Under the pieces are notes generated by a model. That model had not been told where the DNA came from. It saw only the letters and a program-made list of their open reading frames with translations, and did not search any database. This document shows positions 1 through 64,000 of a stretch of DNA of 64,000 nt, piece by piece (position 1 is the stretch's first letter; every line of letters begins with the position of its first letter). The position numbers and the translations under genes were made by a program. This stretch comes from Klebsiella phage 05F01, in sequence record LC483177.1. One strand, 5' to 3'.

Positions 1-873
1 AACATAGATTTTTTGGACCCCTGTTTCAAATTTTTCAGAATCGGGAAATATCTGTTTAGAATCATCGACTTAGATATAATATCATACTTTAATCGAGGTT
101 TCAATAGGAGAATTGTAAAGATTGAGAGATATATTGCCTCATCTCAAAAATCTCTTTATAAATCAATGCAATAACATTTATAAACTAGTGTTTAGAAAGT
201 GTTATGTTATGGCTTACGCCTCTCACGTATCATCGCATTAATCAAAAGTCAAGTGAAATCTCATAACAAATAGGGAAAATTCTGATTGACAGCCATTTCA
301 CAATAAAGTAATCTCTCTTAAAGGGCTGTGCTCAACATTCCCCGCTAAAGCGGGTAATATTTTGCCCACGAACATTATTCATTGCCGGAGGCAATTCGCT
401 TAACAATGTAAATTGTTTCGCTTTAATATTATTATTGTGCTAAACATATATGTTACAGCGTAACATAATGATGTTTGTCAATGCATTTGTAATACATGAC
501 AACATGCAACGCATGCCGTAATACAACGTATTACAATATATAAGCATAAGCATGTGAATGCGGAGCATTTACAATGCCCTCGCAGCAATAGACATTCATG
601 TTATGAATGGGTAGGGGTGTGATATGCTTATATATTGTTAGAAAGTGGGAGCTTTCAAACAATAACATTCTGTGAAATAAAAGAGAGAAAAGGCTTGTTT
701 TATAGTGAGAGTGAGTGTATATTGTATTCATTGAAGTAATTCAATCGCCAGGATAGTGAATGCACAGGGCGTTAAATAGGACAGACTCCACGTGTTAGCT
801 AACACAGGTCATCGGAGACTAAACCGAATAGCTAAAACATCTTAGATTATGTTATAATTAAGAGGAAAATATA

Positions 874-1110
874 ATGCATTATCCTGATAAAGCTAAAGCG
901 GCAGCACAAACTTACTTTAATTCCTTTGCTCGACTGTTTGGTAAAACACCTAACTTCCCATCGAGTGAAGAACGTCTGTCAGCTTTGTATTGTATCGAGA
1001 CCATTATTCTAGAAAACATGCGTAAGTATTCAGGAGATCCCGCCATGCCTAGAATTGTTGATATGGAAGTTCTGGATAAAATGGAAGAACTGATTAACAC
1101 ATACCAGTAG
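874..1110 (+). CDS. hypothetical protein (78 aa)
   Basis: ORF with an AAGAGGAAAA RBS-like stretch upstream. No recognisable motif. Confidence 0.4.
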   Translation: MHYPDKAKAAAQTYFNSFARLFGKTPNFPSSEERLSALYCIETIILENMRKYSGDPAMPRIVDMEVLDKMEELINTYQ

Positions 1111-1118
1111 TTGTTAAG

Positions 1119-1307
1119 GTGAATATAATGGTTTTTGATGATCTTCTTTTAGGTGGTGAATATAAATCTTATTTTGATGTTTGTAGTGATACAAGATATA
1201 CCATTACACAAATAGGGTTTTTATATGTCTCGGTGTCTGTTAGTGGTGCCAGCTTTATAGCAAAACTGACTGTTAAAAACTTTTTAGAAAACTTCTACAA
1301 AGTTTAA
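1119..1307 (+). CDS. hypothetical small protein (62 aa)
   Basis: Short ORF right after the previous gene with a hydrophobic stretch. Weak support. Confidence 0.25.
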   Translation: MNIMVFDDLLLGGEYKSYFDVCSDTRYTITQIGFLYVSVSVSGASFIAKLTVKNFLENFYKV

Positions 1308-1585
1308 GGTTGTAGGTAGAAAATAATTATGCACTAAAATTGAATAGTAATTCACTTGTAAATGAGAAATTTATCATTAAGAGGAGGAATTAGGTTTTCT
1401 TCTCTTTTTGGTGTTATCTAAGAAGTTGAACCACTAATTAGGCTTTATCAGCGACGTTCTAAGAGGTTGTAGTGTTTAGGTGTATGATGGTATCAAGTGG
1501 CGGAGATCTCTTTATAGCGCGTTTTATGCAAAAAGTTTCTGTGAGAGGTTTTGATAGGTGAAATCTCTAATCATAGATAACATGC

Positions 1586-1608
1586 AAAAGAAAGGGCCTT
1601 TCGGCCCT
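1586..1608. terminator. GC hairpin AGGGCC-tttc-GGCCCT, likely a bidirectional intrinsic terminator
   Basis: Perfect 6-bp GC stem. It is T-rich on the minus-strand side and overlaps the stop codon of the 1607..2032(-) gene. Confidence 0.5.
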
Positions 1609-2032
1609 ATTTGATGTTTAATTTGTTTGCTAGATGATAAGCCCTATCTTTCAGGTTGTTCATTTGTATGTGATACATTTCTAAAACATCTTGCTTTCTT
1701 TCTTCGCTTCGCGTTGTTTCGTATTTCTCTTTGTATTGAACTCTCAATTCTGATTTTGCTGTCTTAATCTGGTTTGCTTCTTGCTTTGCTTCTTTCCACT
1801 TGTTAGGCATTACACCAGACCCGCCACACTTATAACACACTCCCATTTGAATTTCTTTGTAACACTCTATCTTCTTCTTGCCTTTACACCTTGAGCAAGT
1901 AATGTCTTTTTGTTCGTGTTTATCAGCTTCATTGATGATTTTGTCTAAGATACAAACTTTTGTGATTTTCATTTTGTTTATCTCATTCGTTGCCTGAGAT
2001 AAGATAATACGACAAAAGGCCAGAGGATGCAA
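1607..2032 (-). CDS. hypothetical Cys-rich (CxxC...CxxC) putative zinc-binding protein
   Basis: 141-aa ORF with the motifs CSRCKGKKKIECY...CYKCGGSG. It lies in a leftward gene block. Confidence 0.5.
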   Translation of the reverse strand: MHPLAFCRIILSQATNEINKMKITKVCILDKIINEADKHEQKDITCSRCKGKKKIECYKEIQMGVCYKCGGSGVMPNKWKEAKQEANQIKTAKSELRVQYKEKYETTRSEERKQDVLEMYHIQMNNLKDRAYHLANKLNIK

Positions 2033-2061
2033 CCCCCTAGCCCAATATTTTATGGATTATT

Positions 2062-2241
2062 TTAAATTGCGTCTTTACTTAAGCTGTTACCTGTCATGAT
2101 GTAATTAGTAACACTGTGGTTTAATAGGTCTATACCAGTAATAATAACTTTAGGTTCTGATTTACGGTCTTCACGTTCTTTCTGCATTTCTTCCCAACGT
2201 TTAGCCCCAAATTTTGCAATCATTTTTTCTGAAAAAGTCAT
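2062..2241 (-). CDS. small hypothetical protein (59 aa), not in the ORF track
   Basis: Hand translation gives MTFSEKMIAKFGAKRWEEMQKEREDRK... An AGAGGTAAG RBS lies 6 nt upstream of the ATG. Confidence 0.35.
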   Translation of the reverse strand: MTFSEKMIAKFGAKRWEEMQKEREDRKSEPKVIITGIDLLNHSVTNYIMTGNSLSKDAI

Positions 2242-2671
2242 TTTATCTTACCTCTATTTATATGTTTAGGATTTTTATCCCCTCTGATAAACATCATATC
2301 ACAATGAAGATAAGACGCAAGAGTAGAATTGTAAATAAATAGAATAAATTCCTTGTTTCTTAAGATAACACTATAGGGTATTTGTCAAATTTATTTTCAT
2401 TCACTGTATAAACCAACATACCTTTTAAACGCTCTAAAACACGTTCTAAGCGCTTTTGTGTCCTGGCAATACCCTAGCTCATAAACAAATAGATCTCACC
2501 AATAAGAGTAATTCTCATTTGTAAATTAAAGTTGGCATGATATTTGTTGAGAATCATTCTCAATATAAATTACACGTAGCTCCAGTGTGTTTCCTTCGGT
2601 TTCATCGTTGCCGCCCATAGAAAACATGATAACAAAATCCAGGGCAAAAGCAAGCCCTGGAATTGTAAAGA

Positions 2672-2959
2672 TTAAATCTCTTCTCTAGCATTATTGAACT
2701 TTGAATCATCATAGCCATCGCGATAATGGATGTTTTCCCTTTGAGATTCATCAAAAGGCTTACCGTTTACAAAATCATTCCATCCATCATCGTAGTATTT
2801 CATATTTACGGGGTTTATTTCTTCCACCTTTCTGATCAGTGAGTCAACCTCTTTTAAGTGTTGTTGAAATTCTCCATTCGTTTCAAATGGTTCTCTCATG
2901 TTACGGGGATAATCTTTTAACACTTTTAACAACAATGCTTTTTCTTTGACTGTAAACAT
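2672..2959 (-). CDS. hypothetical protein (95 aa)
   Basis: ORF in the leftward block. Confidence 0.45.
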   Translation of the reverse strand: MFTVKEKALLLKVLKDYPRNMREPFETNGEFQQHLKEVDSLIRKVEEINPVNMKYYDDGWNDFVNGKPFDESQRENIHYRDGYDDSKFNNAREEI

Positions 2960-2997
2960 AATCTTTACCTCTTCAATGTCTTATGTTGATAAGTTAA

Positions 2998-3333
2998 TCA
3001 TTTTGTGTTACCTCTTTTTATTTCTCCTTCTTTCGGTAACAATAACAAATCCTCTGCTTTCCATCCGTTACGGGAGACTTGATATATTGCTTCCTCCACC
3101 TCTTCAATTTTGGCTTGCAATGCTGCTCTACGTTGGATCAAGGCTAAATGTAAGTTTTTAACGGCTTCTCCTGTTGTGGCTCCTGTGCTTTCGATCTCTC
3201 CGTTTCCAGTGCCTGGCATAGCTCCCGCTGTGCTGCTGGCGGTATAATGTCCACGCTTAGACCAGTAGACACGAAAATTTGACATTTGGAAAACATATTT
3301 TTTAAGGATATTGCAAAAGATAATCATTCTCAT
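2998..3333 (-). CDS. hypothetical protein
   Basis: ORF in the leftward block. The true start may be an internal Met. Confidence 0.4.
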   Translation of the reverse strand: MRMIIFCNILKKYVFQMSNFRVYWSKRGHYTASSTAGAMPGTGNGEIESTGATTGEAVKNLHLALIQRRAALQAKIEEVEEAIYQVSRNGWKAEDLLLLPKEGEIKRGNTK

Positions 3334-3353
3334 TAACCTTTTATTATGCTTGA

Positions 3354-3683
3354 TTAATTATTTGAACATTGCCATTCTGCCCCGTCTTGGGACATTAGAT
3401 CATTGGCCCAATCTAACGTTTCACAATATAACTTCGCTGTCAAGCTCTGCCGTAAATCATCCTGCGCCCACTGCCGAACCGCCTGATCGAAACTAGGGTA
3501 ATCATAAGCGTAAGCCTGATCGGTGTTATGCCACGGATAGCAATAAAGATAAACCTTTTCCAAGGCTTCACGTTGCTGTTCAAACGTCATTGATTCAGGA
3601 TCATACAACATAAACGGCTCAAAGTGATCAAGGCGTTCAAGTGATTGATCATTGCTTGTCTGTAACGTGTTAATGTATGGCAT
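3354..3683 (-). CDS. hypothetical protein, GC-richer moron-like gene
   Basis: 109-aa ORF. Its codon composition is visibly more GC-rich than the flanks. A GAGGTGA RBS and a GC hairpin lie upstream. Confidence 0.5.
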   Translation of the reverse strand: MPYINTLQTSNDQSLERLDHFEPFMLYDPESMTFEQQREALEKVYLYCYPWHNTDQAYAYDYPSFDQAVRQWAQDDLRQSLTAKLYCETLDWANDLMSQDGAEWQCSNN

Positions 3684-3728
3684 GTTATCACCTCAAAGGC
3701 GGGGAACCGTAGCGGCTCCCCTGAATTG

Positions 3729-3992
3729 TTAGATTTTACCTTCCATCATTAAACCCTCTACCAGGGTCATTTGATAGCGTTTAGGCTGATAGGCTTGCAT
3801 CGCCTTTTCTGCGCCCTTACGGGTTTTATAAGGCTTGATAGGCATCTTTGCCACTGTCACGCCAGCGCCCCGACCATAATCAACTTCTTTAACAACCTCA
3901 AAGAGTCCATTTGCATTTTGAACCACTACCAAACGTTTGAAAGCGATCAGGCCAGTCTCTTTGACGGTGTAACGCTCCAGGATGATTTCCAT
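3729..3992 (-). CDS. hypothetical protein, GC-richer moron-like gene
   Basis: 87-aa ORF with its own minus-strand promoter (TTGCAA-17-TATAGT) and a 5' GC hairpin. Confidence 0.5.
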   Translation of the reverse strand: MEIILERYTVKETGLIAFKRLVVVQNANGLFEVVKEVDYGRGAGVTVAKMPIKPYKTRKGAEKAMQAYQPKRYQMTLVEGLMMEGKI

Positions 3993-4043
3993 TTTTATTA
4001 CCCTTTAAGGATTGAGCGGGAGAAGTTCCCGCCCTTCAAAGTA

Positions 4044-4072
4044 ACTATAGCAAACGGCGATCAGACTTGCAA
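4044..4072 (-). promoter_or_regulatory. sigma70-like promoter (TTGCAA-17nt-TATAGT) for the 3729..3992 gene
   Basis: Read on the minus strand: the -35 is at 4067..4072 and the -10 (TATAGT) at 4044..4049. A GC hairpin at 4016..4032 follows. Confidence 0.45.
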
Positions 4073-4080
4073 ACAATTTA

Positions 4081-4449
4081 TTAAAAGTTTTCAAAAACCA
4101 TAATAGGATTTTCGCCATTGCACAAGATTTCAAAATCGAAACTTTTATACCAATCTAAAAGAGAAAAGGCGTTATCTTCTCCATTGTCGCACTCAAGAAA
4201 GATAAATTGGCAATCATAACACTCATCAATAAAATTACTAAGCAGTAAAGTTCCCTTCCCCTCCCCTCTCGAATCTTCTTCTACATAAAGATTATTAATA
4301 ACAGCAACATTAATATTTTTTTCAAGGACAGGAGGCACTAAAAACCTTTTAGTAAACCAATTTACAATTTGCTCCTGGTCAGAAGAAACTTTATAACCTT
4401 CAATAGAACCTTTTTCATCTTCATCATAAATAGTGATTTGTTCGTACAT
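4081..4449 (-). CDS. GNAT-family N-acetyltransferase (putative)
   Basis: GNAT motif A, RGEGKG, within YVEEDSRGEGKGTLLLSNFID. 122 aa. Confidence 0.45.
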   Translation of the reverse strand: MYEQITIYDEDEKGSIEGYKVSSDQEQIVNWFTKRFLVPPVLEKNINVAVINNLYVEEDSRGEGKGTLLLSNFIDECYDCQFIFLECDNGEDNAFSLLDWYKSFDFEILCNGENPIMVFENF

Positions 4450-4521
4450 AATATTTATCCGTAATAGTTAGGAATCTATTTAAATATGATTACTTATGGC
4501 TTATATGTTTCCTTTTCCTCT

Positions 4522-4905
4522 TTAAAAATAAATTTTCCCATCGTCGCCAATGTATGGATCAGCTTCGCCGTATGTCTGCGCTAACGTGGTGAGGCGCTCC
4601 CCTAAATCACCTAAACCACGATCCCAGAATCCCGCGCCGTGATGGTTGCGAGTTAGCCAGAAGTCATGCCCCGCATAAGCGTATGCGCCGCCGTCGCCTT
4701 TCCCGTACCATTCAGGCAGATCAGCCAGGAGGTTAGCCCCTGCAAATAAGAATGATTCGCATTCTTCTTTCGCCTTGCGTTTCGCTTCGGTTGACAGGTC
4801 GAACCCTTCCAGGCTCTCCACCTCTTCACCGTCCTGGTCTGTGCCGCTGCTACTCCACAACATCGCCTCAATATAAGCCGCTAAAAAGACTTCAAAGTTG
4901 GTCAT
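4522..4905 (-). CDS. hypothetical protein, GC-richer moron-like gene
   Basis: Start re-assigned to the MTNFEV Met, which has an AGGAA RBS. GC-richer codon usage. Has its own promoter and a perfect 8-bp GC hairpin upstream. Confidence 0.5.
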   Translation of the reverse strand: MTNFEVFLAAYIEAMLWSSSGTDQDGEEVESLEGFDLSTEAKRKAKEECESFLFAGANLLADLPEWYGKGDGGAYAYAGHDFWLTRNHHGAGFWDRGLGDLGERLTTLAQTYGEADPYIGDDGKIYF

Positions 4906-4957
4906 GAGAATCATTCCTATTTGTGAGGCGGGAACCATTCCCGCCCCTCTGATAAAC

Positions 4958-4986
4958 ACTATAGCAAACATTCGGCAGCAGAGCAA
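4958..4986 (-). promoter_or_regulatory. sigma70-like promoter (TTGCTC-17nt-TATAGT) for the 4522..4905 gene
   Basis: Minus-strand -35 at 4981..4986 and -10 at 4958..4963. The hairpin GGCGGGAA-cca-TTCCCGCC lies at 4927..4945. Confidence 0.4.
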
Positions 4987-5234
4987 GCTACTTTTAATCT
5001 TTCAACAATAACTAATCTATCAGCTGTAATAGTAGTTGATCCGGTTTTTCCACTTTGATAATGATAGTCAATTCCAATAAAATCCCCCATCGGTCTTAAG
5101 TTGTCAACTTTCACCTTATAGGCTTCTAATAGGAAAGTTTCACGGTGTAAGATATCCCCTGGCTTTATCTCCATGCCCTTTATGATGTGCTTTTTCACTA
5201 ACAGAAAACGTAAGATAGTTTTAATGATATTCAT
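4959..5234 (-). CDS. hypothetical protein
   Basis: Start placed at the MNIIKTIL Met, which has a GAGGG RBS. Confidence 0.4.
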   Translation of the reverse strand: MNIIKTILRFLLVKKHIIKGMEIKPGDILHRETFLLEAYKVKVDNLRPMGDFIGIDYHYQSGKTGSTTITADRLVIVERLKVACSAAECLL

Positions 5235-5385
5235 TTTGTAACCCTCATGTTTTGTTGAATCCATTATTGCAAAGGAACAAAAGCAAGTCAAAAAATTTTA
5301 TAGAAAATTATTTTAATTTTTCTCTTTACTTCTTCTTTGCCTATGTTATGATGTTTGTATAGAGGACGAACTAGGAAACAAGGCA

Positions 5386-5661
5386 ATGAAAATTTCAAAA
5401 TCAGTTGTTAACTATGCAGGACGTAGAAACATCTCTCTGGACACCTTCAAAGAAGGGACAAAAACCACTTTATGTTTTTATGAGTCTGATAATGATAACG
5501 AGTGGATGTTTTCATATACTTGTAATGAAGATGGTACCCTCACCTGGAACGGCAATATCTATCTTTCTCAGAGCATCAAAGAGGAGTTGCCAGCCACAAT
5601 CTTTAATGAAAAGCAACTTAAAGAAGTAATTGATTTTGTTAGCAAAGAAATCAAAAAATAA
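5386..5661 (+). CDS. hypothetical protein (91 aa)
   Basis: ORF with RBS. First gene of the rightward early block. Confidence 0.5.
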   Translation: MKISKSVVNYAGRRNISLDTFKEGTKTTLCFYESDNDNEWMFSYTCNEDGTLTWNGNIYLSQSIKEELPATIFNEKQLKEVIDFVSKEIKK

Positions 5662-5721
5662 TGTTGACTATGCCCCAATAATGGGGCATGATACATAAAC
5701 ACCAAACAATGAGGATATAAC

Positions 5722-6150
5722 ATGAAAATCACAGAAAAAGATATTGCACCGGGTAGAGTATTTTATTGTGTTGATTTCTTACCTGGTCGCAGTGAAGCTA
5801 AACTAATGGCAAAGATTATTGTAACATCATTTGTTAATACTAATAACAATATTAAAAAACCGTGGTTTACTTGTATCCACGATTACCGACCTTATGGCTT
5901 CGATTGGGAGCATAAAGATGCGCATGACTTTTTACATGATATCGGCATTGGTGCATGCTACAATATGCACAGGATGTTTACAACCGAAGAGAGCGCACTT
6001 GATTATGTTAAACAATGTAATTCAGGGGTATTTGTAGACAAAACTGATCAAGAGTATTATGATAGTGAAACCCGCCCTGATGCAGTGGAACGTAGGGCAC
6101 TCTTTGATGAATTTGATTATGATTATTTTTGTTTAGATGTTAGATACTAA
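5722..6150 (+). CDS. hypothetical protein (142 aa)
   Basis: ORF with an AGGATATAA RBS region. Confidence 0.55.
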   Translation: MKITEKDIAPGRVFYCVDFLPGRSEAKLMAKIIVTSFVNTNNNIKKPWFTCIHDYRPYGFDWEHKDAHDFLHDIGIGACYNMHRMFTTEESALDYVKQCNSGVFVDKTDQEYYDSETRPDAVERRALFDEFDYDYFCLDVRY

Positions 6151-6164
6151 TTAAGGTTGACAAG

Positions 6165-6467
6165 ATGAATTCAGCAAAGTTATTAACACTATTAAGATCA
6201 ATCACTAATGACACGATTAAGGCGTGTCAAATTGGGGAATATACCCCTGATGCCATATTTCGTATCCATAACGAGAAAGTGTTAAATGTCAATAATATTG
6301 TGCGGTATAATCAAGATTTAAATAAAAAAGTTAAATTGAAATACTTTGCTGAAATTCGTAAAATTTCACTTGATCCATGCAGGAATAAAGGTTATGATGT
6401 AATCAGAAACCAGTTAATGACTAAAGCAAAAACATTAACAGGGTGTATCACTTTAAGTAAGCGTTAA
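6165..6467 (+). CDS. hypothetical protein (100 aa)
   Basis: ORF with RBS. Confidence 0.5.
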   Translation: MNSAKLLTLLRSITNDTIKACQIGEYTPDAIFRIHNEKVLNVNNIVRYNQDLNKKVKLKYFAEIRKISLDPCRNKGYDVIRNQLMTKAKTLTGCITLSKR

Positions 6468-6468
6468 G

Positions 6469-6496
6469 TTGACTTTTCGTTATAGCGTCCTATAAT
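6469..6496 (+). promoter_or_regulatory. sigma70-like promoter: TTGACT-16nt-TATAAT, with the -10 embedded in the palindrome ATAGCG...CGCTAT
   Basis: Near-consensus hexamers. The inverted repeat 6482..6487 / 6500..6505 flanks the -10. Confidence 0.55.
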
Positions 6497-6542
6497 GGGC
6501 GCTATAGAGAAGAGAAACTAGTCCAACAAAGAGAGTAAGCAA

Positions 6543-6716
6543 ATGGAAATTATAGCAGAACTTAAAATAAAAGGTATCGACCCGGTTATTATGACTTATG
6601 AGGATCTGCAATATACCGTAATATATGGGGAACAATCAGAAACTTACGATTATTACGATGAGGCGGAGCAGGCTTTTAAAGCGTTTGCCGAGCTTGCGAT
6701 GGATGAATATCGTTAA
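6543..6716 (+). CDS. small hypothetical protein (57 aa), not in the ORF track
   Basis: Hand translation gives MEIIAELKIKGIDPVIMTYEDLQYTVIYGEQSETYDYYDEAEQAFKAFAELAMDEYR. It lies downstream of the 6469 promoter. Confidence 0.35.
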   Translation: MEIIAELKIKGIDPVIMTYEDLQYTVIYGEQSETYDYYDEAEQAFKAFAELAMDEYR

Positions 6717-6723
6717 AAATAAG

Positions 6724-6752
6724 TTGACTTTCTGTAATGGCTGTGGAACAAT
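6724..6752 (+). promoter_or_regulatory. promoter cassette: TTGACT-17nt-AACAAT, with the palindrome AATGGCTGT...ACAGCCATT
   Basis: A duplicate of the cassette at 11480. It is followed by GAAGAGAGAAAC. Confidence 0.45.
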
Positions 6753-6796
6753 ACAGCCATTGAAGAGAGAAACCAAACAATCTAACGAGGTGTAAA

Positions 6797-7018
6797 ATGA
6801 TTACATTTGCAATTATTTCCCTGGTAGCTGGTGAAGTGATGATTAACGATACTTTCCAAGCTGATGAGAATAAACAGGGCGAGATCACTGATGCTTACAA
6901 CGATTGCAAAGCAAACGAACGCATGTTATCACCTTGCATGCTTATGAGTGTGCGAGATGATAAAACAATTGTGTTTACTAATGTTGAAACATGGTATCAA
7001 TTGGTGGTTGCAAAATAA
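6797..7018 (+). CDS. hypothetical protein (73 aa)
   Basis: ORF downstream of the promoter cassette. Confidence 0.45.
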   Translation: MITFAIISLVAGEVMINDTFQADENKQGEITDAYNDCKANERMLSPCMLMSVRDDKTIVFTNVETWYQLVVAK

Positions 7019-7035
7019 ATTTCATCTAGTATAAT
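7008..7035 (+). promoter_or_regulatory. sigma70-like promoter: TTGCAA-16nt-TATAAT
   Basis: Near-consensus hexamers upstream of the 7068 gene. Confidence 0.5.
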
Positions 7036-7067
7036 ACTAACATCACTTGAGCAAAAAGAGGTCACAC

Positions 7068-7325
7068 ATGAAAGTTTTACATAATTATACTGGTATGAAA
7101 ATTTTGGGTATGGATTTTGCCAGCAACTACGGCGACGAAATTCATGGATGCGTTGTGTTCAATTACAAAGGTTTTGAAATTTCTGCCAGCACAGGTGCAA
7201 TTAATGCTGTGCAAGGTATGAACACCGCTGGCCCAACTCCTGTACTCGTTACCAATCTTGCTACTAAAGAAGAGATGGATTTTTACACTATTCAGGATGC
7301 GATTGATCATATCATTACATTGTAA
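7068..7325 (+). CDS. hypothetical protein
   Basis: The track ORF starts at a TTG at 7047. The ATG at 7068 has an AAGAGG RBS and is preferred. Confidence 0.5.
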   Translation: MKVLHNYTGMKILGMDFASNYGDEIHGCVVFNYKGFEISASTGAINAVQGMNTAGPTPVLVTNLATKEEMDFYTIQDAIDHIITL

Positions 7326-7338
7326 TTATTAAAAGTAC

Positions 7339-7366
7339 TTGCAAAGTAAGCTGAGTATTGTATAAT
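7339..7366 (+). promoter_or_regulatory. sigma70-like promoter: TTGCAA-16nt-TATAAT, followed by a leader hairpin (7377..7395)
   Basis: AAAAGTACTTGCAA...TATAAT, then GGGAGAG-atagc-CTCTCCC. Confidence 0.55.
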
Positions 7367-7414
7367 GTTTTTCATAGGGAGAGATAGCCTCTCCCACTTT
7401 TAAGGAATACTATC

Positions 7415-7765
7415 ATGTTTATGAATCTGGCTGATATGGTTGAAGAAAATGGTAAAACCGTTCGTGAAAACAATGAGGCATTGCAACATAACATTCCACT
7501 CTATACAATGGTGGAAGTAGAAAGCGATGAACCTGGGAAATTTTTACGCCTTTTTGTTGTAGAACATGCCCGCGATTGTGATGGTACCCCATTATATTCT
7601 TTGTCGTTTGACAAAAATTCGGTGATTGAACGTAACAAAATGGAACGCGATCTATTATCTAGTACTCCCGGAACATTTGAACATTCTGTTAACGTATCAT
7701 TTTATCATCGCTTTAGTGGTGCAATTTTGAACGGATATCCTGAGAGTTCACTCACTATCATTTAA
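7415..7765 (+). CDS. hypothetical protein (116 aa)
   Basis: ORF with an AAGGAATAC RBS. Confidence 0.5.
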   Translation: MFMNLADMVEENGKTVRENNEALQHNIPLYTMVEVESDEPGKFLRLFVVEHARDCDGTPLYSLSFDKNSVIERNKMERDLLSSTPGTFEHSVNVSFYHRFSGAILNGYPESSLTII

Positions 7766-7778
7766 TACTAAAAAGTGG

Positions 7779-7807
7779 TTGCAAAGTAATTCCAATACTG
7801 TCATAAT
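7779..7807 (+). promoter_or_regulatory. sigma70-like promoter: TTGCAA-17nt-CATAAT
   Basis: AAAAGTGGTTGCAA motif. The track ORF's TTG start codon is actually the -35 element. Confidence 0.45.
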
Positions 7808-7838
7808 GACTTTATTGAAACGAAACAACATTAAGGAA

Positions 7839-8078
7839 ATGAAAATGACTGTACTGAATATTGGTTACTCACGCCGTGTAGAAGTATCAATGGAAGTCGA
7901 GATCGTAGCAGTAGGAGTGGACGCTAATGACCTGATGGAAGGTCTGACAGCGGGAAGCTATGAGGTTATGACTGGTACGGGTGAAATCATTAACAATAAG
8001 GGCGACATAGTAGCACGTTATAAAGAGTATGAGGAAGATAACGAACGTCACTGTGAGTTCGAATTGTTTGAAGAATAA
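7839..8078 (+). CDS. hypothetical protein
   Basis: Start moved from the track's TTG (7779) to an ATG downstream of the promoter, where there is an AAGGAA RBS. Confidence 0.4.
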   Translation: MKMTVLNIGYSRRVEVSMEVEIVAVGVDANDLMEGLTAGSYEVMTGTGEIINNKGDIVARYKEYEEDNERHCEFELFEE

Positions 8079-8361
8079 AGTTTTACTATGGTACTTGACA
8101 ATAGAATCTAGTCCTAGCATGTTTGATACTGAATTAAAAGCTAAAGATGTTTATTTTTTGTTATAGTGGTGATAATATAATACCTTATAAACTTAATACA
8201 TGGTGAATTTATGAAAGGCCCAACAAAAGAAATCATGATAGAAGCAAGTCGATTTTCTAATAAAAAAGAAAAGAGACAATGCTTTATTCTTTGTGGTGTA
8301 ACGCTTGCAATTGGTTTAATTTGTGTTATCATCACTTATACAAACATTTGAGGGCCTTAAA

Positions 8362-8658
8362 ATGAAATCAACAAAAGAATATTTCTTCCTTAATGAGATC
8401 AAAGACGGGGTTATTGTTAGCATTGACAATGACACAAAATCACCTAATACAACTTCTCTTCATTTCACAGAAGAGGTGGCACCATACAGTAAAAACTTGT
8501 ATATTGAAGTGAAACAAGTATGTCCTAATGAATATACTATAGCTTATGAGGCTACATCAAAGAGCATACAAGAACAGATTAGTCAAGTAGAATCTAAGAA
8601 AATTCCTGGTGAAATTCTTAACTGCACAATTGCATTGATAGTGAATGATTTTTTCTAA
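8362..8658 (+). CDS. hypothetical protein
   Basis: Internal Met (MKSTKEY) with a GAGGG RBS chosen as the start. Confidence 0.45.
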   Translation: MKSTKEYFFLNEIKDGVIVSIDNDTKSPNTTSLHFTEEVAPYSKNLYIEVKQVCPNEYTIAYEATSKSIQEQISQVESKKIPGEILNCTIALIVNDFF

Positions 8659-8724
8659 AAAGTAGTTGACACTTATTATCTAGTATAAGAAAATACATAT
8701 CAAGGGCGGGGATGTCTTCGCTTA

Positions 8725-9084
8725 ATGAGAGAAAACAAAATGACTAAAGAAATTAACAAAGCTCCTAAAGTTGATGTAAATCTTTCTGATGTTGAATGTG
8801 TTCATATCCTGGCGCGGCGATGGTTCCAACGTTCATATGGAAACACTTACTTTTCTTTGTCGGTTGATGTAGAGGTAGATGGTAAATTAATTGAGGTTGT
8901 TAATGTCCCGTTTGAATATGGATATGGAGATCATTACGACACGGTGGCATTGCAGCAATTTAAAAAAGCTGTTAATATCGATATAGATTTAGCTGATTAC
9001 TGCTACTTGTCGCGTAGCCTTAAGGAATCAGGGATCAAAGTATACAACCATGTTTCTGATGTAGACCGTAAAAAAGATTTATAA
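8725..9084 (+). CDS. hypothetical protein (119 aa)
   Basis: ORF downstream of the AAAGTAGTTGACA motif at 8659. Confidence 0.5.
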   Translation: MRENKMTKEINKAPKVDVNLSDVECVHILARRWFQRSYGNTYFSLSVDVEVDGKLIEVVNVPFEYGYGDHYDTVALQQFKKAVNIDIDLADYCYLSRSLKESGIKVYNHVSDVDRKKDL

Positions 9085-9089
9085 AAAGA

Positions 9090-9118
9090 TTGACAGTAAG
9101 AAAGGTATAGCAGATAAT
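9090..9118 (+). promoter_or_regulatory. sigma70-like promoter: TTGACA-17nt-GATAAT
   Basis: Near-consensus hexamers. Confidence 0.5.
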
Positions 9119-9172
9119 GTATCACATAGAGCGGGGCAATGGTGCAACGCTAAATAATCAGAGTAGATTAAA

Positions 9173-9556
9173 ATGGAACATAAAGAACATATTAAAAACG
9201 CGGTAGCAGTTCGTGAGTATGTAGTAAACGCGATTGATTGCTCTGGTGATACAACTCAAAAGTTAAATTATTTTTTCAAAAACTTCAAAGCTGAATACGA
9301 TTATGAAGCAAATCGTAAACGTTATGGAAGTTTGACTAACATGGTAAGAGAGTACCTGTTAGGGCTTCCATCTACAATAAGTGTTGAATTCACTTATTTT
9401 GAGATCGAAAAACTTCTTAAAGAGTGGGGCTATATCCATGATAGAACCACTGAAAAACAATATGAAATTGAACTTGATAATTATTGGAAATACCTTGCTG
9501 TTGGGCTTTGCGTGATGGGGCGTAGAGCGGGGATTAAAGGCATTAAAGGTTTATAA
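9173..9556 (+). CDS. hypothetical protein (127 aa)
   Basis: ORF. Confidence 0.5.
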   Translation: MEHKEHIKNAVAVREYVVNAIDCSGDTTQKLNYFFKNFKAEYDYEANRKRYGSLTNMVREYLLGLPSTISVEFTYFEIEKLLKEWGYIHDRTTEKQYEIELDNYWKYLAVGLCVMGRRAGIKGIKGL

Positions 9557-9562
9557 AAGTAG

Positions 9563-9590
9563 TTGACTATTCGTTATGACCTGTTAGAAT
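9563..9590 (+). promoter_or_regulatory. promoter cassette: TTGACT-16nt-TAGAAT, with the palindrome ATGACCTGT...GCAGGTCAT
   Basis: A duplicate of the cassette at 12165. It is followed by AGAGAAAAGAAAC. Confidence 0.55.
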
Positions 9591-9637
9591 GCAGGTCATA
9601 GAGAAAAGAAACTAACCACTAATCGGGAATATAAAAA

Positions 9638-10030
9638 ATGAACGCATCTAACTTTGACTTTTCAAACATCGTTGTAGAATCAACTGAATCATTGAAAGGT
9701 TTTAGAAGAGAAAGCGGATATTATAAGTCACTTTCTTTAGTTGCTTTATATGGTGAAGAAATTCGTTCATTTGCTGAAATACGCTATTATAAGACTAAAG
9801 CTACAAACTCTGTTTGTTTCTGGATTCATTCCCCAATTTTAGGCCTATATGGTCAAGTTGGCGGTAAAGCTGGTGGTTATGGATATAATCGTGCTGAGGC
9901 GGCATTATCACAGGCAGCTAATAAATTTAACATTGCTGTCCCTTCTTGGTGTGATGAAAAAAGATTATTAGAAGAATTTGCAAAATATTTAGGTTTAGAA
10001 GTATATTCTGTTATTGAAACCAACGCATAA
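9638..10030 (+). CDS. hypothetical protein (130 aa)
   Basis: ORF. Confidence 0.5.
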   Translation: MNASNFDFSNIVVESTESLKGFRRESGYYKSLSLVALYGEEIRSFAEIRYYKTKATNSVCFWIHSPILGLYGQVGGKAGGYGYNRAEAALSQAANKFNIAVPSWCDEKRLLEEFAKYLGLEVYSVIETNA

Positions 10031-10048
10031 ATAAAGGAGAAAGTAAAG

Positions 10049-10294
10049 ATGAAAAAAGAAATTAAAAGTAATGTAACGCCGAAAGCTGGTGATTCTGTTT
10101 ATATTGGTTTCATCACTGAAAACGGTGTTTTTCAGAAAGGTAAAGCAATGTTTACATTCGATAAAATCGACGCTGTTTATGCTGAAACCAGCAACAACAA
10201 AAAGGGAGATCTGCTGTATCATGTTCGTGTGAAATCTGGTGATTTCCTTAAAGTTTTGATGACAAGTAAAGGGCATTGGCAAGCGGTAGCATAA
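10049..10294 (+). CDS. hypothetical protein (81 aa)
   Basis: ORF with an AAGGAGAAAG RBS. A terminator follows. Confidence 0.5.
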   Translation: MKKEIKSNVTPKAGDSVYIGFITENGVFQKGKAMFTFDKIDAVYAETSNNKKGDLLYHVRVKSGDFLKVLMTSKGHWQAVA

Positions 10295-10307
10295 AAAATC
10301 TTTAATA

Positions 10308-10335
10308 AAAGCGCCAGTAAAGGCGCTTTTTTATT
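10308..10335 (+). terminator. rho-independent terminator: GCGCC-agtaaa-GGCGC + TTTTTT
   Basis: Hairpin followed by a T-run. Confidence 0.6.
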
Positions 10336-10376
10336 TGGTAGACTGTTATTATCTTTATTCTCTGAGAGTGTAATGT

Positions 10377-10628
10377 ATGTTCTATTTGAAAGTTAACAAT
10401 GTTGTGTTAAGGTATGACACTATAGAGGCGTTATCTCTTGCCAGGTATATTGCCACGTTTCCCGGTTCTGTTATCAAGATCCCCGATGGTTGGAAAGTAT
10501 GGAACCATAGAACCGGAATCAATACATTCATAAGAGAGTTATCAAATGGATACACTTACAATCTGTCACCTTGTAATGATGGGGCTAGCCTCTATCGTTT
10601 ATGTGCTGTTATCTCTGGAGGAGGTTGA
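10377..10628 (+). CDS. hypothetical protein (83 aa)
   Basis: ORF. Confidence 0.4.
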   Translation: MFYLKVNNVVLRYDTIEALSLARYIATFPGSVIKIPDGWKVWNHRTGINTFIRELSNGYTYNLSPCNDGASLYRLCAVISGGG

Positions 10629-10630
10629 CA

Positions 10631-11311
10631 ATGGGTCGTGAATATGTAATTCAATCTTGGGTGAAGCATGATAAAGGGGATCACAGAATCATCCCAGATG
10701 AACTAATAGATCATGCACCTGGTTACAGTGGTGAACAGATTGGAAACCGCAACGCAAAGAGCAATGGCAACACATGGTCACGTGTAGCGCCTGGCTGGTT
10801 ACCTAATGGTAAAGCTGACCTATCAACTGCTGTTGATGTCTCAGAAGAGAGCAAAGGTAATCCCCTGGTCTTGGTAGACAGTGCATATAAAACACTCTTA
10901 GATTATGAGGGTAAAGTTACAGCGCTAAAAAATGCCCTTGCAGCACATAAGATAACTAAAGGTAGTTATGATCAAGCTCTTAAAGTGTTAGATGCCAAGC
11001 TGTACAACGCTGAGAAGCGTTTAGAGAAGCTACTTAATACTATCCCACCAGATGAGGATAAAAGCTCTTATATTGAGTCTGAGGAGGTTTTAGAGGAGGA
11101 TGAATACCCGCTACATTATCCACATGGTGCGGAGAAATTTAAATCAGATTATTTTTATGAAAATTGTATTGTGACTGTTGACGTGCAGAAAGAAAGCTCC
11201 TATGATGTATCACATAGAGAGGCAATAATGCCAATCAACAAAAGAGATAAATCATTATGGCAAATCTTAACATTGTTTTTTATAACAATGCTTCCAACGG
11301 TGAAAGATTGA
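10631..11311 (+). CDS. hypothetical protein
   Basis: Start placed at MGREYV, which has a GGAGGAGG RBS. Confidence 0.5.
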   Translation: MGREYVIQSWVKHDKGDHRIIPDELIDHAPGYSGEQIGNRNAKSNGNTWSRVAPGWLPNGKADLSTAVDVSEESKGNPLVLVDSAYKTLLDYEGKVTALKNALAAHKITKGSYDQALKVLDAKLYNAEKRLEKLLNTIPPDEDKSSYIESEEVLEEDEYPLHYPHGAEKFKSDYFYENCIVTVDVQKESSYDVSHREAIMPINKRDKSLWQILTLFFITMLPTVKD

Positions 11312-11472
11312 TCAGTGTTATGGTGAATGGGTTTAGTGAAATGGATCTCCCTGTTGATGAGTATCTGACAGTGTTTTCTTTCCTTGACTCTTTAGTTGAA
11401 ATGTGTGTCATTACAAATGAACAGAAACAAGAAAAGATTAAACGGATTAAAAAAGTTCTAGATATCGAATAA
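11257..11472 (+). CDS. hypothetical protein (71 aa)
   Basis: Overlaps the 3' end of the previous ORF. Uncertain. Confidence 0.3.
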   Translation: MANLNIVFYNNASNGERLISVMVNGFSEMDLPVDEYLTVFSFLDSLVEMCVITNEQKQEKIKRIKKVLDIE

Positions 11473-11479
11473 AAAGTAG

Positions 11480-11508
11480 TTGACTTTCTGTAATGGCTGT
11501 TAGATAAT
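11480..11508 (+). promoter_or_regulatory. promoter cassette: TTGACT...GATAAT, with the palindrome AATGGCTGT...ACAGCCATT
   Basis: Duplicate of the cassette at 6724. Confidence 0.5.
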
Positions 11509-11543
11509 ACAGCCATTGAAGAGAGAAACTAACAGGTGATAAC

Positions 11544-11690
11544 ATGAAACAATATGTAATGAAGATTCACACTAAAAACGGCGCTACTGTTTCAACTCCT
11601 TTAAGATTTGCAGTAAAAACACGTTGCAATCGCCTTAAAAGAGAGTTATCTTTAAACAAAGATTCTGGATTTAGACGTTGGGGAAAGTGA
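11544..11690 (+). CDS. small hypothetical basic protein (48 aa), not in the ORF track
   Basis: Hand translation gives MKQYVMKIHTKNGATVSTPLRFAVKTRCNRLKRELSLNKDSGFRRWGK. Confidence 0.3.
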   Translation: MKQYVMKIHTKNGATVSTPLRFAVKTRCNRLKRELSLNKDSGFRRWGK

Positions 11691-11692
11691 AG

Positions 11693-12052
11693 ATGAAAAA
11701 ATTAATCATTGCTCTTACTTTAGTTTCATGCTCTTTTAGCTCTATGGCTTCGGATTCTACCTACCCATATTTAAAGGCTAAAGAAGACATTAAAAACTAT
11801 ACATTGGTTGCTTTTCCTGATAAAGAGCCAATTGATACTGCATATTCATTATTAAATATGGTTGATAATGAAATTGGAAAACAGCTTGCAAATAACCAGG
11901 ATTGTAGATACACTAAAGATACAGTAGTTCCTGCCGTGTCATATATTACACGAAAAGAAGATAGCAACAAAGTAATTGAGAATTTGCATAATAAAATGGT
12001 GAAATCTGTTTCTGATTATGTTACTGTTAAGTGTAAGGAGTTAACAGAATGA
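11693..12052 (+). CDS. putative lipoprotein (lipobox LVSC)
   Basis: Signal peptide MKKLIIALTLVSCSF. Confidence 0.5.
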   Translation: MKKLIIALTLVSCSFSSMASDSTYPYLKAKEDIKNYTLVAFPDKEPIDTAYSLLNMVDNEIGKQLANNQDCRYTKDTVVPAVSYITRKEDSNKVIENLHNKMVKSVSDYVTVKCKELTE

Positions 12053-12164
12053 AATTTTTAATTAAAAAAGAAAATAGCTTGACAGTTGGGGTATTAAATG
12101 GTTTAATTTGTTGTATCCCTTTTTACTTTGTTTTATTTATTATCTTTTTAGTTATAAAATGTGC

Positions 12165-12192
12165 TTGACTATTCGTTATGACCTGTTAGAAT
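12165..12192 (+). promoter_or_regulatory. promoter cassette: TTGACT-16nt-TAGAAT, with the palindrome ATGACCTGT...ACAGGTCAT
   Basis: Near-identical copy of the ~60-bp region at 9563. Confidence 0.55.
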
Positions 12193-12238
12193 ACAGGTCA
12201 TAGAGAAAAGAAACCACAACCAACAAAGAGAGATACAA

Positions 12239-12406
12239 ATGAACACTTTCAAAACTCGTGAAATTGCCCGTAACGTTGTTAGTATTGTTAACGCTAAGTG
12301 CATTGCAAAAATGAAAGCTCCAGTAAAAGACCCGGTTTCTGGTGAATGGGTGATTCCTGGATTACGTCATGAAGATGGGAAAGGCACACTGAAAGTGTCC
12401 CGTTAA
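12239..12406 (+). CDS. small hypothetical protein (55 aa), not in the ORF track
   Basis: Hand translation gives MNTFKTREIARNVVSIVNAKCIAKMKAPVKDPVSGEWVIPGLRHEDGKGTLKVSR. It lies downstream of the promoter cassette. Confidence 0.3.
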   Translation: MNTFKTREIARNVVSIVNAKCIAKMKAPVKDPVSGEWVIPGLRHEDGKGTLKVSR

Positions 12407-13076
12407 TAAAAATTACACAATAACATAAACATAAGGTAGAATAAATGCAACACACTAAAACAGTAGAAAAGATCCGCAGTAATAAAAAATTTTCCTGGAA
12501 TGAAGAAGTAGTAAAGAAAGGGGACAAACGCAATAAAACTAAACGTTCACGTGCTGAAAAAGAAATGTGCTACGATTTTTAATGCTGTTAATATAAATAA
12601 ATGGCCTCACGGTCCTTTTTTGTTTTTGTCTTAAAGTAAATACCACAAAACAACTTCACAGAATCGATTCTAAGCGCTTTAAACTCTCACTTAATACCTT
12701 TGCTCACCCTTTAATTAGAACCTCTCATAATAGCTTATAGGAGACATAGCACGCATATAAGTGATCTCCTATAGGATCATGTACACTTTCCTACCGTAAA
12801 AAATCGACTAATAAAATATTAGCGGCGGTCTCCTGATCCATTTTTATTTTTACCTGGGAGGCTGGGAAAATTTTTTCTTAATAGGTGAAAGTGTGGTAAA
12901 AATTTTTTGCCTCATATAAAACTCACTAGCAAAAATTTTTGAGTATATGAAAACTTCTACATGAAAAAATCGAGATCCTAAAACTCAAATCAGAAAAAAT
13001 TTTGCTTGCGCTTTTCCTGGTGTGCTGTATAGTAGTTATCAAGCCGCCACGGTGGGGGCATAAAGAGGATCAAGCA

Positions 13077-13346
13077 ATGACCAATACAGAACTTTTAATG
13101 AAGGCTTTAGGCTGGCAAGGTGGCACCGTTCACCAGGTGGCACAAGTAACTAAGTTAAATGTAATGACAATCTTAAACCTTCATGAAATAAAGATCACTG
13201 ATACATACCAGCTTGCTATGTATAATGGAGGCTACTTATGGCTAGTTAATGGTGGGAGTGAAAAAAACATTGACAAAGATAGTTTAGGGTACCCTCTTTT
13301 TTGGTTGGGTGTGTTGGATGCAATGAAACAAAAGATACCTAGTTAA
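13077..13346 (+). CDS. hypothetical protein
   Basis: The internal ATG (MTNTELLMKALGW...) is preferred over the track's TTG start. Confidence 0.35.
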   Translation: MTNTELLMKALGWQGGTVHQVAQVTKLNVMTILNLHEIKITDTYQLAMYNGGYLWLVNGGSEKNIDKDSLGYPLFWLGVLDAMKQKIPS

Positions 13347-13348
13347 TG

Positions 13349-13378
13349 TTGACAAGCCCCAGGGAATGGGGCTATAAT
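13349..13378 (+). promoter_or_regulatory. strong sigma70-like promoter, TTGACA-18nt-TATAAT, with no downstream ORF
   Basis: Consensus hexamers. The spacer contains the palindrome CCCCA...TGGGG. Confidence 0.55.
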
Positions 13379-13609
13379 CATGGCATACAGAAGAGGACAC
13401 GCCACCCCACGGCGTAAAGGCGGGGCTAACATACCTGGAAAGGTAGCCAGGATGTAAGGTCGATCGCAGGTAGCTCGACTCGAATTTCTTTTGTAAAGAT
13501 TAATTAAAGTGCTTGCGTCCTAGGTTGGTTGTGTTAATATATCTACATGGCGAGGGGTAACGGGAATCGCGAGACAAACACAGAACCTGCGCGTCATCCT
13601 GTAAATGCG

Positions 13610-13622
13610 AATGAGTCTCATT
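13610..13622. promoter_or_regulatory. perfect palindrome AATGAG-T-CTCATT (putative operator)
   Basis: 13-bp palindrome in a non-coding region. Confidence 0.35.
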
Positions 13623-13639
13623 TCGGTCTCTAAATGAGA

Positions 13640-13673
13640 ATGATTATCATTTACAAATAAGAATGATTATCAT
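13640..13673. promoter_or_regulatory. two copies of GAATGATTATCAT (palindrome ATGAT-T-ATCAT) 23 bp apart; operator or Fur-box-like
   Basis: Cores at 13640..13650 and 13663..13673. They differ by one base from the Fur-box core AATGATAATCATT. Confidence 0.4.
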
Positions 13674-13696
13674 CTATGTGTAAGGGGAAATATCAC

Positions 13697-13744
13697 ATTA
13701 TAAATTTAGGTTTTGGTTTTCCTGGAAAAAAACTTTAAATAAAT
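13697..13744 (+). repeat. 45-bp repeat, copy 1: ATTATAAATTTAGGTTTTGGTTTT-n-AACTTTAAATAAAT
   Basis: One of three copies, at 13697, 13820 and 22812. Confidence 0.6.
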
Positions 13745-13819
13745 GGGAAATTTTTGGTTAAATTTTATTCTGTATTTTAACTTTTACTACCACAGTATTA
13801 ATATTTTTAAACAAACCTA

Positions 13820-13867
13820 ATTATAAATTCAGGTTTTGGTTTTAACAGACAGAAAGTTTAAATAATT
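13820..13867 (+). repeat. 45-bp repeat, copy 2
   Basis: ATTATAAATTCAGGTTTTGGTTTT...AGTTTAAATAATT. Confidence 0.6.
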
Positions 13868-13965
13868 TGGTAGAATTACACAGAAATTTTTATCATTATT
13901 TTAAATAATAAATCTTTAATGTAATGCAAACAAAATAAAATAGCTTATAGACATATAAGATATAA

Positions 13966-13982
13966 ATGTTATATTATAACAT
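13966..13982. repeat. perfect palindrome ATGTTATA-T-TATAACAT
   Basis: The same palindrome core recurs at 22861..22875, next to repeat copy 3. Confidence 0.5.
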
Positions 13983-14093
13983 AACAGAGTTTGTCATTTA
14001 TTAAAATGAAATATAAAATGTGGGAGGTGAGTGCTCTTTGTTTTTGGAACACCCCACCCCCTTAATTTTATTTACATATTTTTATAAATATCA

Positions 14094-14612
14094 CTAAATA
14101 TCTTTACTTAAAAAGTAATTAATTAAATCATTGTGCCACTTACCAAGCAGGTTTTGTCCCTTCCAGTTACTAGAGTCCTCTACCCCTTGATCATACATTC
14201 CCATCTTAATGCCATAGATTGCATCGTAAGGGCTAGCCTCTACGAATACCTTGTCTACGTATTTCATCAACTCTGTTTTGAGTTCAGGGTTTTGAGTATA
14301 CTTCATGAACAAACCACGTTTAACAATAACCTCCCGCCAATGCAACCACATTTCTTCCTCATAACCTTTAACTTCTCTTCCCATTCGTTTGTAGTAAGCT
14401 TGATCTTTTTCTCCTACACGTTTACGGCTTCCATTTAGGATTGCTAATGCAGTGTCATAGTCTTTAAACAATGAGGCTTTGCGCCACATCATATATTGTT
14501 CGACACAATCAAAATATTTACATCTCATTTTGTCATAGAATGGTGCAACATACCAGTTACTGAAAACATCTTTATCTGTGAAGAAGAATACATACTTATC
14601 TGTTACTCTCAC
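14094..14612 (-). CDS. NADAR (DUF1768 / YbiA-like) domain protein
   Basis: FFF...FSNWY..PF, EQYMMWRKA, QNPELK and VEASPYDAIYGI match the NADAR signature. Confidence 0.65.
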   Translation of the reverse strand: MRVTDKYVFFFTDKDVFSNWYVAPFYDKMRCKYFDCVEQYMMWRKASLFKDYDTALAILNGSRKRVGEKDQAYYKRMGREVKGYEEEMWLHWREVIVKRGLFMKYTQNPELKTELMKYVDKVFVEASPYDAIYGIKMGMYDQGVEDSSNWKGQNLLGKWHNDLINYFLSKDI

Positions 14613-14962
14613 CAGTAGCCTCCTGTTTTGCTTATATCTATTACACGATCAATATTTTCTTTTATATATTGAAGAATACTCTTTTTTGTAGAAAATTCCC
14701 CATCATAAGAGGAACACTCAAGCCATGCAATTGGGTGAGAATCCACACTACCATCCCAAGTATTAGTTGTTTCTTGATAAATCTCAATAAATATATCATC
14801 TTTTTCTGCTGGATAATACCTCTCAGCATTATAAGATGCGACAATGTCATAATCCCAACAAATTAGGTGTTTTTCTAAAGCTTCTATAAGATCCATTTCT
14901 TCCCAACGTAAAATACCCACTTCAACTTTCATTAATTTTCCTCCATAAATTAAAAGCCCCAT
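14609..14962 (-). CDS. hypothetical protein (117 aa)
   Basis: ORF in the leftward block. Confidence 0.45.
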   Translation of the reverse strand: MGLLIYGGKLMKVEVGILRWEEMDLIEALEKHLICWDYDIVASYNAERYYPAEKDDIFIEIYQETTNTWDGSVDSHPIAWLECSSYDGEFSTKKSILQYIKENIDRVIDISKTGGYW

Positions 14963-14977
14963 AAGGGGCTTGTTCTA

Positions 14978-15481
14978 CTATAGTTTATGAACCTCAAATG
15001 ACATCTCATTTTGAACATAAACACTTCTTTCTTGTTTTACATCTACAGTATGCACATATATAGGCCAGCAAGCAGATGGGAAGGAAATTAAGTCACTTAA
15101 ACCAAATTTAATTAATACATTATGTGGACGTTCTTTTGAAACCTTAACTAACACCTTCTTAAGAAACATGTCAGAAAAATAGGTTAAAATACCCTCTTCA
15201 AAAAATGTGCCATCCTCCCAAGATAATACCTCTGTAATCAGTTTATCATTATAAGGCAAGACAATATCTGCTGTATAAAAATCGAGATTTTCGTCAACAT
15301 ATTCAATGACATCACCTTCATGTAAAAATCGACTTAGCTGTTTATTAAATAAGGTATTTATGGCACAGTTAACATCACCACTCATACCATCTGAGAAATT
15401 TTTGTGTTCATTAAAATTTGTAATCTCATGCTTACTTGCTAAGTAACGCATATTTCCACGTTCAGTCTTTTTAGGTAACAT
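14978..15481 (-). CDS. hypothetical protein (167 aa)
   Basis: ORF. Confidence 0.5.
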   Translation of the reverse strand: MLPKKTERGNMRYLASKHEITNFNEHKNFSDGMSGDVNCAINTLFNKQLSRFLHEGDVIEYVDENLDFYTADIVLPYNDKLITEVLSWEDGTFFEEGILTYFSDMFLKKVLVKVSKERPHNVLIKFGLSDLISFPSACWPIYVHTVDVKQERSVYVQNEMSFEVHKL

Positions 15482-15512
15482 ATTTAAAACTCCTTAATTT
15501 AATAGATTATGA

Positions 15513-15983
15513 TCACCACCAAAGTGATCTGAAAAATTTTCCAAACAGTAAATGACCTTCAGATACTTTCTCCCAATGACTGTCTTCATCTGCACGGTAT
15601 CTATCGTATTCAGATTGATTTGTTGGAGAGATATCAACTTTGCTTAATCCATCTTCCATAGTCTTAGTAGAGTGATTGAAGCTGAAATTATAGTCTTTTA
15701 GGTTAGGTTCATTCTTTAAATTAAAGGCATAGATCATTTTGTCAATTATCTCTAACCACAACTTAGACCCTTCTTCTAACTGTCCATCTGTGTAACTTCC
15801 TTGGTGTTCTGGATAGAGTTCTGATAAAACAAGACTAGGAGTCCCCATCCAACTAATACGGGATGGGTCAGTCACTACTTCTTTAAACTTTGTTAAAGCA
15901 GATAAGATAATTGGACTAAGAGAAGCATCTAAACTCCACGTATCTTTAACACCAAACTGAACACCCTTACGATTCATATACAT
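15513..15983 (-). CDS. hypothetical protein (156 aa)
   Basis: ORF. Confidence 0.5.
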   Translation of the reverse strand: MYMNRKGVQFGVKDTWSLDASLSPIILSALTKFKEVVTDPSRISWMGTPSLVLSELYPEHQGSYTDGQLEEGSKLWLEIIDKMIYAFNLKNEPNLKDYNFSFNHSTKTMEDGLSKVDISPTNQSEYDRYRADEDSHWEKVSEGHLLFGKFFRSLWW

Positions 15984-15998
15984 AAATATACCCCCCTT

Positions 15999-16262
15999 TT
16001 AAAATTCTACTAATTCTTTTGAAAAATGCTTATCCTGAATGTCATTTACACAAACAACTTCAACTAACCCTTTCTTAATCCCTATATTAATGACTCCAAA
16101 GTAATCCCCAAAAAGTACTTCTGGTTCTATTTTGTGTGGAGTGACGACAACCACTTCCTCACCTGCAAGGTATTTTCTCCACACTACCCCACATTTGTGA
16201 ATGAAATCTTGTTGATCCTCTGAAATCAAACTTTTCTTTTTTCTTTCATCTGTATTCAACAT
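15999..16262 (-). CDS. hypothetical protein (87 aa)
   Basis: ORF. Confidence 0.45.
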   Translation of the reverse strand: MLNTDERKKKSLISEDQQDFIHKCGVVWRKYLAGEEVVVVTPHKIEPEVLFGDYFGVINIGIKKGLVEVVCVNDIQDKHFSKELVEF

Positions 16263-16395
16263 GATTAACGGATCCTAGTTACAGATTTAATATCGTGTGA
16301 ATGAAGACCAGTTTTCTCAAGGAAAAGATGAATTGCTACAATCATATCTGTTTCCAAAAAGCTGTGAGTTGTGCCATTGTGTGCGATCACTTCAA

Positions 16396-16686
16396 TCATA
16401 ATAAAACCCTCTTTGTCTCTTTAGGTGAATTATCAAACATTGTGATTATCTTGTCAAGCATTTTTACAATTTCATTCGTTAGGGAATATTCTCTGTAAGA
16501 CTTCAACAAAGTCTTTTCATCTCCCTTTTTATACAACACTTTTATAGGACGATCAACCATCAGGTTATGATTATCATCCTCTTCGAAAGAGGCACTCCAC
16601 TTCTCATCACCACCTACCACCGTTACAATAACCCCATATCCATCTAAAGTTTCAGTAATGTTTTTGGTTGCGTAACTTATTTTCAT
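16396..16686 (-). CDS. hypothetical protein (96 aa)
   Basis: ORF. Confidence 0.45.
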   Translation of the reverse strand: MKISYATKNITETLDGYGVIVTVVGGDEKWSASFEEDDNHNLMVDRPIKVLYKKGDEKTLLKSYREYSLTNEIVKMLDKIITMFDNSPKETKRVLL

Positions 16687-16705
16687 ATCACACCCCTAGC
16701 GTAAA

Positions 16706-16891
16706 CTACTTTATAGGAAAATTTCTATCTGCATAATTAAGGATACAGTTTCTAATATTAGAAAGATATGGGGATAACTCACTAATTTTATTTACGGAAA
16801 CTTCTACCAGTAAAACAAAGAACAGTGGTATTGCAATTACACCACGAAAAACATACTTATTCAGTAAAGTTTTGTTAGTTAACTTCTTCAT
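16706..16891 (-). CDS. small putative membrane protein (61 aa)
   Basis: Single hydrophobic helix, VIAIPLFFVLLVEV. Confidence 0.35.
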   Translation of the reverse strand: MKKLTNKTLLNKYVFRGVIAIPLFFVLLVEVSVNKISELSPYLSNIRNCILNYADRNFPIK

Positions 16892-16898
16892 TATTAGA

Positions 16899-17171
16899 TT
16901 ATTTCCTTACCTCATACCCATTTGACTCTGTCCACAGGAGAAGAACACCAGTGGATTTGTATATTTCAATGCATTTTGTCATATGCAGAATGTACATGTC
17001 AATCTCTTTAATATCTTTTCTGAATTTATTTACAGAAAGAGAAAAGCAAGATTGAGGGATACTTTTACGATTTACAAGGTCACGTTTAAAGTGTTGAAAA
17101 TCTTTTACTAATCGTTTCCTTTCTGCCTTAATTGCTTTAAGTGCAGTTCCATCATACGGGTGCTTTTTCAT
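16899..17171 (-). CDS. hypothetical protein (90 aa)
   Basis: ORF. Confidence 0.45.
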   Translation of the reverse strand: MKKHPYDGTALKAIKAERKRLVKDFQHFKRDLVNRKSIPQSCFSLSVNKFRKDIKEIDMYILHMTKCIEIYKSTGVLLLWTESNGYEVRK

Positions 17172-18421
17172 TAATCCTCACATTTCAATAAGAACTTATT
17201 GTTAATAACTTTGAAGTGCACTGTGATACCATTCACTTTAGATACACTCTTGTATACATCACCTTCAGCGATTTTATGCTTGATAGATGCATGATCAGCA
17301 GAATCAAGCGCCTCTTTAATAGAAGAGTACTCATCGAAGAAGGACACAATATCACCTTGTGGGACAGTTGTCAACCCTAGTAGTGAAGATAGCGTTAAGA
17401 AATCATCATCATCAAGGAAGCAACGGTTGTCAATATCCCAGATACGGAATGCGTAGAACTGGTAATCTTCTAGTTCTTCACGATTGCCCTGAATACCCGG
17501 CCCCATACATTCACCTTGGATAGCTAGCTGACGATTATTAGCTACACAATACTCTTTTAGACGTTCTGGAATATTGTCTTTTAGTGCTGCTTTCCAGAAG
17601 TGAGATTCTGGGTCAAATTTCAGTGCTAGATTACGAGAACAAACAGAAATCTGACCGCAATCCCACTGGAATGGATAAGGCTTAACTTCTACAACCTCCA
17701 GTTCTTGAGTTTCTTCATTCCATGCACGAATTTCATCGTCAACTTTATCAACATAAAAATCTGGGTTACTCATGAAGGCAATAGTCTGACTAGAGCCGTC
17801 TAGTTTCAATGATTTACGAAAACTTACACCTTTCATGGTATGAGAGAATTTACCAAATACGTTCTGGATACGGTCTTCATCAGTTTTTGGAATTACAATA
17901 GGGAAGTTACCTGCTGCTTTACATTTACCTAAACCACCATTGCGTTCGTCAGGACGTTCGTACTTAGTTACGTGCACAAATTGTTCAATACCGTCACGAG
18001 ACTCTTCGAGATCTGCAAGTAGTAGCTCACGTGTTTTTGCAGTGAAAGAGTCTGGATGGTAACCATTAGCAGTGTCGATATCTTCTAGTACAGATTCGAA
18101 CATAGTTACTGGTAGAGCAAGGCCCTGAGAAACAACGCCACGTAGTTTACGTGTACGTAGACGGAAACGCTCAACATTCTGTTCGTCAATCTTACATGCA
18201 CTTCCTGCTAAGAATGAAAACTGCTGTGCCTTTACTGGTAGGAAGGAATCAATTTCGAAGAATACACAGTAATCTCCAACTTGAAATTCACCTTTTTTAA
18301 CTACAACATCCCAACCATCTACAGTTGCTTTTACGATCATATCCGCACCTTCAATCGGATCAATAGCATTAATTTTACGAATAGTGACCAGTTTACGACC
18401 TTCTTTAATTAGCTCTTTCAT
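17171..18421 (-). CDS. ATP-dependent polynucleotide ligase, Rnl-like (N-terminal domain + nucleotidyltransferase domain)
   Basis: Ligase motifs are present: I (KLDGSS), III (FYAFRIWD), IV (AEGDVYK) and V (VHFKVIN). There is no C-terminal OB domain. The ~200-aa N-terminal domain resembles Rnl5-type RNA ligases. Confidence 0.5.
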   Translation of the reverse strand: MKELIKEGRKLVTIRKINAIDPIEGADMIVKATVDGWDVVVKKGEFQVGDYCVFFEIDSFLPVKAQQFSFLAGSACKIDEQNVERFRLRTRKLRGVVSQGLALPVTMFESVLEDIDTANGYHPDSFTAKTRELLLADLEESRDGIEQFVHVTKYERPDERNGGLGKCKAAGNFPIVIPKTDEDRIQNVFGKFSHTMKGVSFRKSLKLDGSSQTIAFMSNPDFYVDKVDDEIRAWNEETQELEVVEVKPYPFQWDCGQISVCSRNLALKFDPESHFWKAALKDNIPERLKEYCVANNRQLAIQGECMGPGIQGNREELEDYQFYAFRIWDIDNRCFLDDDDFLTLSSLLGLTTVPQGDIVSFFDEYSSIKEALDSADHASIKHKIAEGDVYKSVSKVNGITVHFKVINNKFLLKCED

Positions 18422-18433
18422 TATTTCCCCCTA

Positions 18434-18760
18434 TTAATTCACATTAATACCGAAAGATTCACTTAACATCTTCCATTCTGTGCTATAAAAGTCCCGCCCA
18501 TGTATACAACGAACAAAACACATGCAGTATTCTTTCAGCAAATCAAAAACACTTAAGTCTTTATAAAAAATTACTTCACTATCACCATACCGCATATTGA
18601 TTGTGATTGCCTCTCCATCATCCGTAAGATACATACCACTTTTTGCTTGTGTATTTAAATCAGCTTCCCAAATACCCCTATCTTTGTCAAATGAAATTGA
18701 TACATAAATTCCCTTTTCAGATAAAAACTCAAGAGATCTTACTACTTTTTCATTAAACAT
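18434..18760 (-). CDS. hypothetical protein
   Basis: Start placed at MFNEK, which has an AAGGAG RBS. Confidence 0.45.
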   Translation of the reverse strand: MFNEKVVRSLEFLSEKGIYVSISFDKDRGIWEADLNTQAKSGMYLTDDGEAITINMRYGDSEVIFYKDLSVFDLLKEYCMCFVRCIHGRDFYSTEWKMLSESFGINVN

Positions 18761-19268
18761 CTTTATCTCCTTCGATAAGAGTAACACCCACCTTACTTAA
18801 AGTAGATGTTGACATATGCGGGTATTTTTCAAAATCTTGTAAATCTTTCTTAAGCTGCTCTTGTCGTTCTTTAAAAACTTTTTCAACTAATTTAGAAACA
18901 ACTTCTTGGTTAAGTTTTGGTCTGCTTTCTTCTAGTTCGAGCAGTTCATTCTCATGCCGCTTTTTAAGTTCAACTAACTTGTTATTATGTTCAACTTCAT
19001 CCATTGCATCTTTGCATACACAGCAATGACCAATATCATAATAACCTGTAAAGAAACCTCGGCCTTTTTCTAGCTCACCTTGAATAGGTAATGCTTTTCT
19101 TCCGCAATAAGCACAATATTTATGATAGAAACCTTCAATGGACAGAACTTTTGTTGGTTTTGCTCCAGATGTAGAATTATACTCACCCACATACCCGTCT
19201 CTACCGTATACATGATGAAAGAATGGGTAGGCACGTTCATCTACATGTTCTTCATTACGTCGCGTCAT
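18753..19268 (-). CDS. hypothetical Cys-rich protein (171 aa)
   Basis: CAYCGRK...HCCVCKD motifs. Confidence 0.45.
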   Translation of the reverse strand: MTRRNEEHVDERAYPFFHHVYGRDGYVGEYNSTSGAKPTKVLSIEGFYHKYCAYCGRKALPIQGELEKGRGFFTGYYDIGHCCVCKDAMDEVEHNNKLVELKKRHENELLELEESRPKLNQEVVSKLVEKVFKERQEQLKKDLQDFEKYPHMSTSTLSKVGVTLIEGDKDV

Positions 19269-19271
19269 TTA

Positions 19272-19562
19272 TTAATCCTCTAACAAGTAATCGTGGAGTT
19301 CTTCACAACTTAAACCTTCTTCCCACATGAAGTGAACATCTTTTGTTTCACTTCCATAGTTGGCATCTATTGGGAAGTAGCGGAACTCATAATGGTTACT
19401 ATTCTTTTTAATATTCAGCATTATATCCATCTCACTATCAATGATATTTCCTATATCATTATATGTTAATGCACACTGAGATAATAAAGTAGGGAATGGA
19501 GAAACACCATCATCCCACCCTAAAAGAACCATAAAGCATAAGTCTTCATTAACACTTTTCAT
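19272..19562 (-). CDS. hypothetical protein (96 aa)
   Basis: ORF. Confidence 0.45.
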   Translation of the reverse strand: MKSVNEDLCFMVLLGWDDGVSPFPTLLSQCALTYNDIGNIIDSEMDIMLNIKKNSNHYEFRYFPIDANYGSETKDVHFMWEEGLSCEELHDYLLED

Positions 19563-19759
19563 CAGATTTCCTCTTCGTATTTGATGAACTTAGTGTATGC
19601 AATTACGTTAGATTTGTCAAAGTAAAATGCACCATTAATGATAGATATTTTACCACTTGCTGCGTTATGCACTTCACAATACCCATACTCACCATCTTCC
19701 ATGTAGACGAGACACATACCTAAAGGAAGATCTTCTGTTGACTTAACTTTAATCCACAT
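19562..19759 (-). CDS. hypothetical protein (65 aa)
   Basis: ORF. Confidence 0.4.
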   Translation of the reverse strand: MWIKVKSTEDLPLGMCLVYMEDGEYGYCEVHNAASGKISIINGAFYFDKSNVIAYTKFIKYEEEI

Positions 19760-19776
19760 ACTTACTCCAGATATTT

Positions 19777-20013
19777 TTAATTAATGACTGGATACTCTCT
19801 TTCATAGGTTCTAAAAGACAGACTATCACCACACCATTCTATACCTAAATATGGGTCATCTAAGTGTTCTATATCAAGAACACAAGCATTTCCTACTTCG
19901 TACCTTTCTCCATAAGCATCAATATATGTAGGTACCGCATCAATCAATAAGACAGCAACAACTTTAGTATATACCTTATCATGATTATCTTTCACATACA
20001 AAGTATTTATCAT
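19777..20013 (-). CDS. hypothetical protein (78 aa)
   Basis: ORF. Confidence 0.4.
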   Translation of the reverse strand: MINTLYVKDNHDKVYTKVVAVLLIDAVPTYIDAYGERYEVGNACVLDIEHLDDPYLGIEWCGDSLSFRTYEREYPVIN

Positions 20014-20390
20014 TATCGCACCTCTAAGCTTGGGATTAAGGTTTGTGGAGCAAAGATAACACGAGTGTGGTCAACACTCACCTGAGCACCATCCACTTGC
20101 TCAATAAAGTATGTAGTATCAGTAGATAGCCCCATGTAATGTTTCTTCACAGAACCGTTAGCCTTATCACGACAAGTGATGATGAGTGTTCGATCAGTGC
20201 TACTATTGTCTTTTGCACAATACCCTTCAATGCGCATCAGCTCTTTGTCTGTACGAGTATTGATGAAGTGGGTAGAACGCAACACTTCAAAATTATCGCC
20301 AGCTGTGGCGATGTTACGGCTCGCAACGTCAGCAGCTTGTTCACAACCAACCAAACTCATGAATAGAATAGCCATTAAAACCTTTTTCAT
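20013..20390 (-). CDS. putative lipoprotein (lipobox LVGC), GC-richer
   Basis: Signal peptide MKKVLMAILFMSLVGC. GC-richer codon usage. Confidence 0.5.
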   Translation of the reverse strand: MKKVLMAILFMSLVGCEQAADVASRNIATAGDNFEVLRSTHFINTRTDKELMRIEGYCAKDNSSTDRTLIITCRDKANGSVKKHYMGLSTDTTYFIEQVDGAQVSVDHTRVIFAPQTLIPSLEVR

Positions 20391-20552
20391 TTTTTACTCT
20401 CCTCTATTTGAAAATTTTATAGTAAGGAAGTTTTTTGATCAACTCCTCTGGTGTTCTACTTTCAGTCCAAGTGGCTCCACCATCCGTAGAGGCGTAGCCC
20501 TTGTTGCCAACGTATTTACGCATGATAGCACGAAACTGATTTTGATAGATAG

Positions 20553-20777
20553 TCATTCCATCTCCTTTATTGCATAATCTAAAACATCTCTAAGGTTTTT
20601 AGCATCTTGCAAAGTTAAAGAGAAACCTAAACCACAAGAGTTCAATTTGAGTCGTATCTGATCATCATAATCCGGGTAGCAATATGCAAATACCTCTTGA
20701 CGGCCAAAATTACCCTCAGCAGCATATAATCTTACTTGACGAGGCCAAACATCCAACGGTCTTTCCACTCTTACCAT
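20553..20777 (-). CDS. hypothetical protein (74 aa)
   Basis: ORF. Confidence 0.4.
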   Translation of the reverse strand: MVRVERPLDVWPRQVRLYAAEGNFGRQEVFAYCYPDYDDQIRLKLNSCGLGFSLTLQDAKNLRDVLDYAIKEME

Positions 20778-20778
20778 T

Positions 20779-21003
20779 TTATACCCCTGGTGGTAAAGTT
20801 ATACCGCCGCTACTGCGACAGCGGGAAAGATACCCTGTATTGTGAGCCGAAGACGTTTTTTCAAGCCACTCTACCTTATCATGAAGGTCTTGACATTGTA
20901 AATACATCTCCCAAAATTGAATAATTACCTGTTGTTTAGGTACACCACGGAAATGTTCTTGGAACTCTTCAAAATGTTCCATCGTAAGCTGTTCTGATTT
21001 CAT
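20779..21003 (-). CDS. hypothetical protein (74 aa)
   Basis: ORF. Confidence 0.4.
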   Translation of the reverse strand: MKSEQLTMEHFEEFQEHFRGVPKQQVIIQFWEMYLQCQDLHDKVEWLEKTSSAHNTGYLSRCRSSGGITLPPGV

Positions 21004-21197
21004 TTCTTATCCTTTTCAACAGAGTAGCCACGTGATTTAAGGTATTCTAAACACAACATCTCCATATGAGATGGATCTGTGCAATACTTACCTTCAATCT
21101 TATCTAGATCTGAAACCTTAACACGAAAGCCTATAACTCTAGTATCTTCAATTTCCCTAGAATTGCCCCCAGGTGAATTGATTACAGAAATGATCAT
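21000..21197 (-). CDS. hypothetical protein (65 aa)
   Basis: ORF. Confidence 0.4.
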   Translation of the reverse strand: MIISVINSPGGNSREIEDTRVIGFRVKVSDLDKIEGKYCTDPSHMEMLCLEYLKSRGYSVEKDKK

Positions 21198-21205
21198 AAA
21201 TCCTC

Positions 21206-21499
21206 CTACCAGATTTGAAAATGTGCTTCTAAACGGTAATGTTTTTGTTTATTACCCCATACTGCATACACTCCTGAGTTCCACCCACTTCCATCTCTTG
21301 AAGCTTTCCTTGCATGTTCCGGTGTTAACAACATAGTATCATAATCGTTCTTACATTTATATAGAGTATTCTCTCCTGTTACAATTCTTTGGCACTCATT
21401 TTTTACTTTATCATATTGAATCATAAACTCTTCAGCAGTTGTTGTTTCTAGAGTACAACCACTGATAACTAAAGTCAACATCAAAACTAAGTATTTCAT
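21206..21499 (-). CDS. putative lipoprotein (lipobox ISGC), paralog of 24943..25239
   Basis: EEFMIQYDKVKNECQRI matches HEFMLQYNKVKKECSRI in the 24943 protein. Confidence 0.5.
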   Translation of the reverse strand: MKYLVLMLTLVISGCTLETTTAEEFMIQYDKVKNECQRIVTGENTLYKCKNDYDTMLLTPEHARKASRDGSGWNSGVYAVWGNKQKHYRLEAHFQIW

Positions 21500-21966
21500 T
21501 TCTTTTTCCTTTTCTGGAGCTTGTTATGACCTTTACCTTTCTTAATCTTGTGTTGAGTGTAATCAAAGCAACCCGGTTTTTTAACCATCACTTCCGGTGT
21601 CTTAAAATTAATCTCAACATCACGACACATTTCCTTAATAGAGTGCGAGAAATGAGCTAGTACTCTCTCCTCAATAAATGAAAAATCCATCTCAGTAAGA
21701 GTAGACGAGATTTCTTTACGTTCATCTACGCTCAGTCTCACTTCATCTTCCTTCCATTCGTAGTGATCTTCAACCACCATCCAACCATCATTCTGCCATT
21801 CTTCGCCACGGAACCAACTATCCATCGGGTATCCAGCTTCATCTACCATTCGCCCACCGTTGTTAGCTGGCATGTGAAAATACTCTTCACCTGTAAAGTA
21901 TTCATGTTTCACTTTACAACCTTGCTCCATCATTGCCACTGCTTGTGTGTAAGATAAATTATACAT
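21496..21966 (-). CDS. DUF2829 (Tad2-like) domain protein with a C-terminal extension
   Basis: The N-terminus, LSYTQAVAMMEQGCKVKHEYF...MDSWFRGEEWQNDGWMVVE, resembles the DUF2829 pattern (AL..GKKV.R..W ... PW..SQ.DLLAEDWEIV). Start placed at MYNLS. Confidence 0.35.
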   Translation of the reverse strand: MYNLSYTQAVAMMEQGCKVKHEYFTGEEYFHMPANNGGRMVDEAGYPMDSWFRGEEWQNDGWMVVEDHYEWKEDEVRLSVDERKEISSTLTEMDFSFIEERVLAHFSHSIKEMCRDVEINFKTPEVMVKKPGCFDYTQHKIKKGKGHNKLQKRKKK

Positions 21967-22036
21967 TCTGTGTCTCCTCTCGTTTGTATGCATACATCTT
22001 AACACAGCTTATGGGTATGTCAACAACTAAATCCTA

Positions 22037-22064
22037 TTGACTTTGATTATTTTTTGACTACTAT
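22037..22064 (+). promoter_or_regulatory. candidate promoter: TTGACT-16nt-TACTAT
   Basis: Lies upstream of the first rightward gene. The -10 is imperfect. Confidence 0.35.
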
Positions 22065-22092
22065 AGAAAGAAAACACAGCTAAGGGGGAAGT

Positions 22093-22665
22093 ATGAAATT
22101 TTCAGATTTAGGTATCACTGTAGAGGACTTAGAGGGGATTTGGTATGAAGATGGTATGGAGGAGGATTTTGATGATGACAATCCAGACTCTAAGTTTTCC
22201 TATCTTAGTCAAGGAGCAAACTCCGTAGTCTTTAACATCAAAGACTGTCCATCATGTGTGCTTAAGCTTGTGATGTTCGATGGCGACCCTTTCATTGAGT
22301 TAATGAAGTTGAGTGAAGAAGACAGGAAACTCTGTTCTCTGCCTGTATTGTATGATAAGTATGAGAATGGGGGACTCTACCTTTACTTGATTGAGAGATG
22401 CTATGATGCTAAGTTTGACCAGACAGAGTATCAGGACCTGTTTGGTATCCCTTATTGTTTTGAGGAAGTAAGGAGTAGTAGACTTAAGAAATTGGAGAGT
22501 AGTTGTGATAAGCTTACTGAACTATTTAGTGATAGGATTAATGAAGAGGGAAGTATTGTATCTCCTCTTGGTGAGTTGATGTGGGATTGGGATATTTATG
22601 ATGACAATATTCTTATGAGGAAGAATGGAGAGTTAGTAATAGTTGATCCATTCTGTGCTGGATAA
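22093..22665 (+). CDS. hypothetical protein with a possible protein-kinase-like fold
   Basis: GANSVVFNI...VLKL has a glycine-loop / VAIK-like shape. DDNILMRKNGELVIVDPF has a catalytic-loop / DFG-like shape. Weak support. Confidence 0.3.
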   Translation: MKFSDLGITVEDLEGIWYEDGMEEDFDDDNPDSKFSYLSQGANSVVFNIKDCPSCVLKLVMFDGDPFIELMKLSEEDRKLCSLPVLYDKYENGGLYLYLIERCYDAKFDQTEYQDLFGIPYCFEEVRSSRLKKLESSCDKLTELFSDRINEEGSIVSPLGELMWDWDIYDDNILMRKNGELVIVDPFCAG

Positions 22666-22811
22666 ACTAATTGTTTCATTCCCCTTCTTTCAGAAGTGTC
22701 ATGAAACATAGATATATTATATAATCTTTTCCTTCGGAAACCTATAGGGTTAGGGTAACATGGGAATTTAAATACGTCAATACCTAATTTATAAGTTGTT
22801 GTAAACACTAC

Positions 22812-22860
22812 ATTTTAAATTTAGGTTTTGGTTTATGTGGAGAAAAAGTTTAAATAATTA
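22812..22860 (+). repeat. 45-bp repeat, copy 3
   Basis: ATTTTAAATTTAGGTTTTGGTTT...AAAGTTTAAATAATTA. The palindrome TGTTATATTATAACA (22861..22875) follows immediately. Confidence 0.6.
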
Positions 22861-22893
22861 TGTTATATTATAACAATAACGAAGGGTATAAGT

Positions 22894-22930
22894 TGTTATA
22901 CCAATTACATGTGGGATGTTATACCAATTA
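22894..22930 (+). repeat. direct repeats TGTTATACCAATTA x2, 23 bp apart (iteron-like)
   Basis: Copies at 22894..22907 and 22917..22930. Confidence 0.5.
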
Positions 22931-23032
22931 TAGGGTTAATACCTTAAGTGTTTGAATTAATGTGGTTTACATCTTCCATTAACATACTAATGAATAAATC
23001 TGGTCTAGACCAGATACAACAGGAGAAAATAG

Positions 23033-23218
23033 ATGAGAGATAAATTTGAGCTTTACATGGCGGGTAAGTTAGGTTATCTTGTCTCTGAGATTAAGTATGC
23101 TAGAGACCCATTTGATGGATATCTCTACGCTTTCGATGTCACACACCCACTACACTGCTTAGATAGTGCGTGGCGTTTGTGGAAAGTTGCTTACAATATG
23201 GGAGCTAAAGATGACTAA
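23033..23218 (+). CDS. hypothetical protein (61 aa)
   Basis: ORF. Confidence 0.4.
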   Translation: MRDKFELYMAGKLGYLVSEIKYARDPFDGYLYAFDVTHPLHCLDSAWRLWKVAYNMGAKDD

Positions 23219-23408
23219 ATACACCTGCTTAGAAAAAATTACTTACGATTTTAATGATGAACAGATTGACAAGGTAGTTTTTTCTGTTAAGGTCGAATGG
23301 GACAAATATACACATCATTCTGGTTGGTGGTTGCCTTTTGAGACATTAGGTAAGAAACAGTATCAGTGTGGTGTAGAGCAATATATTGTATGGAAGGAGG
23401 TAGTATGA
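23211..23408 (+). CDS. hypothetical protein
   Basis: Internal Met (MTKYTCLEK) chosen as the start. Confidence 0.4.
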   Translation: MTKYTCLEKITYDFNDEQIDKVVFSVKVEWDKYTHHSGWWLPFETLGKKQYQCGVEQYIVWKEVV

Positions 23409-23725
23409 AAGTACGTATTGATAAAGATTACTGTTCAGAACCTGTATGGGTTTGTGATAATGAAGAAGGATTTTTCCCTAATGGAGATCTTGACGACTTT
23501 AAAGGAATGCTATCTGAAGACTTAATCAAAGAGTTACAGGAGTACAGCGATTTGTGGGAAAGTGTTTATTGGGACCACAGTAATATCACCACACAAGCCT
23601 ATGAAGCTTTTGATAAATTATTTGAAAAGCTGACAAAATCATTAGCTAAAGCTTGCAAAGAGCAGCAACCTCAAATAGAATGGTGCTATTGGTGTTCAAG
23701 TAAAGGAACAGAAATCTACGTGTAA
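23405..23725 (+). CDS. hypothetical protein
   Basis: Start at MKVRIDK, which has a strong GGAAGGAGG RBS. Confidence 0.5.
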   Translation: MKVRIDKDYCSEPVWVCDNEEGFFPNGDLDDFKGMLSEDLIKELQEYSDLWESVYWDHSNITTQAYEAFDKLFEKLTKSLAKACKEQQPQIEWCYWCSSKGTEIYV

Positions 23726-23735
23726 GGGGGTTACT

Positions 23736-23933
23736 ATGGTGTACGTGAATGTGATGCTACCGCTTGATCCTAACCGTTCTGATGATCGTCAATTTGAACT
23801 TACTGTCTACAACGAGGGAATTCTCCTTGAACGTGAGGCTAATGAAATGTACGATTATGAATCAGTGGCTCTGAGTAAAGAACAAGCACTGCGTCTTGCA
23901 GCTTTTATCTTTGCATCCTATGATATAAAGTAG
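23736..23933 (+). CDS. hypothetical protein (65 aa)
   Basis: ORF. Confidence 0.4.
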   Translation: MVYVNVMLPLDPNRSDDRQFELTVYNEGILLEREANEMYDYESVALSKEQALRLAAFIFASYDIK

Positions 23934-23942
23934 GAACTGATC

Positions 23943-24200
23943 ATGAAGACACAGATGCAAGTTGTTTTAAATGCGATAGAAAAACTTGAGAGTATGCCTG
24001 ATATTGATTTTTATGATACTCTTGTCACAGCAGGGATTGTCTCAGGAGAAGAAACATATTCCCTTTGGGGTAGTATGGGAGTTGATTATGACAATTACTT
24101 ACTAAAAAGAAATCTATCTTATAAAGATGCTATATACTACCGGAGTGTGTATCTGGTTACCTGGAGAGATGTTTTTCTAAAAGAGGAAGATATATTATAA
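23943..24200 (+). CDS. hypothetical protein (85 aa)
   Basis: ORF. Confidence 0.45.
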   Translation: MKTQMQVVLNAIEKLESMPDIDFYDTLVTAGIVSGEETYSLWGSMGVDYDNYLLKRNLSYKDAIYYRSVYLVTWRDVFLKEEDIL

Positions 24201-24745
24201 TGACAACTATAATTTCTGATCTTCGACATGGTGATGTCTACACTGATAGCAGAGGGACTTATGTCTCTACTTATGGTTTCTTTAAAAAGAAAGAAAAGAT
24301 CCATAGCCACGTTAAATCTATGAAGGTGTTTAAACTTAAAGGATTACTCTGTGCAAAAGTTGGAAATACAATTGGGTCTGATGCGGTAATAAACCAAATT
24401 AAAAAAGGAACATTCCAAGACATTTTAGGGTCATCATTCAAAGTTCTTAAAGATCATGCAGGTGGTGTGGTAATCACTCGTAAAGGCTATTGCATCTTTC
24501 TTAGAGTTGATAGTGAAGGGAAATTTACCAGAAAAGTTTATTTTGGGACAGAATCTATAAAAACTTTTGGTAGTGGACTCTCTGCTGCGGTTTTAAGGAA
24601 TCTTGGTAGAAATCTAAAGTCAATATCTCTCTTAGATAGGGATATTTTGATTAGAGTTATGAAATATAATTCTTTGTTTGACAAGTACAGTGATGATGAG
24701 ATAGTGTACAGCAATCAAACATTAGAGCATTGGGTGTATAAATAA
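24200..24745 (+). CDS. hypothetical protein (181 aa)
   Basis: ORF. Confidence 0.5.
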   Translation: MTTIISDLRHGDVYTDSRGTYVSTYGFFKKKEKIHSHVKSMKVFKLKGLLCAKVGNTIGSDAVINQIKKGTFQDILGSSFKVLKDHAGGVVITRKGYCIFLRVDSEGKFTRKVYFGTESIKTFGSGLSAAVLRNLGRNLKSISLLDRDILIRVMKYNSLFDKYSDDEIVYSNQTLEHWVYK

Positions 24746-24746
24746 G

Positions 24747-24950
24747 ATGATTCCATACAAAATTTATGAGAAAGTTTTAGTAGATGGCAAGGAAGCCACA
24801 ATTAGAGATATCTACACTCGTGCATACCGTGATGACGATAACGAGATAAAGTTTTATCTCTCATACAGGATACATGAAAAAGGTTGGTGGGGAGATGATG
24901 TTCATCCAAGTCGAGTTCAAAAGTTAAAAGGGGAAATGAATTTTGTATAA
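24747..24950 (+). CDS. hypothetical protein (67 aa)
   Basis: ORF. Confidence 0.4.
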   Translation: MIPYKIYEKVLVDGKEATIRDIYTRAYRDDDNEIKFYLSYRIHEKGWWGDDVHPSRVQKLKGEMNFV

Positions 24951-25239
24951 AACTATTTTATTTGCACTATTGACATGCAGCTTATTTGGCTGTTATGATT
25001 CATCTGAAGACTTAACAGCACATGAATTCATGTTACAATATAACAAAGTCAAAAAAGAATGCTCAAGAATTGAGTTTTTAGATCTTGTTACTTATGAATG
25101 CAAAGATAAAAAAGATGATATGACTTTTAAGATTGAAAATAAGAAGTGGGTTGGGCGTGGTTACTCACAAAGTGGTGCTACTGTTATCTGGGGAATTAAA
25201 ACTGCTTTCATCAAAGCACCAGAAGATACTAAATGGTAA
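24943..25239 (+). CDS. putative lipoprotein (lipobox LFGC), paralog of 21206..21499
   Basis: Signal peptide MYKTILFALLTCSLFGC. A conserved QY.KVK.EC block is shared with the 21206 protein. Confidence 0.5.
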   Translation: MYKTILFALLTCSLFGCYDSSEDLTAHEFMLQYNKVKKECSRIEFLDLVTYECKDKKDDMTFKIENKKWVGRGYSQSGATVIWGIKTAFIKAPEDTKW

Positions 25240-25248
25240 GGAGTAAAA

Positions 25249-25704
25249 ATGTTTAAAAAAGGTGATACTGTAATTATTACAGGGGATTCCCCAAAAGCAT
25301 TATCAAAATTCAAAGAACATGGTTTGCAGGTAGGGGATACTGGTGTTGTGAAAGGGAATTTTATTCGAGACATGCCTTATATTAAGTTTGATAAATTAGA
25401 GTTTAGTATGTATGTTTTCAAAGAGGAGGTGATTGTGAAAAATAAACTTAAGATTGAGTATGAAGATGGAGATGTGTATAACCTTAAAAACATCCAGCAT
25501 TTGGTGATTAACAATAAAAATCAGGTAGTTACTTTTGACTATGCTCAGGTTAAGGGTGGACTCACTGTAAGGAGTAATGTAGAAATTACTTTTTCGTGCT
25601 TAAAATCATTTAAGTTTAATGAAGATGAGTATGTTAAAATTAAAGAACATTTCTATAAAGTAGACTATGCCCTTTGTGGACAAGAAAAAACTGTTGTATT
25701 TTAA
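25249..25704 (+). CDS. hypothetical protein (151 aa)
   Basis: ORF. Confidence 0.5.
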   Translation: MFKKGDTVIITGDSPKALSKFKEHGLQVGDTGVVKGNFIRDMPYIKFDKLEFSMYVFKEEVIVKNKLKIEYEDGDVYNLKNIQHLVINNKNQVVTFDYAQVKGGLTVRSNVEITFSCLKSFKFNEDEYVKIKEHFYKVDYALCGQEKTVVF

Positions 25705-25713
25705 GGAGAATAA

Positions 25714-26028
25714 ATGATGAATAAACTTCGAGTATGGCATATCCCACAAGTTCTAGGAAAAGCTTTTCATGTTTATGTAAATACAGTAGATGAAGCTGTA
25801 TTAGTTATGAATGCACTAGCTGATTATGACCTTTTTCAATATGATAACAATATTAAAGGTGACTATTGTAATGTCTCTGGTTTAGAAATGTATGACGAGT
25901 CTCTCACAGAAGAAGACTTAGTTGATATGGATCTAAAAGATAAGTGGATTGAGTGGTATTTAGAAGATACAGATAACGATATCTACTATGAAGATATACA
26001 AGACTATATTCGATCAAATGAAGAATAA
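25714..26028 (+). CDS. hypothetical acidic protein (104 aa)
   Basis: ORF. Confidence 0.45.
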   Translation: MMNKLRVWHIPQVLGKAFHVYVNTVDEAVLVMNALADYDLFQYDNNIKGDYCNVSGLEMYDESLTEEDLVDMDLKDKWIEWYLEDTDNDIYYEDIQDYIRSNEE

Positions 26029-26596
26029 GAAGATTGTTTATGCTCTCTTTGATGGTAGTGGAATATCTGTACTAGATTGGGCTAAAGCAGGGCATACATG
26101 TTACTGTTTTAATGCAGATGAAGCAGATCATGGTGAGTATTTTATCAAGATGGAACACCCAAACATCCATTATATAAACATTTGGATTGATGAATCTTTC
26201 CATGAAAATATTAATCTGCCCCCTCCAGATATTATTTTTTCTTTCCCAAGTTGCACATTTACATCAGGATCAGGTAGTAAGCATGAAAGGACAGATGAAG
26301 AAAAATCTGAGACACTTAAATTAGCAAGATATGTTGAGTGGTTAGGTGAAGAATATTACAACTGCCCTTGGTATGTTGAAAACCCGGTAGGGAGTTTGTC
26401 TACTGAATGGAGAAAACCTAACTATTATTTTCATCCTTATGAGTTTGGTGGATACCTAACAGATGAAGAAGGAAGCTTTCACCATCATATGCCTCTCAGG
26501 GATGGCTATACAAAGAAAACATGTATATGGTGTGGTAATGGGTTAGTTTGGCCCTTAAAACGCCCTGTAGCTCATTGTGGCTACTTTTGGGGATGA
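26018..26596 (+). CDS. minimal C5-cytosine DNA methyltransferase-like protein (tentative)
   Basis: Motif I-like LFDGSG, PC-like FPSC and ENV (YVENPVG) are present. At ~190 aa it is too short to hold a canonical target-recognition domain. Confidence 0.35.
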   Translation: MKNKKIVYALFDGSGISVLDWAKAGHTCYCFNADEADHGEYFIKMEHPNIHYINIWIDESFHENINLPPPDIIFSFPSCTFTSGSGSKHERTDEEKSETLKLARYVEWLGEEYYNCPWYVENPVGSLSTEWRKPNYYFHPYEFGGYLTDEEGSFHHHMPLRDGYTKKTCIWCGNGLVWPLKRPVAHCGYFWG

Positions 26597-26694
26597 GCTA
26601 AACTTGGTGGCAAATCAACAAAGACTAAAGTATTACGGAGTCTCACCCCAAGAGGTTTTGCAAGAGCAATTTTTAAATATAATGAGGAGAATTA

Positions 26695-28077
26695 ATGAAC
26701 AGTACACAATTTGTTTTAGAAACTTTTAAAAATACACTAAGTTCTCATATTGGCACTATGAAAGAACATAATGTAATGGTTGCAGGTGGGGTCTTCACTT
26801 CTGCATTTAGTAAGACACAAGTAAATGATATCGATTGTTATTTTCGTTCTGAACGTGACTTGATTAATTTTGTGGCATATCTGGCAGAAGACCACGGATT
26901 CCTACGTTGCACAAGCTTCACTGATAAATCCCTAACATTTGTTTCTGATGATGTTCAACTTCAACTTATTTATTTTAAATATTTTGAAGACTTGCATCAT
27001 GTATTTAAATCATTTGATTTCACTATTAATATGTGTGGTTGGGATTCTGCTACTGATGAACTCGTATATAATGAAAACTTCTTCCCTGACCTTGCTGCAC
27101 GGCGTCTATCTTTTAATAAAGATACAGACTACCCGTTGGTTAGTGCATTACGTATTCAAAAATATGTATCACGTGGGTTCAGTATCTCCAGAAGTGAAAC
27201 TATTAAAGTTATGCTTGCAGTAGCTGACATCAAAATTGATACGCTAGAGGATTTTGTTGCCCAAGTAGGTGGGATGTATGGTAATTCTGTAATGCATTAC
27301 TTGGATCAAATGCAAGGTGAATTTTCTGTAGAAAAAGCTATGAATGCCCTTGCAAAAGCTGAAGTAAGCAGCACACTGCAAATTGGTGACAAAGATCTTA
27401 GCCATGCACCTAGTGAAAGTGTAGATATGCGCGTTGCTCTTTCAGCTTTAATTAATAAGGATAAGTTCCTTGACGGGGGTTGGTATGTTGATCCTAGTAA
27501 CACTAAATTTGCAAAATATAAAACTGTAAATGGTCGTTCTGATTCTATTCCAGTAAGTATTGCCTATATGTTTGCTAAAGATAAGCAGGTAACACAGAAA
27601 GAAGGTGAGGATAAAAATGTAGTCCTTTATAAATGGGTTACAAAAGATGATAACGGTGTCCTTTGTTCTATCTACAAGAATAATTTCAAGTATCCTTATA
27701 GTGGTGTTGTGGAGGATACGGGTAAGGGGATGTTTATGCTACAGCATCATGAAGTAGAAGACCATTACTTTAAAGATAAATCGTCACACCTGATTGTAGC
27801 AACAGCAAAAGTTAGTGATCTTTCAAAATCAGGTAGCAATGTCCTAAGTAAAAAGATTAACGTTATCTTTGCTATCCCACGTGAACAAGTTAACTATGCT
27901 AACCTTAGTGAAACAGATTTAGCAGGATTTAGTGCAGATTCTGATGGATATGCTATTGACAACACTTCACATGAAATGTATATTTCTATCTCTGACCTTT
28001 TTGAGGAGAAAGAAGATGAAGTGGCACCTAGCTTTATTCCCATTACTGCTGTTAATGTTGTTGACGACCGCATCTAA
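26695..28077 (+). CDS. class II nucleotidyltransferase (CCA-adding / poly(A) polymerase head-domain family)
   Basis: GGVFTSAF-x-DIDCYF matches GG..R-D.D. DFTINM matches the RDFTIN motif. RLSFN...LRIQKYV matches the neck region. Confidence 0.5.
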   Translation: MNSTQFVLETFKNTLSSHIGTMKEHNVMVAGGVFTSAFSKTQVNDIDCYFRSERDLINFVAYLAEDHGFLRCTSFTDKSLTFVSDDVQLQLIYFKYFEDLHHVFKSFDFTINMCGWDSATDELVYNENFFPDLAARRLSFNKDTDYPLVSALRIQKYVSRGFSISRSETIKVMLAVADIKIDTLEDFVAQVGGMYGNSVMHYLDQMQGEFSVEKAMNALAKAEVSSTLQIGDKDLSHAPSESVDMRVALSALINKDKFLDGGWYVDPSNTKFAKYKTVNGRSDSIPVSIAYMFAKDKQVTQKEGEDKNVVLYKWVTKDDNGVLCSIYKNNFKYPYSGVVEDTGKGMFMLQHHEVEDHYFKDKSSHLIVATAKVSDLSKSGSNVLSKKINVIFAIPREQVNYANLSETDLAGFSADSDGYAIDNTSHEMYISISDLFEEKEDEVAPSFIPITAVNVVDDRI

Positions 28078-28387
28078 TGCTGCTGGGTTTAAGGTAGCAA
28101 CAGAAGGTAGTAGGATGTTTACATATTACGGCAAGGATGCCGTATATCAAGATGAGAAGGACAAGACCCATTGTAAGTTTAATGACAAGATAGATAGTGT
28201 AGACAATGATGGTAATGCATATAAAGCATTTGGATTCAAGTGTAATAAAAATCTATATATTGTCATAAAACAATACAAAGATAATGAAAACGTATCAATA
28301 AATCTTGTAAGCCCATTGACAGGTGAGATAAAAAAGGTATACAATTCTTACTGGTTAATGAAGTATAGAGAAGATAAAGATGAATGA
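28016..28387 (+). CDS. secreted hypothetical protein (signal peptide)
   Basis: Start re-assigned to MKWHLALFPLLLLMLLTTASNAAG, which has a GAGGAG RBS. Confidence 0.45.
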   Translation: MKWHLALFPLLLLMLLTTASNAAGFKVATEGSRMFTYYGKDAVYQDEKDKTHCKFNDKIDSVDNDGNAYKAFGFKCNKNLYIVIKQYKDNENVSINLVSPLTGEIKKVYNSYWLMKYREDKDE

Positions 28388-28524
28388 AATCAATTAATTT
28401 TATATAGTTGTATAATAGTTAATTATGTAGGAGTATTCCTATTGTTATTTACTCTATGATTTGGTAATATCGAAGTGTTAAGTCAATGTTATTGGCTGCT
28501 AAATATACTTTATCTGGAGATAGT

Positions 28525-28776
28525 ATGGGAAAATTTAAAGTTAGCGTCTATATATGTTATGAACAGAATACAATGGACTTTAAAATAGGTGATGCTGTAT
28601 ATCCTATTGGATTTTTGGAAAGTGTCGGTGTTCATCTTGTACCTGAATACCTAAGACTTCTTGCTTCTGGTGTTTTTGTTGCAATAGGAGAAGATTTAGA
28701 AGATGCCCCAAGGGGTGTTTTCAAAGGTGAGTGGGAAATAGATTCACCATTTGACTTGACAAAGAGGATAGGATAA
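28525..28776 (+). CDS. hypothetical protein
   Basis: Internal Met with a GGAGAT RBS. Confidence 0.35.
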   Translation: MGKFKVSVYICYEQNTMDFKIGDAVYPIGFLESVGVHLVPEYLRLLASGVFVAIGEDLEDAPRGVFKGEWEIDSPFDLTKRIG

Positions 28777-28847
28777 TTGACCCTTACTGAGAGGTATCAA
28801 AAAGTATCTCTCGTTGAGGGAAATAATTTTATGGTGGGGGGTGTGTT

Positions 28848-29342
28848 ATGAAACGTTTTGGAAGAAATCAAAAAAGAAAACTTAAAGAAGAGATATTAAA
28901 CCTGAAAAAGAAGTCCATCTCCTTAGAGAAAGAGATTTCTTGGGAAAAGTCTAAAAATAATGATTATAAATACTTACTTAGTTTGATAGAAGAAACATTT
29001 AATCAATATTTTCCATTAACAGAAACAAAATGTATTTCTGCTGCATATACACCCATTTCTATGGTTAGACAGGAAATGAGTAGTTCAGGATATAACTTCC
29101 TTTCAGAAAAAGAATGTATATACAATATGACAAATAGAGTTTTGTCACTAGATACAATCAAATACAGAGCAGAGATTGATAAACTGAAAGATATGTATTA
29201 TCTTATTGTAAATACACCAGAAGGTGGTAGTGTAGGTTGGACACAGAGCTTCAGTGAATTGCCTGAAGAAGCAATCGAGTACCTCTTGAAGAGAGATTTA
29301 TTACCTATGTTAGTTAAGGAGATCAAGAAACGTGAATATTAA
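28848..29342 (+). CDS. hypothetical protein (164 aa)
   Basis: ORF. Confidence 0.5.
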   Translation: MKRFGRNQKRKLKEEILNLKKKSISLEKEISWEKSKNNDYKYLLSLIEETFNQYFPLTETKCISAAYTPISMVRQEMSSSGYNFLSEKECIYNMTNRVLSLDTIKYRAEIDKLKDMYYLIVNTPEGGSVGWTQSFSELPEEAIEYLLKRDLLPMLVKEIKKREY

Positions 29343-30885
29343 TTTAGGGTTCACACCAACAGTAGAGCAAGATGTTTGTGCAGATATCTTCAAAGACCCT
29401 TTGGTTAAATGGCTTACTATCCAGGCACGTTCTGGCTCAGGAAAGACGAGCACACTTCGTTATCTCGCACACTTAACTAAAGAGAAAGTGATTTACTTAG
29501 CTTTTAACAAAGCTATGGCACTAGAAGCTGCGAAGAAAATGCCAAATAATGTAGAATGTAGGACATTGCATTCACTATGTTATTCATTCCTTGACAAAAA
29601 TCTTCGGAGTAAGTTAACACGGCCTGAAGGTAAGTATGTAAATGTTGCTGGAACAGGTAGTGAAATCGCAAAGAAATACAAAATCTCTAACCTTGTTACC
29701 AAAGAGGGTTTGATAATGGTGACTCGTGGTATGTTGGGGTTGATGGTAAAAGAGACTGTAGGTAAGTATGAGTTCTCTGATGATAAACATCTCAAACGAG
29801 AACACTTCCCTCATCATCTACTTAAAGATATTAAGAAAAAGTATCCATCACTAAATGAAACAGTGGTCATTAATGACGTTGTTAAATATGCAAAACAGTT
29901 GTGGCGTGACCGTATTGATCCTAAATCTGATGTTCTAATGACACATGATACATATGTAAAATTATTTGAACTATCAGGACGTGATATCGGGTATGGCGTT
30001 ATTTTTGGTGACGAATTCCAGGATGTTAATCCTGCATTTGTATCTATTCTTCGTAATGCAGAATCAGCTAAGAAGATTGTGGTTGTTGGTGATGAATACC
30101 AATCCATTTATCAATTCCGTGGTAGCGAGAATATGATGGGTGTCACCTCTAAGTACGGTAAAGAAACTTACCTCACAGCATGTTTCCGTTTTGGTGATAA
30201 GGTTGCTACATTAGCAAATAAAATGTTGTCTTGGGATAAGCCAATGGTAGGGGAACTTTCTGGATTAGGTTTTAATACTGTTGCAGGAGGAATGAAATCT
30301 AACTTGATTGATACCTCAAAACCTTATACAATCATCTACCGCAAGAACATGACACTTCTGATGGATGCAATGGATAAGATTGCAGCAGGAGAGTCTGTTA
30401 GCCTTAACGTTGATGTTAAAGACTTTGTATCAATGGTGGATAGTGTCAACGCACTTCGTAGAGGTGAAATTGAAAAGATCCGTCATGAATCTATTCTTCC
30501 ATATGCAACATGGCAAGAGTTCGTTGATGATGCAGAAGTTGATCCTGATGTAAAGCGGCTCCTTAACATTATTGTTTCTGGTAAGGCACAAGAGATTGCA
30601 TTCACTTTACGTCAACATAAAAACCCCAAGAATGCGAAAGTAACATTAACAACAGCACATAAGTGTAAAGGGTTAGAGTGGGAGCAGGTGATTATTGCTA
30701 ACGACTTCCCTAGTATGTATGATAAAGAGAAAAATCTTGTTGGTTTGAATGATGCAGAAAGAAATCTCTTGTATGTAGCACACACACGTGCTATAAAGGT
30801 ATTGAAGTGGAACAGCACAATGCAAGAGGTTGTTGACTTGTTTAAAGTGTCTGGTGAACAAAAGATTACTAAGGAGAAATCATGA
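29332..30885 (+). CDS. UvrD/PcrA-like superfamily 1 DNA helicase
   Basis: Walker A (SGSGKTST), Walker B (GDEFQDVN), VVVGDEYQSIYQFRG and the C-terminal TTAHKCKGLEWEQVII motif. GTG start. Confidence 0.75.
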   Translation: MNINLGFTPTVEQDVCADIFKDPLVKWLTIQARSGSGKTSTLRYLAHLTKEKVIYLAFNKAMALEAAKKMPNNVECRTLHSLCYSFLDKNLRSKLTRPEGKYVNVAGTGSEIAKKYKISNLVTKEGLIMVTRGMLGLMVKETVGKYEFSDDKHLKREHFPHHLLKDIKKKYPSLNETVVINDVVKYAKQLWRDRIDPKSDVLMTHDTYVKLFELSGRDIGYGVIFGDEFQDVNPAFVSILRNAESAKKIVVVGDEYQSIYQFRGSENMMGVTSKYGKETYLTACFRFGDKVATLANKMLSWDKPMVGELSGLGFNTVAGGMKSNLIDTSKPYTIIYRKNMTLLMDAMDKIAAGESVSLNVDVKDFVSMVDSVNALRRGEIEKIRHESILPYATWQEFVDDAEVDPDVKRLLNIIVSGKAQEIAFTLRQHKNPKNAKVTLTTAHKCKGLEWEQVIIANDFPSMYDKEKNLVGLNDAERNLLYVAHTRAIKVLKWNSTMQEVVDLFKVSGEQKITKEKS

Positions 30886-31454
30886 ACATCATTGAAAAAG
30901 TAACTGAAGAGGATATTGGAAGAATTGCCGTTTCTAAGGAGACAGTATGGGGTTGCTTCGTTGTCAAGGTGCTTTCCGCTTCTAATGAATATGGCGAGTG
31001 TATAGTGGAGCATTTAGAGGAAAGCTGTGGAACTGGTATTGCTAATAATTTTTCAATTATTGGGGGTGGCTGGCCCATGATGTGGAAAGATGGCTATAGT
31101 AATCCACGCCGTAAAAATAAACCTAAAAAGCATCCACCTAAGCGTAAGAAGACAGACGTAACATTAAACTATGTTGATGGGAAATCTTACACACTTAAAA
31201 ATGTTAAAAGTATTACATGTAATATAGATAAATGGGATAAAAGTATTCATTTCAGGATTCAGACGGAAGTTAATAAAATTAAAAGTAGTGTATCAGTATC
31301 TATTCCAGTAGAGGACATACACTTTATTGATATTAAATCACCAAGTGGTAAAATGAGTGTTATTTTCTACCACGAATATGTAGATATCATAGATGTGGAT
31401 TTAACCTTTACCCAGAAAGTAGATGAACTTAATTTCATTAAGAGGTTCAAATGA
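30882..31454 (+). CDS. hypothetical protein with a basic linker + conserved C-terminal module (paralogous module 1 of 3)
   Basis: PKKHPPKRKKTDVTLNYVDGKSYTLKNV aligns with the C-termini of the 33706 and 47237 ORFs. Confidence 0.5.
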   Translation: MNIIEKVTEEDIGRIAVSKETVWGCFVVKVLSASNEYGECIVEHLEESCGTGIANNFSIIGGGWPMMWKDGYSNPRRKNKPKKHPPKRKKTDVTLNYVDGKSYTLKNVKSITCNIDKWDKSIHFRIQTEVNKIKSSVSVSIPVEDIHFIDIKSPSGKMSVIFYHEYVDIIDVDLTFTQKVDELNFIKRFK

Positions 31455-31849
31455 AACTAGAAGAGATTTTATCACTGCAACCACAATGCTCTGCTGTTGA
31501 GTATGGAAAAGAGCCTAGCCTTTATGAACTTATTGAAAAATACTATGAGCCACATTTTCCAACAAAGTATAAAGATGTAGCTAAGGAATATGTAGAAGAG
31601 TTGAAGAAACTGGTAGTTAATGATACTAAAAGTTTCTTAGTAGGTAGCACTGTAAAAGTAGTTTTTGATGAGAATGAAGATAACCCAAACTCATTCAATA
31701 ATGAAGGTGTTTATATTGGTGATTATGGAGTAATTACTAATATGGGCGAAAGAGGTGAATTCCCTATTGATGTTTATATTCCAAGTATAGGATCAACAAT
31801 TGGATTTACACAAAATGAATTGGAGGTGGTGAATCATGCTGAAGTATAA
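31451..31849 (+). CDS. hypothetical protein (132 aa)
   Basis: ORF. Confidence 0.5.
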   Translation: MKLEEILSLQPQCSAVEYGKEPSLYELIEKYYEPHFPTKYKDVAKEYVEELKKLVVNDTKSFLVGSTVKVVFDENEDNPNSFNNEGVYIGDYGVITNMGERGEFPIDVYIPSIGSTIGFTQNELEVVNHAEV

Positions 31850-32459
31850 AGTTGGAGATTTGATTGAAGCAGCACGTAATGGTGAAGTTAACTACATTGG
31901 ACATGGATGTAACTGCTATACCACTATGGGCAGTGGAATTGCACCGTTGATTAAGGCTGCTTTCCCTTACGCCTACAAAGTTGACTGTCAGACAGGTAAA
32001 GGTGATATTACTAAGCTTGGTAGTTTCTCTGAGGCAGACCCACTTGAGTTTGATATGGAAGGTCCTGTTGTATTTAACTTATATACTCAGTATGGTTATT
32101 GGGGACGTAATCAAGGTAAGCGTGACCTTAACTATGATGCTATCTATAATGCACTTTCAGCAATGGCAGAACGTATGCATGATTTTGACAAAGGAGACCA
32201 AGAACGCCATGTAGTAGGACTACCAAAAATTGGTGCTGGGTACGCGGGTGGAGATTGGGATATCATTGAACTGATTATTAAGAAAACTCTATGTGCGCAA
32301 GGTATCGATGTTATTATCTATGTCCTTACAGAAGAAGAGATTCCAAGTAACATGCAGAAATTAATTACCTGTATGCAAGAAACTCTTGGTTGCTCGCGTC
32401 ATGAGGCAAAGAGCCTTATCTATCGTCAAGTTTATAGTATGGATGGTGGTAATGTATAA
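31836..32459 (+). CDS. macro-domain protein (ADP-ribose binding / hydrolase fold)
   Basis: VNYIGHGCNCYTTMGSGIAPLI follows the N-x-x-N...G-x-G-h-A pattern. VVGLPKIGAGYAGGDWD matches the SIAFPAISTGIYGYP motif. Confidence 0.55.
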   Translation: MLKYKVGDLIEAARNGEVNYIGHGCNCYTTMGSGIAPLIKAAFPYAYKVDCQTGKGDITKLGSFSEADPLEFDMEGPVVFNLYTQYGYWGRNQGKRDLNYDAIYNALSAMAERMHDFDKGDQERHVVGLPKIGAGYAGGDWDIIELIIKKTLCAQGIDVIIYVLTEEEIPSNMQKLITCMQETLGCSRHEAKSLIYRQVYSMDGGNV

Positions 32460-33261
32460 ATTCCCTGCTTCTGTTATCAAGAATATGAAGGACAAGTATC
32501 CTCTTCATGCCGAAGCTACTATTGAGGTTGCCCTACGGGGCTTCCTTGAGTATATAGAATTAGTGAAATTGTATGGTGAAGTGCCTATGTTCTCTAAATC
32601 GGTAGATGATGTTTGGCATTTTATGATCCTTGATACAAAGGAGTATCAGAAATTTTGTGAAGAACGTTTAGGATATTTCTTGCATCATGTTCCTACAGGA
32701 GAAGGGGACAAGACCCAGGAAGAAGAAAATAAAGCACTTCGTCTTTTATGGATGAGAGCCTGTAAACTTAGAGGATTTAACCCTTTTTCATATAGTCCTT
32801 ATGAGTGCCCTGACTTATTTTATGCAGACAAAGTACTACATTCTACTTCTATTTCAACAATCAACTTGGTTGGGGAAGTGACATATGCTAAAGCATCAGT
32901 AGAAAATAGAGAAAAAGGTTTGTTTTCAGTTTTTCGTAAAAAAGATACATCTGATTATACTAAGGCGTTAAAAGATAAGTATGACTCATATGGTAAGGAA
33001 GTGTATGACCCCAATACTGATCTTATGCTGCAAACACTAGTTGTGTCTAGTATTTTTGATAGTTCTGGTAACGTAAAGGAAGATGTAAAGAAAGAAACTA
33101 TAATTTCATCTGATCCTCTTGACATCTATTCCAGTTCATATTACGATACACCTACATCGAACAACCACCACACGCATAGTTGTAGTAGTTGTTCAACTAG
33201 TTCATGTTCAAGTAGCAGTTGCTCTTCAAGTAGTTGTTCGAGTAGTAGTTGCTCTAGTTAA
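32452..33261 (+). CDS. hypothetical protein ending in a Cys/Ser repeat tail (SSSSC)n
   Basis: The C-terminus reads SCSSCSTSSCSSSSCSSSSCSSSSCSS. The middle region has WHFMILDTKEYQKFCEERLGYFLHHVP, which is possibly DUF1399/GRDP-like. Confidence 0.45.
   Translation: MYKFPASVIKNMKDKYPLHAEATIEVALRGFLEYIELVKLYGEVPMFSKSVDDVWHFMILDTKEYQKFCEERLGYFLHHVPTGEGDKTQEEENKALRLLWMRACKLRGFNPFSYSPYECPDLFYADKVLHSTSISTINLVGEVTYAKASVENREKGLFSVFRKKDTSDYTKALKDKYDSYGKEVYDPNTDLMLQTLVVSSIFDSSGNVKEDVKKETIISSDPLDIYSSSYYDTPTSNNHHTHSCSSCSTSSCSSSSCSSSSCSSSSCSS
33190..33258 (+). repeat. 15-nt tandem repeat coding for (SSSSC)n
   Basis: AGTAGYAGTTGYTCN units. Confidence 0.55.
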
Positions 33262-33271
33262 GGGAGATATT

Positions 33272-33709
33272 ATGAGTATTGTTACACAAATGAAAGCTGA
33301 TCGCATTGTGGCACGAGTTTCTGATAAAGGTACTTTTGCACTTCTTACTAATATTATTGGTGAGTATGACCTTGCTCGCACTCAAAAAGCTAATTTGAGT
33401 AAGTCAGAAGACGATGTTATGACTAAAGTTGTTAAGGTAGGTATTTCACATGCCAAGGAACAGCTATCTTCATTACAAAAAGTAGGTGCACCACAATCAC
33501 AGATTGAACGTGCCATGCGAGATATTGTAGTTCTTGAAAATTACCTCCCAGAAATGTTAAGTGAAGAGGACTTACGTGATATTGCAGAGAACTCTAAACT
33601 TTTGGGATGGAAAATGCCAGATATGATGAGACATCTTCGAGAGGGGTTTCCTAATTGTTATGATGGTGATCTTGCTGTAAAAATCGCAAAAGAGGTGTTA
33701 GATAAATGA
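33272..33709 (+). CDS. GatB/YqeY domain protein
   Basis: ENYLPEMLSEEDLRDIAE and DGDLAVKIAKEVL match the YqeY family signature (EEYLP.QLSEEE... and DGKLVNQIVKEKL). Confidence 0.6.
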   Translation: MSIVTQMKADRIVARVSDKGTFALLTNIIGEYDLARTQKANLSKSEDDVMTKVVKVGISHAKEQLSSLQKVGAPQSQIERAMRDIVVLENYLPEMLSEEDLRDIAENSKLLGWKMPDMMRHLREGFPNCYDGDLAVKIAKEVLDK

Positions 33710-34608
33710 AACTTAAAGACTTACTTGTAAAGTATTCTGATGACGTTGACCATCTACTTGACAAGATTAAAAATATCTGGGATAGTGACGTAGAATTCAT
33801 AACTCAAGACAATAGTGGTGAAGTTTGTTTTTGGAGGAATGTTAATTTATATCATGAATCTAAAGATAAAGGCTGGTTTAGTGAGGAAGGTGATTCTCTG
33901 GTTATATATGAATTCCTCTTTAACGGTGAGGTTGCAGATGATTATGAGACAGCAGTAATTAAAAAAGAGGATTATTTAAACATGGTAAATAAAAAAGATA
34001 TTTATAAACTTGCATTCTATACTAATACAATTACAAAGGATCAGCTGCAAAAACTTTATGATATTTTACATGACAATGGTGTAGATACCTACTTTGAATC
34101 AGCAGAAGCACATGCATCAAGTAGTAATATCTTTAGTAAAGACGATCATACTATTTTTCTATGTGGTGATGTTGGTATTGAAGGGGGTAGACACAATGCT
34201 AATCTGCGAGAGATTGTCTCTTATGAGGAATTTTATTCTTTACTAAAAGAGAAACACCCGTTGGTAAAAGAAAAATCACCATCTCCACGTTTCCATAAGA
34301 AGCGAATCCCTGTTCCTGTTCGCAAGAAGGTGGATGTTGTTGTAAAATATAAAGATGGGTCTAGATATTGCTTTAAAGATGTAGTATACTGGAATGCTAC
34401 CGAAAACTCCTTCTATGTTAAAGAACGTAAAGTGGTTTCAGAAGGCATTGAGTCATCTATTGGTACATACATTGATAAAAAATATATCCAATCAGTTAAT
34501 ATCAAAGAGATTGGTGGATCTGTGAACATTGTCAGTGTAACGGATTTCTGGTATTACGGAGACTCAAGTAAGTTTTTCGGTGAAGGACTCTTCTCAAAAT
34601 CTTACTAA
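33706..34608 (+). CDS. hypothetical protein with a basic linker + conserved C-terminal module (2 of 3)
   Basis: RKKVDVVVKYKDGSRYCFKDVVYWN. Confidence 0.5.
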   Translation: MKLKDLLVKYSDDVDHLLDKIKNIWDSDVEFITQDNSGEVCFWRNVNLYHESKDKGWFSEEGDSLVIYEFLFNGEVADDYETAVIKKEDYLNMVNKKDIYKLAFYTNTITKDQLQKLYDILHDNGVDTYFESAEAHASSSNIFSKDDHTIFLCGDVGIEGGRHNANLREIVSYEEFYSLLKEKHPLVKEKSPSPRFHKKRIPVPVRKKVDVVVKYKDGSRYCFKDVVYWNATENSFYVKERKVVSEGIESSIGTYIDKKYIQSVNIKEIGGSVNIVSVTDFWYYGDSSKFFGEGLFSKSY

Positions 34609-34612
34609 TATA

Positions 34613-34637
34613 AGCCCCTTTTGGGGCTTTATTTTTA
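34613..34637 (+). terminator. rho-independent terminator: AAGCCCC-ttt-GGGGCTT + T-run
   Basis: Hairpin followed by TATTTTTAT. Confidence 0.6.
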
Positions 34638-34647
34638 TCTAAAGTAG

Positions 34648-34676
34648 TTGACATAGTATGTAGGGTAAGATAAAGT
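34648..34676 (+). promoter_or_regulatory. sigma70-like promoter: AAAGTAGTTGACA-17nt-TAAAGT
   Basis: Consensus -35 with an A-rich upstream region. The -10 is imperfect. Confidence 0.4.
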
Positions 34677-34702
34677 GTATTCATGAAAACAAATGAGGAA
34701 AC

Positions 34703-35365
34703 ATGATGACTATCAAACATATCTCTTTCGATGTATGGAATACCTTAATCACTGCCAATAAGGGGTATGCTTTAGAGCGTTCTCAGGTGATATCTTACTT
34801 TGCAGGTATTTCCACTAAAGAAGCAGCAGAAGCTTATGCACTTGTTAAAATGTCACTTGATATGGACGCTTCTCTTGGTATCTGTAATGGTGTAAGTCAT
34901 GCATGGTATGAACTAGGTAAGTTTTTGGGAGTAGATAGGTCAACAGCAGATAAAATCAGAACGCACTGTGAGAAAGCTTTTATTGCAAACCCACCTCACC
35001 TTGATAAATCTCTGGTTGACGAGTTATCTGCTCTTAGTAATAAACATGAGTTGAGTATTAAAAGTAATACCAACTTTATTTCAGGAGAGGTATTATCTGA
35101 GACTTTGGGTTTTTATGAGATGCCGTGGTGGAGCTTCACCCACTTCTCGGATGATTATGGTTGGTGCAAACCAGATCCACTATTCTTCCAATGGACACAG
35201 GTTTGTAGTGATATTCAAGGTATTCGTGCAGAAGAAATTTTACATGTAGGTGATAGTGAAATTTTTGATGGCAAATGTGTTGACATTGGATTTAACTTCT
35301 GTAAAATTGATAACCCTGAACACTTACTGAATAAACTTAAAAATGGAGAACTCATTAATGCGTAA
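34703..35365 (+). CDS. HAD-superfamily hydrolase (variant motif I)
   Basis: ISFDVWNTLI is motif I with the second Asp replaced. HVGDSEIFD is motif IV. Confidence 0.45.
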   Translation: MMTIKHISFDVWNTLITANKGYALERSQVISYFAGISTKEAAEAYALVKMSLDMDASLGICNGVSHAWYELGKFLGVDRSTADKIRTHCEKAFIANPPHLDKSLVDELSALSNKHELSIKSNTNFISGEVLSETLGFYEMPWWSFTHFSDDYGWCKPDPLFFQWTQVCSDIQGIRAEEILHVGDSEIFDGKCVDIGFNFCKIDNPEHLLNKLKNGELINA

Positions 35366-36185
35366 AACAACTCAATTCTTTGCACACAATTTTTCATCTC
35401 TGGCTGATGCAGGTTTTTCTACAGATGACTACTCCAAACTTAAATTTGGTAGTAATCAGTCAGCAAAGCGTTTGGGTTATGAATTAGCAGATAGGTTCTT
35501 TATTACTAAATGTGCTGATAAGTTTAATGAGCGATTCGTGGTAATTCCTTCACCATACAATCATGTTCACAATGCAGCAACAGAAATGTCTAATCATTTT
35601 GTAAACCGATTGAATTATCTATTCTCATGCAATAAGTATAAGAATAGTGTGGAGTGGGATATTATTCACCGTAAAGTCAGTTATATCAATGATTATGGTT
35701 TCTTGAGCAAAGAGGATCGTAAATCACTTATTGATGGGGATAGCTTCTACCTCAATAAAGAATTCTGGAGTGGAAAGACACTTATTTTTATTGATGATGT
35801 CAACATTACTGGTACCCATGAAGATAAGCTAGTAGACATTCTTAACGAAAATGAAGTAGAAAATGACACTTATTTTCTTTACTTTGCAAAATACACAGGG
35901 ACCGAGGCTAATACCGAAGCTGCATTAAACTTCAGCTATATCCATAGTGTAGAGAAGTTTATTGAGATGATTAAGGAAGAACATGATGCTAAATGTCTGG
36001 TTCGACCAATTAAGTATTTGATGTCTCAACCTGAGATAACATTTAAAGTGGCGATTTCACAATTACCAACCAACTATGTTGAACACTTGTTTTTCGGTTG
36101 CTTGGCAGAAGGCTATGACAAGATTGAAAAATACAATGAGAACTTTGAGTTCTTGAAACATTTCTATGAAAGTAATATCATGTAA
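35343..36185 (+). CDS. type I phosphoribosyltransferase-fold protein (PRPP-binding motif)
   Basis: TLIFIDDVNITGTHEDKL matches the hhhhDDhxxTGxT PRPP loop. The upstream VVIPSPYN resembles the PRTase and Prs pattern. Confidence 0.4.
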   Translation: MENSLMRKTTQFFAHNFSSLADAGFSTDDYSKLKFGSNQSAKRLGYELADRFFITKCADKFNERFVVIPSPYNHVHNAATEMSNHFVNRLNYLFSCNKYKNSVEWDIIHRKVSYINDYGFLSKEDRKSLIDGDSFYLNKEFWSGKTLIFIDDVNITGTHEDKLVDILNENEVENDTYFLYFAKYTGTEANTEAALNFSYIHSVEKFIEMIKEEHDAKCLVRPIKYLMSQPEITFKVAISQLPTNYVEHLFFGCLAEGYDKIEKYNENFEFLKHFYESNIM

Positions 36186-36196
36186 GGAGAGATAAA

Positions 36197-36823
36197 ATGA
36201 GTAAATTTAAAGCAGGTGATGTAGTGGTTCGTATCAATTCCACTCTAGGCGAGTCTAATTACAGCTTAGAAGAAGTGCCTATTGGATATGTGGGTGTTGT
36301 TTATGAAGGGTTCACTGATGATGATTATTTTGATTTTGGTGACAAATTCAAATACACGTATGACGATGAGGATTTTGTGTTAGCAATTTCATCTTCACCA
36401 TTATTGAGTAAGTCAGCTTATGGTGAATTCCTTGAATCAGCACAGGCGATTGCTAAAGTGCAAGGGAAAGCTTGTATTGATGAAATTACAGCTACTATTA
36501 GTAAACTTACTGCTATCCACACATATGTTGACGATGTAATTGCTGAGTTGGAAAAAATTAAAGATGAAGTATCTAAGGTTGAAAAATTCACATCAGAGCA
36601 ACTTGAAATTCTTTCAGCTTCTGTAAAAATCACCAAGTTAGTGGGTGAATACTATCGTGATGGTAAAAGTGAACCTCTGTTCTTGAATGGTAGTGGTAAG
36701 ATTCGTCCTCCTATGAACACTCAACTGCCAACAGATACATTTAGTATTGATGAAGTAGAAGGGACATTGGCTGGTATTTCTTTAGATAAAGAAGCTATCC
36801 TCACTTTGCTGCGTAGTTTTTAA
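36197..36823 (+). CDS. hypothetical protein (208 aa)
   Basis: ORF with an AAGGAGAGATAAA RBS. Confidence 0.5.
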   Translation: MSKFKAGDVVVRINSTLGESNYSLEEVPIGYVGVVYEGFTDDDYFDFGDKFKYTYDDEDFVLAISSSPLLSKSAYGEFLESAQAIAKVQGKACIDEITATISKLTAIHTYVDDVIAELEKIKDEVSKVEKFTSEQLEILSASVKITKLVGEYYRDGKSEPLFLNGSGKIRPPMNTQLPTDTFSIDEVEGTLAGISLDKEAILTLLRSF

Positions 36824-36826
36824 ATA

Positions 36827-36850
36827 AAGGGGCGCAAGCCCCTTATTTTT
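36827..36850 (+). terminator. rho-independent terminator: AAGGGGC-gcaa-GCCCCTT + ATTTTT
   Basis: GNRA-type tetraloop hairpin followed by a T-run. Confidence 0.6.
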
Positions 36851-36860
36851 AGGGTACAAT

Positions 36861-37202
36861 ATGTCAGACTTCAGTTATGTAAAGATGGTTAAAGCAAATA
36901 AAGTCCATAGATGTTGTGAATGTAGGGGTAAAATACATAAATCAGATAAGTATGAAAAATCTTTTATTGTTCAGGATGGTGATGTAAGTGAATATAAAGT
37001 ATGTAAACACTGCTGTGAGTCTCGTGATTGGTTATTAGACCATACAGACTGGAACCATGATATTGATGGAGAAGGGCATTCTTTTTATTACACAATGCTA
37101 CGAGAACATCTGAAGGAGCAAGCCACATATGGTAATAAAGATCTATCTTTTGCTTGCTATAGACATATCGTGAGAATGGACCAAAGGAGAAAAAATGAAT
37201 AA
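36861..37202 (+). CDS. zinc-ribbon protein (CCxC...CxxCC)
   Basis: HRCCECRGK...VCKHCCES. First gene of the operon that also holds the PARP-like and radical-SAM genes. Confidence 0.5.
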   Translation: MSDFSYVKMVKANKVHRCCECRGKIHKSDKYEKSFIVQDGDVSEYKVCKHCCESRDWLLDHTDWNHDIDGEGHSFYYTMLREHLKEQATYGNKDLSFACYRHIVRMDQRRKNE

Positions 37203-37333
37203 ACTATATTGGATACTCCTTATTTTGTCATACATCATGTTGAGTTATAATACAATTGAGTCATCTATATTTGGTTCAATGATTCTTATATCTGCAAATA
37301 CAATAGTATTTTATGATTGCAAAAGGAGGGAAA

Positions 37334-38614
37334 ATGTCAGAAAGTAAAATGTTGATTATGTTCGATTCTAAGAATAACAACAATAAATATTATGAAGCTA
37401 CATTAGATGATGCAGGAAATATCTCTGTTCGTTATGGGCGTGTTGGTGGTGGTGCTCAAACCACATCATATTCTGGTGGTAAACGTAAATTTGATAGCCT
37501 CATCTCCTCTAAAATTAAGAAAGGGTATAAAGAGGCACAACTTGAAGTGGTGAGCAGTGATACCGGATTAGTTAAACGTGGTAACGTTGTTGATGTTGCA
37601 CTGAAGCAGATTGATACTCAAGATGATATGAGTCGTGCTTTAATTCAGACCATCGCTAAAGCAAATATTCATAACATCACAAGCAGCACTAACATTAAAT
37701 ATGATGAAAAAGATGGCTTGTTTAAGACTCCTCTTGGAGTAGTTAAGAAGGAGGCTGTAGAAGAAGCAACTGCTTTACTGAGTAAGATCGAAGTTCATTT
37801 ACCTGCTTACTTAAATGATGGGAGTATGGAAGCAGAAATCTCTTCCCTAAATGACTCTTATTTTGTGCTTATTCCAAATAAGGTAAATACTACACGAGAT
37901 AAACGTTTTCTTCTCTTTAGTCAGAAAAATATTGATGTTCAAAAATCTGTATGTAAGGCACTATTGGAGACACTAGACCTTATTGAAGATCTTAAAAACA
38001 ATACAAATGAAGAAGAAAAAGTTGAAGTAGAGAAGATCTTTAACTTAGAAATCTCTCATGTAGAAGATGCCCAAACTATTGACCGTATTGTAAAATACTA
38101 CAATGAGAGTAAAAACTCCGATCATGGTGGTAGAATTATGGGGAGTCGTGTTAAAAACATTTACAAGATTAATCTGGGTAATCAGCAACAGCCTTTTGAG
38201 GAAGCTAAAGAGAAGTATGGGAACGTCCATGAGTTCTGGCATGGCACACGTGTAGCTAACCTCCTCTCTATCTTCTGTAAAGGACTTATGATGCCTAAAG
38301 AGAGTCCTGGAGCTAAGGCTGGTGCAATGTTTGGTTATGGAATTTACTTTGCTAACCAAAGTTCAAAAAGTATTAACTATTGTGACGGAATGTACTGGAC
38401 AGGTGGAAGTAACAGTGGTAAAGTTTACATGTTCCTTGCTTCTGTGGCTGTAGGTAAAGCGTATACGCCACCTCATTCTACACAAAGTAATCCACCAAAA
38501 GGTTATGATAGCTATTGGGCTAAAGCAGGTAAGTCTGGTGTTAGAAACGATGAGATCATTGTCTTTGACTTGAGTCAAGTTAGACTTGATTATTTACTCG
38601 AAATTGAAATCTAA
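37334..38614 (+). CDS. PARP-like ADP-ribosyltransferase (WGR domain + helical domain + catalytic domain with an H-Y-E triad)
   Basis: WGR-like YYEATLDDAGNISVRYGRVGG. Catalytic HGTR, GYGIYFA and NDEIIVFD (E-x-E-type Glu). Start moved to the ATG with an AGGAGGG RBS. Confidence 0.7.
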   Translation: MSESKMLIMFDSKNNNNKYYEATLDDAGNISVRYGRVGGGAQTTSYSGGKRKFDSLISSKIKKGYKEAQLEVVSSDTGLVKRGNVVDVALKQIDTQDDMSRALIQTIAKANIHNITSSTNIKYDEKDGLFKTPLGVVKKEAVEEATALLSKIEVHLPAYLNDGSMEAEISSLNDSYFVLIPNKVNTTRDKRFLLFSQKNIDVQKSVCKALLETLDLIEDLKNNTNEEEKVEVEKIFNLEISHVEDAQTIDRIVKYYNESKNSDHGGRIMGSRVKNIYKINLGNQQQPFEEAKEKYGNVHEFWHGTRVANLLSIFCKGLMMPKESPGAKAGAMFGYGIYFANQSSKSINYCDGMYWTGGSNSGKVYMFLASVAVGKAYTPPHSTQSNPPKGYDSYWAKAGKSGVRNDEIIVFDLSQVRLDYLLEIEI

Positions 38615-38630
38615 TTAAGGGGAAGGTTTT

Positions 38631-39560
38631 ATGAAGAAGATAGTCTCTGAGAATGGTATGGTGACAAAATACCTCCATAATAATGGAACAGAAACATCCT
38701 TTAAGAAACAGTTATCAGGTAGCTACGTAGATTCACTAGTTAAGCCTGATTTTAAAGATAAGAAAAAGTATAGCTTAGTTTTGTCATGTTCTCATGGATG
38801 TCAGTTATCTTGTTCATTTTGCCACTTAACTCAAAATGGTAAACCTTTCAATAAGATCAACACTGAAGATGTTATTGAAAATATTAAAGAGGTCATTACT
38901 GATCAAATTAATGAAGATCCTTCACTGAAAAGTAAGTATATAAAATTTTGCTGGCTGGGGGAAGGTGAACCATTACTTAATTATGAGATGATTAAGCGTG
39001 CTACTATTGAAGTGCTATTTTGGGTATTAGAAAACAAATATGCTCTTGGTTTGGATGGAGTTGACATTTCAACTTCAATGCCAAGGGTCAAGAAAGAAAC
39101 AATAAAGGATCTTAAATGGTTCAATAAATATCTTTCTGTATTCAATAAAAACCCAAACAACAAAGATAAAACAGCACTAAGATTATTTTATTCTTTACAT
39201 GCAGTAGATAATGACATTAGGTCTAAAATGATGCCAAAAACCATTCATATTAATGATGCTGTGAAATGCATGAAGGAAGTTGGTGATGAATTTGGAATTG
39301 ACACAATTTTCCATTATACATGGATAGAAGGTAAGAATGATTCAGATGATGATGTAGATAATCTTATTAAGTTTTGGAATGAGAACTCTCTACAGAAAAG
39401 TCAACTTCGTGTCTTAAGGTACAATAGTGGGACTAATCTAGATGAAGAAAGTGAAAATCTTGGTAAGATAATTTCAAAATTAAAGAAATTCATTCCAAAT
39501 CTGAAAGTTCAACATTCAGCAGGAAAAGAGGTCCAATCTTCTTGTGGTATGTTCAACTAA
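38631..39560 (+). CDS. RlmN/Cfr-family radical-SAM RNA methyltransferase homolog (minimal, without the N-terminal domain)
   Basis: [20 protein letters not shown] matches the RlmN segment [20 protein letters not shown] (Cx3Cx2C plus the extra upstream Cys). Further matches: [23 protein letters not shown] (SLHAPNDEIR) and a C-terminal SSCGMF (the CGQL methyl-Cys region). Confidence 0.7.
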   Translation: [309 protein letters not shown]

Positions 39561-39615
39561 TCTTGATTAAGATCATTATAAAAAGTGATGGAATACGTTA
39601 AAATAATAAGACACA

Positions 39616-39640
39616 AGCCGGAATTTTCCGGCTTTATTTC
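39616..39640 (+). terminator. rho-independent terminator: AGCCGG-aatttt-CCGGCT + TTATTT
   Basis: Hairpin followed by a T-run after the radical-SAM gene. Confidence 0.55.
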
Positions 39641-39654
39641 ATTATGGAGGATAA

Positions 39655-41769
39655 GTGAAAAAAGTTATTAAGCGTGATGGCAGAAAAGAAAATTATGATG
39701 AAGGCAAGATTTATCAGGCAGTGTATCAGGCTGCAAATAGTATCAACCTACTATCATTAACTTGTGAAGAAATTGCTAATGATGTTGCAGAGCACATTTC
39801 AAATAAAGTAAAGAATAGAGATGAATTAAAAATAAAAGATATTGAGTCTCTGGTAGAAAATTATCTTATGTCAAAGAATAAGACCAGAGATGTGGCAAGA
39901 AAGTATATTGAATATCGTCATGATAGAGATAGTGCAAGAGAATCTGGCGGAAAACTCTATAATGATTTGTTAGGTTTTCTTGACCAAAGCAATGAAGAGT
40001 TCACGAGAGAGAATGCCAATAAACCAAGTACCCTCGTAAACACCCACAGAGACCTCTTAGCGGGTATTTTAAGTAAACACATAGCAACCACACAGATTCT
40101 CCCTAAAAACCTCTCAGAATGGCATAGAGAAGGTTGGGGACACATTCATGACTTAGATTATTTAGTTAGTCCTCTCACGAATTGTTGTTTGGTTAACTAT
40201 CGTGATATGTTAGAGAATGGATTTAAGATTGGTAATGCTCAAATTGAAAAACCCAAGTCAATTGGTGTAGCTACTACAGTGCTTACTCAAATCATTCAAG
40301 CTGTAGCATCTAGTCAATATGGTGGACAAACTTGTGCTCATATTGATTCAGGATTGAAACAGTATGTAGAACTCTCTTTCAATAAGAATGTAAAACTTAT
40401 TAGGAACTTGTTTGGTGCTGAAATAAAAACAAACGCTATGCAACTCACCGAACAAGATGTATATGATGCAATGCAGACGCTTATCTATCAAGTCAATACC
40501 TTAATGAGTGTAAATGGTCAATCTCCTTTTATTACTATCAGTCTGGGACTAGATACCTCAGAATTTGGTAGAATGATCACCAGGAATTATTTACAGATCC
40601 ATAAAGAAGGGTTAGGGGTTGATAAAGTCACTCCCGTATTCCCTAAAGTTATCTTCTTCCTTGAAGAAGGTGTTAATATGAATCCAGGTGACCCTAATTA
40701 TGATTTAAAACAATTGGCACTGGAGTGTTGTTCTGAACGTATTTATCCAGATTTTATTTCAGTTCCTCGTAATAAGATGGTAACTAATTCTTCTGATGGA
40801 CATGTAACCAGCATGGGATGCAGGTCGTTCCTTTCTTACTATGCTACTGAGCAAGGTGAGAAATATGATGGGAGATTTAATCTTGGTGTTGTCTCTGTCA
40901 ATCTTCCTATGATTGCCAAAGATTGTGTAGTAAATGGGAAGCTCTTCATTGAAGAACTCTATAAGCACATGAGGAACGCCTTTGATGCCCATATGGTGAG
41001 GATTAATCGGTTAAAAGGAACAAAAGCAAAACAAAATCCTGTCTTGTTCATGGAAGGTGCATTATCACGTCTGGATGCAGAAGATACTATTGACAAACTT
41101 TTCTATAAAGGATATGCTTCAGCTAGCTTTGGCTATGTTGGGTTATATGAAGCTGTTCAGATTTTGTATCCTAATACATCTCTAGAAGAGTATCGAGAAA
41201 AAGGATCTTTTATTCTTGATCGAATGCAGAGTATGTCAGATGAATATAAAAATAAGACTAATATTAGCTTCAGTCTTTATGGTACCCCTGCTGAAAGCTT
41301 GTGTTACAAATTTGCATCTCAACTTAATGATAAGTTCCCTGGAACATTAGAAAAAGATTATTTAACAAACTCTTTTCATGTCCCTGTTGATGTAGCTGTT
41401 AACCCATTCACTAAATGGGAAATTGAATCTGGATTTGACATTTTAAGTAGTGGTGGGAATATCGGGTATGTTGAGACACCTAATCTAAAAGGGAATATGA
41501 AAGCACTAGAGACGCTTGTTGACTTTGGTTATAGTAATATACATTACTTTGGTATCAATCAGCCAATTGATAAGTGCTTTAAATGTGGGTTCAGTGGTGA
41601 GTTTAAAGCCACACAAGATGGATTTAGTTGTCCTGAATGTGGTAACTCAGATGAAGAAACTATCAGTGTGATTCGTCGTGTTAGTGGATACTTATCTAGT
41701 CCTAATAGTAGACCTTTTAACAAAGGGAAGATGCAAGAAGTTGTCCAACGTGTGAAACACACTAGTTGA
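39655..41769 (+). CDS. nrdD: anaerobic ribonucleoside-triphosphate reductase (class III)
   Basis: N-terminal ATP-cone (VIKRDGRKENYDEGKI). C-terminal Zn ribbon (CFKCG...CPECG) and the glycyl-radical motif RRVSGYL. GTG start with a GGAGG RBS. Confidence 0.85.
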   Translation: MKKVIKRDGRKENYDEGKIYQAVYQAANSINLLSLTCEEIANDVAEHISNKVKNRDELKIKDIESLVENYLMSKNKTRDVARKYIEYRHDRDSARESGGKLYNDLLGFLDQSNEEFTRENANKPSTLVNTHRDLLAGILSKHIATTQILPKNLSEWHREGWGHIHDLDYLVSPLTNCCLVNYRDMLENGFKIGNAQIEKPKSIGVATTVLTQIIQAVASSQYGGQTCAHIDSGLKQYVELSFNKNVKLIRNLFGAEIKTNAMQLTEQDVYDAMQTLIYQVNTLMSVNGQSPFITISLGLDTSEFGRMITRNYLQIHKEGLGVDKVTPVFPKVIFFLEEGVNMNPGDPNYDLKQLALECCSERIYPDFISVPRNKMVTNSSDGHVTSMGCRSFLSYYATEQGEKYDGRFNLGVVSVNLPMIAKDCVVNGKLFIEELYKHMRNAFDAHMVRINRLKGTKAKQNPVLFMEGALSRLDAEDTIDKLFYKGYASASFGYVGLYEAVQILYPNTSLEEYREKGSFILDRMQSMSDEYKNKTNISFSLYGTPAESLCYKFASQLNDKFPGTLEKDYLTNSFHVPVDVAVNPFTKWEIESGFDILSSGGNIGYVETPNLKGNMKALETLVDFGYSNIHYFGINQPIDKCFKCGFSGEFKATQDGFSCPECGNSDEETISVIRRVSGYLSSPNSRPFNKGKMQEVVQRVKHTS

Positions 41770-41779
41770 GGATATAACA

Positions 41780-41998
41780 ATGAATGATAGATATGAAGTT
41801 AAACAAGTAGATTGTGATGATACAAGTTTAGTTCTTGATAATATAAATGGAAAATACATAGGAATTTATATCAGAGAGTCTGGAATAGGGTACACTAGAA
41901 AGATCATAACTTATGAAGAAGCCCTAAGATTAAATGAATGGTTAAGTTTTCAATTGAAAGGTACTTCATTAGGAGGTAAGAATGGGAGAACGAGTTAA
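41780..41998 (+). CDS. hypothetical protein (72 aa)
   Basis: ORF between nrdD and nrdG. Confidence 0.4.
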   Translation: MNDRYEVKQVDCDDTSLVLDNINGKYIGIYIRESGIGYTRKIITYEEALRLNEWLSFQLKGTSLGGKNGRTS

Positions 41999-42126
41999 GG
42001 TAGTGATAGAAAGACGTGGGGACAAATGGTATTCTCTTGGTAAATACTTTAAGCGCTTTGGTCAGTGTAAGAAATATGTCTGGTCAAAGGGATTTAATGG
42101 CGTTAGATTAGATTAAGGAGAGAATA

Positions 42127-42672
42127 ATGAATTATAACTTTAAAGGTAGTCCAGGTAATTGGTTTTATGGGGAGTATGGTGGTGTTGACGGACAGGGCTT
42201 CTTTGTTGGCTCTAATCAGTATTACGACGGCTGCAATTATGTTGCTCGTATAAATGGAACAACAGAAAAACATAAAGCTGATGCAAAACTCATTTCTAAA
42301 TGTCCAGAATTACTTAAAACAATCATTGGAGATAATCACACTCTTCCAGAATTACTAGATTGGGTTGCTGACAGGTTGGTATATGTCTATCATGAGCACC
42401 ATAATGTAGATTTTGTTCAGGAGTTACGGAATAGATCGAAGAAACTTCAAAGTATTCTTGATGAAGTTGTTCATGAAGAGTTGCCAAAGATACTTTCAAG
42501 AGATGAAAAGATAGAGTTCATTAAAATTAGGTACCTCAATAACGAGAATGGTGTTTATTTTTGTAATCAAGATGGTGTCGCTACATATTTTTCACATATG
42601 CATAATATTGTTTTCTCAAGAAAAGAGTGGGAAGATGAAATTTGGCCTAAGTTGCAGCAGGAGGTAAAATGA
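42127..42672 (+). CDS. hypothetical protein (181 aa)
   Basis: ORF between nrdD and nrdG. Confidence 0.5.
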   Translation: MNYNFKGSPGNWFYGEYGGVDGQGFFVGSNQYYDGCNYVARINGTTEKHKADAKLISKCPELLKTIIGDNHTLPELLDWVADRLVYVYHEHHNVDFVQELRNRSKKLQSILDEVVHEELPKILSRDEKIEFIKIRYLNNENGVYFCNQDGVATYFSHMHNIVFSRKEWEDEIWPKLQQEVK

Positions 42673-42827
42673 ATGCATACAAAGAGATCATTGAGGCATT
42701 AGAGTGGTATTTAGGCGATGGCGTAAACCCACTGAGTTCAGACTGTATATATGAAATTATTAATCAAGAGCACGACCCTATTGAAACAATAGCAAAAGCT
42801 CTGGATTATTATAGGGAAAATAAATGA
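42669..42827 (+). CDS. small hypothetical protein (52 aa), not in the ORF track
   Basis: MNAYKEIIEALEWYLGDGVNPLSS... It has ATGA overlaps with both neighbouring genes, suggesting translational coupling. Confidence 0.3.
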   Translation: MNAYKEIIEALEWYLGDGVNPLSSDCIYEIINQEHDPIETIAKALDYYRENK

Positions 42828-43312
42828 ACTACGCAGGGTACATTTTTGGTGACCTTGTGAATGGAGAGGGAGCTAGATGTTCCCTTTTTGTTTCTGGTTG
42901 CTCAAGAGGTTGTGAAGGGTGCTTTAACAAAGAGACTTGGGATTATTCCTATGGTTCTGTGTATACAAAAGAAACACAAGAAATGATTCTAAGAGATTTA
43001 TCAAAAGGTTACATCTCAGGACTGAGTATCTTAGGAGGTAATCCTTTAGAGAGAAAGAATTTTGATGTAGTGTACAACTTATGTGAAGAAGTTAAAAACA
43101 CATTTACAAACAAAGACATATGGATTTGGTGTGGTCAAACTTTTGAAGAAATCTCAAATGATAGTAAATTTAGTAAGATATTGCCCTTGACAGATGTTTT
43201 GGTGGATGGTAAATTTATCCCATCGAAAGCGAATCCTTCCTTGAAGTGGAGAGGTTCAAGTAATCAGAACATTTGGGTTAAGAGGGATGAAGAGTGGATT
43301 ATTCAACATTAA
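42824..43312 (+). CDS. nrdG: anaerobic RNR activating enzyme (radical SAM)
   Basis: CSLFVSGCSRGCEGCFN cluster, and GGNPLE. Confidence 0.8.
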   Translation: MNYAGYIFGDLVNGEGARCSLFVSGCSRGCEGCFNKETWDYSYGSVYTKETQEMILRDLSKGYISGLSILGGNPLERKNFDVVYNLCEEVKNTFTNKDIWIWCGQTFEEISNDSKFSKILPLTDVLVDGKFIPSKANPSLKWRGSSNQNIWVKRDEEWIIQH

Positions 43313-43695
43313 GTGACCTTGAGATTGCTATCTTAGTAGGGAAACACTTTCCAGATGAGGTTATTGTTTCAGAAGATTATGCATACAAGTTAATTCCTTG
43401 TGCGGCATCTGCATATACAGGTATTGACTATGAAGAGGTTGATTTTGACCCTTGCAATAATGTTTATGATGCATGGAAGGTCATTGTTGAGAACCGGATT
43501 TTTATTGGCCCTATTTTTGTTAGTGATTGGTGTGCAACATCTGAATGTGATAGCTATCGTAGTATTAATAAAAACCCACTCAGGGCTGCTATGATTGTGT
43601 TCATTATGATGAAGGAAAGTGAGACAATTTCTAAATGTATGTTAGATAATCTCAAAAACACAGCTAAACATGAGGATTTCAATACTTATGAATAG
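43294..43695 (+). CDS. hypothetical protein (133 aa)
   Basis: ORF. Confidence 0.45.
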   Translation: MDYSTLSDLEIAILVGKHFPDEVIVSEDYAYKLIPCAASAYTGIDYEEVDFDPCNNVYDAWKVIVENRIFIGPIFVSDWCATSECDSYRSINKNPLRAAMIVFIMMKESETISKCMLDNLKNTAKHEDFNTYE

Positions 43696-44050
43696 CTCTT
43701 ACGACCTCATGGTAGATATTGATGGTAAGTTTTATGAATTTGATTTCGTAGAACAATTTATTCCTTATGGAAATAAAAGGTATCTGCACATTCCTTCACA
43801 TGGATACTTTGAATTAAAAAAGATGAAGAATCCACCTGCAAGTGAATGGTTGAAAATAATGAATAAAATAATTGAGTCAGGTATTCCTTGTGCTGTATGT
43901 GATTGTATTGCATACACTAAAGAATATATTGACTTCTTTGTAGCGCATACTGAAAAATTTATCCGTATGTTTTACACTGAAGAAGCGGGTAAGGTTAATT
44001 TTACTAATGTCGTCTTTATTGATGGACCAACTGAGTGGGGTAAAAGTTAA
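43670..44050 (+). CDS. hypothetical protein (126 aa)
   Basis: ORF. Confidence 0.45.
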   Translation: MRISILMNSSYDLMVDIDGKFYEFDFVEQFIPYGNKRYLHIPSHGYFELKKMKNPPASEWLKIMNKIIESGIPCAVCDCIAYTKEYIDFFVAHTEKFIRMFYTEEAGKVNFTNVVFIDGPTEWGKS

Positions 44051-44377
44051 ATGAAAGTAATTGTTAAAGAGTACATAGTAAAACCTGGTGACACTTTGTC
44101 AGGTATTGCTAAAGAACTGTATGGAGACTCGTCTACTTATCTCGATATAGCTGAGGTGAATAAAATTGAGAATACAAATCTTATTTTCCCTGGACAAGTG
44201 CTTAAACTACCTTATCCGGCAACAGATAAAAACTTTACCTTAGTTACAATTAAGCCTACAAGAGAGGCATTGGACAGAATCTCTAGTCTATTTTCACCAG
44301 GTTTCTGTGATGGAAGAATGGAGTATGCAATTTATGCAGCAGCTCTGGGAGTAGAAGAGCAATCTTACAATACATAA
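44051..44377 (+). CDS. LysM-domain protein
   Basis: YIVKPGDTLSGIAKELYGD...LIFPGQVLKLP. Confidence 0.65.
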   Translation: MKVIVKEYIVKPGDTLSGIAKELYGDSSTYLDIAEVNKIENTNLIFPGQVLKLPYPATDKNFTLVTIKPTREALDRISSLFSPGFCDGRMEYAIYAAALGVEEQSYNT

Positions 44378-44434
44378 GAACTGAAGAATAGCCTGCTGTG
44401 GGATCGGGAGTCTTTTACTGGCAGTAAAAATACG

Positions 44435-44462
44435 TTGACATCATAGAAATTGTATGTAGAAT
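44435..44462 (+). promoter_or_regulatory. sigma70-like promoter: TTGACA-16nt-TAGAAT
   Basis: Consensus hexamers with an A-rich upstream region. It precedes the TerC-family gene. Confidence 0.55.
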
Positions 44463-44510
44463 ATTTATCAAGAAGGGGGATGTCCCTCCTTCATAAACAG
44501 AGGAAAATAA

Positions 44511-45575
44511 ATGAACACTTTTATGAAATTTTACAAATGGCCCACATTCTTCTTTGTGTTGGCACTTTTAGCAGGGGCATGGATTGGCTTCGTTGAGGCT
44601 GGTGTAAGTGGAATGTTAAGTAGTGTATTGGCTGTTGGTATTCTGTGTATTCTTGAAATCTCACTGTCATTTGACAATGCGGTATTGAATGCTAAAAAAC
44701 TTCAAGATATGGAACAAAAATGGCGTGATTGGTTTATTAAGTGGGGGATGCTGATCGCCGTTTTCGGAATGCGCTTGGTTCTTCCTATCCTTATCGTATC
44801 TGTCTTAGGTGGAATGGCTCCGTGGACTGCTGTAAGCTTAGGTCTACATGACCCAGCTAAGTATGCAGAGGTGTTGCAAAGTAGCCACCATATTGTAGCT
44901 AGCTTTGGTGGTGCGTTCCTGATGATGGTTGCTCTTGAGTTCTTCCTTGATCATGAAAAAGATGTTCACTGGATGAAATGGATTGAATATCCTGTTAGTC
45001 ATATTGGTAAAGTGGGTATTGTTGCAGAAGCTTTCATTACACTTCTTATGATTATTGGAGCAAGTTTTGGTGCTCATGGAGATGATCAAGTGATGTTTAT
45101 TATCTCAGGTGTATGTGGTATCCTGCTCTTTGTGGGTATTCATTTCCTGAAAGAGTATCTTGAATCGAAGGATGAAGAGAAAGCAGCGGCATCTGTTGGT
45201 GCAGTAGTTAAATCAGGATTGGCTGGTGTTCTCTACCTAGAAGTTCTGGATGCATCTATGTCTTTTGATGGCCTGATTGCTGCATTTGCGATTACACAAT
45301 ATTTTCTTGTGATTATGTTAGGTTTGGGTGTTGGTGCCTTCTTTGTCCGAGAAATGACACTGCATGTTCTTGATAGTGGACATCTTGCTGAATTCCGTTA
45401 CCTTGAACATGGTGCTTTCTATGCTATCTTTTCTCTGGCTAGCATCATGCTCCTAAACTTCTTCTTTGAAGTCCCAGAAGTTGTCACCGGATTGATTGGT
45501 GTAGCATTCCTTACAGCAGCAGTGTGGCATAGTCATATCCTTAATAAACGTGAAGAGTCTCTTGTTACAAGTTGA
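44511..45575 (+). CDS. TerC-family integral membrane protein (DUF475/YceF-like)
   Basis: Multi-pass membrane protein with the LEISLSFDNAVLNA motif, the TerC family LS.DN signature. Confidence 0.55.
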   Translation: MNTFMKFYKWPTFFFVLALLAGAWIGFVEAGVSGMLSSVLAVGILCILEISLSFDNAVLNAKKLQDMEQKWRDWFIKWGMLIAVFGMRLVLPILIVSVLGGMAPWTAVSLGLHDPAKYAEVLQSSHHIVASFGGAFLMMVALEFFLDHEKDVHWMKWIEYPVSHIGKVGIVAEAFITLLMIIGASFGAHGDDQVMFIISGVCGILLFVGIHFLKEYLESKDEEKAAASVGAVVKSGLAGVLYLEVLDASMSFDGLIAAFAITQYFLVIMLGLGVGAFFVREMTLHVLDSGHLAEFRYLEHGAFYAIFSLASIMLLNFFFEVPEVVTGLIGVAFLTAAVWHSHILNKREESLVTS

Positions 45576-45578
45576 TAA

Positions 45579-45605
45579 AAAGCCCCGAAAGGGGCTTTAT
45601 TTTTA
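45579..45605 (+). terminator. rho-independent terminator: AAAGCCCC-gaaa-GGGGCTTT + ATTTTTATT
   Basis: Perfect 8-bp stem, GNRA-type loop and a T-run. Confidence 0.65.
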
Positions 45606-45634
45606 TTGACAGAATATCACTGGTAAGATAAGAT
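45606..45634 (+). promoter_or_regulatory. sigma70-like promoter: TTGACA-17nt-TAAGAT
   Basis: Lies immediately after the terminator. Confidence 0.5.
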
Positions 45635-45659
45635 GTATCTATCAAATGAAGAGGAGAAA

Positions 45660-46220
45660 ATGATGAACGTAACTAAAGATATGATTGATGCTTGGGTTAA
45701 GGATGCACCTGAATGGGCGGTAGGGATTGTTAAACGTGAAAGTAAACACGAACATAACAACTGTGCTTATGCATATGTAGGTGAAAAATTTGGGTATCAA
45801 TATATACTTTTTTCAAATGACGTATATCTTGACTATGTAGGTAAAAAATTTGCTTTTCAGGAATTTCAAACAGATGGTGATTCCTTCAAATATGAAGTGC
45901 TAGCGAAAACACATCAAGAACCTGTTGTTGGTGAAGATGTATTGGTCCACTTTGATGGAGATAATTCTAGTGTTTGGACGAAGTTTAAATTAGAATACCA
46001 GAAAGGTGACGTTGTTGTTCTATATGACTATCGTATTGAAGATGTAGAGACTTACAGATTTTCTCGTATCACAATGAAGAAATATGTTAAAACTGTAAGA
46101 GAAAATGCTATTGACCAGATTGCAAGTTTAATTGGTCGTGGGACTTTTGCAGAAGATGCTGAAGCAATCTATGATGCAATCAAGAGTAATGAGATCTCAA
46201 TTTTTACAGAGGAGAAATAA
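45660..46220 (+). CDS. hypothetical protein
   Basis: Start at MMNVTKD, which has a GAGGAGAAA RBS. Confidence 0.5.
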   Translation: MMNVTKDMIDAWVKDAPEWAVGIVKRESKHEHNNCAYAYVGEKFGYQYILFSNDVYLDYVGKKFAFQEFQTDGDSFKYEVLAKTHQEPVVGEDVLVHFDGDNSSVWTKFKLEYQKGDVVVLYDYRIEDVETYRFSRITMKKYVKTVRENAIDQIASLIGRGTFAEDAEAIYDAIKSNEISIFTEEK

Positions 46221-46221
46221 A

Positions 46222-46656
46222 ATGAAAAATAAATTTATGGTGGCGGTTGTTCTGTCTTGTGCATTTCTTTTTGGTTGTGATGAAGATGTGCAACAGACTG
46301 CTGTTCCGGTATATCAGCAAGAACCTAACCCGGCTCCTGTGGTTGTAAATAATCCCGCACCTGTTGTAGTTCAAAATCATGATAGTGGTATGGGAAGCTT
46401 TATTGCAGGTGCCTTAGTTGGACATGCACTTAGTGGTGGTAGTAACACACGGGAACGTGTTGTTGAGCACCATTATTATGACAATCGTCCTGCCTCTACA
46501 AGCAATTACCGTAGTAATGGAAGTAGTAGCTCTCAAACAAAATACTCTGCTCCTAGTAGTCGTATCCAGACAATGAAGACACAACCTACTAAACGTAGCA
46601 CTTATACACCATTTAGCCGTTCTAGTAGCTCTAAATATTCTTCACGTAAACGTTAA
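46222..46656 (+). CDS. putative lipoprotein (lipobox LFGC) with a Ser-rich C-terminus
   Basis: Signal peptide MKNKFMVAVVLSCAFLFGC. Confidence 0.5.
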   Translation: MKNKFMVAVVLSCAFLFGCDEDVQQTAVPVYQQEPNPAPVVVNNPAPVVVQNHDSGMGSFIAGALVGHALSGGSNTRERVVEHHYYDNRPASTSNYRSNGSSSSQTKYSAPSSRIQTMKTQPTKRSTYTPFSRSSSSKYSSRKR

Positions 46657-46657
46657 T

Positions 46658-47236
46658 ATGCAAACTGAAGAATCTATTAAAGTCTTGTGGCGTAAGGTGA
46701 TGACTGAACTAAAGGAACATCACCCTACCTACTATAAACTACTTCTTGACAACGGGTACCGTGTAGGAGTAAGATTTAAGCATAATAATTCTTTTGGGTG
46801 GGCAAATGGAGTGGAGAAACTTGCTATTATTAATTTGTTTCTACATAGGAATAGTAATGATAGTATGGTGGTAGATACAATGTGGCATGAGTTGGCCCAT
46901 TGCATTGATTACTGTAAAAGAGGGTATTCAGATCATGGACCTAAATGGAAAGCTATAGCATCTGAAATAGGTGCAACACCAGAACGTGTTTCAAAAAGAG
47001 CAGTAAAAGTTGATTATAAATATGTTTGTGTGTACAGAAAGAGTAGTGTAGAATACATAGTATTGAAAGGGTATCACAGGAAACCTCCAGGATATAAAGC
47101 TAATAGCTTAATGTCAGATACATTCCAACGTGGCAACAAAGAAGGTAGCTACGGAAAAGTTTGGCTATATACTTGGGATAAATGGAAAGATATCTGTGAA
47201 CAACTAGGCAAATCTCCATATAAAGAGGAAAATTAA
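46658..47236 (+). CDS. SprT-like zinc metalloprotease domain protein
   Basis: The HExxH motif in TMWHELAHCIDYC, followed by H.GP.W (SDHGPKWKAI). Confidence 0.55.
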   Translation: MQTEESIKVLWRKVMTELKEHHPTYYKLLLDNGYRVGVRFKHNNSFGWANGVEKLAIINLFLHRNSNDSMVVDTMWHELAHCIDYCKRGYSDHGPKWKAIASEIGATPERVSKRAVKVDYKYVCVYRKSSVEYIVLKGYHRKPPGYKANSLMSDTFQRGNKEGSYGKVWLYTWDKWKDICEQLGKSPYKEEN

Positions 47237-47818
47237 ATGAAAAAGTGGAAAGTGGTTAAAGGTGATGGTAATCTTTTTAAAAATGCACCCAAATGGTGTA
47301 CTCAAATTTCTTCCGATGAAGATGGAACTCGCCGTTATTATGAGGAAGCTTTTGGTGTTAATGGGGCAAAATTTCAGAACATTCGTGAAGGTGCTGTTTG
47401 GTGTTTGAACAATAAAGACACCTTTAATGATGGCCTTGTAGTTATCGCTGAACGCGAATTAATTGAAGAAAAAGAAACTTCACCTAAACGAGTTAAAGGT
47501 CCTAAGCAACCTAAGAAAACATCCAATAAAGTTGTTGTAAACTATAATACAGGAGAAACCTACACAATTAAAGGTGTTGCTAGTGTGTCCCTGGAAGATA
47601 ACTCTTTCCAAGTATTCAAAGAATACAAACACGTAAATGAAATATTTAAATTTAATGGGTGTGAATTCCCATCTAAAGATGTTGCAAGTATTGAAATTCA
47701 TGGGGTTAATAAGACATATATTATTCACAAAAGTGAGGATTTTACAAACAACTTTGCATTTGTAACACAAAGCGGGGATTTTATTCTTAGTAATAGTTTT
47801 TCCTTAGTTGATTTTTGA
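47237..47818 (+). CDS. hypothetical protein with a basic linker + conserved C-terminal module (3 of 3)
   Basis: PKQPKKTSNKVVVNYNTGETYTIKGV. Confidence 0.5.
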   Translation: MKKWKVVKGDGNLFKNAPKWCTQISSDEDGTRRYYEEAFGVNGAKFQNIREGAVWCLNNKDTFNDGLVVIAERELIEEKETSPKRVKGPKQPKKTSNKVVVNYNTGETYTIKGVASVSLEDNSFQVFKEYKHVNEIFKFNGCEFPSKDVASIEIHGVNKTYIIHKSEDFTNNFAFVTQSGDFILSNSFSLVDF

Positions 47819-47825
47819 GGTGACA

Positions 47826-48974
47826 ATGAAAAAAGTAAAACTAAGTATTGTTGAAGATTACGTAAGTCACTGGTCTTGGTGGGAAGGTGTCCGAGAACTT
47901 TTACAGAACGCCATCGATACAAAAGAATATGAAGTTGATTTTCTTTCCAATGCGATTAAGATCTCATCTCATGGAGGTAAAATACCTACACAAGCACTTC
48001 TGATGGGGCGCTCATCTAAGCAAGATGATGAAAGCACTATTGGTAAGTTTGGTGAAGGTATGAAACTTGGTTTTCTTGTCCTTATTCGTGAAGGTGCAAA
48101 AGTTCATGTTAATAACTTCTCAGATGTTTGGGAACCTGCTATGGAAATGGATGACACATTCGATCAGGAGATTCTGTGTGTGAATATTCATGAGAATATT
48201 TTACCAATGAATCAGAAAGTCGAAGTGGTGATTAATAATATCCCTAACCATGCTATGGCAGAGATTAAAGAGAAATTTGCACCACAAAAAGATTTAAAAG
48301 TGGCAATATCCAATGATAAGGGAACTGCTTACTTTAAAGATCGTGAAGGAAGTGATTGTAATTTATATGTTAGTGGGCTATTTGTATGCTCTGTTCAGGG
48401 TAAATACAAATTTGACTATGATTTCAAACCGGATGTGTTTGAACTCGATCGTGATAGGGATTCTGTTAGTGAGTTTAATGTTCAGTATTATGCATCACAA
48501 CTCATCTCTGAAAGTGACGATATCGAACTGTTGGTTGAACTTGCAATGGAAGAGTTTGACGATTTGAAATACTTTGAGGGTCGTAGAAAGAAAAACTCTG
48601 TAGGTAAATATTGGGGATGTTCATTAGATGAAAGTGAAGAAGATATTCTCACTGACCATGCTGTTGAACTTTTTGAAGAGAAGTATGGATATGATGCTGT
48701 CCCTATCAACGATTCCTGGAGTCAAGAGAAGAAATCCACTATCACAAAAGTGGCTATCTCTAAGGGATTTACTCCTATTGCAGTTAAAAAATCCCTTTAC
48801 AGTATGATTCAAGGTAGATACAATATTGAAGGTGAAGTTAACGAAATCTTGAAATTTGATGCTCTGGATTTCTTGGAGAATTTCCTTAAAAAATATGAGC
48901 GTAAGTTGTATAATAAGCCACGAAAAGAAATTGAGAATGTTATCTTCAAACTTAAACTTGCAAAAGAAAAGTGA
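47826..48974 (+). CDS. GHKL-type (HATPase_c, MORC-like) ATPase, tentative
   Basis: N-box ELLQNAIDT and G-box IGKFGEGMKLGF. Confidence 0.4.
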   Translation: MKKVKLSIVEDYVSHWSWWEGVRELLQNAIDTKEYEVDFLSNAIKISSHGGKIPTQALLMGRSSKQDDESTIGKFGEGMKLGFLVLIREGAKVHVNNFSDVWEPAMEMDDTFDQEILCVNIHENILPMNQKVEVVINNIPNHAMAEIKEKFAPQKDLKVAISNDKGTAYFKDREGSDCNLYVSGLFVCSVQGKYKFDYDFKPDVFELDRDRDSVSEFNVQYYASQLISESDDIELLVELAMEEFDDLKYFEGRRKKNSVGKYWGCSLDESEEDILTDHAVELFEEKYGYDAVPINDSWSQEKKSTITKVAISKGFTPIAVKKSLYSMIQGRYNIEGEVNEILKFDALDFLENFLKKYERKLYNKPRKEIENVIFKLKLAKEK

Positions 48975-48980
48975 GGTAGT

Positions 48981-50036
48981 ATGACAAGCCCTTTTAAACA
49001 ACAAACAGCTACAAAAGCTAAGTCACCGTTTGGTAACGTAGAGATTAAGAATAGTCCTATCAAGGCCCCAACTATTTCTAAAATTCCTAAAACACCTGTT
49101 ATCCGTTTGACTGAAGAAGAGATTGAATCCCTTGGAAGTGCTACTGGCACTTCTTTGAGGGCAGTATCTGGACAAATGCTGGCATTTCAACAGAACAATT
49201 CTAATGATGAAATGACCAGTCGTCTCAACACTATGATGCTGGAAGCTAAAAAACTTGATCCAGATTCTATCAAGCAAGCTAAAGGTATTTCTAAATTCAT
49301 TAAAAAGATTATGGGTGTAAAAGAAAACCTCTTTGCTGAATTTAAGACAATTGAGGCTCGCATTAATGAACTGTCAGAAGAAATTATGAAGGATATCCGA
49401 AAGCAAAATGATAGCTTGGTGTTCCTTGATAATTTAAAACGATCTGTAGGTGAGTTTCTACTTTCTATGGAACGTGACCTACAAATTCTGCAAGCAGAGT
49501 ATGAGAAGACTGAAGAAGACTTTAATATTGCTGATCCAGAAGACAAAAATGAACTACAGGCACGTCTTGACCTTATTTTAACTCGTGTTGCAGATATTAA
49601 AGGATTCAGAATCCTTTGTGTTCAGATGGGGCAGCGCATTGACAATATGAAGAAAACCAGTAAGATGCTTACTGTAGGTGCTAAGAACTTGCTAGAAAAA
49701 GCTGTTCCGGCTTATGCAGCATCTTTCTCCATTTACATTACAGCGAAAGAACAAGTTGAGGCTGCTAAAACTCAGAATAATATTATTGATGGATTTAATG
49801 ATGTTATTCAGAAAGGTAATGAAATGGCTAATGTTGCTCAAATTGAAGCAACTAAACTGTCAAATAAACAGACTGTTTCTCTTGAAACACTAAACCATGC
49901 TAAAGAGTCAATGTTCACTCTATTTGATGAAGTTGACCGCCTTAATAAAGAGGCTCGTGCAAACACACTTGAGTATATCAAAGCAGCAGATGTCCTTGAG
50001 TCCGATATTGCTAAACGTATTAGGGATGCCCGATAA
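48981..50036 (+). CDS. coiled-coil protein, possibly TelA-like (toxic anion resistance family). Low confidence.
   Basis: ~350 aa, long helical/coiled-coil content, and a position in a Ter-like neighbourhood. No diagnostic motif verified. Confidence 0.3.
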   Translation: MTSPFKQQTATKAKSPFGNVEIKNSPIKAPTISKIPKTPVIRLTEEEIESLGSATGTSLRAVSGQMLAFQQNNSNDEMTSRLNTMMLEAKKLDPDSIKQAKGISKFIKKIMGVKENLFAEFKTIEARINELSEEIMKDIRKQNDSLVFLDNLKRSVGEFLLSMERDLQILQAEYEKTEEDFNIADPEDKNELQARLDLILTRVADIKGFRILCVQMGQRIDNMKKTSKMLTVGAKNLLEKAVPAYAASFSIYITAKEQVEAAKTQNNIIDGFNDVIQKGNEMANVAQIEATKLSNKQTVSLETLNHAKESMFTLFDEVDRLNKEARANTLEYIKAADVLESDIAKRIRDAR

Positions 50037-50230
50037 TGAAAACTATTACATTGACACCACTAGAACTCATTACTATCATGGAAGATGCTTTTATTGATGG
50101 GTGGAATAAAGCAGAACAAAATGAATGGTGGGACCCAAAATTGTTCTTAGAACTTTATAAAGAGGAAGGTGATTCATCAGAAACCACAACTGCAATAGAA
50201 GATATTAAGGAGGAATACAATGTCTCGTAA
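50036..50230 (+). CDS. hypothetical acidic protein (64 aa)
   Basis: ORF with an ATGA overlap to the previous gene. Confidence 0.4.
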   Translation: MKTITLTPLELITIMEDAFIDGWNKAEQNEWWDPKLFLELYKEEGDSSETTTAIEDIKEEYNVS

Positions 50231-50939
50231 TGTGGAAGATCCAAAAGAGGAAGTATGTAAAGAGGGGAGTTTACATGACTACTCTATCACACACCCAGCA
50301 TATGGTATTGTTACGGTTACTCACCCAACAGGTGGTGAAATGAAATTGTTTGGTAGTGACATGAAGCATAATAACCGTGTGTGCCTAACTTTCTACAAGG
50401 CAGTGGAAGACCGTTCACTAAGTAACTCTTGGATACACGGGAAAGAGATTCTTATGGAAGTCGAACTATCTGAAACTCAGTGGGCTAGTTTAGTTAGCAG
50501 TAATATGGGAAGCCCTACACCGATCACTTATCGTCACTATCGTGATGGAAACTTGGTAAATGTCCCTCTTATTGGTCAACAGAAGACAGAAAGAGAGAAG
50601 TTTAGTAAGGAATACCAGGATACTATCAGAACCCACATGGAGCGTGGTCAAGCTGCTTTAGCTAAACTTATGGAGCTTAAAGAAAAAGGTAAAGCTGGTA
50701 AAAAAGATATTGACGACCTTATCAGTATTATGCAACAATCATTAGGTAGATTCGCGGCAGATACAGTTTTCTCTGCTAAATGCTTTGAAGAAGTTATGGA
50801 GAAAACTGTTACACATGCTCAAGTTGAGATTGAGAATTCAATCAGCAACCTGGCAAAACGAATTGGCGCGGAACATTTAGGTATTAGCTTAGATAAAAAT
50901 TTATTAAGCAACATTAAAGAGGAAGACAATGACAATTAA
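50220..50939 (+). CDS. hypothetical protein (239 aa)
   Basis: ORF. Confidence 0.5.
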   Translation: MSRNVEDPKEEVCKEGSLHDYSITHPAYGIVTVTHPTGGEMKLFGSDMKHNNRVCLTFYKAVEDRSLSNSWIHGKEILMEVELSETQWASLVSSNMGSPTPITYRHYRDGNLVNVPLIGQQKTEREKFSKEYQDTIRTHMERGQAALAKLMELKEKGKAGKKDIDDLISIMQQSLGRFAADTVFSAKCFEEVMEKTVTHAQVEIENSISNLAKRIGAEHLGISLDKNLLSNIKEEDNDN

Positions 50940-51201
50940 GTTTGATAAAGTTAAGAAAGAAAATCAAAGTGATGTAGTGACTAAGTTTAGATATCTTGGT
51001 TTAGGTGAAACTTTTATGTATGAGGCTGCATACCGTTCTGATGGCCTAGATTTGGAGACTAATGTCTTATTTATTAAAACTGACCATAATACTGCGTTAG
51101 AACTTAACTATACAGGCAATAACTGTACTTGTGATGATGATTTAGGAGTTGTTGCTGTAGATTTAGAAGTTAGTTCTGTAAAACTGAAAGGAGAAAAATA
51201 A
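50929..51201 (+). CDS. hypothetical protein (90 aa)
   Basis: ORF. Confidence 0.4.
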   Translation: MTIKFDKVKKENQSDVVTKFRYLGLGETFMYEAAYRSDGLDLETNVLFIKTDHNTALELNYTGNNCTCDDDLGVVAVDLEVSSVKLKGEK

Positions 51202-52010
51202 TGAGTAAAATTTCACTACAAAAACGTCAAGAGGTTCTTAAAATTAGCCTTAAAAAGGCTAATGTATCCGACAAGCTTACACTACGTGTTGCTTGCGCAT
51301 TAGATATTTCAAGTAGTATGCAAAATCTCTATCGTAATGGTAGTGTTAGTGAGTTGGTTGGAAAGCTACTTCCTTTTGGTATGATGTTTGATGATAATGC
51401 ACAGATTGATATGTGGGCTTTTAATCATGGGAGCAGTGAACTTCCTCCTGCTACAGAATCTGTTTACGATGATTATGTAAATAATTGCATGAAAAATATT
51501 TCTATTAGTGGTGGAACTAATTATGCACCTGTTATGGCAGATATCTATAACGAATACTTTGGTGGTGGAATTGTTACCAAGACCGTGTATAAAGAAGTAG
51601 AAGTCGATGAATATGTTCCAGCTAAGGGTTTTATGGCTAAATTAACAGGTAAAAAAGAACTTGTTAAAGTCAAAAAACAGGTATCTGAGCAAGTTGTCGA
51701 TCATGAAGCAATGGCTAATGTTGATACTACTCCTGCTATGGTTTTCTTCCAGACTGATGGCTCCAATTCAGATGAAAGTGCTGTAATTAGTTTGTTAAAT
51801 CGAAACAAAGATAAACCTATCTATTGGTTTATGGTTGGTGTAGGTGACCCACGTTACTTTGGATTCATCAAACGTATCTCTGACGAATTTGATAACGTTG
51901 ATTTTATTTCTGTAAAAGACCTTGACTTGTCAGATGAAGAACTTTACAATAAACTTCTATCTGGCGAATTTGGTCAGTGGATTAAAACTGTTGGTGTTAA
52001 AGGCGCTTAA
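51201..52010 (+). CDS. vWA-domain protein (TerY-like) with a TerD-like N-terminal ISL.K...ISLKK motif
   Basis: MIDAS motif DISSSM, plus ISGGTNYAPV. The N-terminus MSKISLQKRQEVLKISLKK mirrors the TerD N-terminus. Confidence 0.55.
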   Translation: MSKISLQKRQEVLKISLKKANVSDKLTLRVACALDISSSMQNLYRNGSVSELVGKLLPFGMMFDDNAQIDMWAFNHGSSELPPATESVYDDYVNNCMKNISISGGTNYAPVMADIYNEYFGGGIVTKTVYKEVEVDEYVPAKGFMAKLTGKKELVKVKKQVSEQVVDHEAMANVDTTPAMVFFQTDGSNSDESAVISLLNRNKDKPIYWFMVGVGDPRYFGFIKRISDEFDNVDFISVKDLDLSDEELYNKLLSGEFGQWIKTVGVKGA

Positions 52011-52038
52011 TAATTTAAATAAATAAGGAGATATAAAC

Positions 52039-52638
52039 ATGGCTAAGATTTCACTGAAAAAAGGTTCCACTAATAAGATTTCTCTTAAAAAATCTGCACC
52101 ACTTCTTCGTAAGATTCGTGTAGAATTTTCTTGGACCTCTAATAGTAAACTGGACCTTGATGCAAGTGCATTGCTGTGTCGTAAAGACTCAAATGGTGCT
52201 GCACAAATTATTAGTGAAAAGCATATGGTTTTTTATGCACAAGGCTGTCAATTTGACCAATCTAAATCAGTGTTCTACGGTGGTGATGTTCGAGATGGTA
52301 GTGGTGATAAAGAAACAATTGAGATCAATCTTGAAACTCTCCCATCAGATATTGAAATTATTCCTCTGATCCTGACTATTGATGACCCACGTGATCAAGG
52401 ACTTACTTTTGGTAATGCAACTGGCGGTTTGCTTAAAATTATTAACGCAGAAACTGATGAAGAGATCCTTGACTTTGATTTCCTGGCTGACGATCTTAAA
52501 AACCTCAGCATTATTCATGTTGCAAATATTGAAGTAAATGGTGCTGATTGGAATGTTGAAGGTGTTGGAGTTGGTGGTGTAGGTGGTATTCTTGATGCAT
52601 TCCTCATGTTCGGTGCTTCTGCTGACTGGTTTGAATAA
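52039..52638 (+). CDS. terD: TerD-family protein
   Basis: ISLKKGSTNKISLKK...LDLDASALL...FYGGDVRDGSGDKETIEINL...ADW. This is the canonical TerD pattern. Confidence 0.75.
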   Translation: MAKISLKKGSTNKISLKKSAPLLRKIRVEFSWTSNSKLDLDASALLCRKDSNGAAQIISEKHMVFYAQGCQFDQSKSVFYGGDVRDGSGDKETIEINLETLPSDIEIIPLILTIDDPRDQGLTFGNATGGLLKIINAETDEEILDFDFLADDLKNLSIIHVANIEVNGADWNVEGVGVGGVGGILDAFLMFGASADWFE

Positions 52639-52650
52639 GTAGGTAGAGAA

Positions 52651-52675
52651 GGAGGGTAATTCCCCTCCTTTTGCA
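52651..52675 (+). terminator. rho-independent terminator: GGAGGG-taattc-CCCTCC + TTTTG
   Basis: Hairpin followed by a T-run. Confidence 0.55.
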
Positions 52676-52699
52676 TAATCCCTCTAAATGTGCTATAAT
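52671..52699 (+). promoter_or_regulatory. sigma70-like promoter: TTGCAT-17nt-TATAAT
   Basis: Near-consensus hexamers. Confidence 0.5.
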
Positions 52700-52730
52700 A
52701 GATAGACATAAACACAAAATGGAGGTAGTA

Positions 52731-53255
52731 TTGCATAATAAAATTAAGAAATCCTTATTAGGTGGATTGTTGGTAACAGCTTTTACCTTTTCTCCTATTA
52801 ATGCAGAAGCAAAAGTAAAGGCAGTTAATAATCAAGTAGTACATATCTGTAATAAGAAAGATACGCCTGTTAACTTACTTGCTTGTGCCATGTATGCTGA
52901 AGGACGTGGAGAAGGTGAGAAGGGTATGTTTGCTATAGGGAATGTCATACTAAATAGAGATTCATCAGAAGATTTTCCCGATGGAATACACTCTGTTGTC
53001 TACCAAAAAGGGCAGTTTACATACCTAAAAAGATTTTCTATTAGAATAAAAGATAAAGACTCTTGGGAAAAAGCACTGAAAGTTAGTAGAAAACTAATTT
53101 ATCTAAATGACAATTTTCCTGAGTTACGTGTAGCTAATGATATAACACGTGGTGCCACCTATTACAAAAGGTGGGATGTCCATCCTAAGTGGTCTAAGAA
53201 AATGAAAGTTGTCTATAGATATAAAGGTCATGTTTTTTATAAGGAGAGGAAATGA
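52731..53255 (+). CDS. secreted cell-wall hydrolase (SleB/CwlJ Hydrolase_2 family), a candidate endolysin
   Basis: LLACAMYAEGRGEGEKGMFAIGNVILNR...FPDGIHSVVYQKGQFTYL. TTG start 5 nt after a GGAGG RBS. N-terminal signal/TM segment. Confidence 0.6.
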   Translation: MHNKIKKSLLGGLLVTAFTFSPINAEAKVKAVNNQVVHICNKKDTPVNLLACAMYAEGRGEGEKGMFAIGNVILNRDSSEDFPDGIHSVVYQKGQFTYLKRFSIRIKDKDSWEKALKVSRKLIYLNDNFPELRVANDITRGATYYKRWDVHPKWSKKMKVVYRYKGHVFYKERK

Positions 53256-53542
53256 ACAATCTTTTTGATACAGGGCAATATGTAGCATCCTTTGCGGTTA
53301 AAGGTATGAGTGAAGAACAACTACTCTTTGCACGTAAACTGCTGCAAGGTGTTGCTGCAATTTATTTTCCGCAAGGTGCTGATGATACAATGTGGTGTAT
53401 CTCTTTTATAGTTGTAAGTGGTGAGACTCAACTTGTTCTTATCATTGATAAAGATTACTACGATGATTTTGTTGACAACAACCAGAATTTGGAGTACTCT
53501 TTATTTGAAGCGCAACCAGCAATCATTGAGGAGACACATTAA
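53252..53542 (+). CDS. hypothetical protein (96 aa)
   Basis: ORF. Confidence 0.45.
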   Translation: MNNLFDTGQYVASFAVKGMSEEQLLFARKLLQGVAAIYFPQGADDTMWCISFIVVSGETQLVLIIDKDYYDDFVDNNQNLEYSLFEAQPAIIEETH

Positions 53543-53778
53543 TGGGCGAAGTTATTGAAGTTAACTTTAAAGAAAAGAAAAAGATCCAGAAGTATGTGAT
53601 CAAGAATTATATTTGTCTTGTTTGTAATCAGAAGTTTGTAAATGATAGCCGTTTAACTGAAGAAGAAAACCCTAGTCTCATCTCTGTAGGTGTCCGTGGG
53701 TATTGTGTCTGTAAGGATTGTGCTGTAGATGTAGCAAATGTTGTTAAAGAAGAGAAATGGGAGAGCAGCCATGACTAA
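53542..53778 (+). CDS. hypothetical Zn-finger-like protein (78 aa)
   Basis: CLVCNQ...CVCKDC. Confidence 0.4.
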   Translation: MGEVIEVNFKEKKKIQKYVIKNYICLVCNQKFVNDSRLTEEENPSLISVGVRGYCVCKDCAVDVANVVKEEKWESSHD

Positions 53779-54235
53779 TATCATAGAACTGGCGCGGAGC
53801 ATGAAAGTAGCGTCAGAGAAAGCCAAACATGCAGGGGAGTCTCCTATAATGCCGTTTGATAATCGGATCTCTGCACTGAATGAATACCAGATTACGGTAT
53901 GCCCAGATAATGTTCTCGCTTTGGTAGAGGCGCTGGAGAAGGCTCATACAAAAGCAGATGTATACGACATGCTTCGTGATGACTACGGTTTGCGCAAAAA
54001 AGGTGTTGGGCTTGCAGATTTCGTTGACTGGCAGGCTAATCGTATCGCAGAGCTAGAGTCCCGCACCGTCAACATCAAATTTGCGCCAATTCAGGTAGAG
54101 GAATTGGGCAATGTTCGTGATGGGAAAAAGCATCCCTATATGTTCGGAGCTGGCTATAACAGCGCAGTTATTCACTGTGAGAGCGTTATTCAGCAGGAGT
54201 TAGACGCTAAAGGCATCAAGTGGGAGGCTGAGTGA
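53771..54235 (+). CDS. hypothetical protein, GC-rich and probably recently acquired
   Basis: Start placed at MTNIIELARS. Codon composition is clearly more GC-rich than the surrounding genes. Confidence 0.45.
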   Translation: MTNIIELARSMKVASEKAKHAGESPIMPFDNRISALNEYQITVCPDNVLALVEALEKAHTKADVYDMLRDDYGLRKKGVGLADFVDWQANRIAELESRTVNIKFAPIQVEELGNVRDGKKHPYMFGAGYNSAVIHCESVIQQELDAKGIKWEAE

Positions 54236-54465
54236 TGTCAAATGCAAAACTAATTTCTGTTGCACCACAAATGCTAGATTCTTTGGTTTGGTCATTACAA
54301 CTTGCAGAAGTTGCTTTAGAAGATTGCAGAATAAACCGTATTAGATGCGGTCACTTAGATATCGTTAGTAAATACAAAGATGGTCGTGTATGTATTGGCC
54401 TGTGGCAAGATGAAGTAGATAAACTAGAGTCAGCTAGGGAAGTTTTACGAAAGGTTTTAGAATGA
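54232..54465 (+). CDS. hypothetical protein (77 aa), GC-richer
   Basis: ORF. Confidence 0.4.
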   Translation: MMSNAKLISVAPQMLDSLVWSLQLAEVALEDCRINRIRCGHLDIVSKYKDGRVCIGLWQDEVDKLESAREVLRKVLE

Positions 54466-54659
54466 TGAATAAAAAATCCATATTTATTAGGGTTATATTG
54501 TTCCCTGTCTATCTTATTTTATGGACATTAGGTCTTTTAGCTATTATAGGTAGCTTTATTTTCAATGAATTCTATGACAAAATGGATTATATACGAGACT
54601 TATTTCAAATGTGGGTTGATAAAATTGCCCCTTTAGACAACAAAAAAGGAGAAAAATAA
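54462..54659 (+). CDS. small membrane protein (65 aa)
   Basis: Hydrophobic helix VILFPVYLILWTLGLLAIIGSFIF. Confidence 0.35.
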   Translation: MMNKKSIFIRVILFPVYLILWTLGLLAIIGSFIFNEFYDKMDYIRDLFQMWVDKIAPLDNKKGEK

Positions 54660-54841
54660 TGGATCATGAAATCCGTCACTATGATTTAAATAAAATTGAG
54701 AGCATTCCTACTGATAAATTGATTAAGATCCGAGATGTTCAGAAGGCATATGCTGCCCAATGTTATCAAGAGTTTAGTGAAGCACGTAGCACAGAGACTC
54801 TGATTAAGATGGAATTGGAGCGTCGTTTCACTAAAAATTGA
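54659..54841 (+). CDS. hypothetical protein (60 aa)
   Basis: ORF. Confidence 0.35.
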   Translation: MDHEIRHYDLNKIESIPTDKLIKIRDVQKAYAAQCYQEFSEARSTETLIKMELERRFTKN

Positions 54842-54890
54842 TAGGAAAAACCTCCTGGACTTACGGGAGGTATTATGTTAAGGTGGTTAT

Positions 54891-55496
54891 ATGAATCCAA
54901 TATATGTCCACCACATTACACCATTCCTGGATGGTGATATTGTTGGTGGTATCAACAAAGCAATTGAAAACCTTCCTGATGATGCTATCATCTGTCTACG
55001 AGATGCAGATACTCTCTTTCTCTTACCAAATCAACAAGAACAAGTTGATCATTTGGCAAGAGTTTATATACAATCCGGTGAATACGATGTAATCTCATGC
55101 ATGACAAATAGACTTGGTAGAAAACAATCTCATCAACTCTATCTAGGAGAAAGAAGCGATAACACAGACATCATAGAACATATGTGTATTGCAGCAGACC
55201 TACAATCAATGAAATACTTGAATGTAAAACCTGTCCCTGAAGGTAAGATAGTTGCAGGTGTTATGTTAATGTTTAAGAAATCTCTCATAAAAGAAGTACC
55301 TATGCTCCAACGTTCTGTCCAATTCGATATTATATGGAGTAGAGAGTTACATAATAAAAATAAAAAGATTGGTATCGCAGAAGGACTATATCTATGGCAT
55401 ACGTATCGTCTAGGTTCTGATGATCCAGAACGTGCTCTAGGTCACTTAATAAAAGCACAAGACTTTGATCTTGTTATCTCTTTGGAGGAAAATTGA
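54891..55496 (+). CDS. hypothetical protein, possibly a nucleotide-sugar transferase-like protein
   Basis: DAIICLRDADTLF is a DxD-like motif. Weak support. Confidence 0.3.
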   Translation: MNPIYVHHITPFLDGDIVGGINKAIENLPDDAIICLRDADTLFLLPNQQEQVDHLARVYIQSGEYDVISCMTNRLGRKQSHQLYLGERSDNTDIIEHMCIAADLQSMKYLNVKPVPEGKIVAGVMLMFKKSLIKEVPMLQRSVQFDIIWSRELHNKNKKIGIAEGLYLWHTYRLGSDDPERALGHLIKAQDFDLVISLEEN

Positions 55497-56215
55497 TTAC
55501 AATTGATGATAAAGACTTTAAAGTGGGTGTAGGTGTAATTACTATAGGAAAAAGGAAATTACCTGACTATAAAACAGAAAAATCTGGTGCTGACTTTAAG
55601 GTCTTTATAGATAAAGATAGGAAAGGGGTGGCATACGCAAGGAATATGTTAATAAAACAGTTTTATGATTCAGGTTATGATTACTGGTTTATTTTTGATG
55701 ATGATGTATATCCAAATGAGCCAGATCATGTAAGCTATATTAAATATTTTACTGAAACAGCATACAAATTCAACTATGACTGTTTTCTAAGTCCTGAGTA
55801 TTTTAGAGACAGTATATGCGGTTCTACTGATAATGGTGAGGTAATTCTATTTAGTGATGCGATGAGCCAATTCATGTTTTGCAGTAGAAAAATGGTAGAA
55901 GTTATTGGCTATATACCTACTCTCCCTAATAATTATGGGTATGAGGATGCGCTATTTTTGGATATGTTAAAACTTGCCCAAAGAAAGGGATTAATTAATA
56001 ATGGTGTAAATGGAATACCTTGTCCAACTAAAGCTTTGTGCTTTATACATCCAACTGATATGTACTCGGATAATATAGAGTCATTTACAAATATGACTTA
56101 TGAAGAGAAACAAAGCGCAATTTCAGCTAATGCCCCTTATTTTGAAAAAATCAAAAATAAAATATCTGAAGGTAAATACTTTTTCTCTTTTGATGAGGTA
56201 ATGGATGGAAAATAA
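55493..56215 (+). CDS. GT-A fold (GT2-like) glycosyltransferase
   Basis: KGVAYARNMLIKQ...DYWFIFDDDV matches the G.a.ARN...yi.flDDD pattern. Confidence 0.45.
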   Translation: MITIDDKDFKVGVGVITIGKRKLPDYKTEKSGADFKVFIDKDRKGVAYARNMLIKQFYDSGYDYWFIFDDDVYPNEPDHVSYIKYFTETAYKFNYDCFLSPEYFRDSICGSTDNGEVILFSDAMSQFMFCSRKMVEVIGYIPTLPNNYGYEDALFLDMLKLAQRKGLINNGVNGIPCPTKALCFIHPTDMYSDNIESFTNMTYEEKQSAISANAPYFEKIKNKISEGKYFFSFDEVMDGK

Positions 56216-57128
56216 ACTTGCTTTAGATGTTAAGTATGGAACATCATGTGATTTCCATAGAATAATTTTACCATATTCATGTTCAAATATTACTTCTAAA
56301 GTTGATACTATCGTATTGAATAGGACACTGACTCAAGGAACACCACATTTGAAACGTATGAAGCGTGATGGGTGGAAAGTTGTTCTTGACTTAGACGATT
56401 ATTGGATGTTAAATAAAGAACATTACCTATACAATCATTATAAAAGCTTAGTTACTGATGTTATCATTGAGAATATAAAACTTGCAGATATTGTAACTGT
56501 AACAAATGTAGAGCTTGCAGAGAAAGTTACTCCGATAAACCCTAATGTGGTAATCGTGCCTAATGCACTACCTTTTGATGAATATCAGTTTACTAAGTCA
56601 CAAGATATTACGTCTAAATCTCCTTTAGTTTATGTAGCAGGTGCATCCCATTATCAAGATAGCTTAATGATGCGTGGAGGAATCAATCCTGCTGAATTGA
56701 CTTTGGCTGGTTATGAAGAAAATCATCCAGAGTGGATTAAAATGAAGGATGCATATCGCAACGCAAGACTAGATTCCCCTTTACCTGTTCATAACTATAT
56801 GAAACTTTATGATGGACATAAGATTGCACTAGCTCCTTTGATTAATAACGAGTTTAACCGTTGCAAGAGTAATCTTAAAGTATTGGAAGCAGGTGCAAAA
56901 GGTATTCCTATTGTATGTTCAAAAGTTTATCCATATTATAATGAAGTTGATAAAGATATTGTATTATATGCGGATTCCAAACCTGATTGGTATTATTTAA
57001 CTAATCGACTCAAAAAAGATAAGTCTTTTTATGAAGATAAAGCTAACTCTTTGATGGAGTTTGTGAGGGAAAAATATAATATGGAAAGTGCAAATAAAAT
57101 TAGACAGCAGGTGATGGATTCTTTATGA
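56205..57128 (+). CDS. hypothetical protein (307 aa), possibly a glycosyltransferase
   Basis: Follows the GT gene. No diagnostic motif. Confidence 0.35.
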   Translation: MENKLALDVKYGTSCDFHRIILPYSCSNITSKVDTIVLNRTLTQGTPHLKRMKRDGWKVVLDLDDYWMLNKEHYLYNHYKSLVTDVIIENIKLADIVTVTNVELAEKVTPINPNVVIVPNALPFDEYQFTKSQDITSKSPLVYVAGASHYQDSLMMRGGINPAELTLAGYEENHPEWIKMKDAYRNARLDSPLPVHNYMKLYDGHKIALAPLINNEFNRCKSNLKVLEAGAKGIPIVCSKVYPYYNEVDKDIVLYADSKPDWYYLTNRLKKDKSFYEDKANSLMEFVREKYNMESANKIRQQVMDSL

Positions 57129-57385
57129 TTAATAATATTATTACAGTAGATGTGGAAGTAAATGATGAAAGTTATGGTGATATTGTTTTAGAGATATCTT
57201 TTATATTTAATCCGGCAGACCCACTAGATTTTAGTTCTGATTGGAATTATGAAGGAAATATTGATATAACTTCAGTAAAAGCTTATGATGGAAAGCGTGA
57301 GTTAAATAATTATAAACTATCGGATCATGAAGCCTTGAATTTTGTTAAAGCAGCAATTAGAGAGGCAGAATTATCTAAAATGTAG
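57125..57385 (+). CDS. hypothetical protein (86 aa)
   Basis: ORF. Confidence 0.4.
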   Translation: MINNIITVDVEVNDESYGDIVLEISFIFNPADPLDFSSDWNYEGNIDITSVKAYDGKRELNNYKLSDHEALNFVKAAIREAELSKM

Positions 57386-57392
57386 AGGAAAT

Positions 57393-59183
57393 ATGTCTAA
57401 TACTATTACACGGTTTGGAGAGGTAATTGATTTAAGCATCGAGGGTCATACTGGATGCCCTCGTTGTCACTCTAAAGGGAAAGATAATAACAATAACAAT
57501 TTAATGGTTTACGGTTTAAATTTGAAAGGTGAACATCAAGGTGGTTATTGTTTTTCTTGTGAATACACAATCCCTAGTGAAGAGTGGTTGCGTGAACATG
57601 GTGAAGAATTAGAAGAGGAAGAGGAGGAATTAGTGGGAAGTGAGTTTAATCCAGAAATTCATAAGAAGTTAAAAGAACAGACAGGAACAAATCCAAAAGA
57701 GTATCGTGGTATTCGTGAAGATATTTCTAAACCCCTTGGTGTTAGACATTCATATGATTTGGAGAGTGGACTAGTGAATGAAACATTTTACCCCATCACC
57801 AAGAATTATGAGATTTCTGGTTATAAACGCCGAGTTCATCCAAAAGAATTTGCTTCACCTGGTCCAATTGGTGAAACAGGGAAAGATTGTGACCTGTTCT
57901 GTCAGTTTAAATACCGAAATCACAATGGAACATTACTTATTGTAGGTGGTGAACATGACTGTTTAGCTGCAACTCAAATGATTGCAGACAACAATAAGAA
58001 CTCTAAATATCAACTCCCAGCGATTGTATCAGGGACATGTGGCGAAGGTAGTTTGTATAAACAGCTTCAGAACCAATATAAATTCCTAAATCAATTCAAA
58101 AAGATTATTCTTTGCATGGATAATGATGATGCTGGTCGTAAGGCTGTAGAAAAATGTGTTAAAGTCTTGCCACGGAATAAAGTTTATATCATGGATCTGA
58201 CAGAAGTTAAAGACCCTAATGAGGCACTTCAGTTAGGTAAACAAGACCACTTTATCTCTCAGTATATTAAATCTCAAACTAAGCTGTATACTCCTGCTGG
58301 TGTATATGCATCTAATATGTTGTATGAAGCTGCACTTGAATGTCTTGAAGCAAAAGTAATTACTCTTCCAGCTTTCATGCGAGTAGCTGCAAATATGCTA
58401 GGTGGAGGTCTGGTAGAAGAAGAGATTACAGTTATTCTTGCTAAGACAAGTATTGGTAAGACGTTATTGGTCAATGAGATTACAAAGCATATTATCATAA
58501 ATCACCCAGAAAAAACTCTAGGTGTGCTCTCTCTAGAAGCAACTTATAAGAAATACTCACGTAACCTTTTGTCATCTTTCTTGCATATCCCTCTTCATCG
58601 TAAGACTGTTGAAGAGAAAAAGCTTATTCTTGAAGATAATAAAGATAAAATTGAACGCTTCTATACTCATGAAGATGGTCGTCCTAAATTCTTCGTGTGT
58701 GATGACCGTGGGGCTAATGTAGAGGATATCAAAGAGAAAGTGCTAGAAATGATCCAAAGCTATGGTGTAGATATTCTTGTCATAGACCCATATTCTGACT
58801 TACTTTCTGGTATGGATGTTTCTGCTCAAGAAGAGCTAGCCACCTGGTTGAAGCGTATTATGAAGGAATTTGGGATTACTATCATTGTAATTTCTCATGT
58901 GAAGAAATCTGCTAACAACACAGCGGAACACATCACTGAGGACGATGCAATGGGCAGTAGCTTCCTTGCTAAAGGTGCAGGTATCACTATTGCACTTGAA
59001 CGAGATAAGCAAGCAGAGAGCGTTATAGAACGAAATAGGACCTATTGTTATATTCTCAAGAACCGTGAATTCTCTGAGACTGGACCTGCTGGTAGCTTTT
59101 ACTATGACATCCCTACAGCAGCACTGCATGACTATGACACATACTTTGAAGGTGCAGACCCTCAACAAAAAGATGCAGCATAG
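57393..59183 (+). CDS. bifunctional DNA primase / DnaB-like helicase (T7 gp4-like)
   Basis: Zn finger CPRCH...CFSCEY. TOPRIM-like LIVGGEHD. Walker A ILAKTSIGKT and Walker B ILVIDPYSD. Start at MSNTITR, which has a GAGGAA RBS. Confidence 0.75.
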   Translation: MSNTITRFGEVIDLSIEGHTGCPRCHSKGKDNNNNNLMVYGLNLKGEHQGGYCFSCEYTIPSEEWLREHGEELEEEEEELVGSEFNPEIHKKLKEQTGTNPKEYRGIREDISKPLGVRHSYDLESGLVNETFYPITKNYEISGYKRRVHPKEFASPGPIGETGKDCDLFCQFKYRNHNGTLLIVGGEHDCLAATQMIADNNKNSKYQLPAIVSGTCGEGSLYKQLQNQYKFLNQFKKIILCMDNDDAGRKAVEKCVKVLPRNKVYIMDLTEVKDPNEALQLGKQDHFISQYIKSQTKLYTPAGVYASNMLYEAALECLEAKVITLPAFMRVAANMLGGGLVEEEITVILAKTSIGKTLLVNEITKHIIINHPEKTLGVLSLEATYKKYSRNLLSSFLHIPLHRKTVEEKKLILEDNKDKIERFYTHEDGRPKFFVCDDRGANVEDIKEKVLEMIQSYGVDILVIDPYSDLLSGMDVSAQEELATWLKRIMKEFGITIIVISHVKKSANNTAEHITEDDAMGSSFLAKGAGITIALERDKQAESVIERNRTYCYILKNREFSETGPAGSFYYDIPTAALHDYDTYFEGADPQQKDAA

Positions 59184-59186
59184 TGC

Positions 59187-59215
59187 TTGACATACCTAAC
59201 CTCCTCTTGTAAGAT
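59187..59215 (+). promoter_or_regulatory. sigma70-like promoter: TTGACA-17nt-TAAGAT, flanked by a 10-bp inverted repeat
   Basis: The inverted repeat CTCCTCTTGT (59201..59210) / ACAAGAGGAG (59230..59239) overlaps the RBS. Confidence 0.5.
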
Positions 59216-59247
59216 TAGTCACATCAAACACAAGAGGAGAAACAAAA

Positions 59248-59673
59248 ATGCGTATGACTTTAAACCTGAAAGCAAAAATCGAAAAAGCTGGTGCACTTGG
59301 TAAAGGTGTTGCTAAAAACGGACAAGCAATTGCTTTTGCTATGCCACATATGATTTGTGAAGACAATCAAGATTTTGAGATTGTCCATCTAGATAACATT
59401 ACTGTGATTCGTCATAAACTCACTGGAAAGAGCTACAAAGTTTGTTGTTCTAAATCATACCGCTTTGACATCAGCCCTTCCTTTACTAAAGGTGTTGGAC
59501 GTAGTAAAGATAAGATTTACTCTTATAAATACTACATTAATAAAGTTGCTGATGGTATTGCTTTCTGTCATGTTGCAAATAAAGAGTCTGTAGAAATTAT
59601 TTTCAAAGACACCAAGAATATTGTTCATAACGAGGATGGTATTGTTCACCTAATGGGAGATTATATTGAGTAA
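59248..59673 (+). CDS. hypothetical protein (141 aa)
   Basis: ORF with a GAGGAGAAAC RBS. Confidence 0.45.
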   Translation: MRMTLNLKAKIEKAGALGKGVAKNGQAIAFAMPHMICEDNQDFEIVHLDNITVIRHKLTGKSYKVCCSKSYRFDISPSFTKGVGRSKDKIYSYKYYINKVADGIAFCHVANKESVEIIFKDTKNIVHNEDGIVHLMGDYIE

Positions 59674-60439
59674 ACGTAATACTTTAGACCAGTATTACAC
59701 TAACCCAGAATATGCCGCATATCTTTGCGGCATTATTCATTCTAAGTGTAAGACTAAAAATTTTATTGAACCTTCAGCAGGATCTGGGGCATTTTCCAAA
59801 AACTTTGAATCAATAACATCATATGATATACATCCAATGTTTGATGGTTGTATCGAAAAAGACTTCTTGTCTATAAACCCAGATTCATTTCCAGATTCTT
59901 TAACATTTGTTGGAAATCCCCCATTTGGTAAAAATTCAAGTCTTGCTGTAAAATTCTTCAATCACTGTGCTATTAAATGTGATTATATCTGCTTTATATT
60001 ACCTAAAACATTCAAAAAGATATTTTTCAAAGATAAATTGAATAGTTCTATGCACTTAGTATTCGAAGTTGATTGTCCAGATAATGCATTTATTCTTAAT
60101 GGACAAACTTGGGATGTCCCTTGTGTATTCCAAATATGGGAGAAGAGTTCTTTTCGAAGAGAAAAAACTTATTTAGGACCTAATAAATGGTTTATTCAGT
60201 CAAATGAAAAGGATTACGATATCGCTGTTCGTAGGGCTGGAGGTAATGCAGGTAAAGTTTTAACAGATGGGGATTCACTTACACCAAGTTCAACATACTT
60301 CCTTAAGTCTAAAGTAGATAATCTTGATATTTATATTAGGAATATATACTCAGAATTGAGAGAGGAAGCCAGTAAAACTGCCGGAGTAAGGAGTTTAAGT
60401 TTAAGGGAATTGCAGTATATACTTGACATGAATTACTAA
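59666..60439 (+). CDS. N6-adenine DNA methyltransferase (gamma-class, TaqI-like, no obvious partner endonuclease)
   Basis: LDQYYTNPEYA resembles the FTP-type N-terminus. Motif I is EPSAGSGAF and motif IV is NPPFG. Confidence 0.55.
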   Translation: MSKRNTLDQYYTNPEYAAYLCGIIHSKCKTKNFIEPSAGSGAFSKNFESITSYDIHPMFDGCIEKDFLSINPDSFPDSLTFVGNPPFGKNSSLAVKFFNHCAIKCDYICFILPKTFKKIFFKDKLNSSMHLVFEVDCPDNAFILNGQTWDVPCVFQIWEKSSFRREKTYLGPNKWFIQSNEKDYDIAVRRAGGNAGKVLTDGDSLTPSSTYFLKSKVDNLDIYIRNIYSELREEASKTAGVRSLSLRELQYILDMNY

Positions 60440-60474
60440 TTAATGTAGAGTATTGCCCTTTATTAGGAGGATAG

Positions 60475-62649
60475 ATGAAGCAAATAACAAACTGGAGTCA
60501 AGCAACAGTATTCGACTGTGAAACTAATGGCCTCCTTAAAGAGGCAGTCCTTTACCATGTATTAAGCTTCCAAATGAAAGGTAAAGAAAATCCCTCTAGT
60601 ATCCCTGGAGAAGTGAAAGATCGATTAATAAACTTCTTCAAGTGGCACCTAGATAACAAAGTCCCTGTAGTAGCTCACAATGCTATTCTTTATGATATCC
60701 CGGTTGCGGAAAAACTATTAGGACTAGACCTCTCTGAGTTAATGGTAATTGATACATTGCCCCTTAGCTGGTACCTCAATGTTAATCGGAAGCAACACGG
60801 TTTAGATAGTTTCCACGCGGATTATGGTATTGAAAAACCAAAAATTGAGGATTGGAGTAATCTTTCTTACGAAGAATATAAGCATCGTTGTCAAGAAGAC
60901 GTTAAAATTAACGTGGCACTCTGGGAAGATTTTAAAGAGCGTTTAGTTGATATGTATACTAAAGCTAAAGATGCAATAGATGCAGGTTTAGTTGGTGGTA
61001 AACGTATTAGTGATGATGAAGTTATTTATATAGACAGATTGAAAGGTATTCCTGTTGAACAGCATATTGACCGAATATTGACATTCTTGATGGGTAAGAT
61101 GGATACATACCGTTTACAGGAAAAGCGTGGATTTCTAATGGATGTAGAACACTTAGTCATGAAAGATAAAGAATTCGATGAAAAGATTAATAGTGTTAAA
61201 ACAGAGTTAGAGTCTGTCATGCCGATGGTACCTGAGTATACTAAGAGGAAAAAACCTAAAGAGTTATTTAAAAAGAATGGAGATTACTCTGTATCTGGTG
61301 CTAAGTGGATTGAACTCGTAAGAAAATATAAAGAGAAAGAACTTGATGAGCACGGTAATCAAATAGTCATAATTAGTGATAATGAGATTAAAGATTCTGA
61401 GGGAAGAGTTAGATCTGCTGATTTTATTGAAGAGTTTAAAGAGATTACTAAATACAAACCAGCAAATGCAAACTCAGTTGACCAGATCAAATCCTTGCTT
61501 TATTCTCATGGTTGGGTTCCAGAGTCCTTTAATGAGGTAGATGATGAACCTGCAATTGAGAAATGGATTGCTAATGGAAAACGATGGAAAGATAAGCCAC
61601 CAAAACGAAAAGTCCCTCAAGTAACTATTAAAGGTGAGGATGGGAAAGAACTATGTCCTTCTGTAGAACGTTTAGCAGAAGATGTACCTCAAATCAAACT
61701 GTATTCAAACTACAACTTAGTTAAACATCGGTCTGGTGTTATTAAGGGATTCCTTAAGAATATGGACCCGGATACTCACCACATTGAAGCATCTATCGGA
61801 GGACTTACAAATACATTACGTGTATGTCATCGTAACGTTGTAAACTTAGTGGGGGTAGATAAACCCTATGGTGAAGATATCCGTGGAGCATTCATTGCAG
61901 GTGAAGGTAATATTGCATTAGGTAGTGACCTCTCTTCATTGGAAGATAGGGTTAAACACCACTTCATGATCCCCCATGATCCTGAGTATGTAAAAACCAT
62001 GATGGCACCTGATTTTGATCCTCACATTCTTATGGCTTTAGTGGCTAAATTTATTACACAAGAAGAATTTGATAATTTTAAGAAAGATAAAGACCATGCA
62101 CCTAAGCATGTTAAATCTGCAAGGAAATCAGGAAAATCAACAAACTATGCCAGCCAATATAATGCAGGTGGACCAACAATTGCTAAGACTGCTGGAGTAA
62201 GTGAAGCTGAAGGTTATATACTTCATGAAGCTTATTGGGACCTTAACTGGAGTATTAAAAAGATTGCTGAGGAACAAGTTGTTATTGAGACTTGTCGGAA
62301 TATTAGAGACCCTTTAAAATGGCTCATTAACCCAATTAACGGTATGTTATATAATATCCGCAAAGAAGGGGACATATTCTCTACTTTGTGTCAAGGGACT
62401 GGTAGCTTTTTCTTTGATATGTGGATTGACAATGTTCTTAATGCAATGTATGATGCATTTAAAATGAAAACTATTTCTCTTCAAATGCATGATGAGGGTG
62501 TTTGGGTATTTAAGGACACTGAGAAATTTAGAAAAATGTTCTATGGTTTTGTTGACAATGCAATCAAAAAGGTTAATGTTGATTACCTGCTACGCCGGGA
62601 GTTGGCATGTGATATTCAATTCGGACACCGTTACAGTGAAATTCACTAA
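60475..62649 (+). CDS. family A DNA polymerase with a 3'-5' exonuclease domain
   Basis: Exo I (FDCETNGL), Exo II (HNAILYDIPV) and Exo III (Y...D) motifs. Polymerase motif A (DLSSLEDR), motif B (RKSGKSTNYASQYNAG) and motif C (MHDEGVWV). Confidence 0.8.
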   Translation: MKQITNWSQATVFDCETNGLLKEAVLYHVLSFQMKGKENPSSIPGEVKDRLINFFKWHLDNKVPVVAHNAILYDIPVAEKLLGLDLSELMVIDTLPLSWYLNVNRKQHGLDSFHADYGIEKPKIEDWSNLSYEEYKHRCQEDVKINVALWEDFKERLVDMYTKAKDAIDAGLVGGKRISDDEVIYIDRLKGIPVEQHIDRILTFLMGKMDTYRLQEKRGFLMDVEHLVMKDKEFDEKINSVKTELESVMPMVPEYTKRKKPKELFKKNGDYSVSGAKWIELVRKYKEKELDEHGNQIVIISDNEIKDSEGRVRSADFIEEFKEITKYKPANANSVDQIKSLLYSHGWVPESFNEVDDEPAIEKWIANGKRWKDKPPKRKVPQVTIKGEDGKELCPSVERLAEDVPQIKLYSNYNLVKHRSGVIKGFLKNMDPDTHHIEASIGGLTNTLRVCHRNVVNLVGVDKPYGEDIRGAFIAGEGNIALGSDLSSLEDRVKHHFMIPHDPEYVKTMMAPDFDPHILMALVAKFITQEEFDNFKKDKDHAPKHVKSARKSGKSTNYASQYNAGGPTIAKTAGVSEAEGYILHEAYWDLNWSIKKIAEEQVVIETCRNIRDPLKWLINPINGMLYNIRKEGDIFSTLCQGTGSFFFDMWIDNVLNAMYDAFKMKTISLQMHDEGVWVFKDTEKFRKMFYGFVDNAIKKVNVDYLLRRELACDIQFGHRYSEIH

Positions 62650-62658
62650 GGAGAAATT

Positions 62659-63246
62659 ATGAATTATAATTTTGTAACTGCACAGTATCAAAGATCTGTT
62701 GCTAAAGACCTTCTTTCTCAAATCTCTATTGTAGATCCTTCAGCTATCTTGGCTGGAGGTGCTGTAAGAGATTGGTATCTAGGTGCACCTGCTAAAGATT
62801 TAGACATCTATGTTAGATGCCCTAATCACCAGACATACGATGATAAAGTGGATATGCTTACTAAAGTTGGTTTAGAAAATATTAAACCGTTATCCAAAAA
62901 TGGCGCAGCAAACTATGCTTCTTTACCAGGGCTATTGTCTGTATTTGAGGGAGATTATTGTGGAATGAGAGTTAATATTATGTTTATGAACACTTATTCA
63001 TATGGTGAAAATATTATCAAAGAATTTGACTGTAGTATTTGTGAGTGTTTTATGAACAAAGATGGTGAGTATTTTTACAGTAATAACTTCCTCAAAACAA
63101 TCGAATCTAAAGTTATTTTTGTGAATGAACGTTATACAGGTAATGAGCAGCATGTTATTAAGATGGCTGAACGTTTTCCAGAGTATATTTTAGCTAAAAT
63201 AATTAAGAAGTCTAAAAAAGAACTTGACTCATTTGAGAAATTTTGA
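62659..63246 (+). CDS. mini class II nucleotidyltransferase (CCA / poly(A)-polymerase head-domain only)
   Basis: GGAVRDWYLGAPAKDLDIYV (GGxVRD...DxD), and FDCSICE matching the DFTIN motif. Only 195 aa. Confidence 0.5.
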   Translation: MNYNFVTAQYQRSVAKDLLSQISIVDPSAILAGGAVRDWYLGAPAKDLDIYVRCPNHQTYDDKVDMLTKVGLENIKPLSKNGAANYASLPGLLSVFEGDYCGMRVNIMFMNTYSYGENIIKEFDCSICECFMNKDGEYFYSNNFLKTIESKVIFVNERYTGNEQHVIKMAERFPEYILAKIIKKSKKELDSFEKF

Positions 63247-63250
63247 TAAT

Positions 63251-63664
63251 ATGACGATATCAAATCAAAACAAAGTTAAAGTCTTGGATGTGGAACTTGA
63301 GTATGTCCCAAACAAACCTACATCAAGACTTTCTTTATCTTACTTCAATCCTGATGTAGATTATGGATTTTTTATTCAATTCATCTCCTTTCAATTAGGG
63401 GAGTTCATACTCCAGACAAGGGTAGATGATAGTGAATACATATCTATTTCTATAAAGAAAAAAGAATTTATGCTTATTCAAGATTCTTTCTGTCACATTA
63501 TTGATAATGAAGATACTATGGCGGAACTTAAACTTGGAGAGCATAATATACAGATAGTGAATATAAAAAACACTATCGGTATGCAGGTAGGTAAAATGCG
63601 ATACAGGATTCCAAAAGAATCTGTAATTAAATTAAGAAAATTCTCGGTAGAGATCTTTGACTGA
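63251..63664 (+). CDS. hypothetical protein
   Basis: Internal Met MTISNQ chosen as the start. Confidence 0.4.
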   Translation: MTISNQNKVKVLDVELEYVPNKPTSRLSLSYFNPDVDYGFFIQFISFQLGEFILQTRVDDSEYISISIKKKEFMLIQDSFCHIIDNEDTMAELKLGEHNIQIVNIKNTIGMQVGKMRYRIPKESVIKLRKFSVEIFD

Positions 63665-63689
63665 AAAACTAGTGAATAAAGGAGAGTAA

Positions 63690-64000
63690 ATGTCTGTAAT
63701 TAAAACTGAAACTGATCGTAAAGGTAAAACTGTAACTTACGCAACAGGTATTATTGATTTTGTTAAGCTGGATAAGTTTGCAGAACCAAAAACATTCCAT
63801 TGGGATGGTAAAGCGATTGTTTCTACCCACCGAGCATCTATTGCCATTAAAGAGAAAGGTGCAAAGCCAGAAGACAAAGGTATTTGGATCGGACTTGGTG
63901 ATATTGAACTTAAAGAAGGTTATGAAAATCTTCAGGTTAAGGTTGATGATAAATATGTCACCTTAGTGAAAGGTGTCGAGGTTAGCATTGACATTGATAA
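63690..64000 (+). CDS. hypothetical protein, partial (runs off the window end)
   Basis: ATG with an AAGGAG RBS. The ORF stays open to position 64000. MSVIKTETDRKGKTVTYATGIID... Confidence 0.35.
   Translation, partial: MSVIKTETDRKGKTVTYATGIIDFVKLDKFAEPKTFHWDGKAIVSTHRASIAIKEKGAKPEDKGIWIGLGDIELKEGYENLQVKVDDKYVTLVKGVEVSIDID

Follow-up and report, generated by a model that had tools for sequence, protein, structure and literature searches.

The early region of Klebsiella phage 05F01 contains five 50-bp cassettes in which a predicted σ70-type promoter coincides with a bipartite 17-bp hairpin, the -10 hexamer forming the loop. The most likely explanation is that the hairpin acts in read-through transcripts of the upstream gene and that the promoter/stem-loop cassettes represent a new variant of the promoter-early stem-loops (PeSLs) of T4-like phages. 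The cassette as a double-coded module, combining a predicted early promoter, an RNA boundary hairpin and a recombination module, is assigned a probability of roughly 0.55. The sequences directly show the structure, its covariation, its bias towards the sense strand, its position behind stop codons and the mosaic boundaries of the cassettes; promoter activity, transcription start and an effect on the RNA are inferred.

All five cassettes lie on the plus strand and are confined to 6.4–12.3 kb of the window, i.e. the whole analysed stretch of 64,000 nucleotides (Table 1). As originally predicted, each displays the order TTGACT, left arm, -10 element, right arm and purine tract. A repeat search grouped A1 with A2 (93% identity over 58 nt) and B1 with B2 (89% over 63 nt). 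In a covariance model scan of the window the five cassettes score 60–74 bits, and no further copy was found in the 64 kb (next-best match 20.8 bits). When all window positions are searched with this geometry, perfect inverted repeats straddling the given site reach at least 7 bp at 0.7% of them and at least 9 bp at 0.06%. The 50-nt cassettes fold with -19.7 to -24.8 kcal/mol, corresponding to z = -6.6 to -8.3 relative to shuffled sequences (n = 5). Due to the rarity of perfect repeats and to these z-scores, a chance origin of the cassette palindromes is excluded.

The -35 element is preceded by AAAAATAAG or AAAAGTAG and followed after 16–17 nt by TATAAT, TAGAAT, GATAAT or AACAAT. A -10 element of the form TAnAAT, initially ascribed to all copies, is missing from type B, which has AACAAT in B1 and GATAAT in B2. 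The proposed spacing of about 15 nt to the ATG holds for B2 and fails for the other copies, the distance from ...GAAAC to ATG spanning 14–25 nt. Three arm types, TATAGCG, AATGGCTGT and TATGACCTG, are found in this one genome. The 3' flank of type B reads TGAAGAGAGAAAC, and the arms of type C reach 11 pairs if U·G is allowed, which leaves exactly TATAAT as the loop, as in type A. In the FBKp34 record, the orthologous sites are annotated as promoters.

Table 1. Coordinates and predicted properties of the five cassettes and of two promoters of related classes.
Feature	Position	Strand	-35 element	-10 element	Hairpin	Predicted start	Upstream ORF stop	Downstream ATG	MFE (kcal/mol)	z	Covariance model (bits)
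Cassette C	6469..6518	+	TTGACT, 6469–6474	TATAAT, 6491–6496 (loop)	6473–6514	A6504	ends 6467	6543	-24.8	-8.3	73.6
Cassette B1	6724..6773	+	6724–6729	AACAAT, 6747–6752, TGG before	6728–6769	A6759		6797	-22.5	-7.7	63.7
Cassette A1	9563..9612	+	9563–9568	extended, TGT-TAGAAT, 9582–9590	9567–9608	A9598		9638	-20.0	-7.1	70.7
Cassette B2	11480..11529	+	11480–11485	GATAAT, 11503–11508	11484–11525	A11515		11544	-21.3		60.7
Cassette A2	12165..12214	+	12165–12170	TAGAAT, 12187–12192	12169–12210	A12200	TGA within -35 (ORF 12049–12168)	12239	-19.7		72.5
Related class, σ70-like promoter	5664..5692	+			GC-rich, ATGCCCCA ataa TGGGGCAT, 5670–5689						
Related class, consensus promoter	13349..13378	+	TTGACA	TATAAT, after 18 nt	in spacer, AGCCCCA gggaa TGGGGCT, 13355–13373						

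The palindrome is larger than first noted. It forms a hairpin of 42 bases that spans the whole core promoter from -31 to +11. The 6-bp lower stem, which starts at the end of the -35 element and closes at about +11, is separated by a G/A mismatch from the 11-bp upper stem, and the -10 element is the loop. The same structure, ....((((((.(((((((((((......))))))))))).))))))...., is obtained independently with RNAfold and RNAalifold. The lower stem joins the pyrimidines after the -35 element (CTTTTC or CTTTCT) to GAAAAG, GAAGAG or AGAGAG of the purine tract, and the conserved AGAGARRAGAAAC is largely the 3' strand of the hairpin. The loop or spacer between the arms measures 6–8 nt. Downstream of the -10 element, an invariant A follows after about 8 nt and the upper 3' arm closes at 11 nt. 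Both arms had been placed upstream of the predicted transcription start, which does not hold for their whole length, since the 3' half extends to about +11, past the A at column 36.

Covariation was assessed in 15 distinct cassettes of this phage and its relatives. Here 96.1% of the pair cells pair, versus 41–57% with slid partners, and double (compensatory) changes are found at 12 of the 17 pairs; none of 500 shuffles attains the score. An enlarged set of 27 distinct cassettes, 12 of them outside the model, is still paired to 94.3%. The lower stem covaries as well, variants including CTTTTC/GAAAAG, CTTTCT/AGAGAG, CTTTTA/TAAAAG, CTCTTA/TAAGAG and CGTTGA/TAAGCG. Orthologues of B1 (in the relatives L001, L002 and L003) differ in their arms and keep complementarity, and orthologous cassettes associated with the same 130-aa gene family as found downstream of A1 carry four other arm sequences. 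Nearly all cassettes have the two-part stem in which a conserved G/A mismatch adjoins a conserved U·G pair, U·G being conserved at 12/39 and 7/44.

The structure is strongly biased towards the sense strand. Non-Watson-Crick pairs of the sense strand amount to 38 G·U versus 2 A·C cells in the 15 distinct cassettes, to 59 versus 3 in a larger set and to 20 versus 0 where the upper stem is variable. The bias leans largely on two conserved U·G pairs that are inherited and not independent; counted by position, it is 8 versus 2 (p = 0.11). The sense RNA fold is more stable in all 29 distinct cassettes, with a mean of -21.1 versus -14.2 kcal/mol for the antisense strand. The five window copies share this preference, their antisense folds (-12.8 to -16.6 kcal/mol) being about 7 kcal/mol weaker and having a 2×2 internal loop that sets off the lower stem. 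Moreover, the DNA dyad is broken exactly where G·U preserves RNA pairing. G·T pairs stabilise a hairpin of the sense DNA as well, so that the strand bias fits RNA and single-stranded sense DNA alike.

In 26 of 27 cassettes, the upstream ORF on the same strand stops between -4 and +8 nt from the -35 element. With stops 0–8 nt ahead of the -35 element or within it, the messages of these ORFs must include the hairpin. The original prediction had classified the arms as DNA features and not RNA hairpins, a distinction that is unsupported: no terminator separates the ORFs from the cassettes, and the full hairpin lies in their 3' UTR. A terminator scan called none of the five cassettes, the only canonical terminator of the block being located at 10307–10330. 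Like an intrinsic terminator, the hairpin is stable and directly 3' of a stop codon. However, it is followed by AAACUA, AAACCA or similar and not by a U-rich tract, which makes classical intrinsic termination unlikely.

The flanking ORFs encode 48–130 aa. In a PHROGs scan of ten ORFs, two were without a match and all matches obtained were of unknown function, so that none of these neighbours was assigned to a family of DNA-binding proteins. Homology to relatives is limited to the cassettes themselves. Around cassette C the island covers 6465–6521 (95–98% identity to L002, L004 and L005), around B2 only 11471–11532 matches L001 and L004, with the flanking genes located elsewhere in L001, and around A2 only 12165–12213 matches L001 and L002. 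Three downstream and four upstream gene families adjoin cassettes of type C, and the intervals enclosed by direct repeats are 2.6 kb for A1/A2 and 4.8 kb for B1/B2. As with PeSLs, which mark borders where genes are inserted, deleted or replaced between relatives, there are cassette-only islands with varying neighbouring gene families.

This agrees with the earlier suggestion of mobile promoter units resembling PeSLs, which have been described in the T4-like phages RB49/phi1, T4/PST and KVP40/nt-1 (Arbiol et al. 2010, PMC2839356; Comeau et al. 2014, PMC4122927). PeSLs combine a σ70 early promoter with a stem-loop, often over the -10 element, and are sites of recombination; one stem-loop lowered downstream lacZ to a similar extent as the rrnB T1 terminator (PMC2839356; PMC4122927). 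The stem-loop is most commonly placed in the -35/-10 spacer or over -10 (PMC2839356). Examples of overlap with the -10 element were found here in the RB49 sequence, such as GGGGATAT agCATA ATATCCCC. Both systems share a σ70-consensus early promoter preceded by an A/T-rich stretch, a stem-loop in the spacer or over the -10 element, a Shine-Dalgarno sequence and a start codon. In either system the units are repeated within a genome, are set in a plastic early region among small ORFs of unknown function, form borders of gene replacement and tolerate G-T pairs in their stems. However, they lack sequence homology and belong to different phage lineages, Stephanstirmvirinae/Vequintavirinae here and Straboviridae there. 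The stems of RB49 are GGGG...CCCC palindromes of about 7–8 bp that fold about equally on both strands, in contrast to the strongly sense-biased, two-part stems of 17 pairs with a complete -10 element as loop. In addition, the cassettes have no U-rich tail. A terminator role, measured for one PeSL, is putative here. The GGGG...CCCC motif, frequent though not obligatory in PeSLs according to the authors, is absent from the five cassettes and found only in RB49 and in the spacer-type promoters at 5664 and 13349.

The hairpin at 5664 takes up the spacer and reaches into the first bases of the -10 element. Promoters of this class also occur in relatives (L001 at 5464, 10175 and 10482; L003 at 18892) and resemble the spacer-type PeSLs of RB49. 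The promoter at 13349 is kept in all relatives. In other promoter classes of the same phages, the hairpin is located in either the spacer or the 5' UTR.

For Vequintavirinae, a σ70-like early motif, AAAA-N3-TGTTGAC-N-TATAAT, was reported in the Certrevirus phages CB7 and CR3 (PMC7344957). It likewise represents a conserved σ70-like promoter concentrated among short hypothetical ORFs of related phages. The main text of that report contains no wording of the type 'stem...', 'palindrom...' or 'inverted repeat'. Within the literature searched, there appears to be no earlier description of the hairpin layer for the present phage group.

Taken as double-stranded DNA, the cassette would act as a strong σ70-type early promoter with an A-rich upstream region, TTGACT, a spacer of 16–17 nt and a -10 element. 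Initiation at the invariant A about 8 nt past the -10 element would yield an unstructured, purine-rich leader (AUAGAGAARAGAAAC...). Promoters further upstream would transcribe the cassette too, without termination in between, and the read-through RNA would carry the 17-bp hairpin right behind the stop codon, with the -10 hexamer as loop. The arms occupy freely variable promoter positions, namely the spacer and -6 to +11, and can drift by compensatory change due to this location. The hairpin may mark the 3' boundary of the upstream message, where it could attenuate read-through and/or, more likely because of the missing U-tract, block 3' exonucleases or direct processing. However, the rigid geometry, with the -10 element as loop in every copy, could reflect another promoter-level role.

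A processing site for RNase III or another endonuclease would be a specific version of the RNA-level explanation rather than an alternative to it. Cleavage of read-through RNA near the mismatch would leave a protective hairpin at the 3' end of the upstream message, while the downstream message would begin close to the start of the promoter-made transcript. RNase III signals have a double-helical stem of roughly two turns, frequently with the scissile site in an internal loop. In the early region of T7, RNase III hairpins with an internal loop and without a U-tract are located between the cistrons of an operon transcribed by the host polymerase, and the outcome proposed for the cassettes is the same, namely stabilisation of the upstream message by a 3' hairpin. 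The cassettes resemble them in their two-part stem, where a conserved U·G pair flanks the conserved G/A mismatch, in the lack of a U-tract and in their position between cistrons of an early block transcribed by the host polymerase. However, T7 signals lack a fused promoter and their stems are longer; the 17 pairs of the cassettes with a 1×1 mismatch remain under the 20–22 bp or so of classical substrates. Rfam yielded no model or match for the cassettes. This version is possible but rather unlikely.

Two explanations acting on double-stranded DNA, both raised in the original prediction, are disfavoured. A cruciform that senses supercoiling would switch the promoter by extrusion, either via a pre-melted -10 element or via lost -35/-10 spacing, and the long dyad centred exactly on the -10 element as well as the remaining stability of the antisense fold are compatible with this. 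However, the antisense hairpin is weaker in all 29 cassettes and has its lower stem separated by the internal loop; selection for a cruciform should purge G·T and A·C, yet both U·G pairs and the G/A mismatch are conserved. Extrusion would moreover ruin the -35/-10 geometry, it is penalised by loops of 6–8 nt, and the spacer and 5' UTR hairpins of other promoter classes fit an RNA role better than melting of the -10 element; a cruciform switch is therefore improbable. Operators for dimeric regulators of phage or host, with one specificity per palindrome type, would explain three arm types in one genome, and a dyad overlapping the -10 element is found in many repressor operators. Nevertheless, half-sites differ among the five sites and their orthologues, the dyad is imperfect where RNA wobbles persist, and orthologous arms change by paired substitutions, e.g. 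AATGGCTGT/ACAGCCATT versus ATGCCTCTT/AAGAGGCAT, between identical flanks. The at least 10 arm sequences among the cassettes would require as many co-evolving regulators, and the scanned neighbouring ORFs include no DNA-binding family; operators are very improbable.

A recombination site recognised as a folded sense strand by a recombinase or nuclease that mobilises early ORFs would account for the preference for one strand, for conserved ends around a centre that varies with its structure kept, for homology islands ending exactly at cassette edges, for one cassette joined to several gene families and for the bracketing direct repeats. However, homologous recombination over about 55 conserved bp gives the same mosaicism, the -35 element and the leader explain the conserved ends, and no recombinase was identified among the annotations consulted; a dedicated site of this kind is very improbable. 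The attC sites of integrons are imperfect palindromes that fold from one DNA strand and are recombined at a fixed point by a dedicated integrase. The resemblance to attC sites of integrons (conserved ends, variable paired centre, strand bias) is purely formal, as is that to the proposed PeSL mini-circles. Taken together, such an attC analogue moving early ORFs between lytic phages as folded sense DNA, or else a U-tract-independent terminator, is very improbable; in the latter the embedded -10 element would cause the pause, through σ70-dependent pausing or a promoter-bound polymerase, and the hairpin would cause release. The conserved structure with variable sequence, the favoured strand, the islands ending at the cassette edges and the 11 nt from the -10 element to the end of the upper 3' arm are compatible with both.

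With a boundary hairpin in read-through RNA, each small early gene would become its own expression unit, and the conserved block of about 55 bp may serve as homology for the exchange of early genes between phages. If the structure-specific recombination reading were true, single early ORFs would move between lytic phages as promoter-carrying cassettes.

Klebsiella phage 05F01 belongs to the phAPEC8/phi92 group of large virulent myoviruses. The window has a G+C content of 35.7%, and the phages that match its DNA best are Stephanstirmvirinae infecting Klebsiella and E. coli, each covering no more than 23% of a 6.1-kb query. Between 5.3 and 13.5 kb lies a block of short ORFs on the plus strand, whose PHROG matches are labelled 'unknown function' throughout and nearly each of which is preceded by a predicted sigma70-like promoter of its own. 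A terminator scan of this early block yielded a single convincing canonical terminator (Table).

Five of the promoters are cassettes of about 50 nt, and a sequence check bore out all of them at the positions originally predicted. The predicted layout likewise stood, while the -10 element of type B, the distance to the ATG and the extent of the type C arms had to be corrected. In a repeat search, the identity of A1 and A2 is 93% over 58 nt, that of B1 and B2 89% over 63 nt. A covariance model run across the 64-kb window counted exactly five copies, which score 60–74 bits, the next match reaching 20.8 bits. With the same search geometry, a perfect inverted repeat straddling a given site is found at 0.7% of window positions for at least 7 bp and at 0.06% for at least 9 bp; a chance origin of the cassettes is excluded.

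Positions of the cassettes and of further elements (window coordinates unless a genome or locus is named; L-numbers are loci of relatives or IMG/VR contigs)
Feature	Position	Strand	Details
Cassette C	-35 at 6469	+	
Cassette B1	-35 at 6724	+	
Cassette A1	-35 at 9563	+	
Cassette B2	-35 at 11480	+	
Cassette A2	-35 at 12165	+	
Cassette outside training set	Av-05 7011		-35 TTGTCT; lower stem CTTTTA/TAAAAG
Canonical intrinsic terminator	10307-10330	+	AAAAGCGCC agtaaa GGCGCTTTT then TTATTT; 3' of ORF 10049-10294, between A1 and B2
Promoters with hairpin in spacer	5664 and 13349		in FBKp34 GCGCCC...GGGCGC
Hairpin in 5' UTR, promoter at 7339	7339-7400		GC-rich, just past predicted start; GGGAGAG atagc CTCTCCC
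Hairpin in 5' UTR, promoter at 9090	9090-9160		GC-rich, just past predicted start; GAGCGGGGCAATGGTGCAACGCT
Hairpin in 5' UTR, same class	L007 8791, 9661, 11539		
Candidate small RNA	13349-13510	+	promoter with spacer hairpin, then ~115 nt
55-nt repeat family	13688-13742, 13811-13865, 22803-22857		ATTATAAATTTAGGTTTTGGTTTT...AAAGTTTAAATAA
Promoter with AT-rich hairpin, other viral contigs	L040 3660, L043 5029, L095 1779, L110 897, L123 571, L125 222		TTGACTTTT..GGTAATAAG actata CTTATTA...TTTAAGAGAAAC

The 50 nt starting at the -35 element fold alike in all five cassettes and in every relative: ....((((((.(((((((((((......))))))))))).)))))).... The lower stem has 6 bp and is separated by a 1x1 G/A mismatch from an upper stem of 11 bp, in which one U·G pair is conserved; the -10 hexamer forms the loop of 6–8 nt. 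The lower stem joins the end of the -35 element and the pyrimidine run behind it (CTTTTC or CTTTCT) to a tract of purines (GAAAAG, GAAGAG or AGAGAG), so that most of the conserved AGAGARRAGAAAC belongs to the 3' strand of the hairpin. A separate role for AGAGARRAGAAAC, as leader or enhancer motif, was rejected, as it covaries with the spacer and only the trailing AAAC is left over. Similarly, CCAACAAAGAGAG, common to the 3' side of C and A2, was considered as a trace of a chimeric cassette; this idea was dropped because ACAAAGAGAG is a common motif in the ribosome-binding regions of these phages. Folding energies of the five cassettes range from -19.7 to -24.8 kcal/mol (z -6.6 to -8.3), and an Rfam scan at E ≤ 1 gave no match at the cassettes.

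The comparison covered early regions from three Klebsiella phages (FBKp34, KP13-16 and FKP3), Schickermooser (Phapecoctavirus) and Av-05 (Vequintavirinae), together with several IMG/VR contigs. A strict cassette pattern matched only two IMG/VR contigs, and a locus search with the 130-aa downstream protein gave three loci only. A relaxed promoter-like pattern produced 118 matches, mostly by chance, of which 108 have straddling arms of at most 5 bp and served as control; the true relatives gained are L039, L056, L065, L078 and L117. Orthologous cassettes have identical flanks and different, yet still complementary arms, as in AATGGCTGT/ACAGCCATT versus ATGCCTCTT/AAGAGGCAT, or in TATGACCTG versus TATGCCCT, TATGCCGT and TATACCG. 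Fifteen distinct cassettes align without gaps; standard pairs fill 96.1% of the pair cells of this alignment, and 41–57% if the partners are slid. Both sides have changed in 12 of 17 pairs, and the covariation score was reached by none of 500 shuffles. RNAalifold, unaided, predicts the same structure. The covariance model built from this alignment retrieved 12 further cassettes outside the training set, and in the enlarged set of 27 distinct cassettes 94.3% of cells are paired. This covariation is evidence for selection on the stem-loop itself; the sections examined of the reports on promoter-early stem-loops (PeSLs) of T4-like phages describe none.

The predicted start of each cassette's promoter is an invariant A at column 36 of the 50-nt alignment, so that the cassette's own transcript lacks the 5' half of the hairpin. 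In 26 of 27 cassettes, an ORF on the same strand has its stop -4 to +8 nt from the -35 element; the TGA stop lies inside TTGACT in 7 of the 27 surveyed in relatives. The terminator scan found no terminator between upstream ORFs and cassettes. A message of the upstream ORF must therefore continue into the cassette, whose hairpin is the first structure past the stop codon; this contradicts the original prediction of arms that exist as features of the DNA alone. In the window, the small hydrophobic ORF 12049-12168 ends with the TGA (12166-12168) of the A2 TTGACT (12165-12170).

The paired positions also display a strand preference. Non-Watson-Crick pairs are nearly all sense-strand G·U, with 38 cells versus 2 A·C in the 15-sequence set and 59 versus 3 in the 27-sequence set, most G·U cells coming from two conserved, inherited U·G pairs; where the upper stem varies, the ratio is 20 to 0. 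The sense RNA folds more stably than the antisense RNA in 29 of 29 distinct cassettes (mean -21.1 versus -14.2 kcal/mol), and the five window cassettes behave likewise. Since the bias counted by position (8 versus 2, p = 0.11) is not significant alone, it was based on energies and cell counts, which are not independent. G·T pairs would favour a sense-strand DNA hairpin, too.

Comparison with relatives further revealed that the cassettes are modular. Cassette-only islands of homology are located at 6465-6521 (95–98% identity to three loci of relatives, L002, L004 and L005), 11471-11532 and 12165-12213. In most Phapecoctavirus records, megablast matched only cassette C from the -35 through the leader (6468-6550) out of the 6.1-kb query, with an identity of about 88% in the full-length matches listed and up to 99% in a distant-mode search. 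Three different gene families are found downstream of the type C cassette and four upstream of it. Members of one 130-aa gene family, spread over two subfamilies, follow cassettes with five different arm sequences, and in FBKp34 the genes that neighbour B2 are separated by about 3.9 kb. Such mosaicism is the signature described for PeSLs, and the islands together with the varied gene partners of one cassette agree with the suggestion of PeSL-like mobile units.

We propose that the cassette is a double-coded module, which would act as a promoter in DNA and, in read-through RNA, as a hairpin that marks a boundary. Under this model, primary transcripts would start at or near 6504, 6759, 9598, 11515 and 12200, and those from promoters further upstream would end, or fall in coverage, close to 6514, 6769, 9608, 11525 and 12210. 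The arms occupy promoter positions free of sequence demands, namely the spacer and -6 to +11, so that the geometry stays fixed while the arms drift freely by compensatory changes. Classical termination is unlikely because the tail is AAAC... and not U-rich; a block to 3'-exonucleases or a signal for an RNase III-type endonuclease appears more plausible, and RNase III processing would be a specific form of this RNA-boundary model. In further promoter classes of these phages the hairpin is situated in the spacer or in the 5' UTR (Table), and TAGGGCGGCAATGGTGCCGC is repeated after three promoters in phage Schickermooser. Common to all hairpin-promoter classes is that read-through RNA runs into a hairpin, which supports a role at the RNA level.

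Two readings at the DNA level had been put forward. Operator sites for different dimeric regulators would account for palindromes of differing sequence, but are disfavoured by the turnover of the arms and by the broken DNA dyad. The strand asymmetry, the size of the loop and the conserved mismatches make cruciforms that couple promoter activity to supercoiling less likely. Structure-specific recombination would be a less probable alternative and is not needed as an explanation.

PeSLs combine a sigma70 early promoter with a stem-loop, usually located between the -35 and -10 elements or overlapping the latter; Arbiol et al. 2010 (PMC2839356) propose a terminator or attenuator role and show recombination at PeSL sites, and Comeau et al. 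2014 (PMC4122927) extend PeSLs to other T4-like phages. The cassettes share the structural and contextual traits of PeSLs and are not a new class of element; a terminator function is putative here. In contrast to PeSLs, they belong to another lineage, carry a 17-bp stem across the whole core promoter, are strand-biased and lack a G/C-run motif. A direct check of RB49 PeSLs revealed 7–8 bp GGGG...CCCC stems, with the -10 partly in the loop in some, that fold about equally on both strands. RB49 PeSL leaders (L129, RB49 112000-132000; near 117.4, 119.9, 121.7 and 122.9 kb) share CCGAAACGA 3' of the -10, recalling the cassette-final GAAAC, which may be coincidence or a common leader preference. 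In the literature found on rV5-like, phAPEC8-like and Stephanstirmvirinae phages, sigma70-like early promoter motifs are described and no hairpin or stem-loop.

Several further elements were observed. Downstream of the consensus promoter at 13349, about 115 nt without an ORF show a nucleotide conservation of 78–83% in all relatives compared, Av-05 of the Vequintavirinae among them, and end in an invariant TTTGTAAAG; the counterpart in relatives is inverted and lies upstream of the early block. This stretch is a candidate conserved small RNA, without Rfam match or tRNA call. The three 55-nt repeats are situated in DNA without a listed ORF of at least 150 aa and contain a TATAAAT-like box, two of them in AT-rich DNA beside a plus-to-minus strand gene switch. 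In six apparently unrelated viral contigs from IMG/VR, a promoter has a -10-like loop enclosed by an AT-rich hairpin, together with the same AAGAGAAAC tail; the cassette layout may extend beyond rV5-like phages.

Many isolates of these phages have been collected for phage therapy or biocontrol. For annotation of their genomes, the covariance model can mark early-gene boundaries; the cassettes provide specific start and 3'-end coordinates for the mapping of transcript ends and a compact natural promoter-plus-insulator design. A DNA promoter and an RNA structure are encoded in overlap within the same 50 bp, and compensatory changes have preserved the structure in two subfamilies of large virulent coliphages and their Klebsiella phage relatives. 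This extends the PeSL idea, a regulatory cassette that is also a recombination joint for accessory genes, beyond T4-like phages.

Follow-up and report, generated by a model that had tools for sequence, protein, structure and literature searches.

Which function could a composite element of about 45 bp serve when two of its copies, arranged in tandem, face DNA without rightward genes and the third stands ahead of a rightward gene? This question is raised by a 64,000-nucleotide stretch of Klebsiella phage 05F01 (LC483177.1), the whole of which was analyzed here and is referred to as the window.

Three copies of a bipartite element

The copies considered in this study are as follows.

13697..13744, + strand: element copy 1, ATTATAAATTTAGGTTTTGGTTT - 12 nt - ACTTTAAATAAAT (sequence, pattern scan, repeat search and profile HMM)
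13820..13867, + strand: element copy 2, in tandem with copy 1 at a 123-bp period (pattern scan, repeat search and profile HMM)
22812..22860, + strand: element copy 3, in an intergenic region of 368 bp that has no equivalent in relatives, with ORF 23033 beginning 170 nt downstream
22741..22775, + strand: putative and faint degenerate fourth copy, TATAGGGTTAGGGTAACATGGGAATTTAAATAC, aligned by eye and in MAFFT

Direct inspection of the sequence confirmed the first three copies at these positions, all on the + strand, as a sequence-only reading of the window had placed them. The pattern AGGTTTTGGTTT-N12-A.TTTAAATAA has three exact same-strand matches in 64 kb, against 0.01 expected from 100 dinucleotide-preserving shuffles, and allowing up to three mismatches added no further match in the 64-kb window. 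A repeat search that was independent of the pattern recovered the same three copies as a 55-nt family of 76-84% identity. Likewise, a profile HMM built from the three copies matched those three alone in the window (E ~1e-13; next E = 4.5); the candidate at 22741-22775 was undetected by this profile search of the window.

Each of the three copies comprises a 23-nt left half, a 12-nt spacer and a right box A[C/G]TTTAAATAA. In a MAFFT alignment the spacer is purine-rich and otherwise variable among the copies, and the element is bipartite, with two conserved boxes held at a fixed 12-nt separation by a non-conserved spacer. The unit also has a dyad character, with TTTAAA plus a T-tract on one side and an A-tract plus TTTAAA on the other. 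The three 45-bp elements are real, and the element is functional-looking.

The non-coding locus around copies 1 and 2

Gene direction alternates along the window: the genes at 1.6-5.3 kb and 14.1-22.0 kb are leftward, and those at 5.4-13.3 kb and from 22.1 kb onward are rightward. Since the flanking genes run rightward up to 13.3 kb and leftward from 14.1 kb, copies 1 and 2 lie in a convergent, ORF-free gap of approximately 750 bp. The following features were located in this gap.

13349..13378, + strand: σ70 promoter TTGACA-18-TATAAT, 12/12 to consensus, heading the locus and conserved in relatives
13385..13630, + strand: RNA-like block of conserved non-coding sequence, which may contain an internal promoter (13513-13540)
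13632..13676, no strand assigned: two Fur-box-like palindromes AATGAGAATGATTATCATT, 16/19 to the E. coli Fur consensus
13868..14015, no strand assigned: AT-rich tract (duplex stability scan)
13966..13989, no strand assigned: palindrome ATGTTATATTATAACAT with shared extension TAACAGAG, operator-like
14020..14061, no strand assigned: GC-rich hairpin GTGGGAGGTG...CACCCCACCCCC, bordered on either strand by T-rich runs

The order of the locus is thus a σ70 promoter, the conserved RNA-like block, Fur-box-like palindromes, the tandem repeats, the least stable DNA and a bidirectional terminator. The last of these is our reading of the hairpin at 14020-14061, which looks like a bidirectional terminator closing both the locus and the leftward NADAR-family gene whose stop codon lies just beyond it. 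The earlier observation that copies 1 and 2 face no rightward gene is correct, as no ORF of at least 26 aa starts behind them, and this follows from their place within a conserved non-coding locus.

Duplex stability in the window reaches its minimum directly downstream of copy 2, whether taken over 100, 200 or 400 bp. At 100 bp the minimum of the 64 kb is 13884-13983, with an AT content of 87%, and at 400 bp it is 13728-14127, approximately 4 SD from the mean.

The conserved block spans approximately 250 nt, is GC-richer and is 70-85% identical in 237 phage records belonging to Stephanstirmvirinae and Vequintavirinae, subfamilies that outside the block have almost no detectable DNA similarity to the window. 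An alignment of the block from eight lineages contains long invariant runs (e.g., ACGCCACCCCACGGCG.AAAGGCGGGGCTAAC), a single helix whose changes compensate one another, and what may be a second internal promoter. Rfam returned no family at gathering thresholds over the whole window and none at E up to 5 within 13200-14150; no E. coli homologue of the block was found, and the window holds no tRNAs. The Fur-box-like palindromes, of which the window has two, number three to five in phi92, alia and CR9.

Synteny of the locus and turnover of its repeats

The window belongs to a 35% GC phage whose DNA-level kinship to Stephanstirmvirinae (phi92, phAPEC8-like phages and Klebsiella phage KP13-16) is distant. 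Nevertheless, the same locus order, consisting of promoter, block, Fur-like boxes, two to four tandem repeats and AT-rich DNA, is found in phi92, alia, anhysbys, ukendt, 536P1 and KP13-16, and also in CR9, Mydo, SSE-121, 4MG, NINP13076 and ABPH49.

The syntenic loci of phi92, alia, anhysbys, ukendt, 536P1 and IMG14004 carry two or three tandem units each. In phi92-like and phAPEC8-like phages there are either three copies 68-75 bp apart or two copies approximately 138 bp apart, all of which end in AAAAA[C/G]TTTAAATA[A/C], followed by TG 3-6 nt downstream. The upstream half is homologous as well: the window has AAATTTAGGTTTTGGTTTT where phi92 has AAATTGAAGTTTTCATTTT, identical to it at 14/20 positions, and where anhysbys has TAAATTTTGGTTTT. 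The distance from upstream half to box is 30 nt in phi92 and anhysbys and 13 nt in the window, a 17-nt difference that amounts to a non-integral number of helical turns.

These alignments also bear on the TTGGTT-17-TAAATA arrangement pointed out from the sequence. It is readable in all three copies of the window; however, TTGGTT at 17 nt is not conserved in the phi92 units, and the -35-like hexamer is therefore not a conserved feature.

Other lineages have kept the array and changed its sequence. KP13-16 is the closest relative by the conserved block (85%), yet its two units are of quite different sequence, and Vequintavirinae carry two to four units of another, GATC-containing sequence at the same position. 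The units of Vequintavirinae and KP13-16 (AATACG..CGATCGAGAACC; AAAATTATGGATTTT..TGTCAAAAATGCTA) are unrelated to those of the window. Every lineage examined has two to four tandem units at the locus, of types S, V (GATC), K and at least one other, with a period between 68 and 186 bp across lineages; the window has two units with AT-rich DNA adjacent to them.

A small gene lies directly upstream of the locus and belongs to at least four unrelated families across lineages, one of which, family B, accompanies K-type as well as V-type repeats. It has no Pfam domain match. As a cognate regulator of the repeats this gene appeared promising over three lineages and was refuted by NINP13076, 4MG and ABPH49, in which gene and repeat type do not co-vary.

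Comparison of these loci indicates that a putative non-coding control locus common to rV5/phi92-like phages includes copies 1 and 2 as its tandem repeat units. The element itself is best understood, from the same alignments, as a lineage-specific repeat unit of that conserved locus.

The unit is also restricted to the locus within genomes. A genome-wide motif search in the complete relatives 536P1 (149 kb) and alia (148 kb) found the TTTAAATA-type unit confined to the non-coding locus, in two and three tandem copies, respectively; elsewhere there are single chance matches inside genes, and the unit never precedes structural genes in either genome. The first 50 kb of phi92 (1-50 kb) contain no such unit. 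Given this distribution, the unit does not constitute a general class of middle or late promoters, a possibility that the sequence-only reading had raised.

Copy 3 and the palindrome

Two further features accompany copy 3.

22860..22884, no strand assigned: second copy of the palindrome with its extension, directly abutting copy 3
22894..22932, + strand: two direct repeats TGTTATACCAATTA[CT]A, which reuse the palindrome half-site TGTTATA (repeat search)

The palindrome TGTTATATTATAACA was described earlier as perfect at both sites, and so it is, at 13967-13981 and 22861-22875. At up to two mismatches it has seven strand-wise matches, against 0.61 expected. Its homology runs on to ATGTTATATTATAACA(A)TAAC[AG][GA]AG at 13966-13989 and 22860-22884, so that the similarity between the two sites goes on for 8-9 nt rightward of the palindrome. 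The description of each copy as lying near a palindrome holds for copy 3, which abuts it; copy 1 is approximately 220 nt away and copy 2 approximately 100 nt.

Copy 3 occupies its gap after the first rightward gene, 22093-22665, which has a weak kinase-like PHROG match and is followed, before copy 3, by a stem-loop with 17-bp arms. Downstream come a string of small ORFs and then methyltransferase, nucleotidyltransferase and helicase genes. The interval 22660-23040 has no DNA match in the phage collection, the flanking proteins have no relatives in IMG/VR, and ORF 23366 has only non-syntenic, distant matches. Homologues of the flanking genes were likewise absent from KP13-16 (20-kb region), alia and 536P1, and KP13-16 has neither an equivalent intergenic gap nor a third copy of its own repeat.

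Together, copy 3 and its palindrome equal copy 2 and its palindrome less the AT-rich spacer of approximately 100 bp. As judged from this correspondence, they are a probable lineage-specific duplicate placed among genes without homologues in the three relatives compared, and we read the arrangement as a possible duplicated promoter-operator module.

A possible promoter-type module directed into easily melted DNA

The units resemble promoters without scoring as such. None of the three window copies passes σ70 consensus scans of the + strand: TTGGTT agrees with TTGACA at 3/6 positions, below the 4/6 criterion for a σ70 -35, and TAAATA lacks the invariant final T of a -10. An overlapping AATAAT, formed by the last six bases of TTTAAATAAT, is present in copies 2 and 3 and in several copies from relatives; it agrees with the -10 at 5/6 positions and has no -35 in the window. 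Two copies from relatives do reach the scan threshold, at 9/12: TTGTAA-16-AATAAT in anhysbys and TAGAAA-17-AATAAT in phi92. The TG, a pyrimidine-purine step a few bases downstream of the box, would fit a start site. The obvious early promoters of the window are those of another repeat family, TTGACT-17-TAGAAT plus a hairpin, at 6461, 6714, 9555, 11472 and 12157.

A leftward promoter on the minus strand, where the leftmost ATTATA of copies 1 and 2 reads TATAAT, was considered as well. This -10 is unconserved in relatives and would face antisense into unrelated genes, and the candidate was rejected.

As RNA, the units themselves fold into no hairpin that is stable or conserved: z-scores against shuffles lie between +0.07 and +1.6, and the predicted pairings differ among copies. 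Because the units lack such a hairpin and no ORF of at least 26 aa lies behind copies 1 and 2, a DNA-level role is favored, and the best explanation of the sequence is that the element would work at the level of DNA.

We tentatively propose, with a probability of about 40%, that the element is a rightward, weak, factor-dependent promoter-type module that fires into an unwinding region and has been reused with an operator at 22.8 kb. The module would consist of an A-tract, a -10-like box TTTAAATA(AT) and, 4-6 nt further downstream, a start on the conserved TG/G; the separate upstream half TAAATTTAGGTTTTGGTTTT would be a putative protein-binding part. Placed after the σ70 promoter, the RNA block and the Fur-like boxes, the two tandem units would launch or receive non-coding transcription, which would enter the most easily melted DNA of the region and stop at the bidirectional terminator. 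Promoter-primed origins have this layout, T4 oriF/oriG and T7 phi1.1A/1.1B among them. One of the units, with its downstream palindrome, would have been duplicated in this phage to 22.8 kb, where the palindrome and the TGTTATA half-site repeats may act as an operator and the unit as the promoter of the downstream rightward genes.

Several observations argue for the promoter-type module. The box, the TG and the upstream half recur in the units of relatives, two of whose copies reach the σ70 scan threshold, and in the window the units are followed by its least stable DNA and then by the terminator-like hairpin. All copies are oriented like the promoters of the locus and like the genes downstream of copy 3, and both the 12/12 σ70 promoter and the conserved RNA-like block point into the array. 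Copy 3 heads ORF 23033, and the genes after copy 3 have no homologues in KP13-16, alia and 536P1 and therefore need their own regulation; copies 1 and 2, for their part, point at non-coding DNA only, up to the terminator. No initiator or activator protein for the unit was identified. Also counting against a promoter-type module are the failure of the window copies in the σ70 scans, the unconserved TTGGTT, the 17-nt difference in distance and the unrelated units of other lineages, and AT-rich non-coding DNA is to be expected in a phage of 35% GC.

The T4 origins oriF(uvsY) and oriG(34) and the primary origin of T7, in which tandem phi1.1A/phi1.1B promoters are followed by an AT-rich region, are promoter-primed phage origins. 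The locus resembles them in having one or two tandem promoter-like units before AT-rich, easily unwound DNA, with transcription that would be directed into it, and in being non-coding and unique in the genome. It differs in that the promoters of the T4 and T7 origins belong to a genome-wide class, whereas the unit here is confined to its locus; in addition, the units here score poorly as σ70 promoters, and an RNA-like block and Fur-like boxes also lie upstream. The suggestions of the sequence-only reading that the element is a promoter or a replication site both survive, and sequence does not separate the two. The analysis shows the anatomy and synteny of the locus, the confinement of the unit to it, the turnover of repeat type between lineages and the lack of RNA structure, whereas promoter activity, origin function and operator function are inferred.

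A broader proposition, which we consider unlikely, is that the whole locus of approximately 750 bp is a previously undescribed, family-wide cis-acting hub made up of a σ70 promoter, a structured conserved RNA, Fur boxes in an array, lineage-specific tandem units and an unwinding element, which may be an RNA-primed origin coupled to host Fur/iron status. The 45-bp element would then be its entry or assembly module, and the site at 22.8 kb a second origin or a co-regulated promoter.

To our knowledge, no origin and no non-σ70 regulatory element has been mapped experimentally in the rV5/phi92/phAPEC8 group, whose members are in wide use in collections for phage therapy. What makes the locus of interest is that it is a single compact region conserved at the nucleotide level across two subfamilies that otherwise share almost nothing at that level. 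If the units are origin promoters or initiator sites, they would explain how replication starts in these phages and would provide an engineering handle. The Fur-box array together with the conserved RNA would tie phage development to host iron physiology. If the units are ordinary weak promoters, the gain would be a modest one in annotation. A search of the literature on promoters, origins, Fur boxes and non-coding RNAs of rV5/phi92-like phages found only the rV5 genome paper.

Binding sites, recombination, RNA and late promoters as alternatives

The main rival to the promoter-type module, somewhat unlikely in our judgment and well suited to the turnover of units between lineages, is that the units are iteron-like binding sites, not promoters, for a phage or host DNA-binding or architectural protein. 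The locus would then be organized as an origin, a transcription roadblock or a nucleoprotein hub, and copy 3 would be a second binding site, as in P4. Most units of Vequintavirinae and KP13-16 are unlike promoters, and the common function of the array may for this reason be protein binding and not initiation. An array of two to four units in every lineage examined, with a unit sequence specific to the lineage, is a pattern typically seen where a protein and its site co-evolve; the restriction of the unit to the locus in the complete genomes of 536P1 and alia, its dyad character, its weak σ70 scores and the adjoining least stable DNA are also consistent with binding sites. P4 combines an ori with distant 120-bp crr repeats, and iterons have a period of approximately 20 bp. 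Iteron origins and the P4 ori-crr system resemble the present case in their direct repeats beside AT-rich DNA, their distant extra cis copy and their lineage-specific repeats. In contrast, the periods found here, at 68-186 bp, far exceed the classical iteron period, no gene for an initiator was identified, and DnaA boxes are absent from the locus in the window. Moreover, no candidate binding protein was found, the adjacent small gene having failed the co-variation comparison, and simple binding sites leave the conserved downstream TG and the uniform orientation unexplained.

That the copies are recombination substrates or scars is improbable. They would represent either a PeSL-like mobile regulatory cassette or crossover sites that move or invert the 14-22 kb block, which the sequence-only reading had described as bracketed by the copies. 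The bracketing is loose, as copy 3 is parted from the block by an 88-bp divergent region and the rightward gene 22093-22665. Rearrangement as such is present: genes 16899-22005 are inverted relative to the locus when compared with their homologues in KP13-16, alia and 536P1, and the methyltransferase and nucleotidyltransferase genes are inverted the other way relative to KP13-16, so the region has been rearranged. However, the junction between the NADAR gene and the locus, beside copies 1 and 2, is conserved in relatives, as is, relative to alia, the divergent region beside gene 21496-22005; the breakpoints therefore do not coincide with the copies. An exchangeable module bounded by the copies was rejected, given that both junctions are conserved and that the rearrangements are internal and multiple.

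Also in line with recombination, copy 3 and its palindrome look like a segmental duplication of copy 2 and its palindrome minus approximately 100 bp, they stand among genes without homologues in relatives, and the palindrome could recombine in either orientation. The sequence AGGTTTTGG resembles a half-site of the Gin gix site, and a serine recombinase gene is present in relatives. Against this, the repeats are direct and would give deletion, not inversion, and the locus already had tandem units in the ancestor of the subfamily. A full AAACC-NN-GGTTT core of the Hin/Gin type is absent at and near the elements, its sole match in the window, at 5857, being unrelated, and tblastn with the phi92 and FBKp34 recombinases as queries found no serine recombinase in the window. 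The likeness to Hin/Gin/Cin crossover sites therefore stops at a half-site, with no second inverted half-site beside it, and an invertase site was rejected as an explanation. For these reasons, namely direct repeats, no crossover site, no serine recombinase and a conserved NADAR junction, the idea of a simple module boundary or invertible segment is not supported.

PeSL elements, reportedly described by Arbiol et al. in 2010, are said to be mobile regulatory cassettes of T4-type phages made of an early promoter and a stem-loop. The present element shares with them a repeated promoter-like unit with a palindrome and one copy among ORFan genes. It differs in having only three copies, two of which are the ancestral tandem units of a conserved locus, and the true PeSL analogues of the window are the five copies of the TTGACT-17-TAGAAT and hairpin family.

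Action of the repeats in RNA is more improbable still. They would be modules of a non-coding transcript, for instance a protein or sRNA sponge, that ends at the terminator at 14.06 kb; the transcript would start, with equally little likelihood, from the upstream σ70 promoter or promoters or from a Fur-controlled one. Strong upstream promoters do point through the array, a terminator closes it, and the 208 nt at 13868-14075 fold somewhat better than shuffles (z = -2.7), mainly through the terminator. However, the units fold no better than shuffled sequence, their spacer varies without compensation, and copy 3 lies in a different transcript context; a structured RNA repeat was rejected on the folding results.

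The T4-late analogy, in which a phage late sigma factor would read the element as a promoter of the TATAAATA class, is scarcely tenable and was rejected as a class: TTTAAATA matches TATAAATA at 7/8 positions in an AT-rich context without a -35, but the unit is missing from the rest of two complete relatives, including all their structural regions, and from phi92 1-50 kb, is not spread before late genes, and in copy 3 heads early/middle-type genes such as those for methyltransferase and helicase, while rV5 is reported to have no gp55/gp33/gp45 homologues and a different late motif, TggTAaAAtA, and belongs to a group without a known late sigma factor (PMC3606486).

Exact-pattern scans of IMG/VR, JGI metagenomes and GTDB genomes returned unrelated AT-rich contigs only. 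They comprise one contig family of 23-25% GC with a look-alike tandem element and four singletons, none of which has the conserved RNA block or the palindrome, and these matches were treated as chance or unrelated promoters.

Conserved architecture of the control locus

The main features in and around the conserved locus are the following (window coordinates).

13077-13346, + strand: small gene directly upstream of the locus
13349-13630: perfect σ70 promoter, then ~250 nt of non-coding sequence
13632-13676 and 3313-3337: near-consensus Fur box arrays (TGAGAAT-G-ATTATCA), also present in comparison sequences L007 and L018 and at 80196-80290 of the relative alia
14086-14104: AAATATCA repeats, which also lie at the right locus edge in comparison sequences L004, L007, L017-L020 and L028-L029

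The ~250-nt non-coding block that follows the promoter is conserved at 70-85% identity in 237 phage records, distributed across Stephanstirmvirinae and Vequintavirinae. Because one of its helices carries compensatory changes, we consider this block a candidate for an undescribed phage ncRNA. It matched no Rfam family, and no homologue of it was found in E. coli. A second, internal promoter may lie within the block at 13513-13540.

Every lineage carries two to five near-consensus Fur boxes per conserved locus, agreeing with GATAATGATAATCATTATC at up to 16-17 of 19 positions. Five sites in the window score at least 15/19, compared with approximately one in shuffled sequences. These predicted boxes could reflect iron- and Fur-dependent control of the locus or, alternatively, titration of Fur.

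At the right boundary, two or three AAATATCA repeats spaced ~10-13 bp apart occur in all lineages; genome-wide, the frequency of this octamer does not exceed expectation. Where the window has the 45-bp TTTAAATA-type units, Vequintavirinae have two to four tandem units of 65-70 bp, composed of AAAAATTTTTTCG ... AATACG ... CGATCGAGAACC and containing one or two GATC sites each (compared in L018-L020, L028, L029, L031 and L042-L053). In ABPH49, a perfect DnaA box, TTATCCACA, is located downstream of the tandem array.

The gene slot upstream of the locus is likewise retained, while its occupant differs between lineages. The small gene found there in the window, which encodes an HTH-looking motif (MTNTELLMKALGWQGGTVHQVAQVTKLNVMTILNL...), is common to phAPEC8-like and phi92-like phages, and unrelated small proteins replace it in KP13-16/NINP13076, in Mydo/4MG and in ABPH49.

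A tandem look-alike of the 45-bp element, TTTAAATTGAGGTTTTGGTTT-12-AATTTAAATAAATT, adjoins iteron-like repeats in a family of environmental contigs of 23-25% GC (L001-L003, L032, L033, L035 and L037-L039). We regard this resemblance as coincidental; the genes of these contigs, including a glycosyltransferase and a permease-like protein, are unrelated, and in such contigs TTTAAATA may represent an archaeal-type TATA box.

Gene order, possible horizontal transfer and promoter cassettes

Gene order across window 14094-28077 was compared with that of Klebsiella phage KP13-16 (L021), alia and 536P1. Taking the conserved locus as reference, genes 16899-22005 are inverted with respect to all three relatives, and the methyltransferase and nucleotidyltransferase genes are inverted in the opposite sense relative to KP13-16. 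This comparison identified no homologues of genes 22093-23933 in the three phages. One gene of the window has a distinct affinity:

17171-18421, - strand: RNA ligase gene

Its ~79% nucleotide identity with the giant Salmonella/Klebsiella phages 7t3, Munch and fENko-Kae01 far exceeds that of the remaining window, which suggests a recent horizontal transfer.

Gene 22093-22665 is followed, immediately beyond its stop codon, by a stem-loop at 22672-22708 (17-nt arms, 3-nt loop), which overlaps a σ70-like site, GTGTCA-18-TATAAT, at 22696-22725. Promoter cassettes sit between small rightward genes:

6461-6518, 6714-6776, 9555-9612, 11470-11532 and 12157-12214: five copies of a TTGACT-17-TAGAAT early promoter cassette

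The -10 region of these cassettes is wrapped by a palindrome, and the cassettes are similar to those known as PeSL in T4-type phages.

What the first reader, a model, noticed from the sequence alone, without database searches (positions are those of the whole stretch)
36861..39560. Operon coupling a PARP-like ADP-ribosyltransferase (WGR + H-Y-E catalytic domain) with a minimal RlmN/Cfr-type radical-SAM RNA methyltransferase and a Zn-ribbon protein, immediately upstream of nrdD-nrdG
Seen in sequence: the operon is bounded by intrinsic terminators at 36827..36850 and 39616..39640. It holds three tightly spaced genes. (1) A 113-aa CxxC zinc-ribbon protein. (2) A 427-aa protein whose N-terminus matches a WGR domain (…ISVRYGRVGG…) and whose C-terminus has the PARP catalytic signature: HGTR…GYGIYFA…NDEIIVFD. 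That is an intact His-Tyr-Glu triad, so it is potentially poly- or oligo-ADP-ribosylating. (3) A 309-aa protein that aligns motif-for-motif with RlmN/Cfr: [20 protein letters not shown] vs RlmN [43 protein letters not shown] vs SLHAPNDEIR; and a C-terminal SSCGMF vs the methyl-carrying Cys region CGQL. It lacks the ~100-aa N-terminal RNA-binding domain of RlmN.

Established knowledge: PARP WGR domains bind nucleic acid ends. RlmN and Cfr methylate C2 and C8 of A2503 in 23S rRNA, and Cfr gives multi-drug ribosome resistance. ARTs that modify RNA or DNA are increasingly recognised.

Inference: this is a phage-encoded nucleic-acid-directed ADP-ribosylation plus RNA-methylation module. It may act on the ribosome or tRNA during takeover, or counter a host defence. 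I do not know of a described phage system pairing a PARP with an RlmN/Cfr homolog. The same window also carries a macro domain, a NADAR and a Tad2-like gene.
Basis: partly seen in the sequence, partly recalled or inferred. Interest (0 to 1): 0.85.

Follow-up and report, generated by a model that had tools for sequence, protein, structure and literature searches.

The report
Phage PARP beside RlmN-like radical-SAM gene
A Klebsiella-type phage carries a genuine PARP-type ADP-ribosyltransferase next to a stripped-down relative of the RlmN/Cfr RNA methylases; both genes are real, but they are independent accessory genes that are neighbours only in this one phage lineage, not a coupled system.

Summary
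ORFs at 36861-37202 (Zn-ribbon), 37334-38614 (PARP, 426 aa) and 38631-39560 (radical SAM, 309 aa) lie between two conserved hairpin terminators, upstream of nrdD/nrdG.

The PARP is canonical: WGR, helical regulatory and catalytic domains, with the His-Tyr-Glu triad in register with PARP1. It is 53-58% identical to Yarrowia PARPs. Phage PARPs are already described and annotated.

The radical-SAM protein belongs to a small, mostly viral clade whose only solved relatives are RlmN and Cfr. It keeps the CX3CX2C cluster and the methyl-carrying Cys. It lacks the N-terminal domain and the canonical second catalytic Cys (RlmN C118), and scores far below the RlmN/Cfr family cut-offs.

The "coupled module" reading is not supported:
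- 0 of 28 independent rSAM loci have a PARP within 10 kb, and 0 of 44 PARP loci have this rSAM.
- Sister Klebsiella phages have the PARP without the rSAM.
- Other relatives put different genes between the two.
- The Zn-ribbon gene travels alone in unrelated phages.

Verdict: two separate accessory genes in a variable slot. The rSAM clade is the more interesting part.

The parts
36827..36850 (+). Intrinsic-terminator-like hairpin (AAGGGGCGCAAGCCCCTT followed by a T-rich tail) after gene 36197-36823. It marks the upstream boundary of the unit.
   Evidence: The identical sequence sits at the equivalent position in L013.
36861..37202 (+). 113-aa protein with two CxxC pairs (C18-C21, C48-C51), a putative zinc ribbon of unknown function.
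   Evidence: ORF. No Pfam, NCBIfam or PDB match. phrog_28814 at 2.4e-44, unknown function. Homologs occur in about 46-kb Klebsiella phages and Serratia phage Parlo that lack the PARP and the rSAM. Absent from L001-L006 and present only in L013.
37195..37347 (+). Overlooked 50-aa hydrophobic ORF, a probable small membrane protein. It overlaps the ZnR stop and the PARP start.
   Evidence: ORF. RBS AAAGGAG lies upstream of the ATG. Intact and 74% identical in L013, with hydrophobic segments.
37334..38614 (+). PARP, 426 aa. In 426-aa numbering: WGR domain at about aa 6-69 (YGRVGG at 34-39), helical regulatory domain at about aa 103-224, ART catalytic domain at about aa 249-426. Triad: H303 (HGTR), Y338 (GYGIYFA), E407 (NDEIIVFD).
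   Evidence: Pfam. Alignment to PARP1 H862/Y896/E988. AlphaFold model pLDDT 83.6. Foldseek top hits are PARP1 WGR-CAT bound to a DNA break and PARP2, 6e-27 to 1e-24. H303, Y338 and E407 are invariant in 31 homologs. Start codon. Residue coordinates.
38631..39560 (+). Stand-alone RlmN/Cfr-superfamily radical SAM enzyme, 309 aa. [4Fe-4S] motif C57-x3-C61-x2-C64. SAM-binding GEGEP at aa 110-114. C305 in SSCGMF is the equivalent of methyl-carrying Cys355 of RlmN. V50 sits at the position of RlmN C118. Extra Cys at C53 and C107.
39615..39640 (.). Bidirectional terminator-like hairpin (AAGCCGGAATTTTCCGGCTT) between the rSAM gene and nrdD.
   Evidence: Identical in L013. A terminator is annotated at the equivalent place in phage FBKp34.
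39655..41769 (+). nrdD, anaerobic ribonucleotide reductase (context, a separate unit).
   Evidence: Pfam NRDD 6e-162, ATP-cone, Gly_radical.
42824..43312 (+). nrdG, the NrdD activating radical-SAM enzyme (context).
   Evidence: Pfam Fer4_12 1.2e-49.
31836..32459 (+). DarG/TARG1-class macro-domain protein. It is conserved in this phage lineage about 5 kb upstream of the PARP (context). It could be an ADP-ribose eraser or an anti-DarT factor.
   Evidence: Pfam Macro 9.8e-5. PADLOC DarG 1.7e-10. Closest PDB chains are DarG macrodomains 5M31/5M3I and SCO6735 5E3B. Present in all 7 loci of the window's own lineage (L001-L006, L013), but in only 5/44 independent PARP loci.

Best explanation
This is a stretch of co-directional accessory genes in the variable slot upstream of nrdD of a Stephanstirmvirinae-like phage of Klebsiella or a related enterobacterium. 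Two conserved hairpin terminators delimit it. It holds four ORFs that act independently.

(1) The PARP. It has the minimal PARP2/3-like architecture WGR-HD-ART with the H-Y-E triad. Most likely it is held off by its helical domain until the WGR domain binds a DNA end or nick. It then uses NAD+ to mono- or poly-ADP-ribosylate itself and proteins (or DNA termini) at those ends during infection. This is how HaPARP, CdPARP and Yarrowia Pyl1 behave.

(2) The radical-SAM protein. It belongs to a small, mainly viral sister clade of RlmN/Cfr. Most likely it methylates its own C-terminal Cys305 from SAM. It then cleaves a second SAM at the C57/C61/C64 [4Fe-4S] cluster and adds the resulting methylene radical to an sp2 carbon of an adenine in RNA. 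Product release must use something other than the canonical Cys118. Candidates in this protein are C107 or C53; other clade members would need another general base.

(3) The Zn-ribbon protein and (4) the 50-aa membrane peptide are unrelated small accessory ('moron'-type) genes.

What is shown: gene presence, domain architecture, conserved catalytic residues, fold, family distribution, and the lack of co-occurrence. What is inferred: activation by DNA ends, the substrates, and methyl-transfer chemistry.
For: PARP:
- Pfam WGR, PARP_reg and PARP all pass their cut-offs.
- PARP1 catalytic fragments match at 3e-21, with H862/Y896/E988 aligned to H303/Y338/E407.
- The triad is invariant in 31 homologs.
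- The model superposes on PARP1 WGR-CAT bound to a DNA break and on PARP2.
- It is 53-58% identical over its full length to a Yarrowia PARP. Y. lipolytica Pyl1 auto-PARylates and binds DNA (PMC12412787).
- HaPARP needs DNA for activity, and CdPARP is active in vitro (PMC8120803).

rSAM:
- The family profile hits only RlmN and Cfr chains in the PDB, at about 2e-20, with C305 aligned to C355/C338.
- The model has pLDDT 93.5. Its top fold matches are RlmN-family structures at 3e-16 to 1e-12, TM 0.67-0.70, well ahead of generic radical-SAM folds.
- The cluster Cys and C305 are invariant in 70 homologs.

Independence of the genes:
- 0/28 and 0/44 co-occurrence.
- The phage records hit by each family do not overlap.
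- Presence/absence differs between sister phages, and different genes are inserted between the two.
- ZnR occurs alone in unrelated phages.
- No gene tracks either family across lineages.
Against: - Within this phage's own lineage (window, L013, L003-L006) the PARP and rSAM genes are always within about 450 bp of each other. They lie in one terminator-bounded stretch, so co-transcription is likely, and a lineage-specific functional link cannot be excluded.
- The rSAM scores far below every RlmN/Cfr curated cut-off (62.8 versus 290 bits).
- It lacks the N-terminal domain.
- The canonical C118 is missing in all but 4 of 119 clade representatives, and 24 of 119 have no Cys at any candidate position. 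Methyl transfer to RNA is therefore an extrapolation.
- No substrate evidence exists. tRNA-array proximity is no more frequent for rSAM loci (13/36) than for PARP control loci (27/44).
- H-Y-E does not distinguish poly- from mono-ADP-ribosylation.
- No promoter is recognisable between the upstream hairpin and ZnR.
Confidence: 0.72

Rival explanations
1. ZnR, PARP and rSAM form one functional module in which nucleic-acid-directed ADP-ribosylation and RNA methylation cooperate on a common target (ribosome or tRNA) during takeover or counter-defence.
For: The genes are tightly spaced and co-directional between two conserved hairpins. PARP and rSAM are neighbours in six contigs of this lineage.
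Against: - 0/28 rSAM loci have a PARP, and 0/44 PARP loci have this rSAM, within 10 kb.
- Of the deposited phages, 9 records have the PARP and 26 have the rSAM, with no record in common.
- FBKp34 and KP13-16 keep the PARP without the rSAM.
- YqeY or a 61-aa ORF is inserted between the two genes in relatives.
- ZnR is missing from L001-L006 and occurs alone in small Klebsiella phages.
Confidence: 0.08
2. The rSAM protein is not a methyltransferase. This clade has lost the Cys118 general base. It may therefore perform different radical chemistry that uses C305 as an H-atom donor or acceptor. Alternatively it may form a persistent covalent protein-nucleic-acid adduct, as the RlmN C118A mutant does.
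For: - The canonical position is V/I/L/F/Y in 115 of 119 representatives, and 24 have no Cys at any candidate site.
- CcrColossus gp283 and Bajun have only 4 Cys: the cluster plus the C-terminal one.
- RlmN C118A crystallises cross-linked to tRNA (PDB 5HR6/5HR7 titles).
- The N-terminal domain is missing.
Against: - The 'AACGQF/SSCGMF' motif around the methyl-carrying Cys is invariant, and the GxGEP SAM motif is kept.
- Most members keep an additional Cys at 107 and/or 267.
- A general base need not be Cys: class C methylases use a carboxylate (PMC13266988).
- A stoichiometric suicide enzyme seems an inefficient weapon against abundant RNAs.
Confidence: 0.18
3. The rSAM gene is functionally tied to the anaerobic ribonucleotide reductase genes immediately downstream, for example as an anaerobic nucleotide or nucleic-acid modification module, rather than to the PARP.
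For: In every contig of this lineage the rSAM sits directly upstream of nrdD. Both are oxygen-sensitive radical enzymes.
Against: - A conserved hairpin terminator separates them.
- FBKp34 and KP13-16 have nrdD/nrdG without the rSAM.
- Only 2 of 35 independent rSAM loci have nrdD within 10 kb, and none has nrdG.
- NrdG is already present as the dedicated activase.
Confidence: 0.05
4. The PARP mainly modifies DNA ends, not proteins. Like PARP2/3, it would ADP-ribosylate terminal phosphates at breaks. This would either cap phage genome ends against host exonucleases or mark degraded host DNA.
For: The WGR-HD-ART architecture is the one shared by PARP2 and PARP3, and the model superposes on break-bound PARP1/PARP2. 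The window also carries two DNA-ADP-ribose erasers, a DarG-like macro domain and a NADAR, so DNA ADP-ribosylation is a live issue for this phage. That PARP2/3 modify DNA termini is from my own knowledge and was not checked here.
Against: No direct evidence. The closest characterised relatives (Pyl1, HaPARP, CdPARP) are reported as protein and auto-PARylating enzymes (PMC12412787, PMC8120803). The macro and NADAR genes are better explained as anti-DarT counter-defences (PMC11825919, PMC13309987).
Confidence: 0.15

Closest known systems
Bacterial and phage PARPs: Herpetosiphon aurantiacus PARP, Clostridioides difficile CD160 PARP, Xanthomonas phage XacN1 PARP, Klebsiella phage vB_KpM_FBKp34 gp111
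   Same: The three-domain WGR + PARP_reg + PARP architecture and the H-Y-E triad. The window's PARP is 80% identical to FBKp34 gp111, which is already annotated as poly [ADP-ribose] polymerase, and it sits at the same position upstream of nrdD. It is 33-37% identical to jumbo-phage PARPs.
   Different: Nothing architectural. No phage PARP has a demonstrated target or role in the literature I could search.
Yarrowia lipolytica Pyl1 and related fungal PARPs (Smittium, Coemansia, Hesseltinella)
   Same: 53-58% identity across the whole phage protein. Pyl1 is an experimentally shown PARP that auto-PARylates, modifies Ku70/80 and binds dsDNA (PMC12412787).
   Different: The yeast protein carries an insertion of about 160 aa (a coiled-coil region) between the N-terminal part and the catalytic part. 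I did not confirm that P0140 (from Yarrowia sp. B02) is the ortholog of Pyl1.
Human PARP2/PARP3 and the WGR-CAT fragment of PARP1
   Same: The same fold over the full length, the same domain order, and the catalytic triad in register.
   Different: Only about 22-25% identity. No zinc fingers, BRCT domain or N-terminal extension. The WGR motif reads YGR rather than WGR.
RlmN (23S rRNA A2503 / tRNA A37 C2-methylase) and Cfr (A2503 C8-methylase), the class A radical SAM methylases
   Same: These are the only solved relatives by profile search and the best fold matches. Shared features: the CX3CX2C cluster, the GxGEP SAM motif, the SLH motif, the beta extension before the core, and the C-terminal 'AACGQ'-type Cys that carries the methyl group.
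   Different: About 17% identity. Scores are 62.8 bits against the RlmN cut-off of 290, and 36-39 bits against the Cfr cut-offs of 468-550. The N-terminal helical domain of about 65 aa and the C-terminal tail are absent. The Cys118/Cys105 general base is replaced by a hydrophobic residue or Tyr.
phrog_27142 'Fe-S-cluster redox domain-containing' proteins of jumbo phages (201phi2-1 gp434, CcrColossus gp283, Phabio, Psa21, Brevundimonas phages)
   Same: The same stand-alone size of about 300 aa, the same cluster and C-terminal Cys, and the same lack of the canonical Cys118. Some are auto-annotated as RlmN or as methyltransferase.
   Different: Only 22-27% identical to the window protein. They lack C53, C107 and C267 altogether.

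Membership tests
PARP (ARTD) family, DNA-dependent PARP1-3 type | ART catalytic domain with the His-Tyr-Glu triad | tested here: met
   Pfam PF00644 at 4e-26, 92 bits against a cut-off of 26.7. H303, Y338 and E407 align to PARP1 H862, Y896 and E988. They are invariant in 31 homologs.
PARP (ARTD) family, DNA-dependent PARP1-3 type | Helical (regulatory, autoinhibitory) domain directly N-terminal to the ART domain | tested here: met
   PF02877 at 27.2 bits, just above the 26.8 cut-off. The PARP1 HD+ART alignment covers residues 129-401 of the 433-aa ORF. Helices H139-221 appear in the model.
PARP (ARTD) family, DNA-dependent PARP1-3 type | WGR nucleic-acid-binding domain | tested here: met
   PF05406 at 32.2 bits against a cut-off of 22. 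The full-length fold match includes the WGR domain of PARP1/PARP2 on DNA breaks. The motif reads Y-G-R rather than W-G-R.
PARP (ARTD) family, DNA-dependent PARP1-3 type | NAD+-dependent (poly)ADP-ribosylation activated by DNA breaks | not testable with these tools
   Needs enzyme assays. The closest characterised homologs (Pyl1, HaPARP, CdPARP) are active (PMC12412787, PMC8120803).
Radical SAM superfamily | CX3CX2C [4Fe-4S] motif in a partial TIM barrel, plus the SAM-binding GGE-type motif | tested here: met
   C57/C61/C64 are invariant. PF04055 at 38.1 bits against a cut-off of 29.5. GEGEP at aa 110-114. The model fold matches radical SAM enzymes.
Class A radical SAM methylases (RlmN/Cfr) | Passes the curated RlmN or Cfr family thresholds | tested here: not met
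   TIGR00048 at 62.8 bits against a cut-off of 290. The Cfr models (NF011024, NF000424, TIGR04432) score 36-39 bits against cut-offs of 468-550.
Class A radical SAM methylases (RlmN/Cfr) | C-terminal methyl-carrying cysteine (RlmN C355 / Cfr C338) | tested here: met
   C305 is invariant in 70 homologs. It aligns to C355/C338 within the 'aaCGqF' versus 'AACGQL' motif. It is present in about 113 of 119 clade representatives.
Class A radical SAM methylases (RlmN/Cfr) | Second catalytic cysteine, 7 residues before the first cluster Cys (RlmN C118 / Cfr C105) | tested here: not met
   The position is V50 in the window protein. It is Cys in only 4 of 119 representatives. C53 aligns to RlmN S121. C107 (60/70) and C267 (28/70) are possible substitutes, but 24 of 119 have none of them.
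Class A radical SAM methylases (RlmN/Cfr) | N-terminal accessory (RNA-contacting) domain | tested here: not met
   The first cluster Cys is at residue 57, against 125 in E. coli RlmN. The profile alignment starts at model position 99. The whole clade is 280-350 aa long.
Class A radical SAM methylases (RlmN/Cfr) | Closest overall fold is RlmN/Cfr | tested here: met
   Foldseek: 6fz6 at 3e-16; E. coli RlmN 5hr7/5hr6/3rfa at 3e-14 to 7e-13, TM 0.67-0.70; Cfr 9p0p at 6e-8.
Class A radical SAM methylases (RlmN/Cfr) | C2 or C8 methylation of adenosine in rRNA or tRNA | not testable with these tools
   Needs reconstitution and LC-MS. Genomic context gives no specific clue.
Conserved multi-gene system (PARP + rSAM + ZnR operon) | Components co-occur across independent lineages | tested here: not met
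   0/28 and 0/44. The sets of deposited phage records do not overlap. ZnR and PRTase are found only in L013.

The most novel reading that the evidence does not exclude
The roughly 160-cluster, mostly viral clade to which the 309-aa protein belongs is a third branch of class A radical-SAM enzymes. It keeps the methyl-carrying cysteine but has dispensed with both the RNA-docking N-terminal domain and the Cys118 general base. It could therefore have a new substrate (for example phage or host tRNA, DNA, or a nucleotide) and a new product-release chemistry. In the extreme case it could form a deliberate covalent enzyme-RNA adduct used in host takeover.
Probability: 0.15. Interest if true: 0.75.

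Novelty: new variant of a known kind. Interest (0 to 1): 0.38.

Why it matters
The headline claim, a phage system that couples a PARP to an RlmN/Cfr homolog, would have been a new kind of host-takeover module. The evidence shows it is an accident of gene order in one lineage.

What remains is more modest but real:

1. A well-conserved phage PARP with no known target. It is unusually close to the experimentally validated Yarrowia PARP, which makes it an easy entry point for asking what PARylation does in a phage infection.

2. An uncharacterised viral clade of RlmN/Cfr-like enzymes that lacks a residue considered essential for the class A mechanism. If active, it would show how that chemistry can be completed without Cys118, and it could reveal a phage-installed RNA (or DNA) methyl mark.

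Automated annotations of these proteins as 'RlmN' or '23S rRNA methyltransferase' should be treated with caution.

Tried and rejected
1. Close-relative scan of viral contigs with the single rSAM protein found nothing. It worked only with the family alignment.

2. phmmer of the rSAM against the PDB gave spurious polyubiquitin hits, made of many weak repeats. The family-profile search replaced it.

3. tRNA substrate hypothesis. Several rSAM genes sit inside tRNA arrays or next to Rnl1/PNKP, Q-salvage or CCA-enzyme genes. The PARP-seeded control loci are at least as tRNA-rich (27/44 versus 13/36). RNA-repair homologs are about equally rare in both sets. I rejected this as specific evidence.

4. 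Conserved-neighbour search for the rSAM found only lineage-specific clusters, a homing-endonuclease-like gene and RlaP. RlaP is also found near PARPs.

5. PARP-macro 'writer-eraser' pairing looked promising. It holds in only 5/44 independent PARP loci against 2/35 rSAM loci, so I kept it only as a possibility.

6. 'Migrated second cysteine' idea. Every member of the first 70-sequence set has a Cys at 50, 107 or 267. The wider set and the jumbo-phage homologs break the rule.

7. PADLOC defence models gave nothing meaningful for the PARP, rSAM or ZnR.

8. Literature searches found no study of phage RlmN/Cfr-like enzymes or of FBKp34's PARP.

9. A Tad2-like gene was not found among about 45 ORFs scanned with Pfam. 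The scan was not exhaustive.

Full report
**1. What is in the sequence**

The region 36.8-39.7 kb holds ORFs on the + strand at 36861-37202 (113 aa), 37313/37334-38614 and 38631-39560 (309 aa). nrdD follows at 39655-41769 and nrdG at 42824-43312. G+C-rich hairpins with T-rich tails lie at 36827-36844 and 39615-39634. As a class, such sites are not enriched in the 8-kb region (4 found, 3.1 +/- 2.0 expected). Both, however, are intergenic and are conserved base for base in the nearest relative, L013. Phage FBKp34 has an annotated terminator at the place equivalent to the second one.

Ribosome-binding sites place the PARP start at 37334 (AAGGAGG, then ATG). That gives 426 aa, identical to database protein P0110.

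It is intact and 74% identical in L013.

**2. The PARP**

Pfam gives PARP catalytic domain (4e-26), WGR (1.1e-7) and PARP_reg (4.6e-6), all above their curated cut-offs. Against solved structures, the protein matches PARP1 catalytic fragments at 3e-21. HGTR aligns to H862, GIYFA to Y896 and NDEIIVFD to E988. These three residues are invariant in an alignment of 31 homologs.

An AlphaFold model (pLDDT 83.6) superposes over its full length on the WGR-HD-ART fragment of PARP1 bound to a DNA double-strand break, and on PARP2 (6e-27 to 1e-24). This is the minimal DNA-dependent PARP architecture.

It is not new for phages:
- The ortholog in Klebsiella phage vB_KpM_FBKp34 (80% identity) is already annotated 'poly [ADP-ribose] polymerase' with the same three domains.
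- Jumbo-phage PARPs are noted in PMC7824862.
- The PART/PARP family is listed among the most frequent viral ARTs in PMC9503650.
- Bacterial WGR-reg-PARP enzymes (HaPARP, which is DNA-dependent, and CdPARP) are active in vitro (PMC8120803).

Unexpectedly, the phage protein is 53% (aa 1-153) and 58% (aa 164-426) identical to a Yarrowia PARP, which differs by an internal insertion of about 160 aa. Y. lipolytica Pyl1 is an experimentally validated PARP (PMC12412787).

**3. The radical-SAM protein**

Pfam Radical_SAM scores 2.3e-9. Among NCBIfam models the best hit is RlmN TIGR00048 (2.5e-17), followed by other RlmN/Cfr models. The scores are 62.8 bits against a cut-off of 290 for RlmN, and 36-39 bits against 468-550 for the Cfr models. 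PHROGs puts it in phrog_27142, 'Fe-S-cluster redox domain-containing'.

A homology search found 109 relatives of 280-365 aa. A profile of 70 of them hits only RlmN and Cfr chains in the whole PDB, at about 2e-20. The model (pLDDT 93.5) has RlmN-family structures as its best matches (3e-16 to 7e-13, TM up to 0.70) and Cfr at 6e-8. Generic radical-SAM folds come well behind.

C57, C61, C64 and C305 are invariant. C305 aligns with the methyl-carrying C355 of RlmN and C338 of Cfr, inside the shared 'AACGQ' motif.

Two defining features are missing.
- The N-terminal helical domain of about 65 aa is absent. The first cluster Cys is at residue 57, against 125 in RlmN.
- The second catalytic Cys is absent. 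RlmN C118 and Cfr C105 align to V50.

Position 107 is Cys in 60 of 70 homologs and position 267 in 28 of 70. An exhaustive search sizes the clade at 162 representatives at E <= 1e-30 out of 1.84 billion proteins. Of the 119 full-length representatives, only 4 have the canonical Cys. Twenty-four have no Cys at any of positions 50, 107 or 267. The jumbo-phage homologs CcrColossus gp283 and Bajun have just four cysteines, the cluster plus the C-terminal one.

In the accepted mechanism, Cys355 carries the methyl group and Cys118 acts as the general base that releases the product (PMC13266988). The C118A mutant stays cross-linked to tRNA (PDB 5HR6/5HR7, listed). This clade therefore resembles RlmN/Cfr in fold and in the first half-reaction. 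It cannot be filed as a member, and its product-release step, if it methylates at all, must differ.

**4. Are the genes coupled?**

The window has no close relative among deposited phages, except that its PARP gene is about 75% identical in DNA to that of Klebsiella phage KP13-16, a member of Stephanstirmvirinae.

Gene order in the relatives is as follows:
- FBKp34 and KP13-16: g36197-like, PARP, one or two small genes (one of them YqeY-like), nrdD. There is no rSAM.
- Four metagenomic contigs of about 140 kb: PARP, YqeY, rSAM, nrdD.
- The nearest relative L013 (about 90% DNA identity): PRTase, 208 aa, 118 aa, ZnR, small ORF, PARP, a 61-aa membrane ORF, rSAM, nrdD.

The slot between g36197 and nrdD is therefore a variable region in which small genes come and go.

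Outside this lineage the two families are independent:
- More distant rSAM members (34-46% identity) have no PARP nearby.
- 0 of 28 rSAM-seeded viral loci carry a PARP within 10 kb, and 0 of 44 PARP-seeded loci carry this rSAM family.
- The 26 deposited phage records with the rSAM and the 9 with the PARP do not overlap.
- The Zn-ribbon protein (phrog_28814; no Pfam or PDB match) occurs alone in about 46-kb Klebsiella phages and in Serratia phage Parlo.

Neighbour clustering found no partner gene conserved across lineages for the rSAM. For the PARP it found only an unknown protein of about 220 aa encoded downstream (typically within 1-2 kb) in 8-10 loci, absent here, and an occasional macro domain.

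**5. Clues to substrate**

Some rSAM loci sit inside tRNA arrays, or beside T4-type RNA ligase 1 + PNKP, a queuosine-salvage gene or a CCA-adding enzyme. I used the PARP-seeded loci as a control set of large-phage accessory regions. They are at least as tRNA-rich (27/44 against 13/36), and RNA-repair homologs are similarly rare in both sets. The context therefore gives no specific support for a tRNA substrate. The RNA-adenine methylation proposal rests on homology alone.

**6. Wider context**

The window also encodes:
- a DarG/TARG1-class macro domain at 31836-32459;
- a NADAR at 14094-14612, minus strand;
- a ComF-like PRTase directly upstream at 35343-36185;
- an RNA ligase, a UvrD-type helicase, TerC/DUF475 and TelA.

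Orphan DarG-like and NADAR-like antitoxins in phages are documented counter-defences against DarT toxins (PMC11825919, PMC13309987). That is a simpler reading for the macro and NADAR genes than partnership with the PARP. The macro gene is, however, conserved about 5 kb upstream of the PARP throughout this lineage. I did not find a Tad2-like domain among the ORFs scanned.

**7. Verdict**

The domain assignments are right. The 'coupled operon' interpretation is not supported.

The PARP is a new member of a known kind. The rSAM protein belongs to an uncharacterised, mostly viral variant of the RlmN/Cfr class that lacks two of its defining features, and this is the part that merits experimental follow-up.

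Interest is moderate, 0.38. The most novel reading that the evidence does not exclude is that this clade carries out new class A radical-SAM chemistry, or acts on a new substrate. I give that a probability of about 0.15.

Noticed in passing
window 37334-38614; proteins P0140, P0143, P0150-P0157: The phage PARP is 46-59% identical over its full length to PARPs of Yarrowia, Smittium, Coemansia, Hesseltinella and other early-diverging fungi. That is far closer than to human PARP1-3 (about 22-25%). It suggests that these fungal PARPs, including the validated Y. lipolytica Pyl1 type, belong to the phage/bacterial PARP clade, possibly through horizontal transfer. The Pyl1 paper does not discuss this.
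   Followed up: partly
window 37195-37347: An unannotated 50-aa hydrophobic ORF with a good RBS overlaps both the ZnR stop and the PARP start. It is conserved (74% aa identity) in L013. L013 also has a different 61-aa hydrophobic ORF inserted between the PARP and the rSAM (L013 7774-7959).
   Followed up: partly
window 31836-32459: A macro-domain protein whose closest solved relatives are DarG macrodomains and SCO6735 (PADLOC DarG 1.7e-10). It is conserved throughout this phage lineage. It is probably an orphan antitoxin-like counter-defence against DarT DNA ADP-ribosylation, or an eraser for the PARP.
   Followed up: partly
window 14094-14612 (- strand): A NADAR domain protein (Pfam 1.5e-33). 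NADARs reverse guanine ADP-ribosylation of DNA. Together with the macro gene and the PARP, this gives the phage three ADP-ribose-related genes.
   Followed up: no
window 35343-36185: A ComF-like phosphoribosyltransferase (PF15610, 4e-44; weak PADLOC hit to the retron type III-A PRTase effector). It lies two genes upstream of the Zn-ribbon gene, about 1.1 kb upstream of the PARP. It is present only in the window and L013, not in other relatives. Its function is unknown.
   Followed up: no
loci L045, L046, L048, L049, L052, L053, L054, L057, L058, L061, L064 (about 1.3-6 kb downstream of the PARP): An unknown protein of about 220 aa is encoded downstream of the PARP gene (typically within 1-2 kb) in 8-10 independent viral contigs. 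It is the most recurrent PARP neighbour found and is absent from the window. It is a candidate PARP partner or substrate in those phages.
   Followed up: no
L002 (FBKp34) 10286-13303 and L006 8033-10900: nrdD is interrupted in some relatives. In L006 it is split into two ORFs flanking a 164-aa ORF, and in FBKp34 the gene is about 900 bp longer, with the match in two pieces. This suggests an intein or a homing-endonuclease/intron insertion. The window's nrdD is uninterrupted.
   Followed up: no
loci L019-L023, L025-L028, L030 and many PARP loci (L045-L048, L053, L062, L069, L081, L082): Both the rSAM and the PARP genes of large uncultured phages often lie inside or beside big tRNA arrays (up to 33 tRNAs, plus tmRNA, within 20 kb). 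Several arrays include suppressor-type tRNAs with a CTA anticodon.
   Followed up: partly
window 44511-45575 and 48981-50036: The phage encodes a TerC/DUF475 membrane protein and a TelA-like protein (tellurite-resistance-associated families). TerC is conserved downstream of nrdG in all relatives.
   Followed up: no
L086 (201phi2-1 gp434), L087 (CcrColossus gp283), L088 (Bajun): In the jumbo-phage branch of the rSAM clade, the position of RlmN Cys118 is a conserved Tyr, and the proteins contain only the three cluster Cys plus the C-terminal Cys. Some GenBank records annotate these as 'ribosomal RNA large subunit methyltransferase N', which is probably over-specific.
   Followed up: partly
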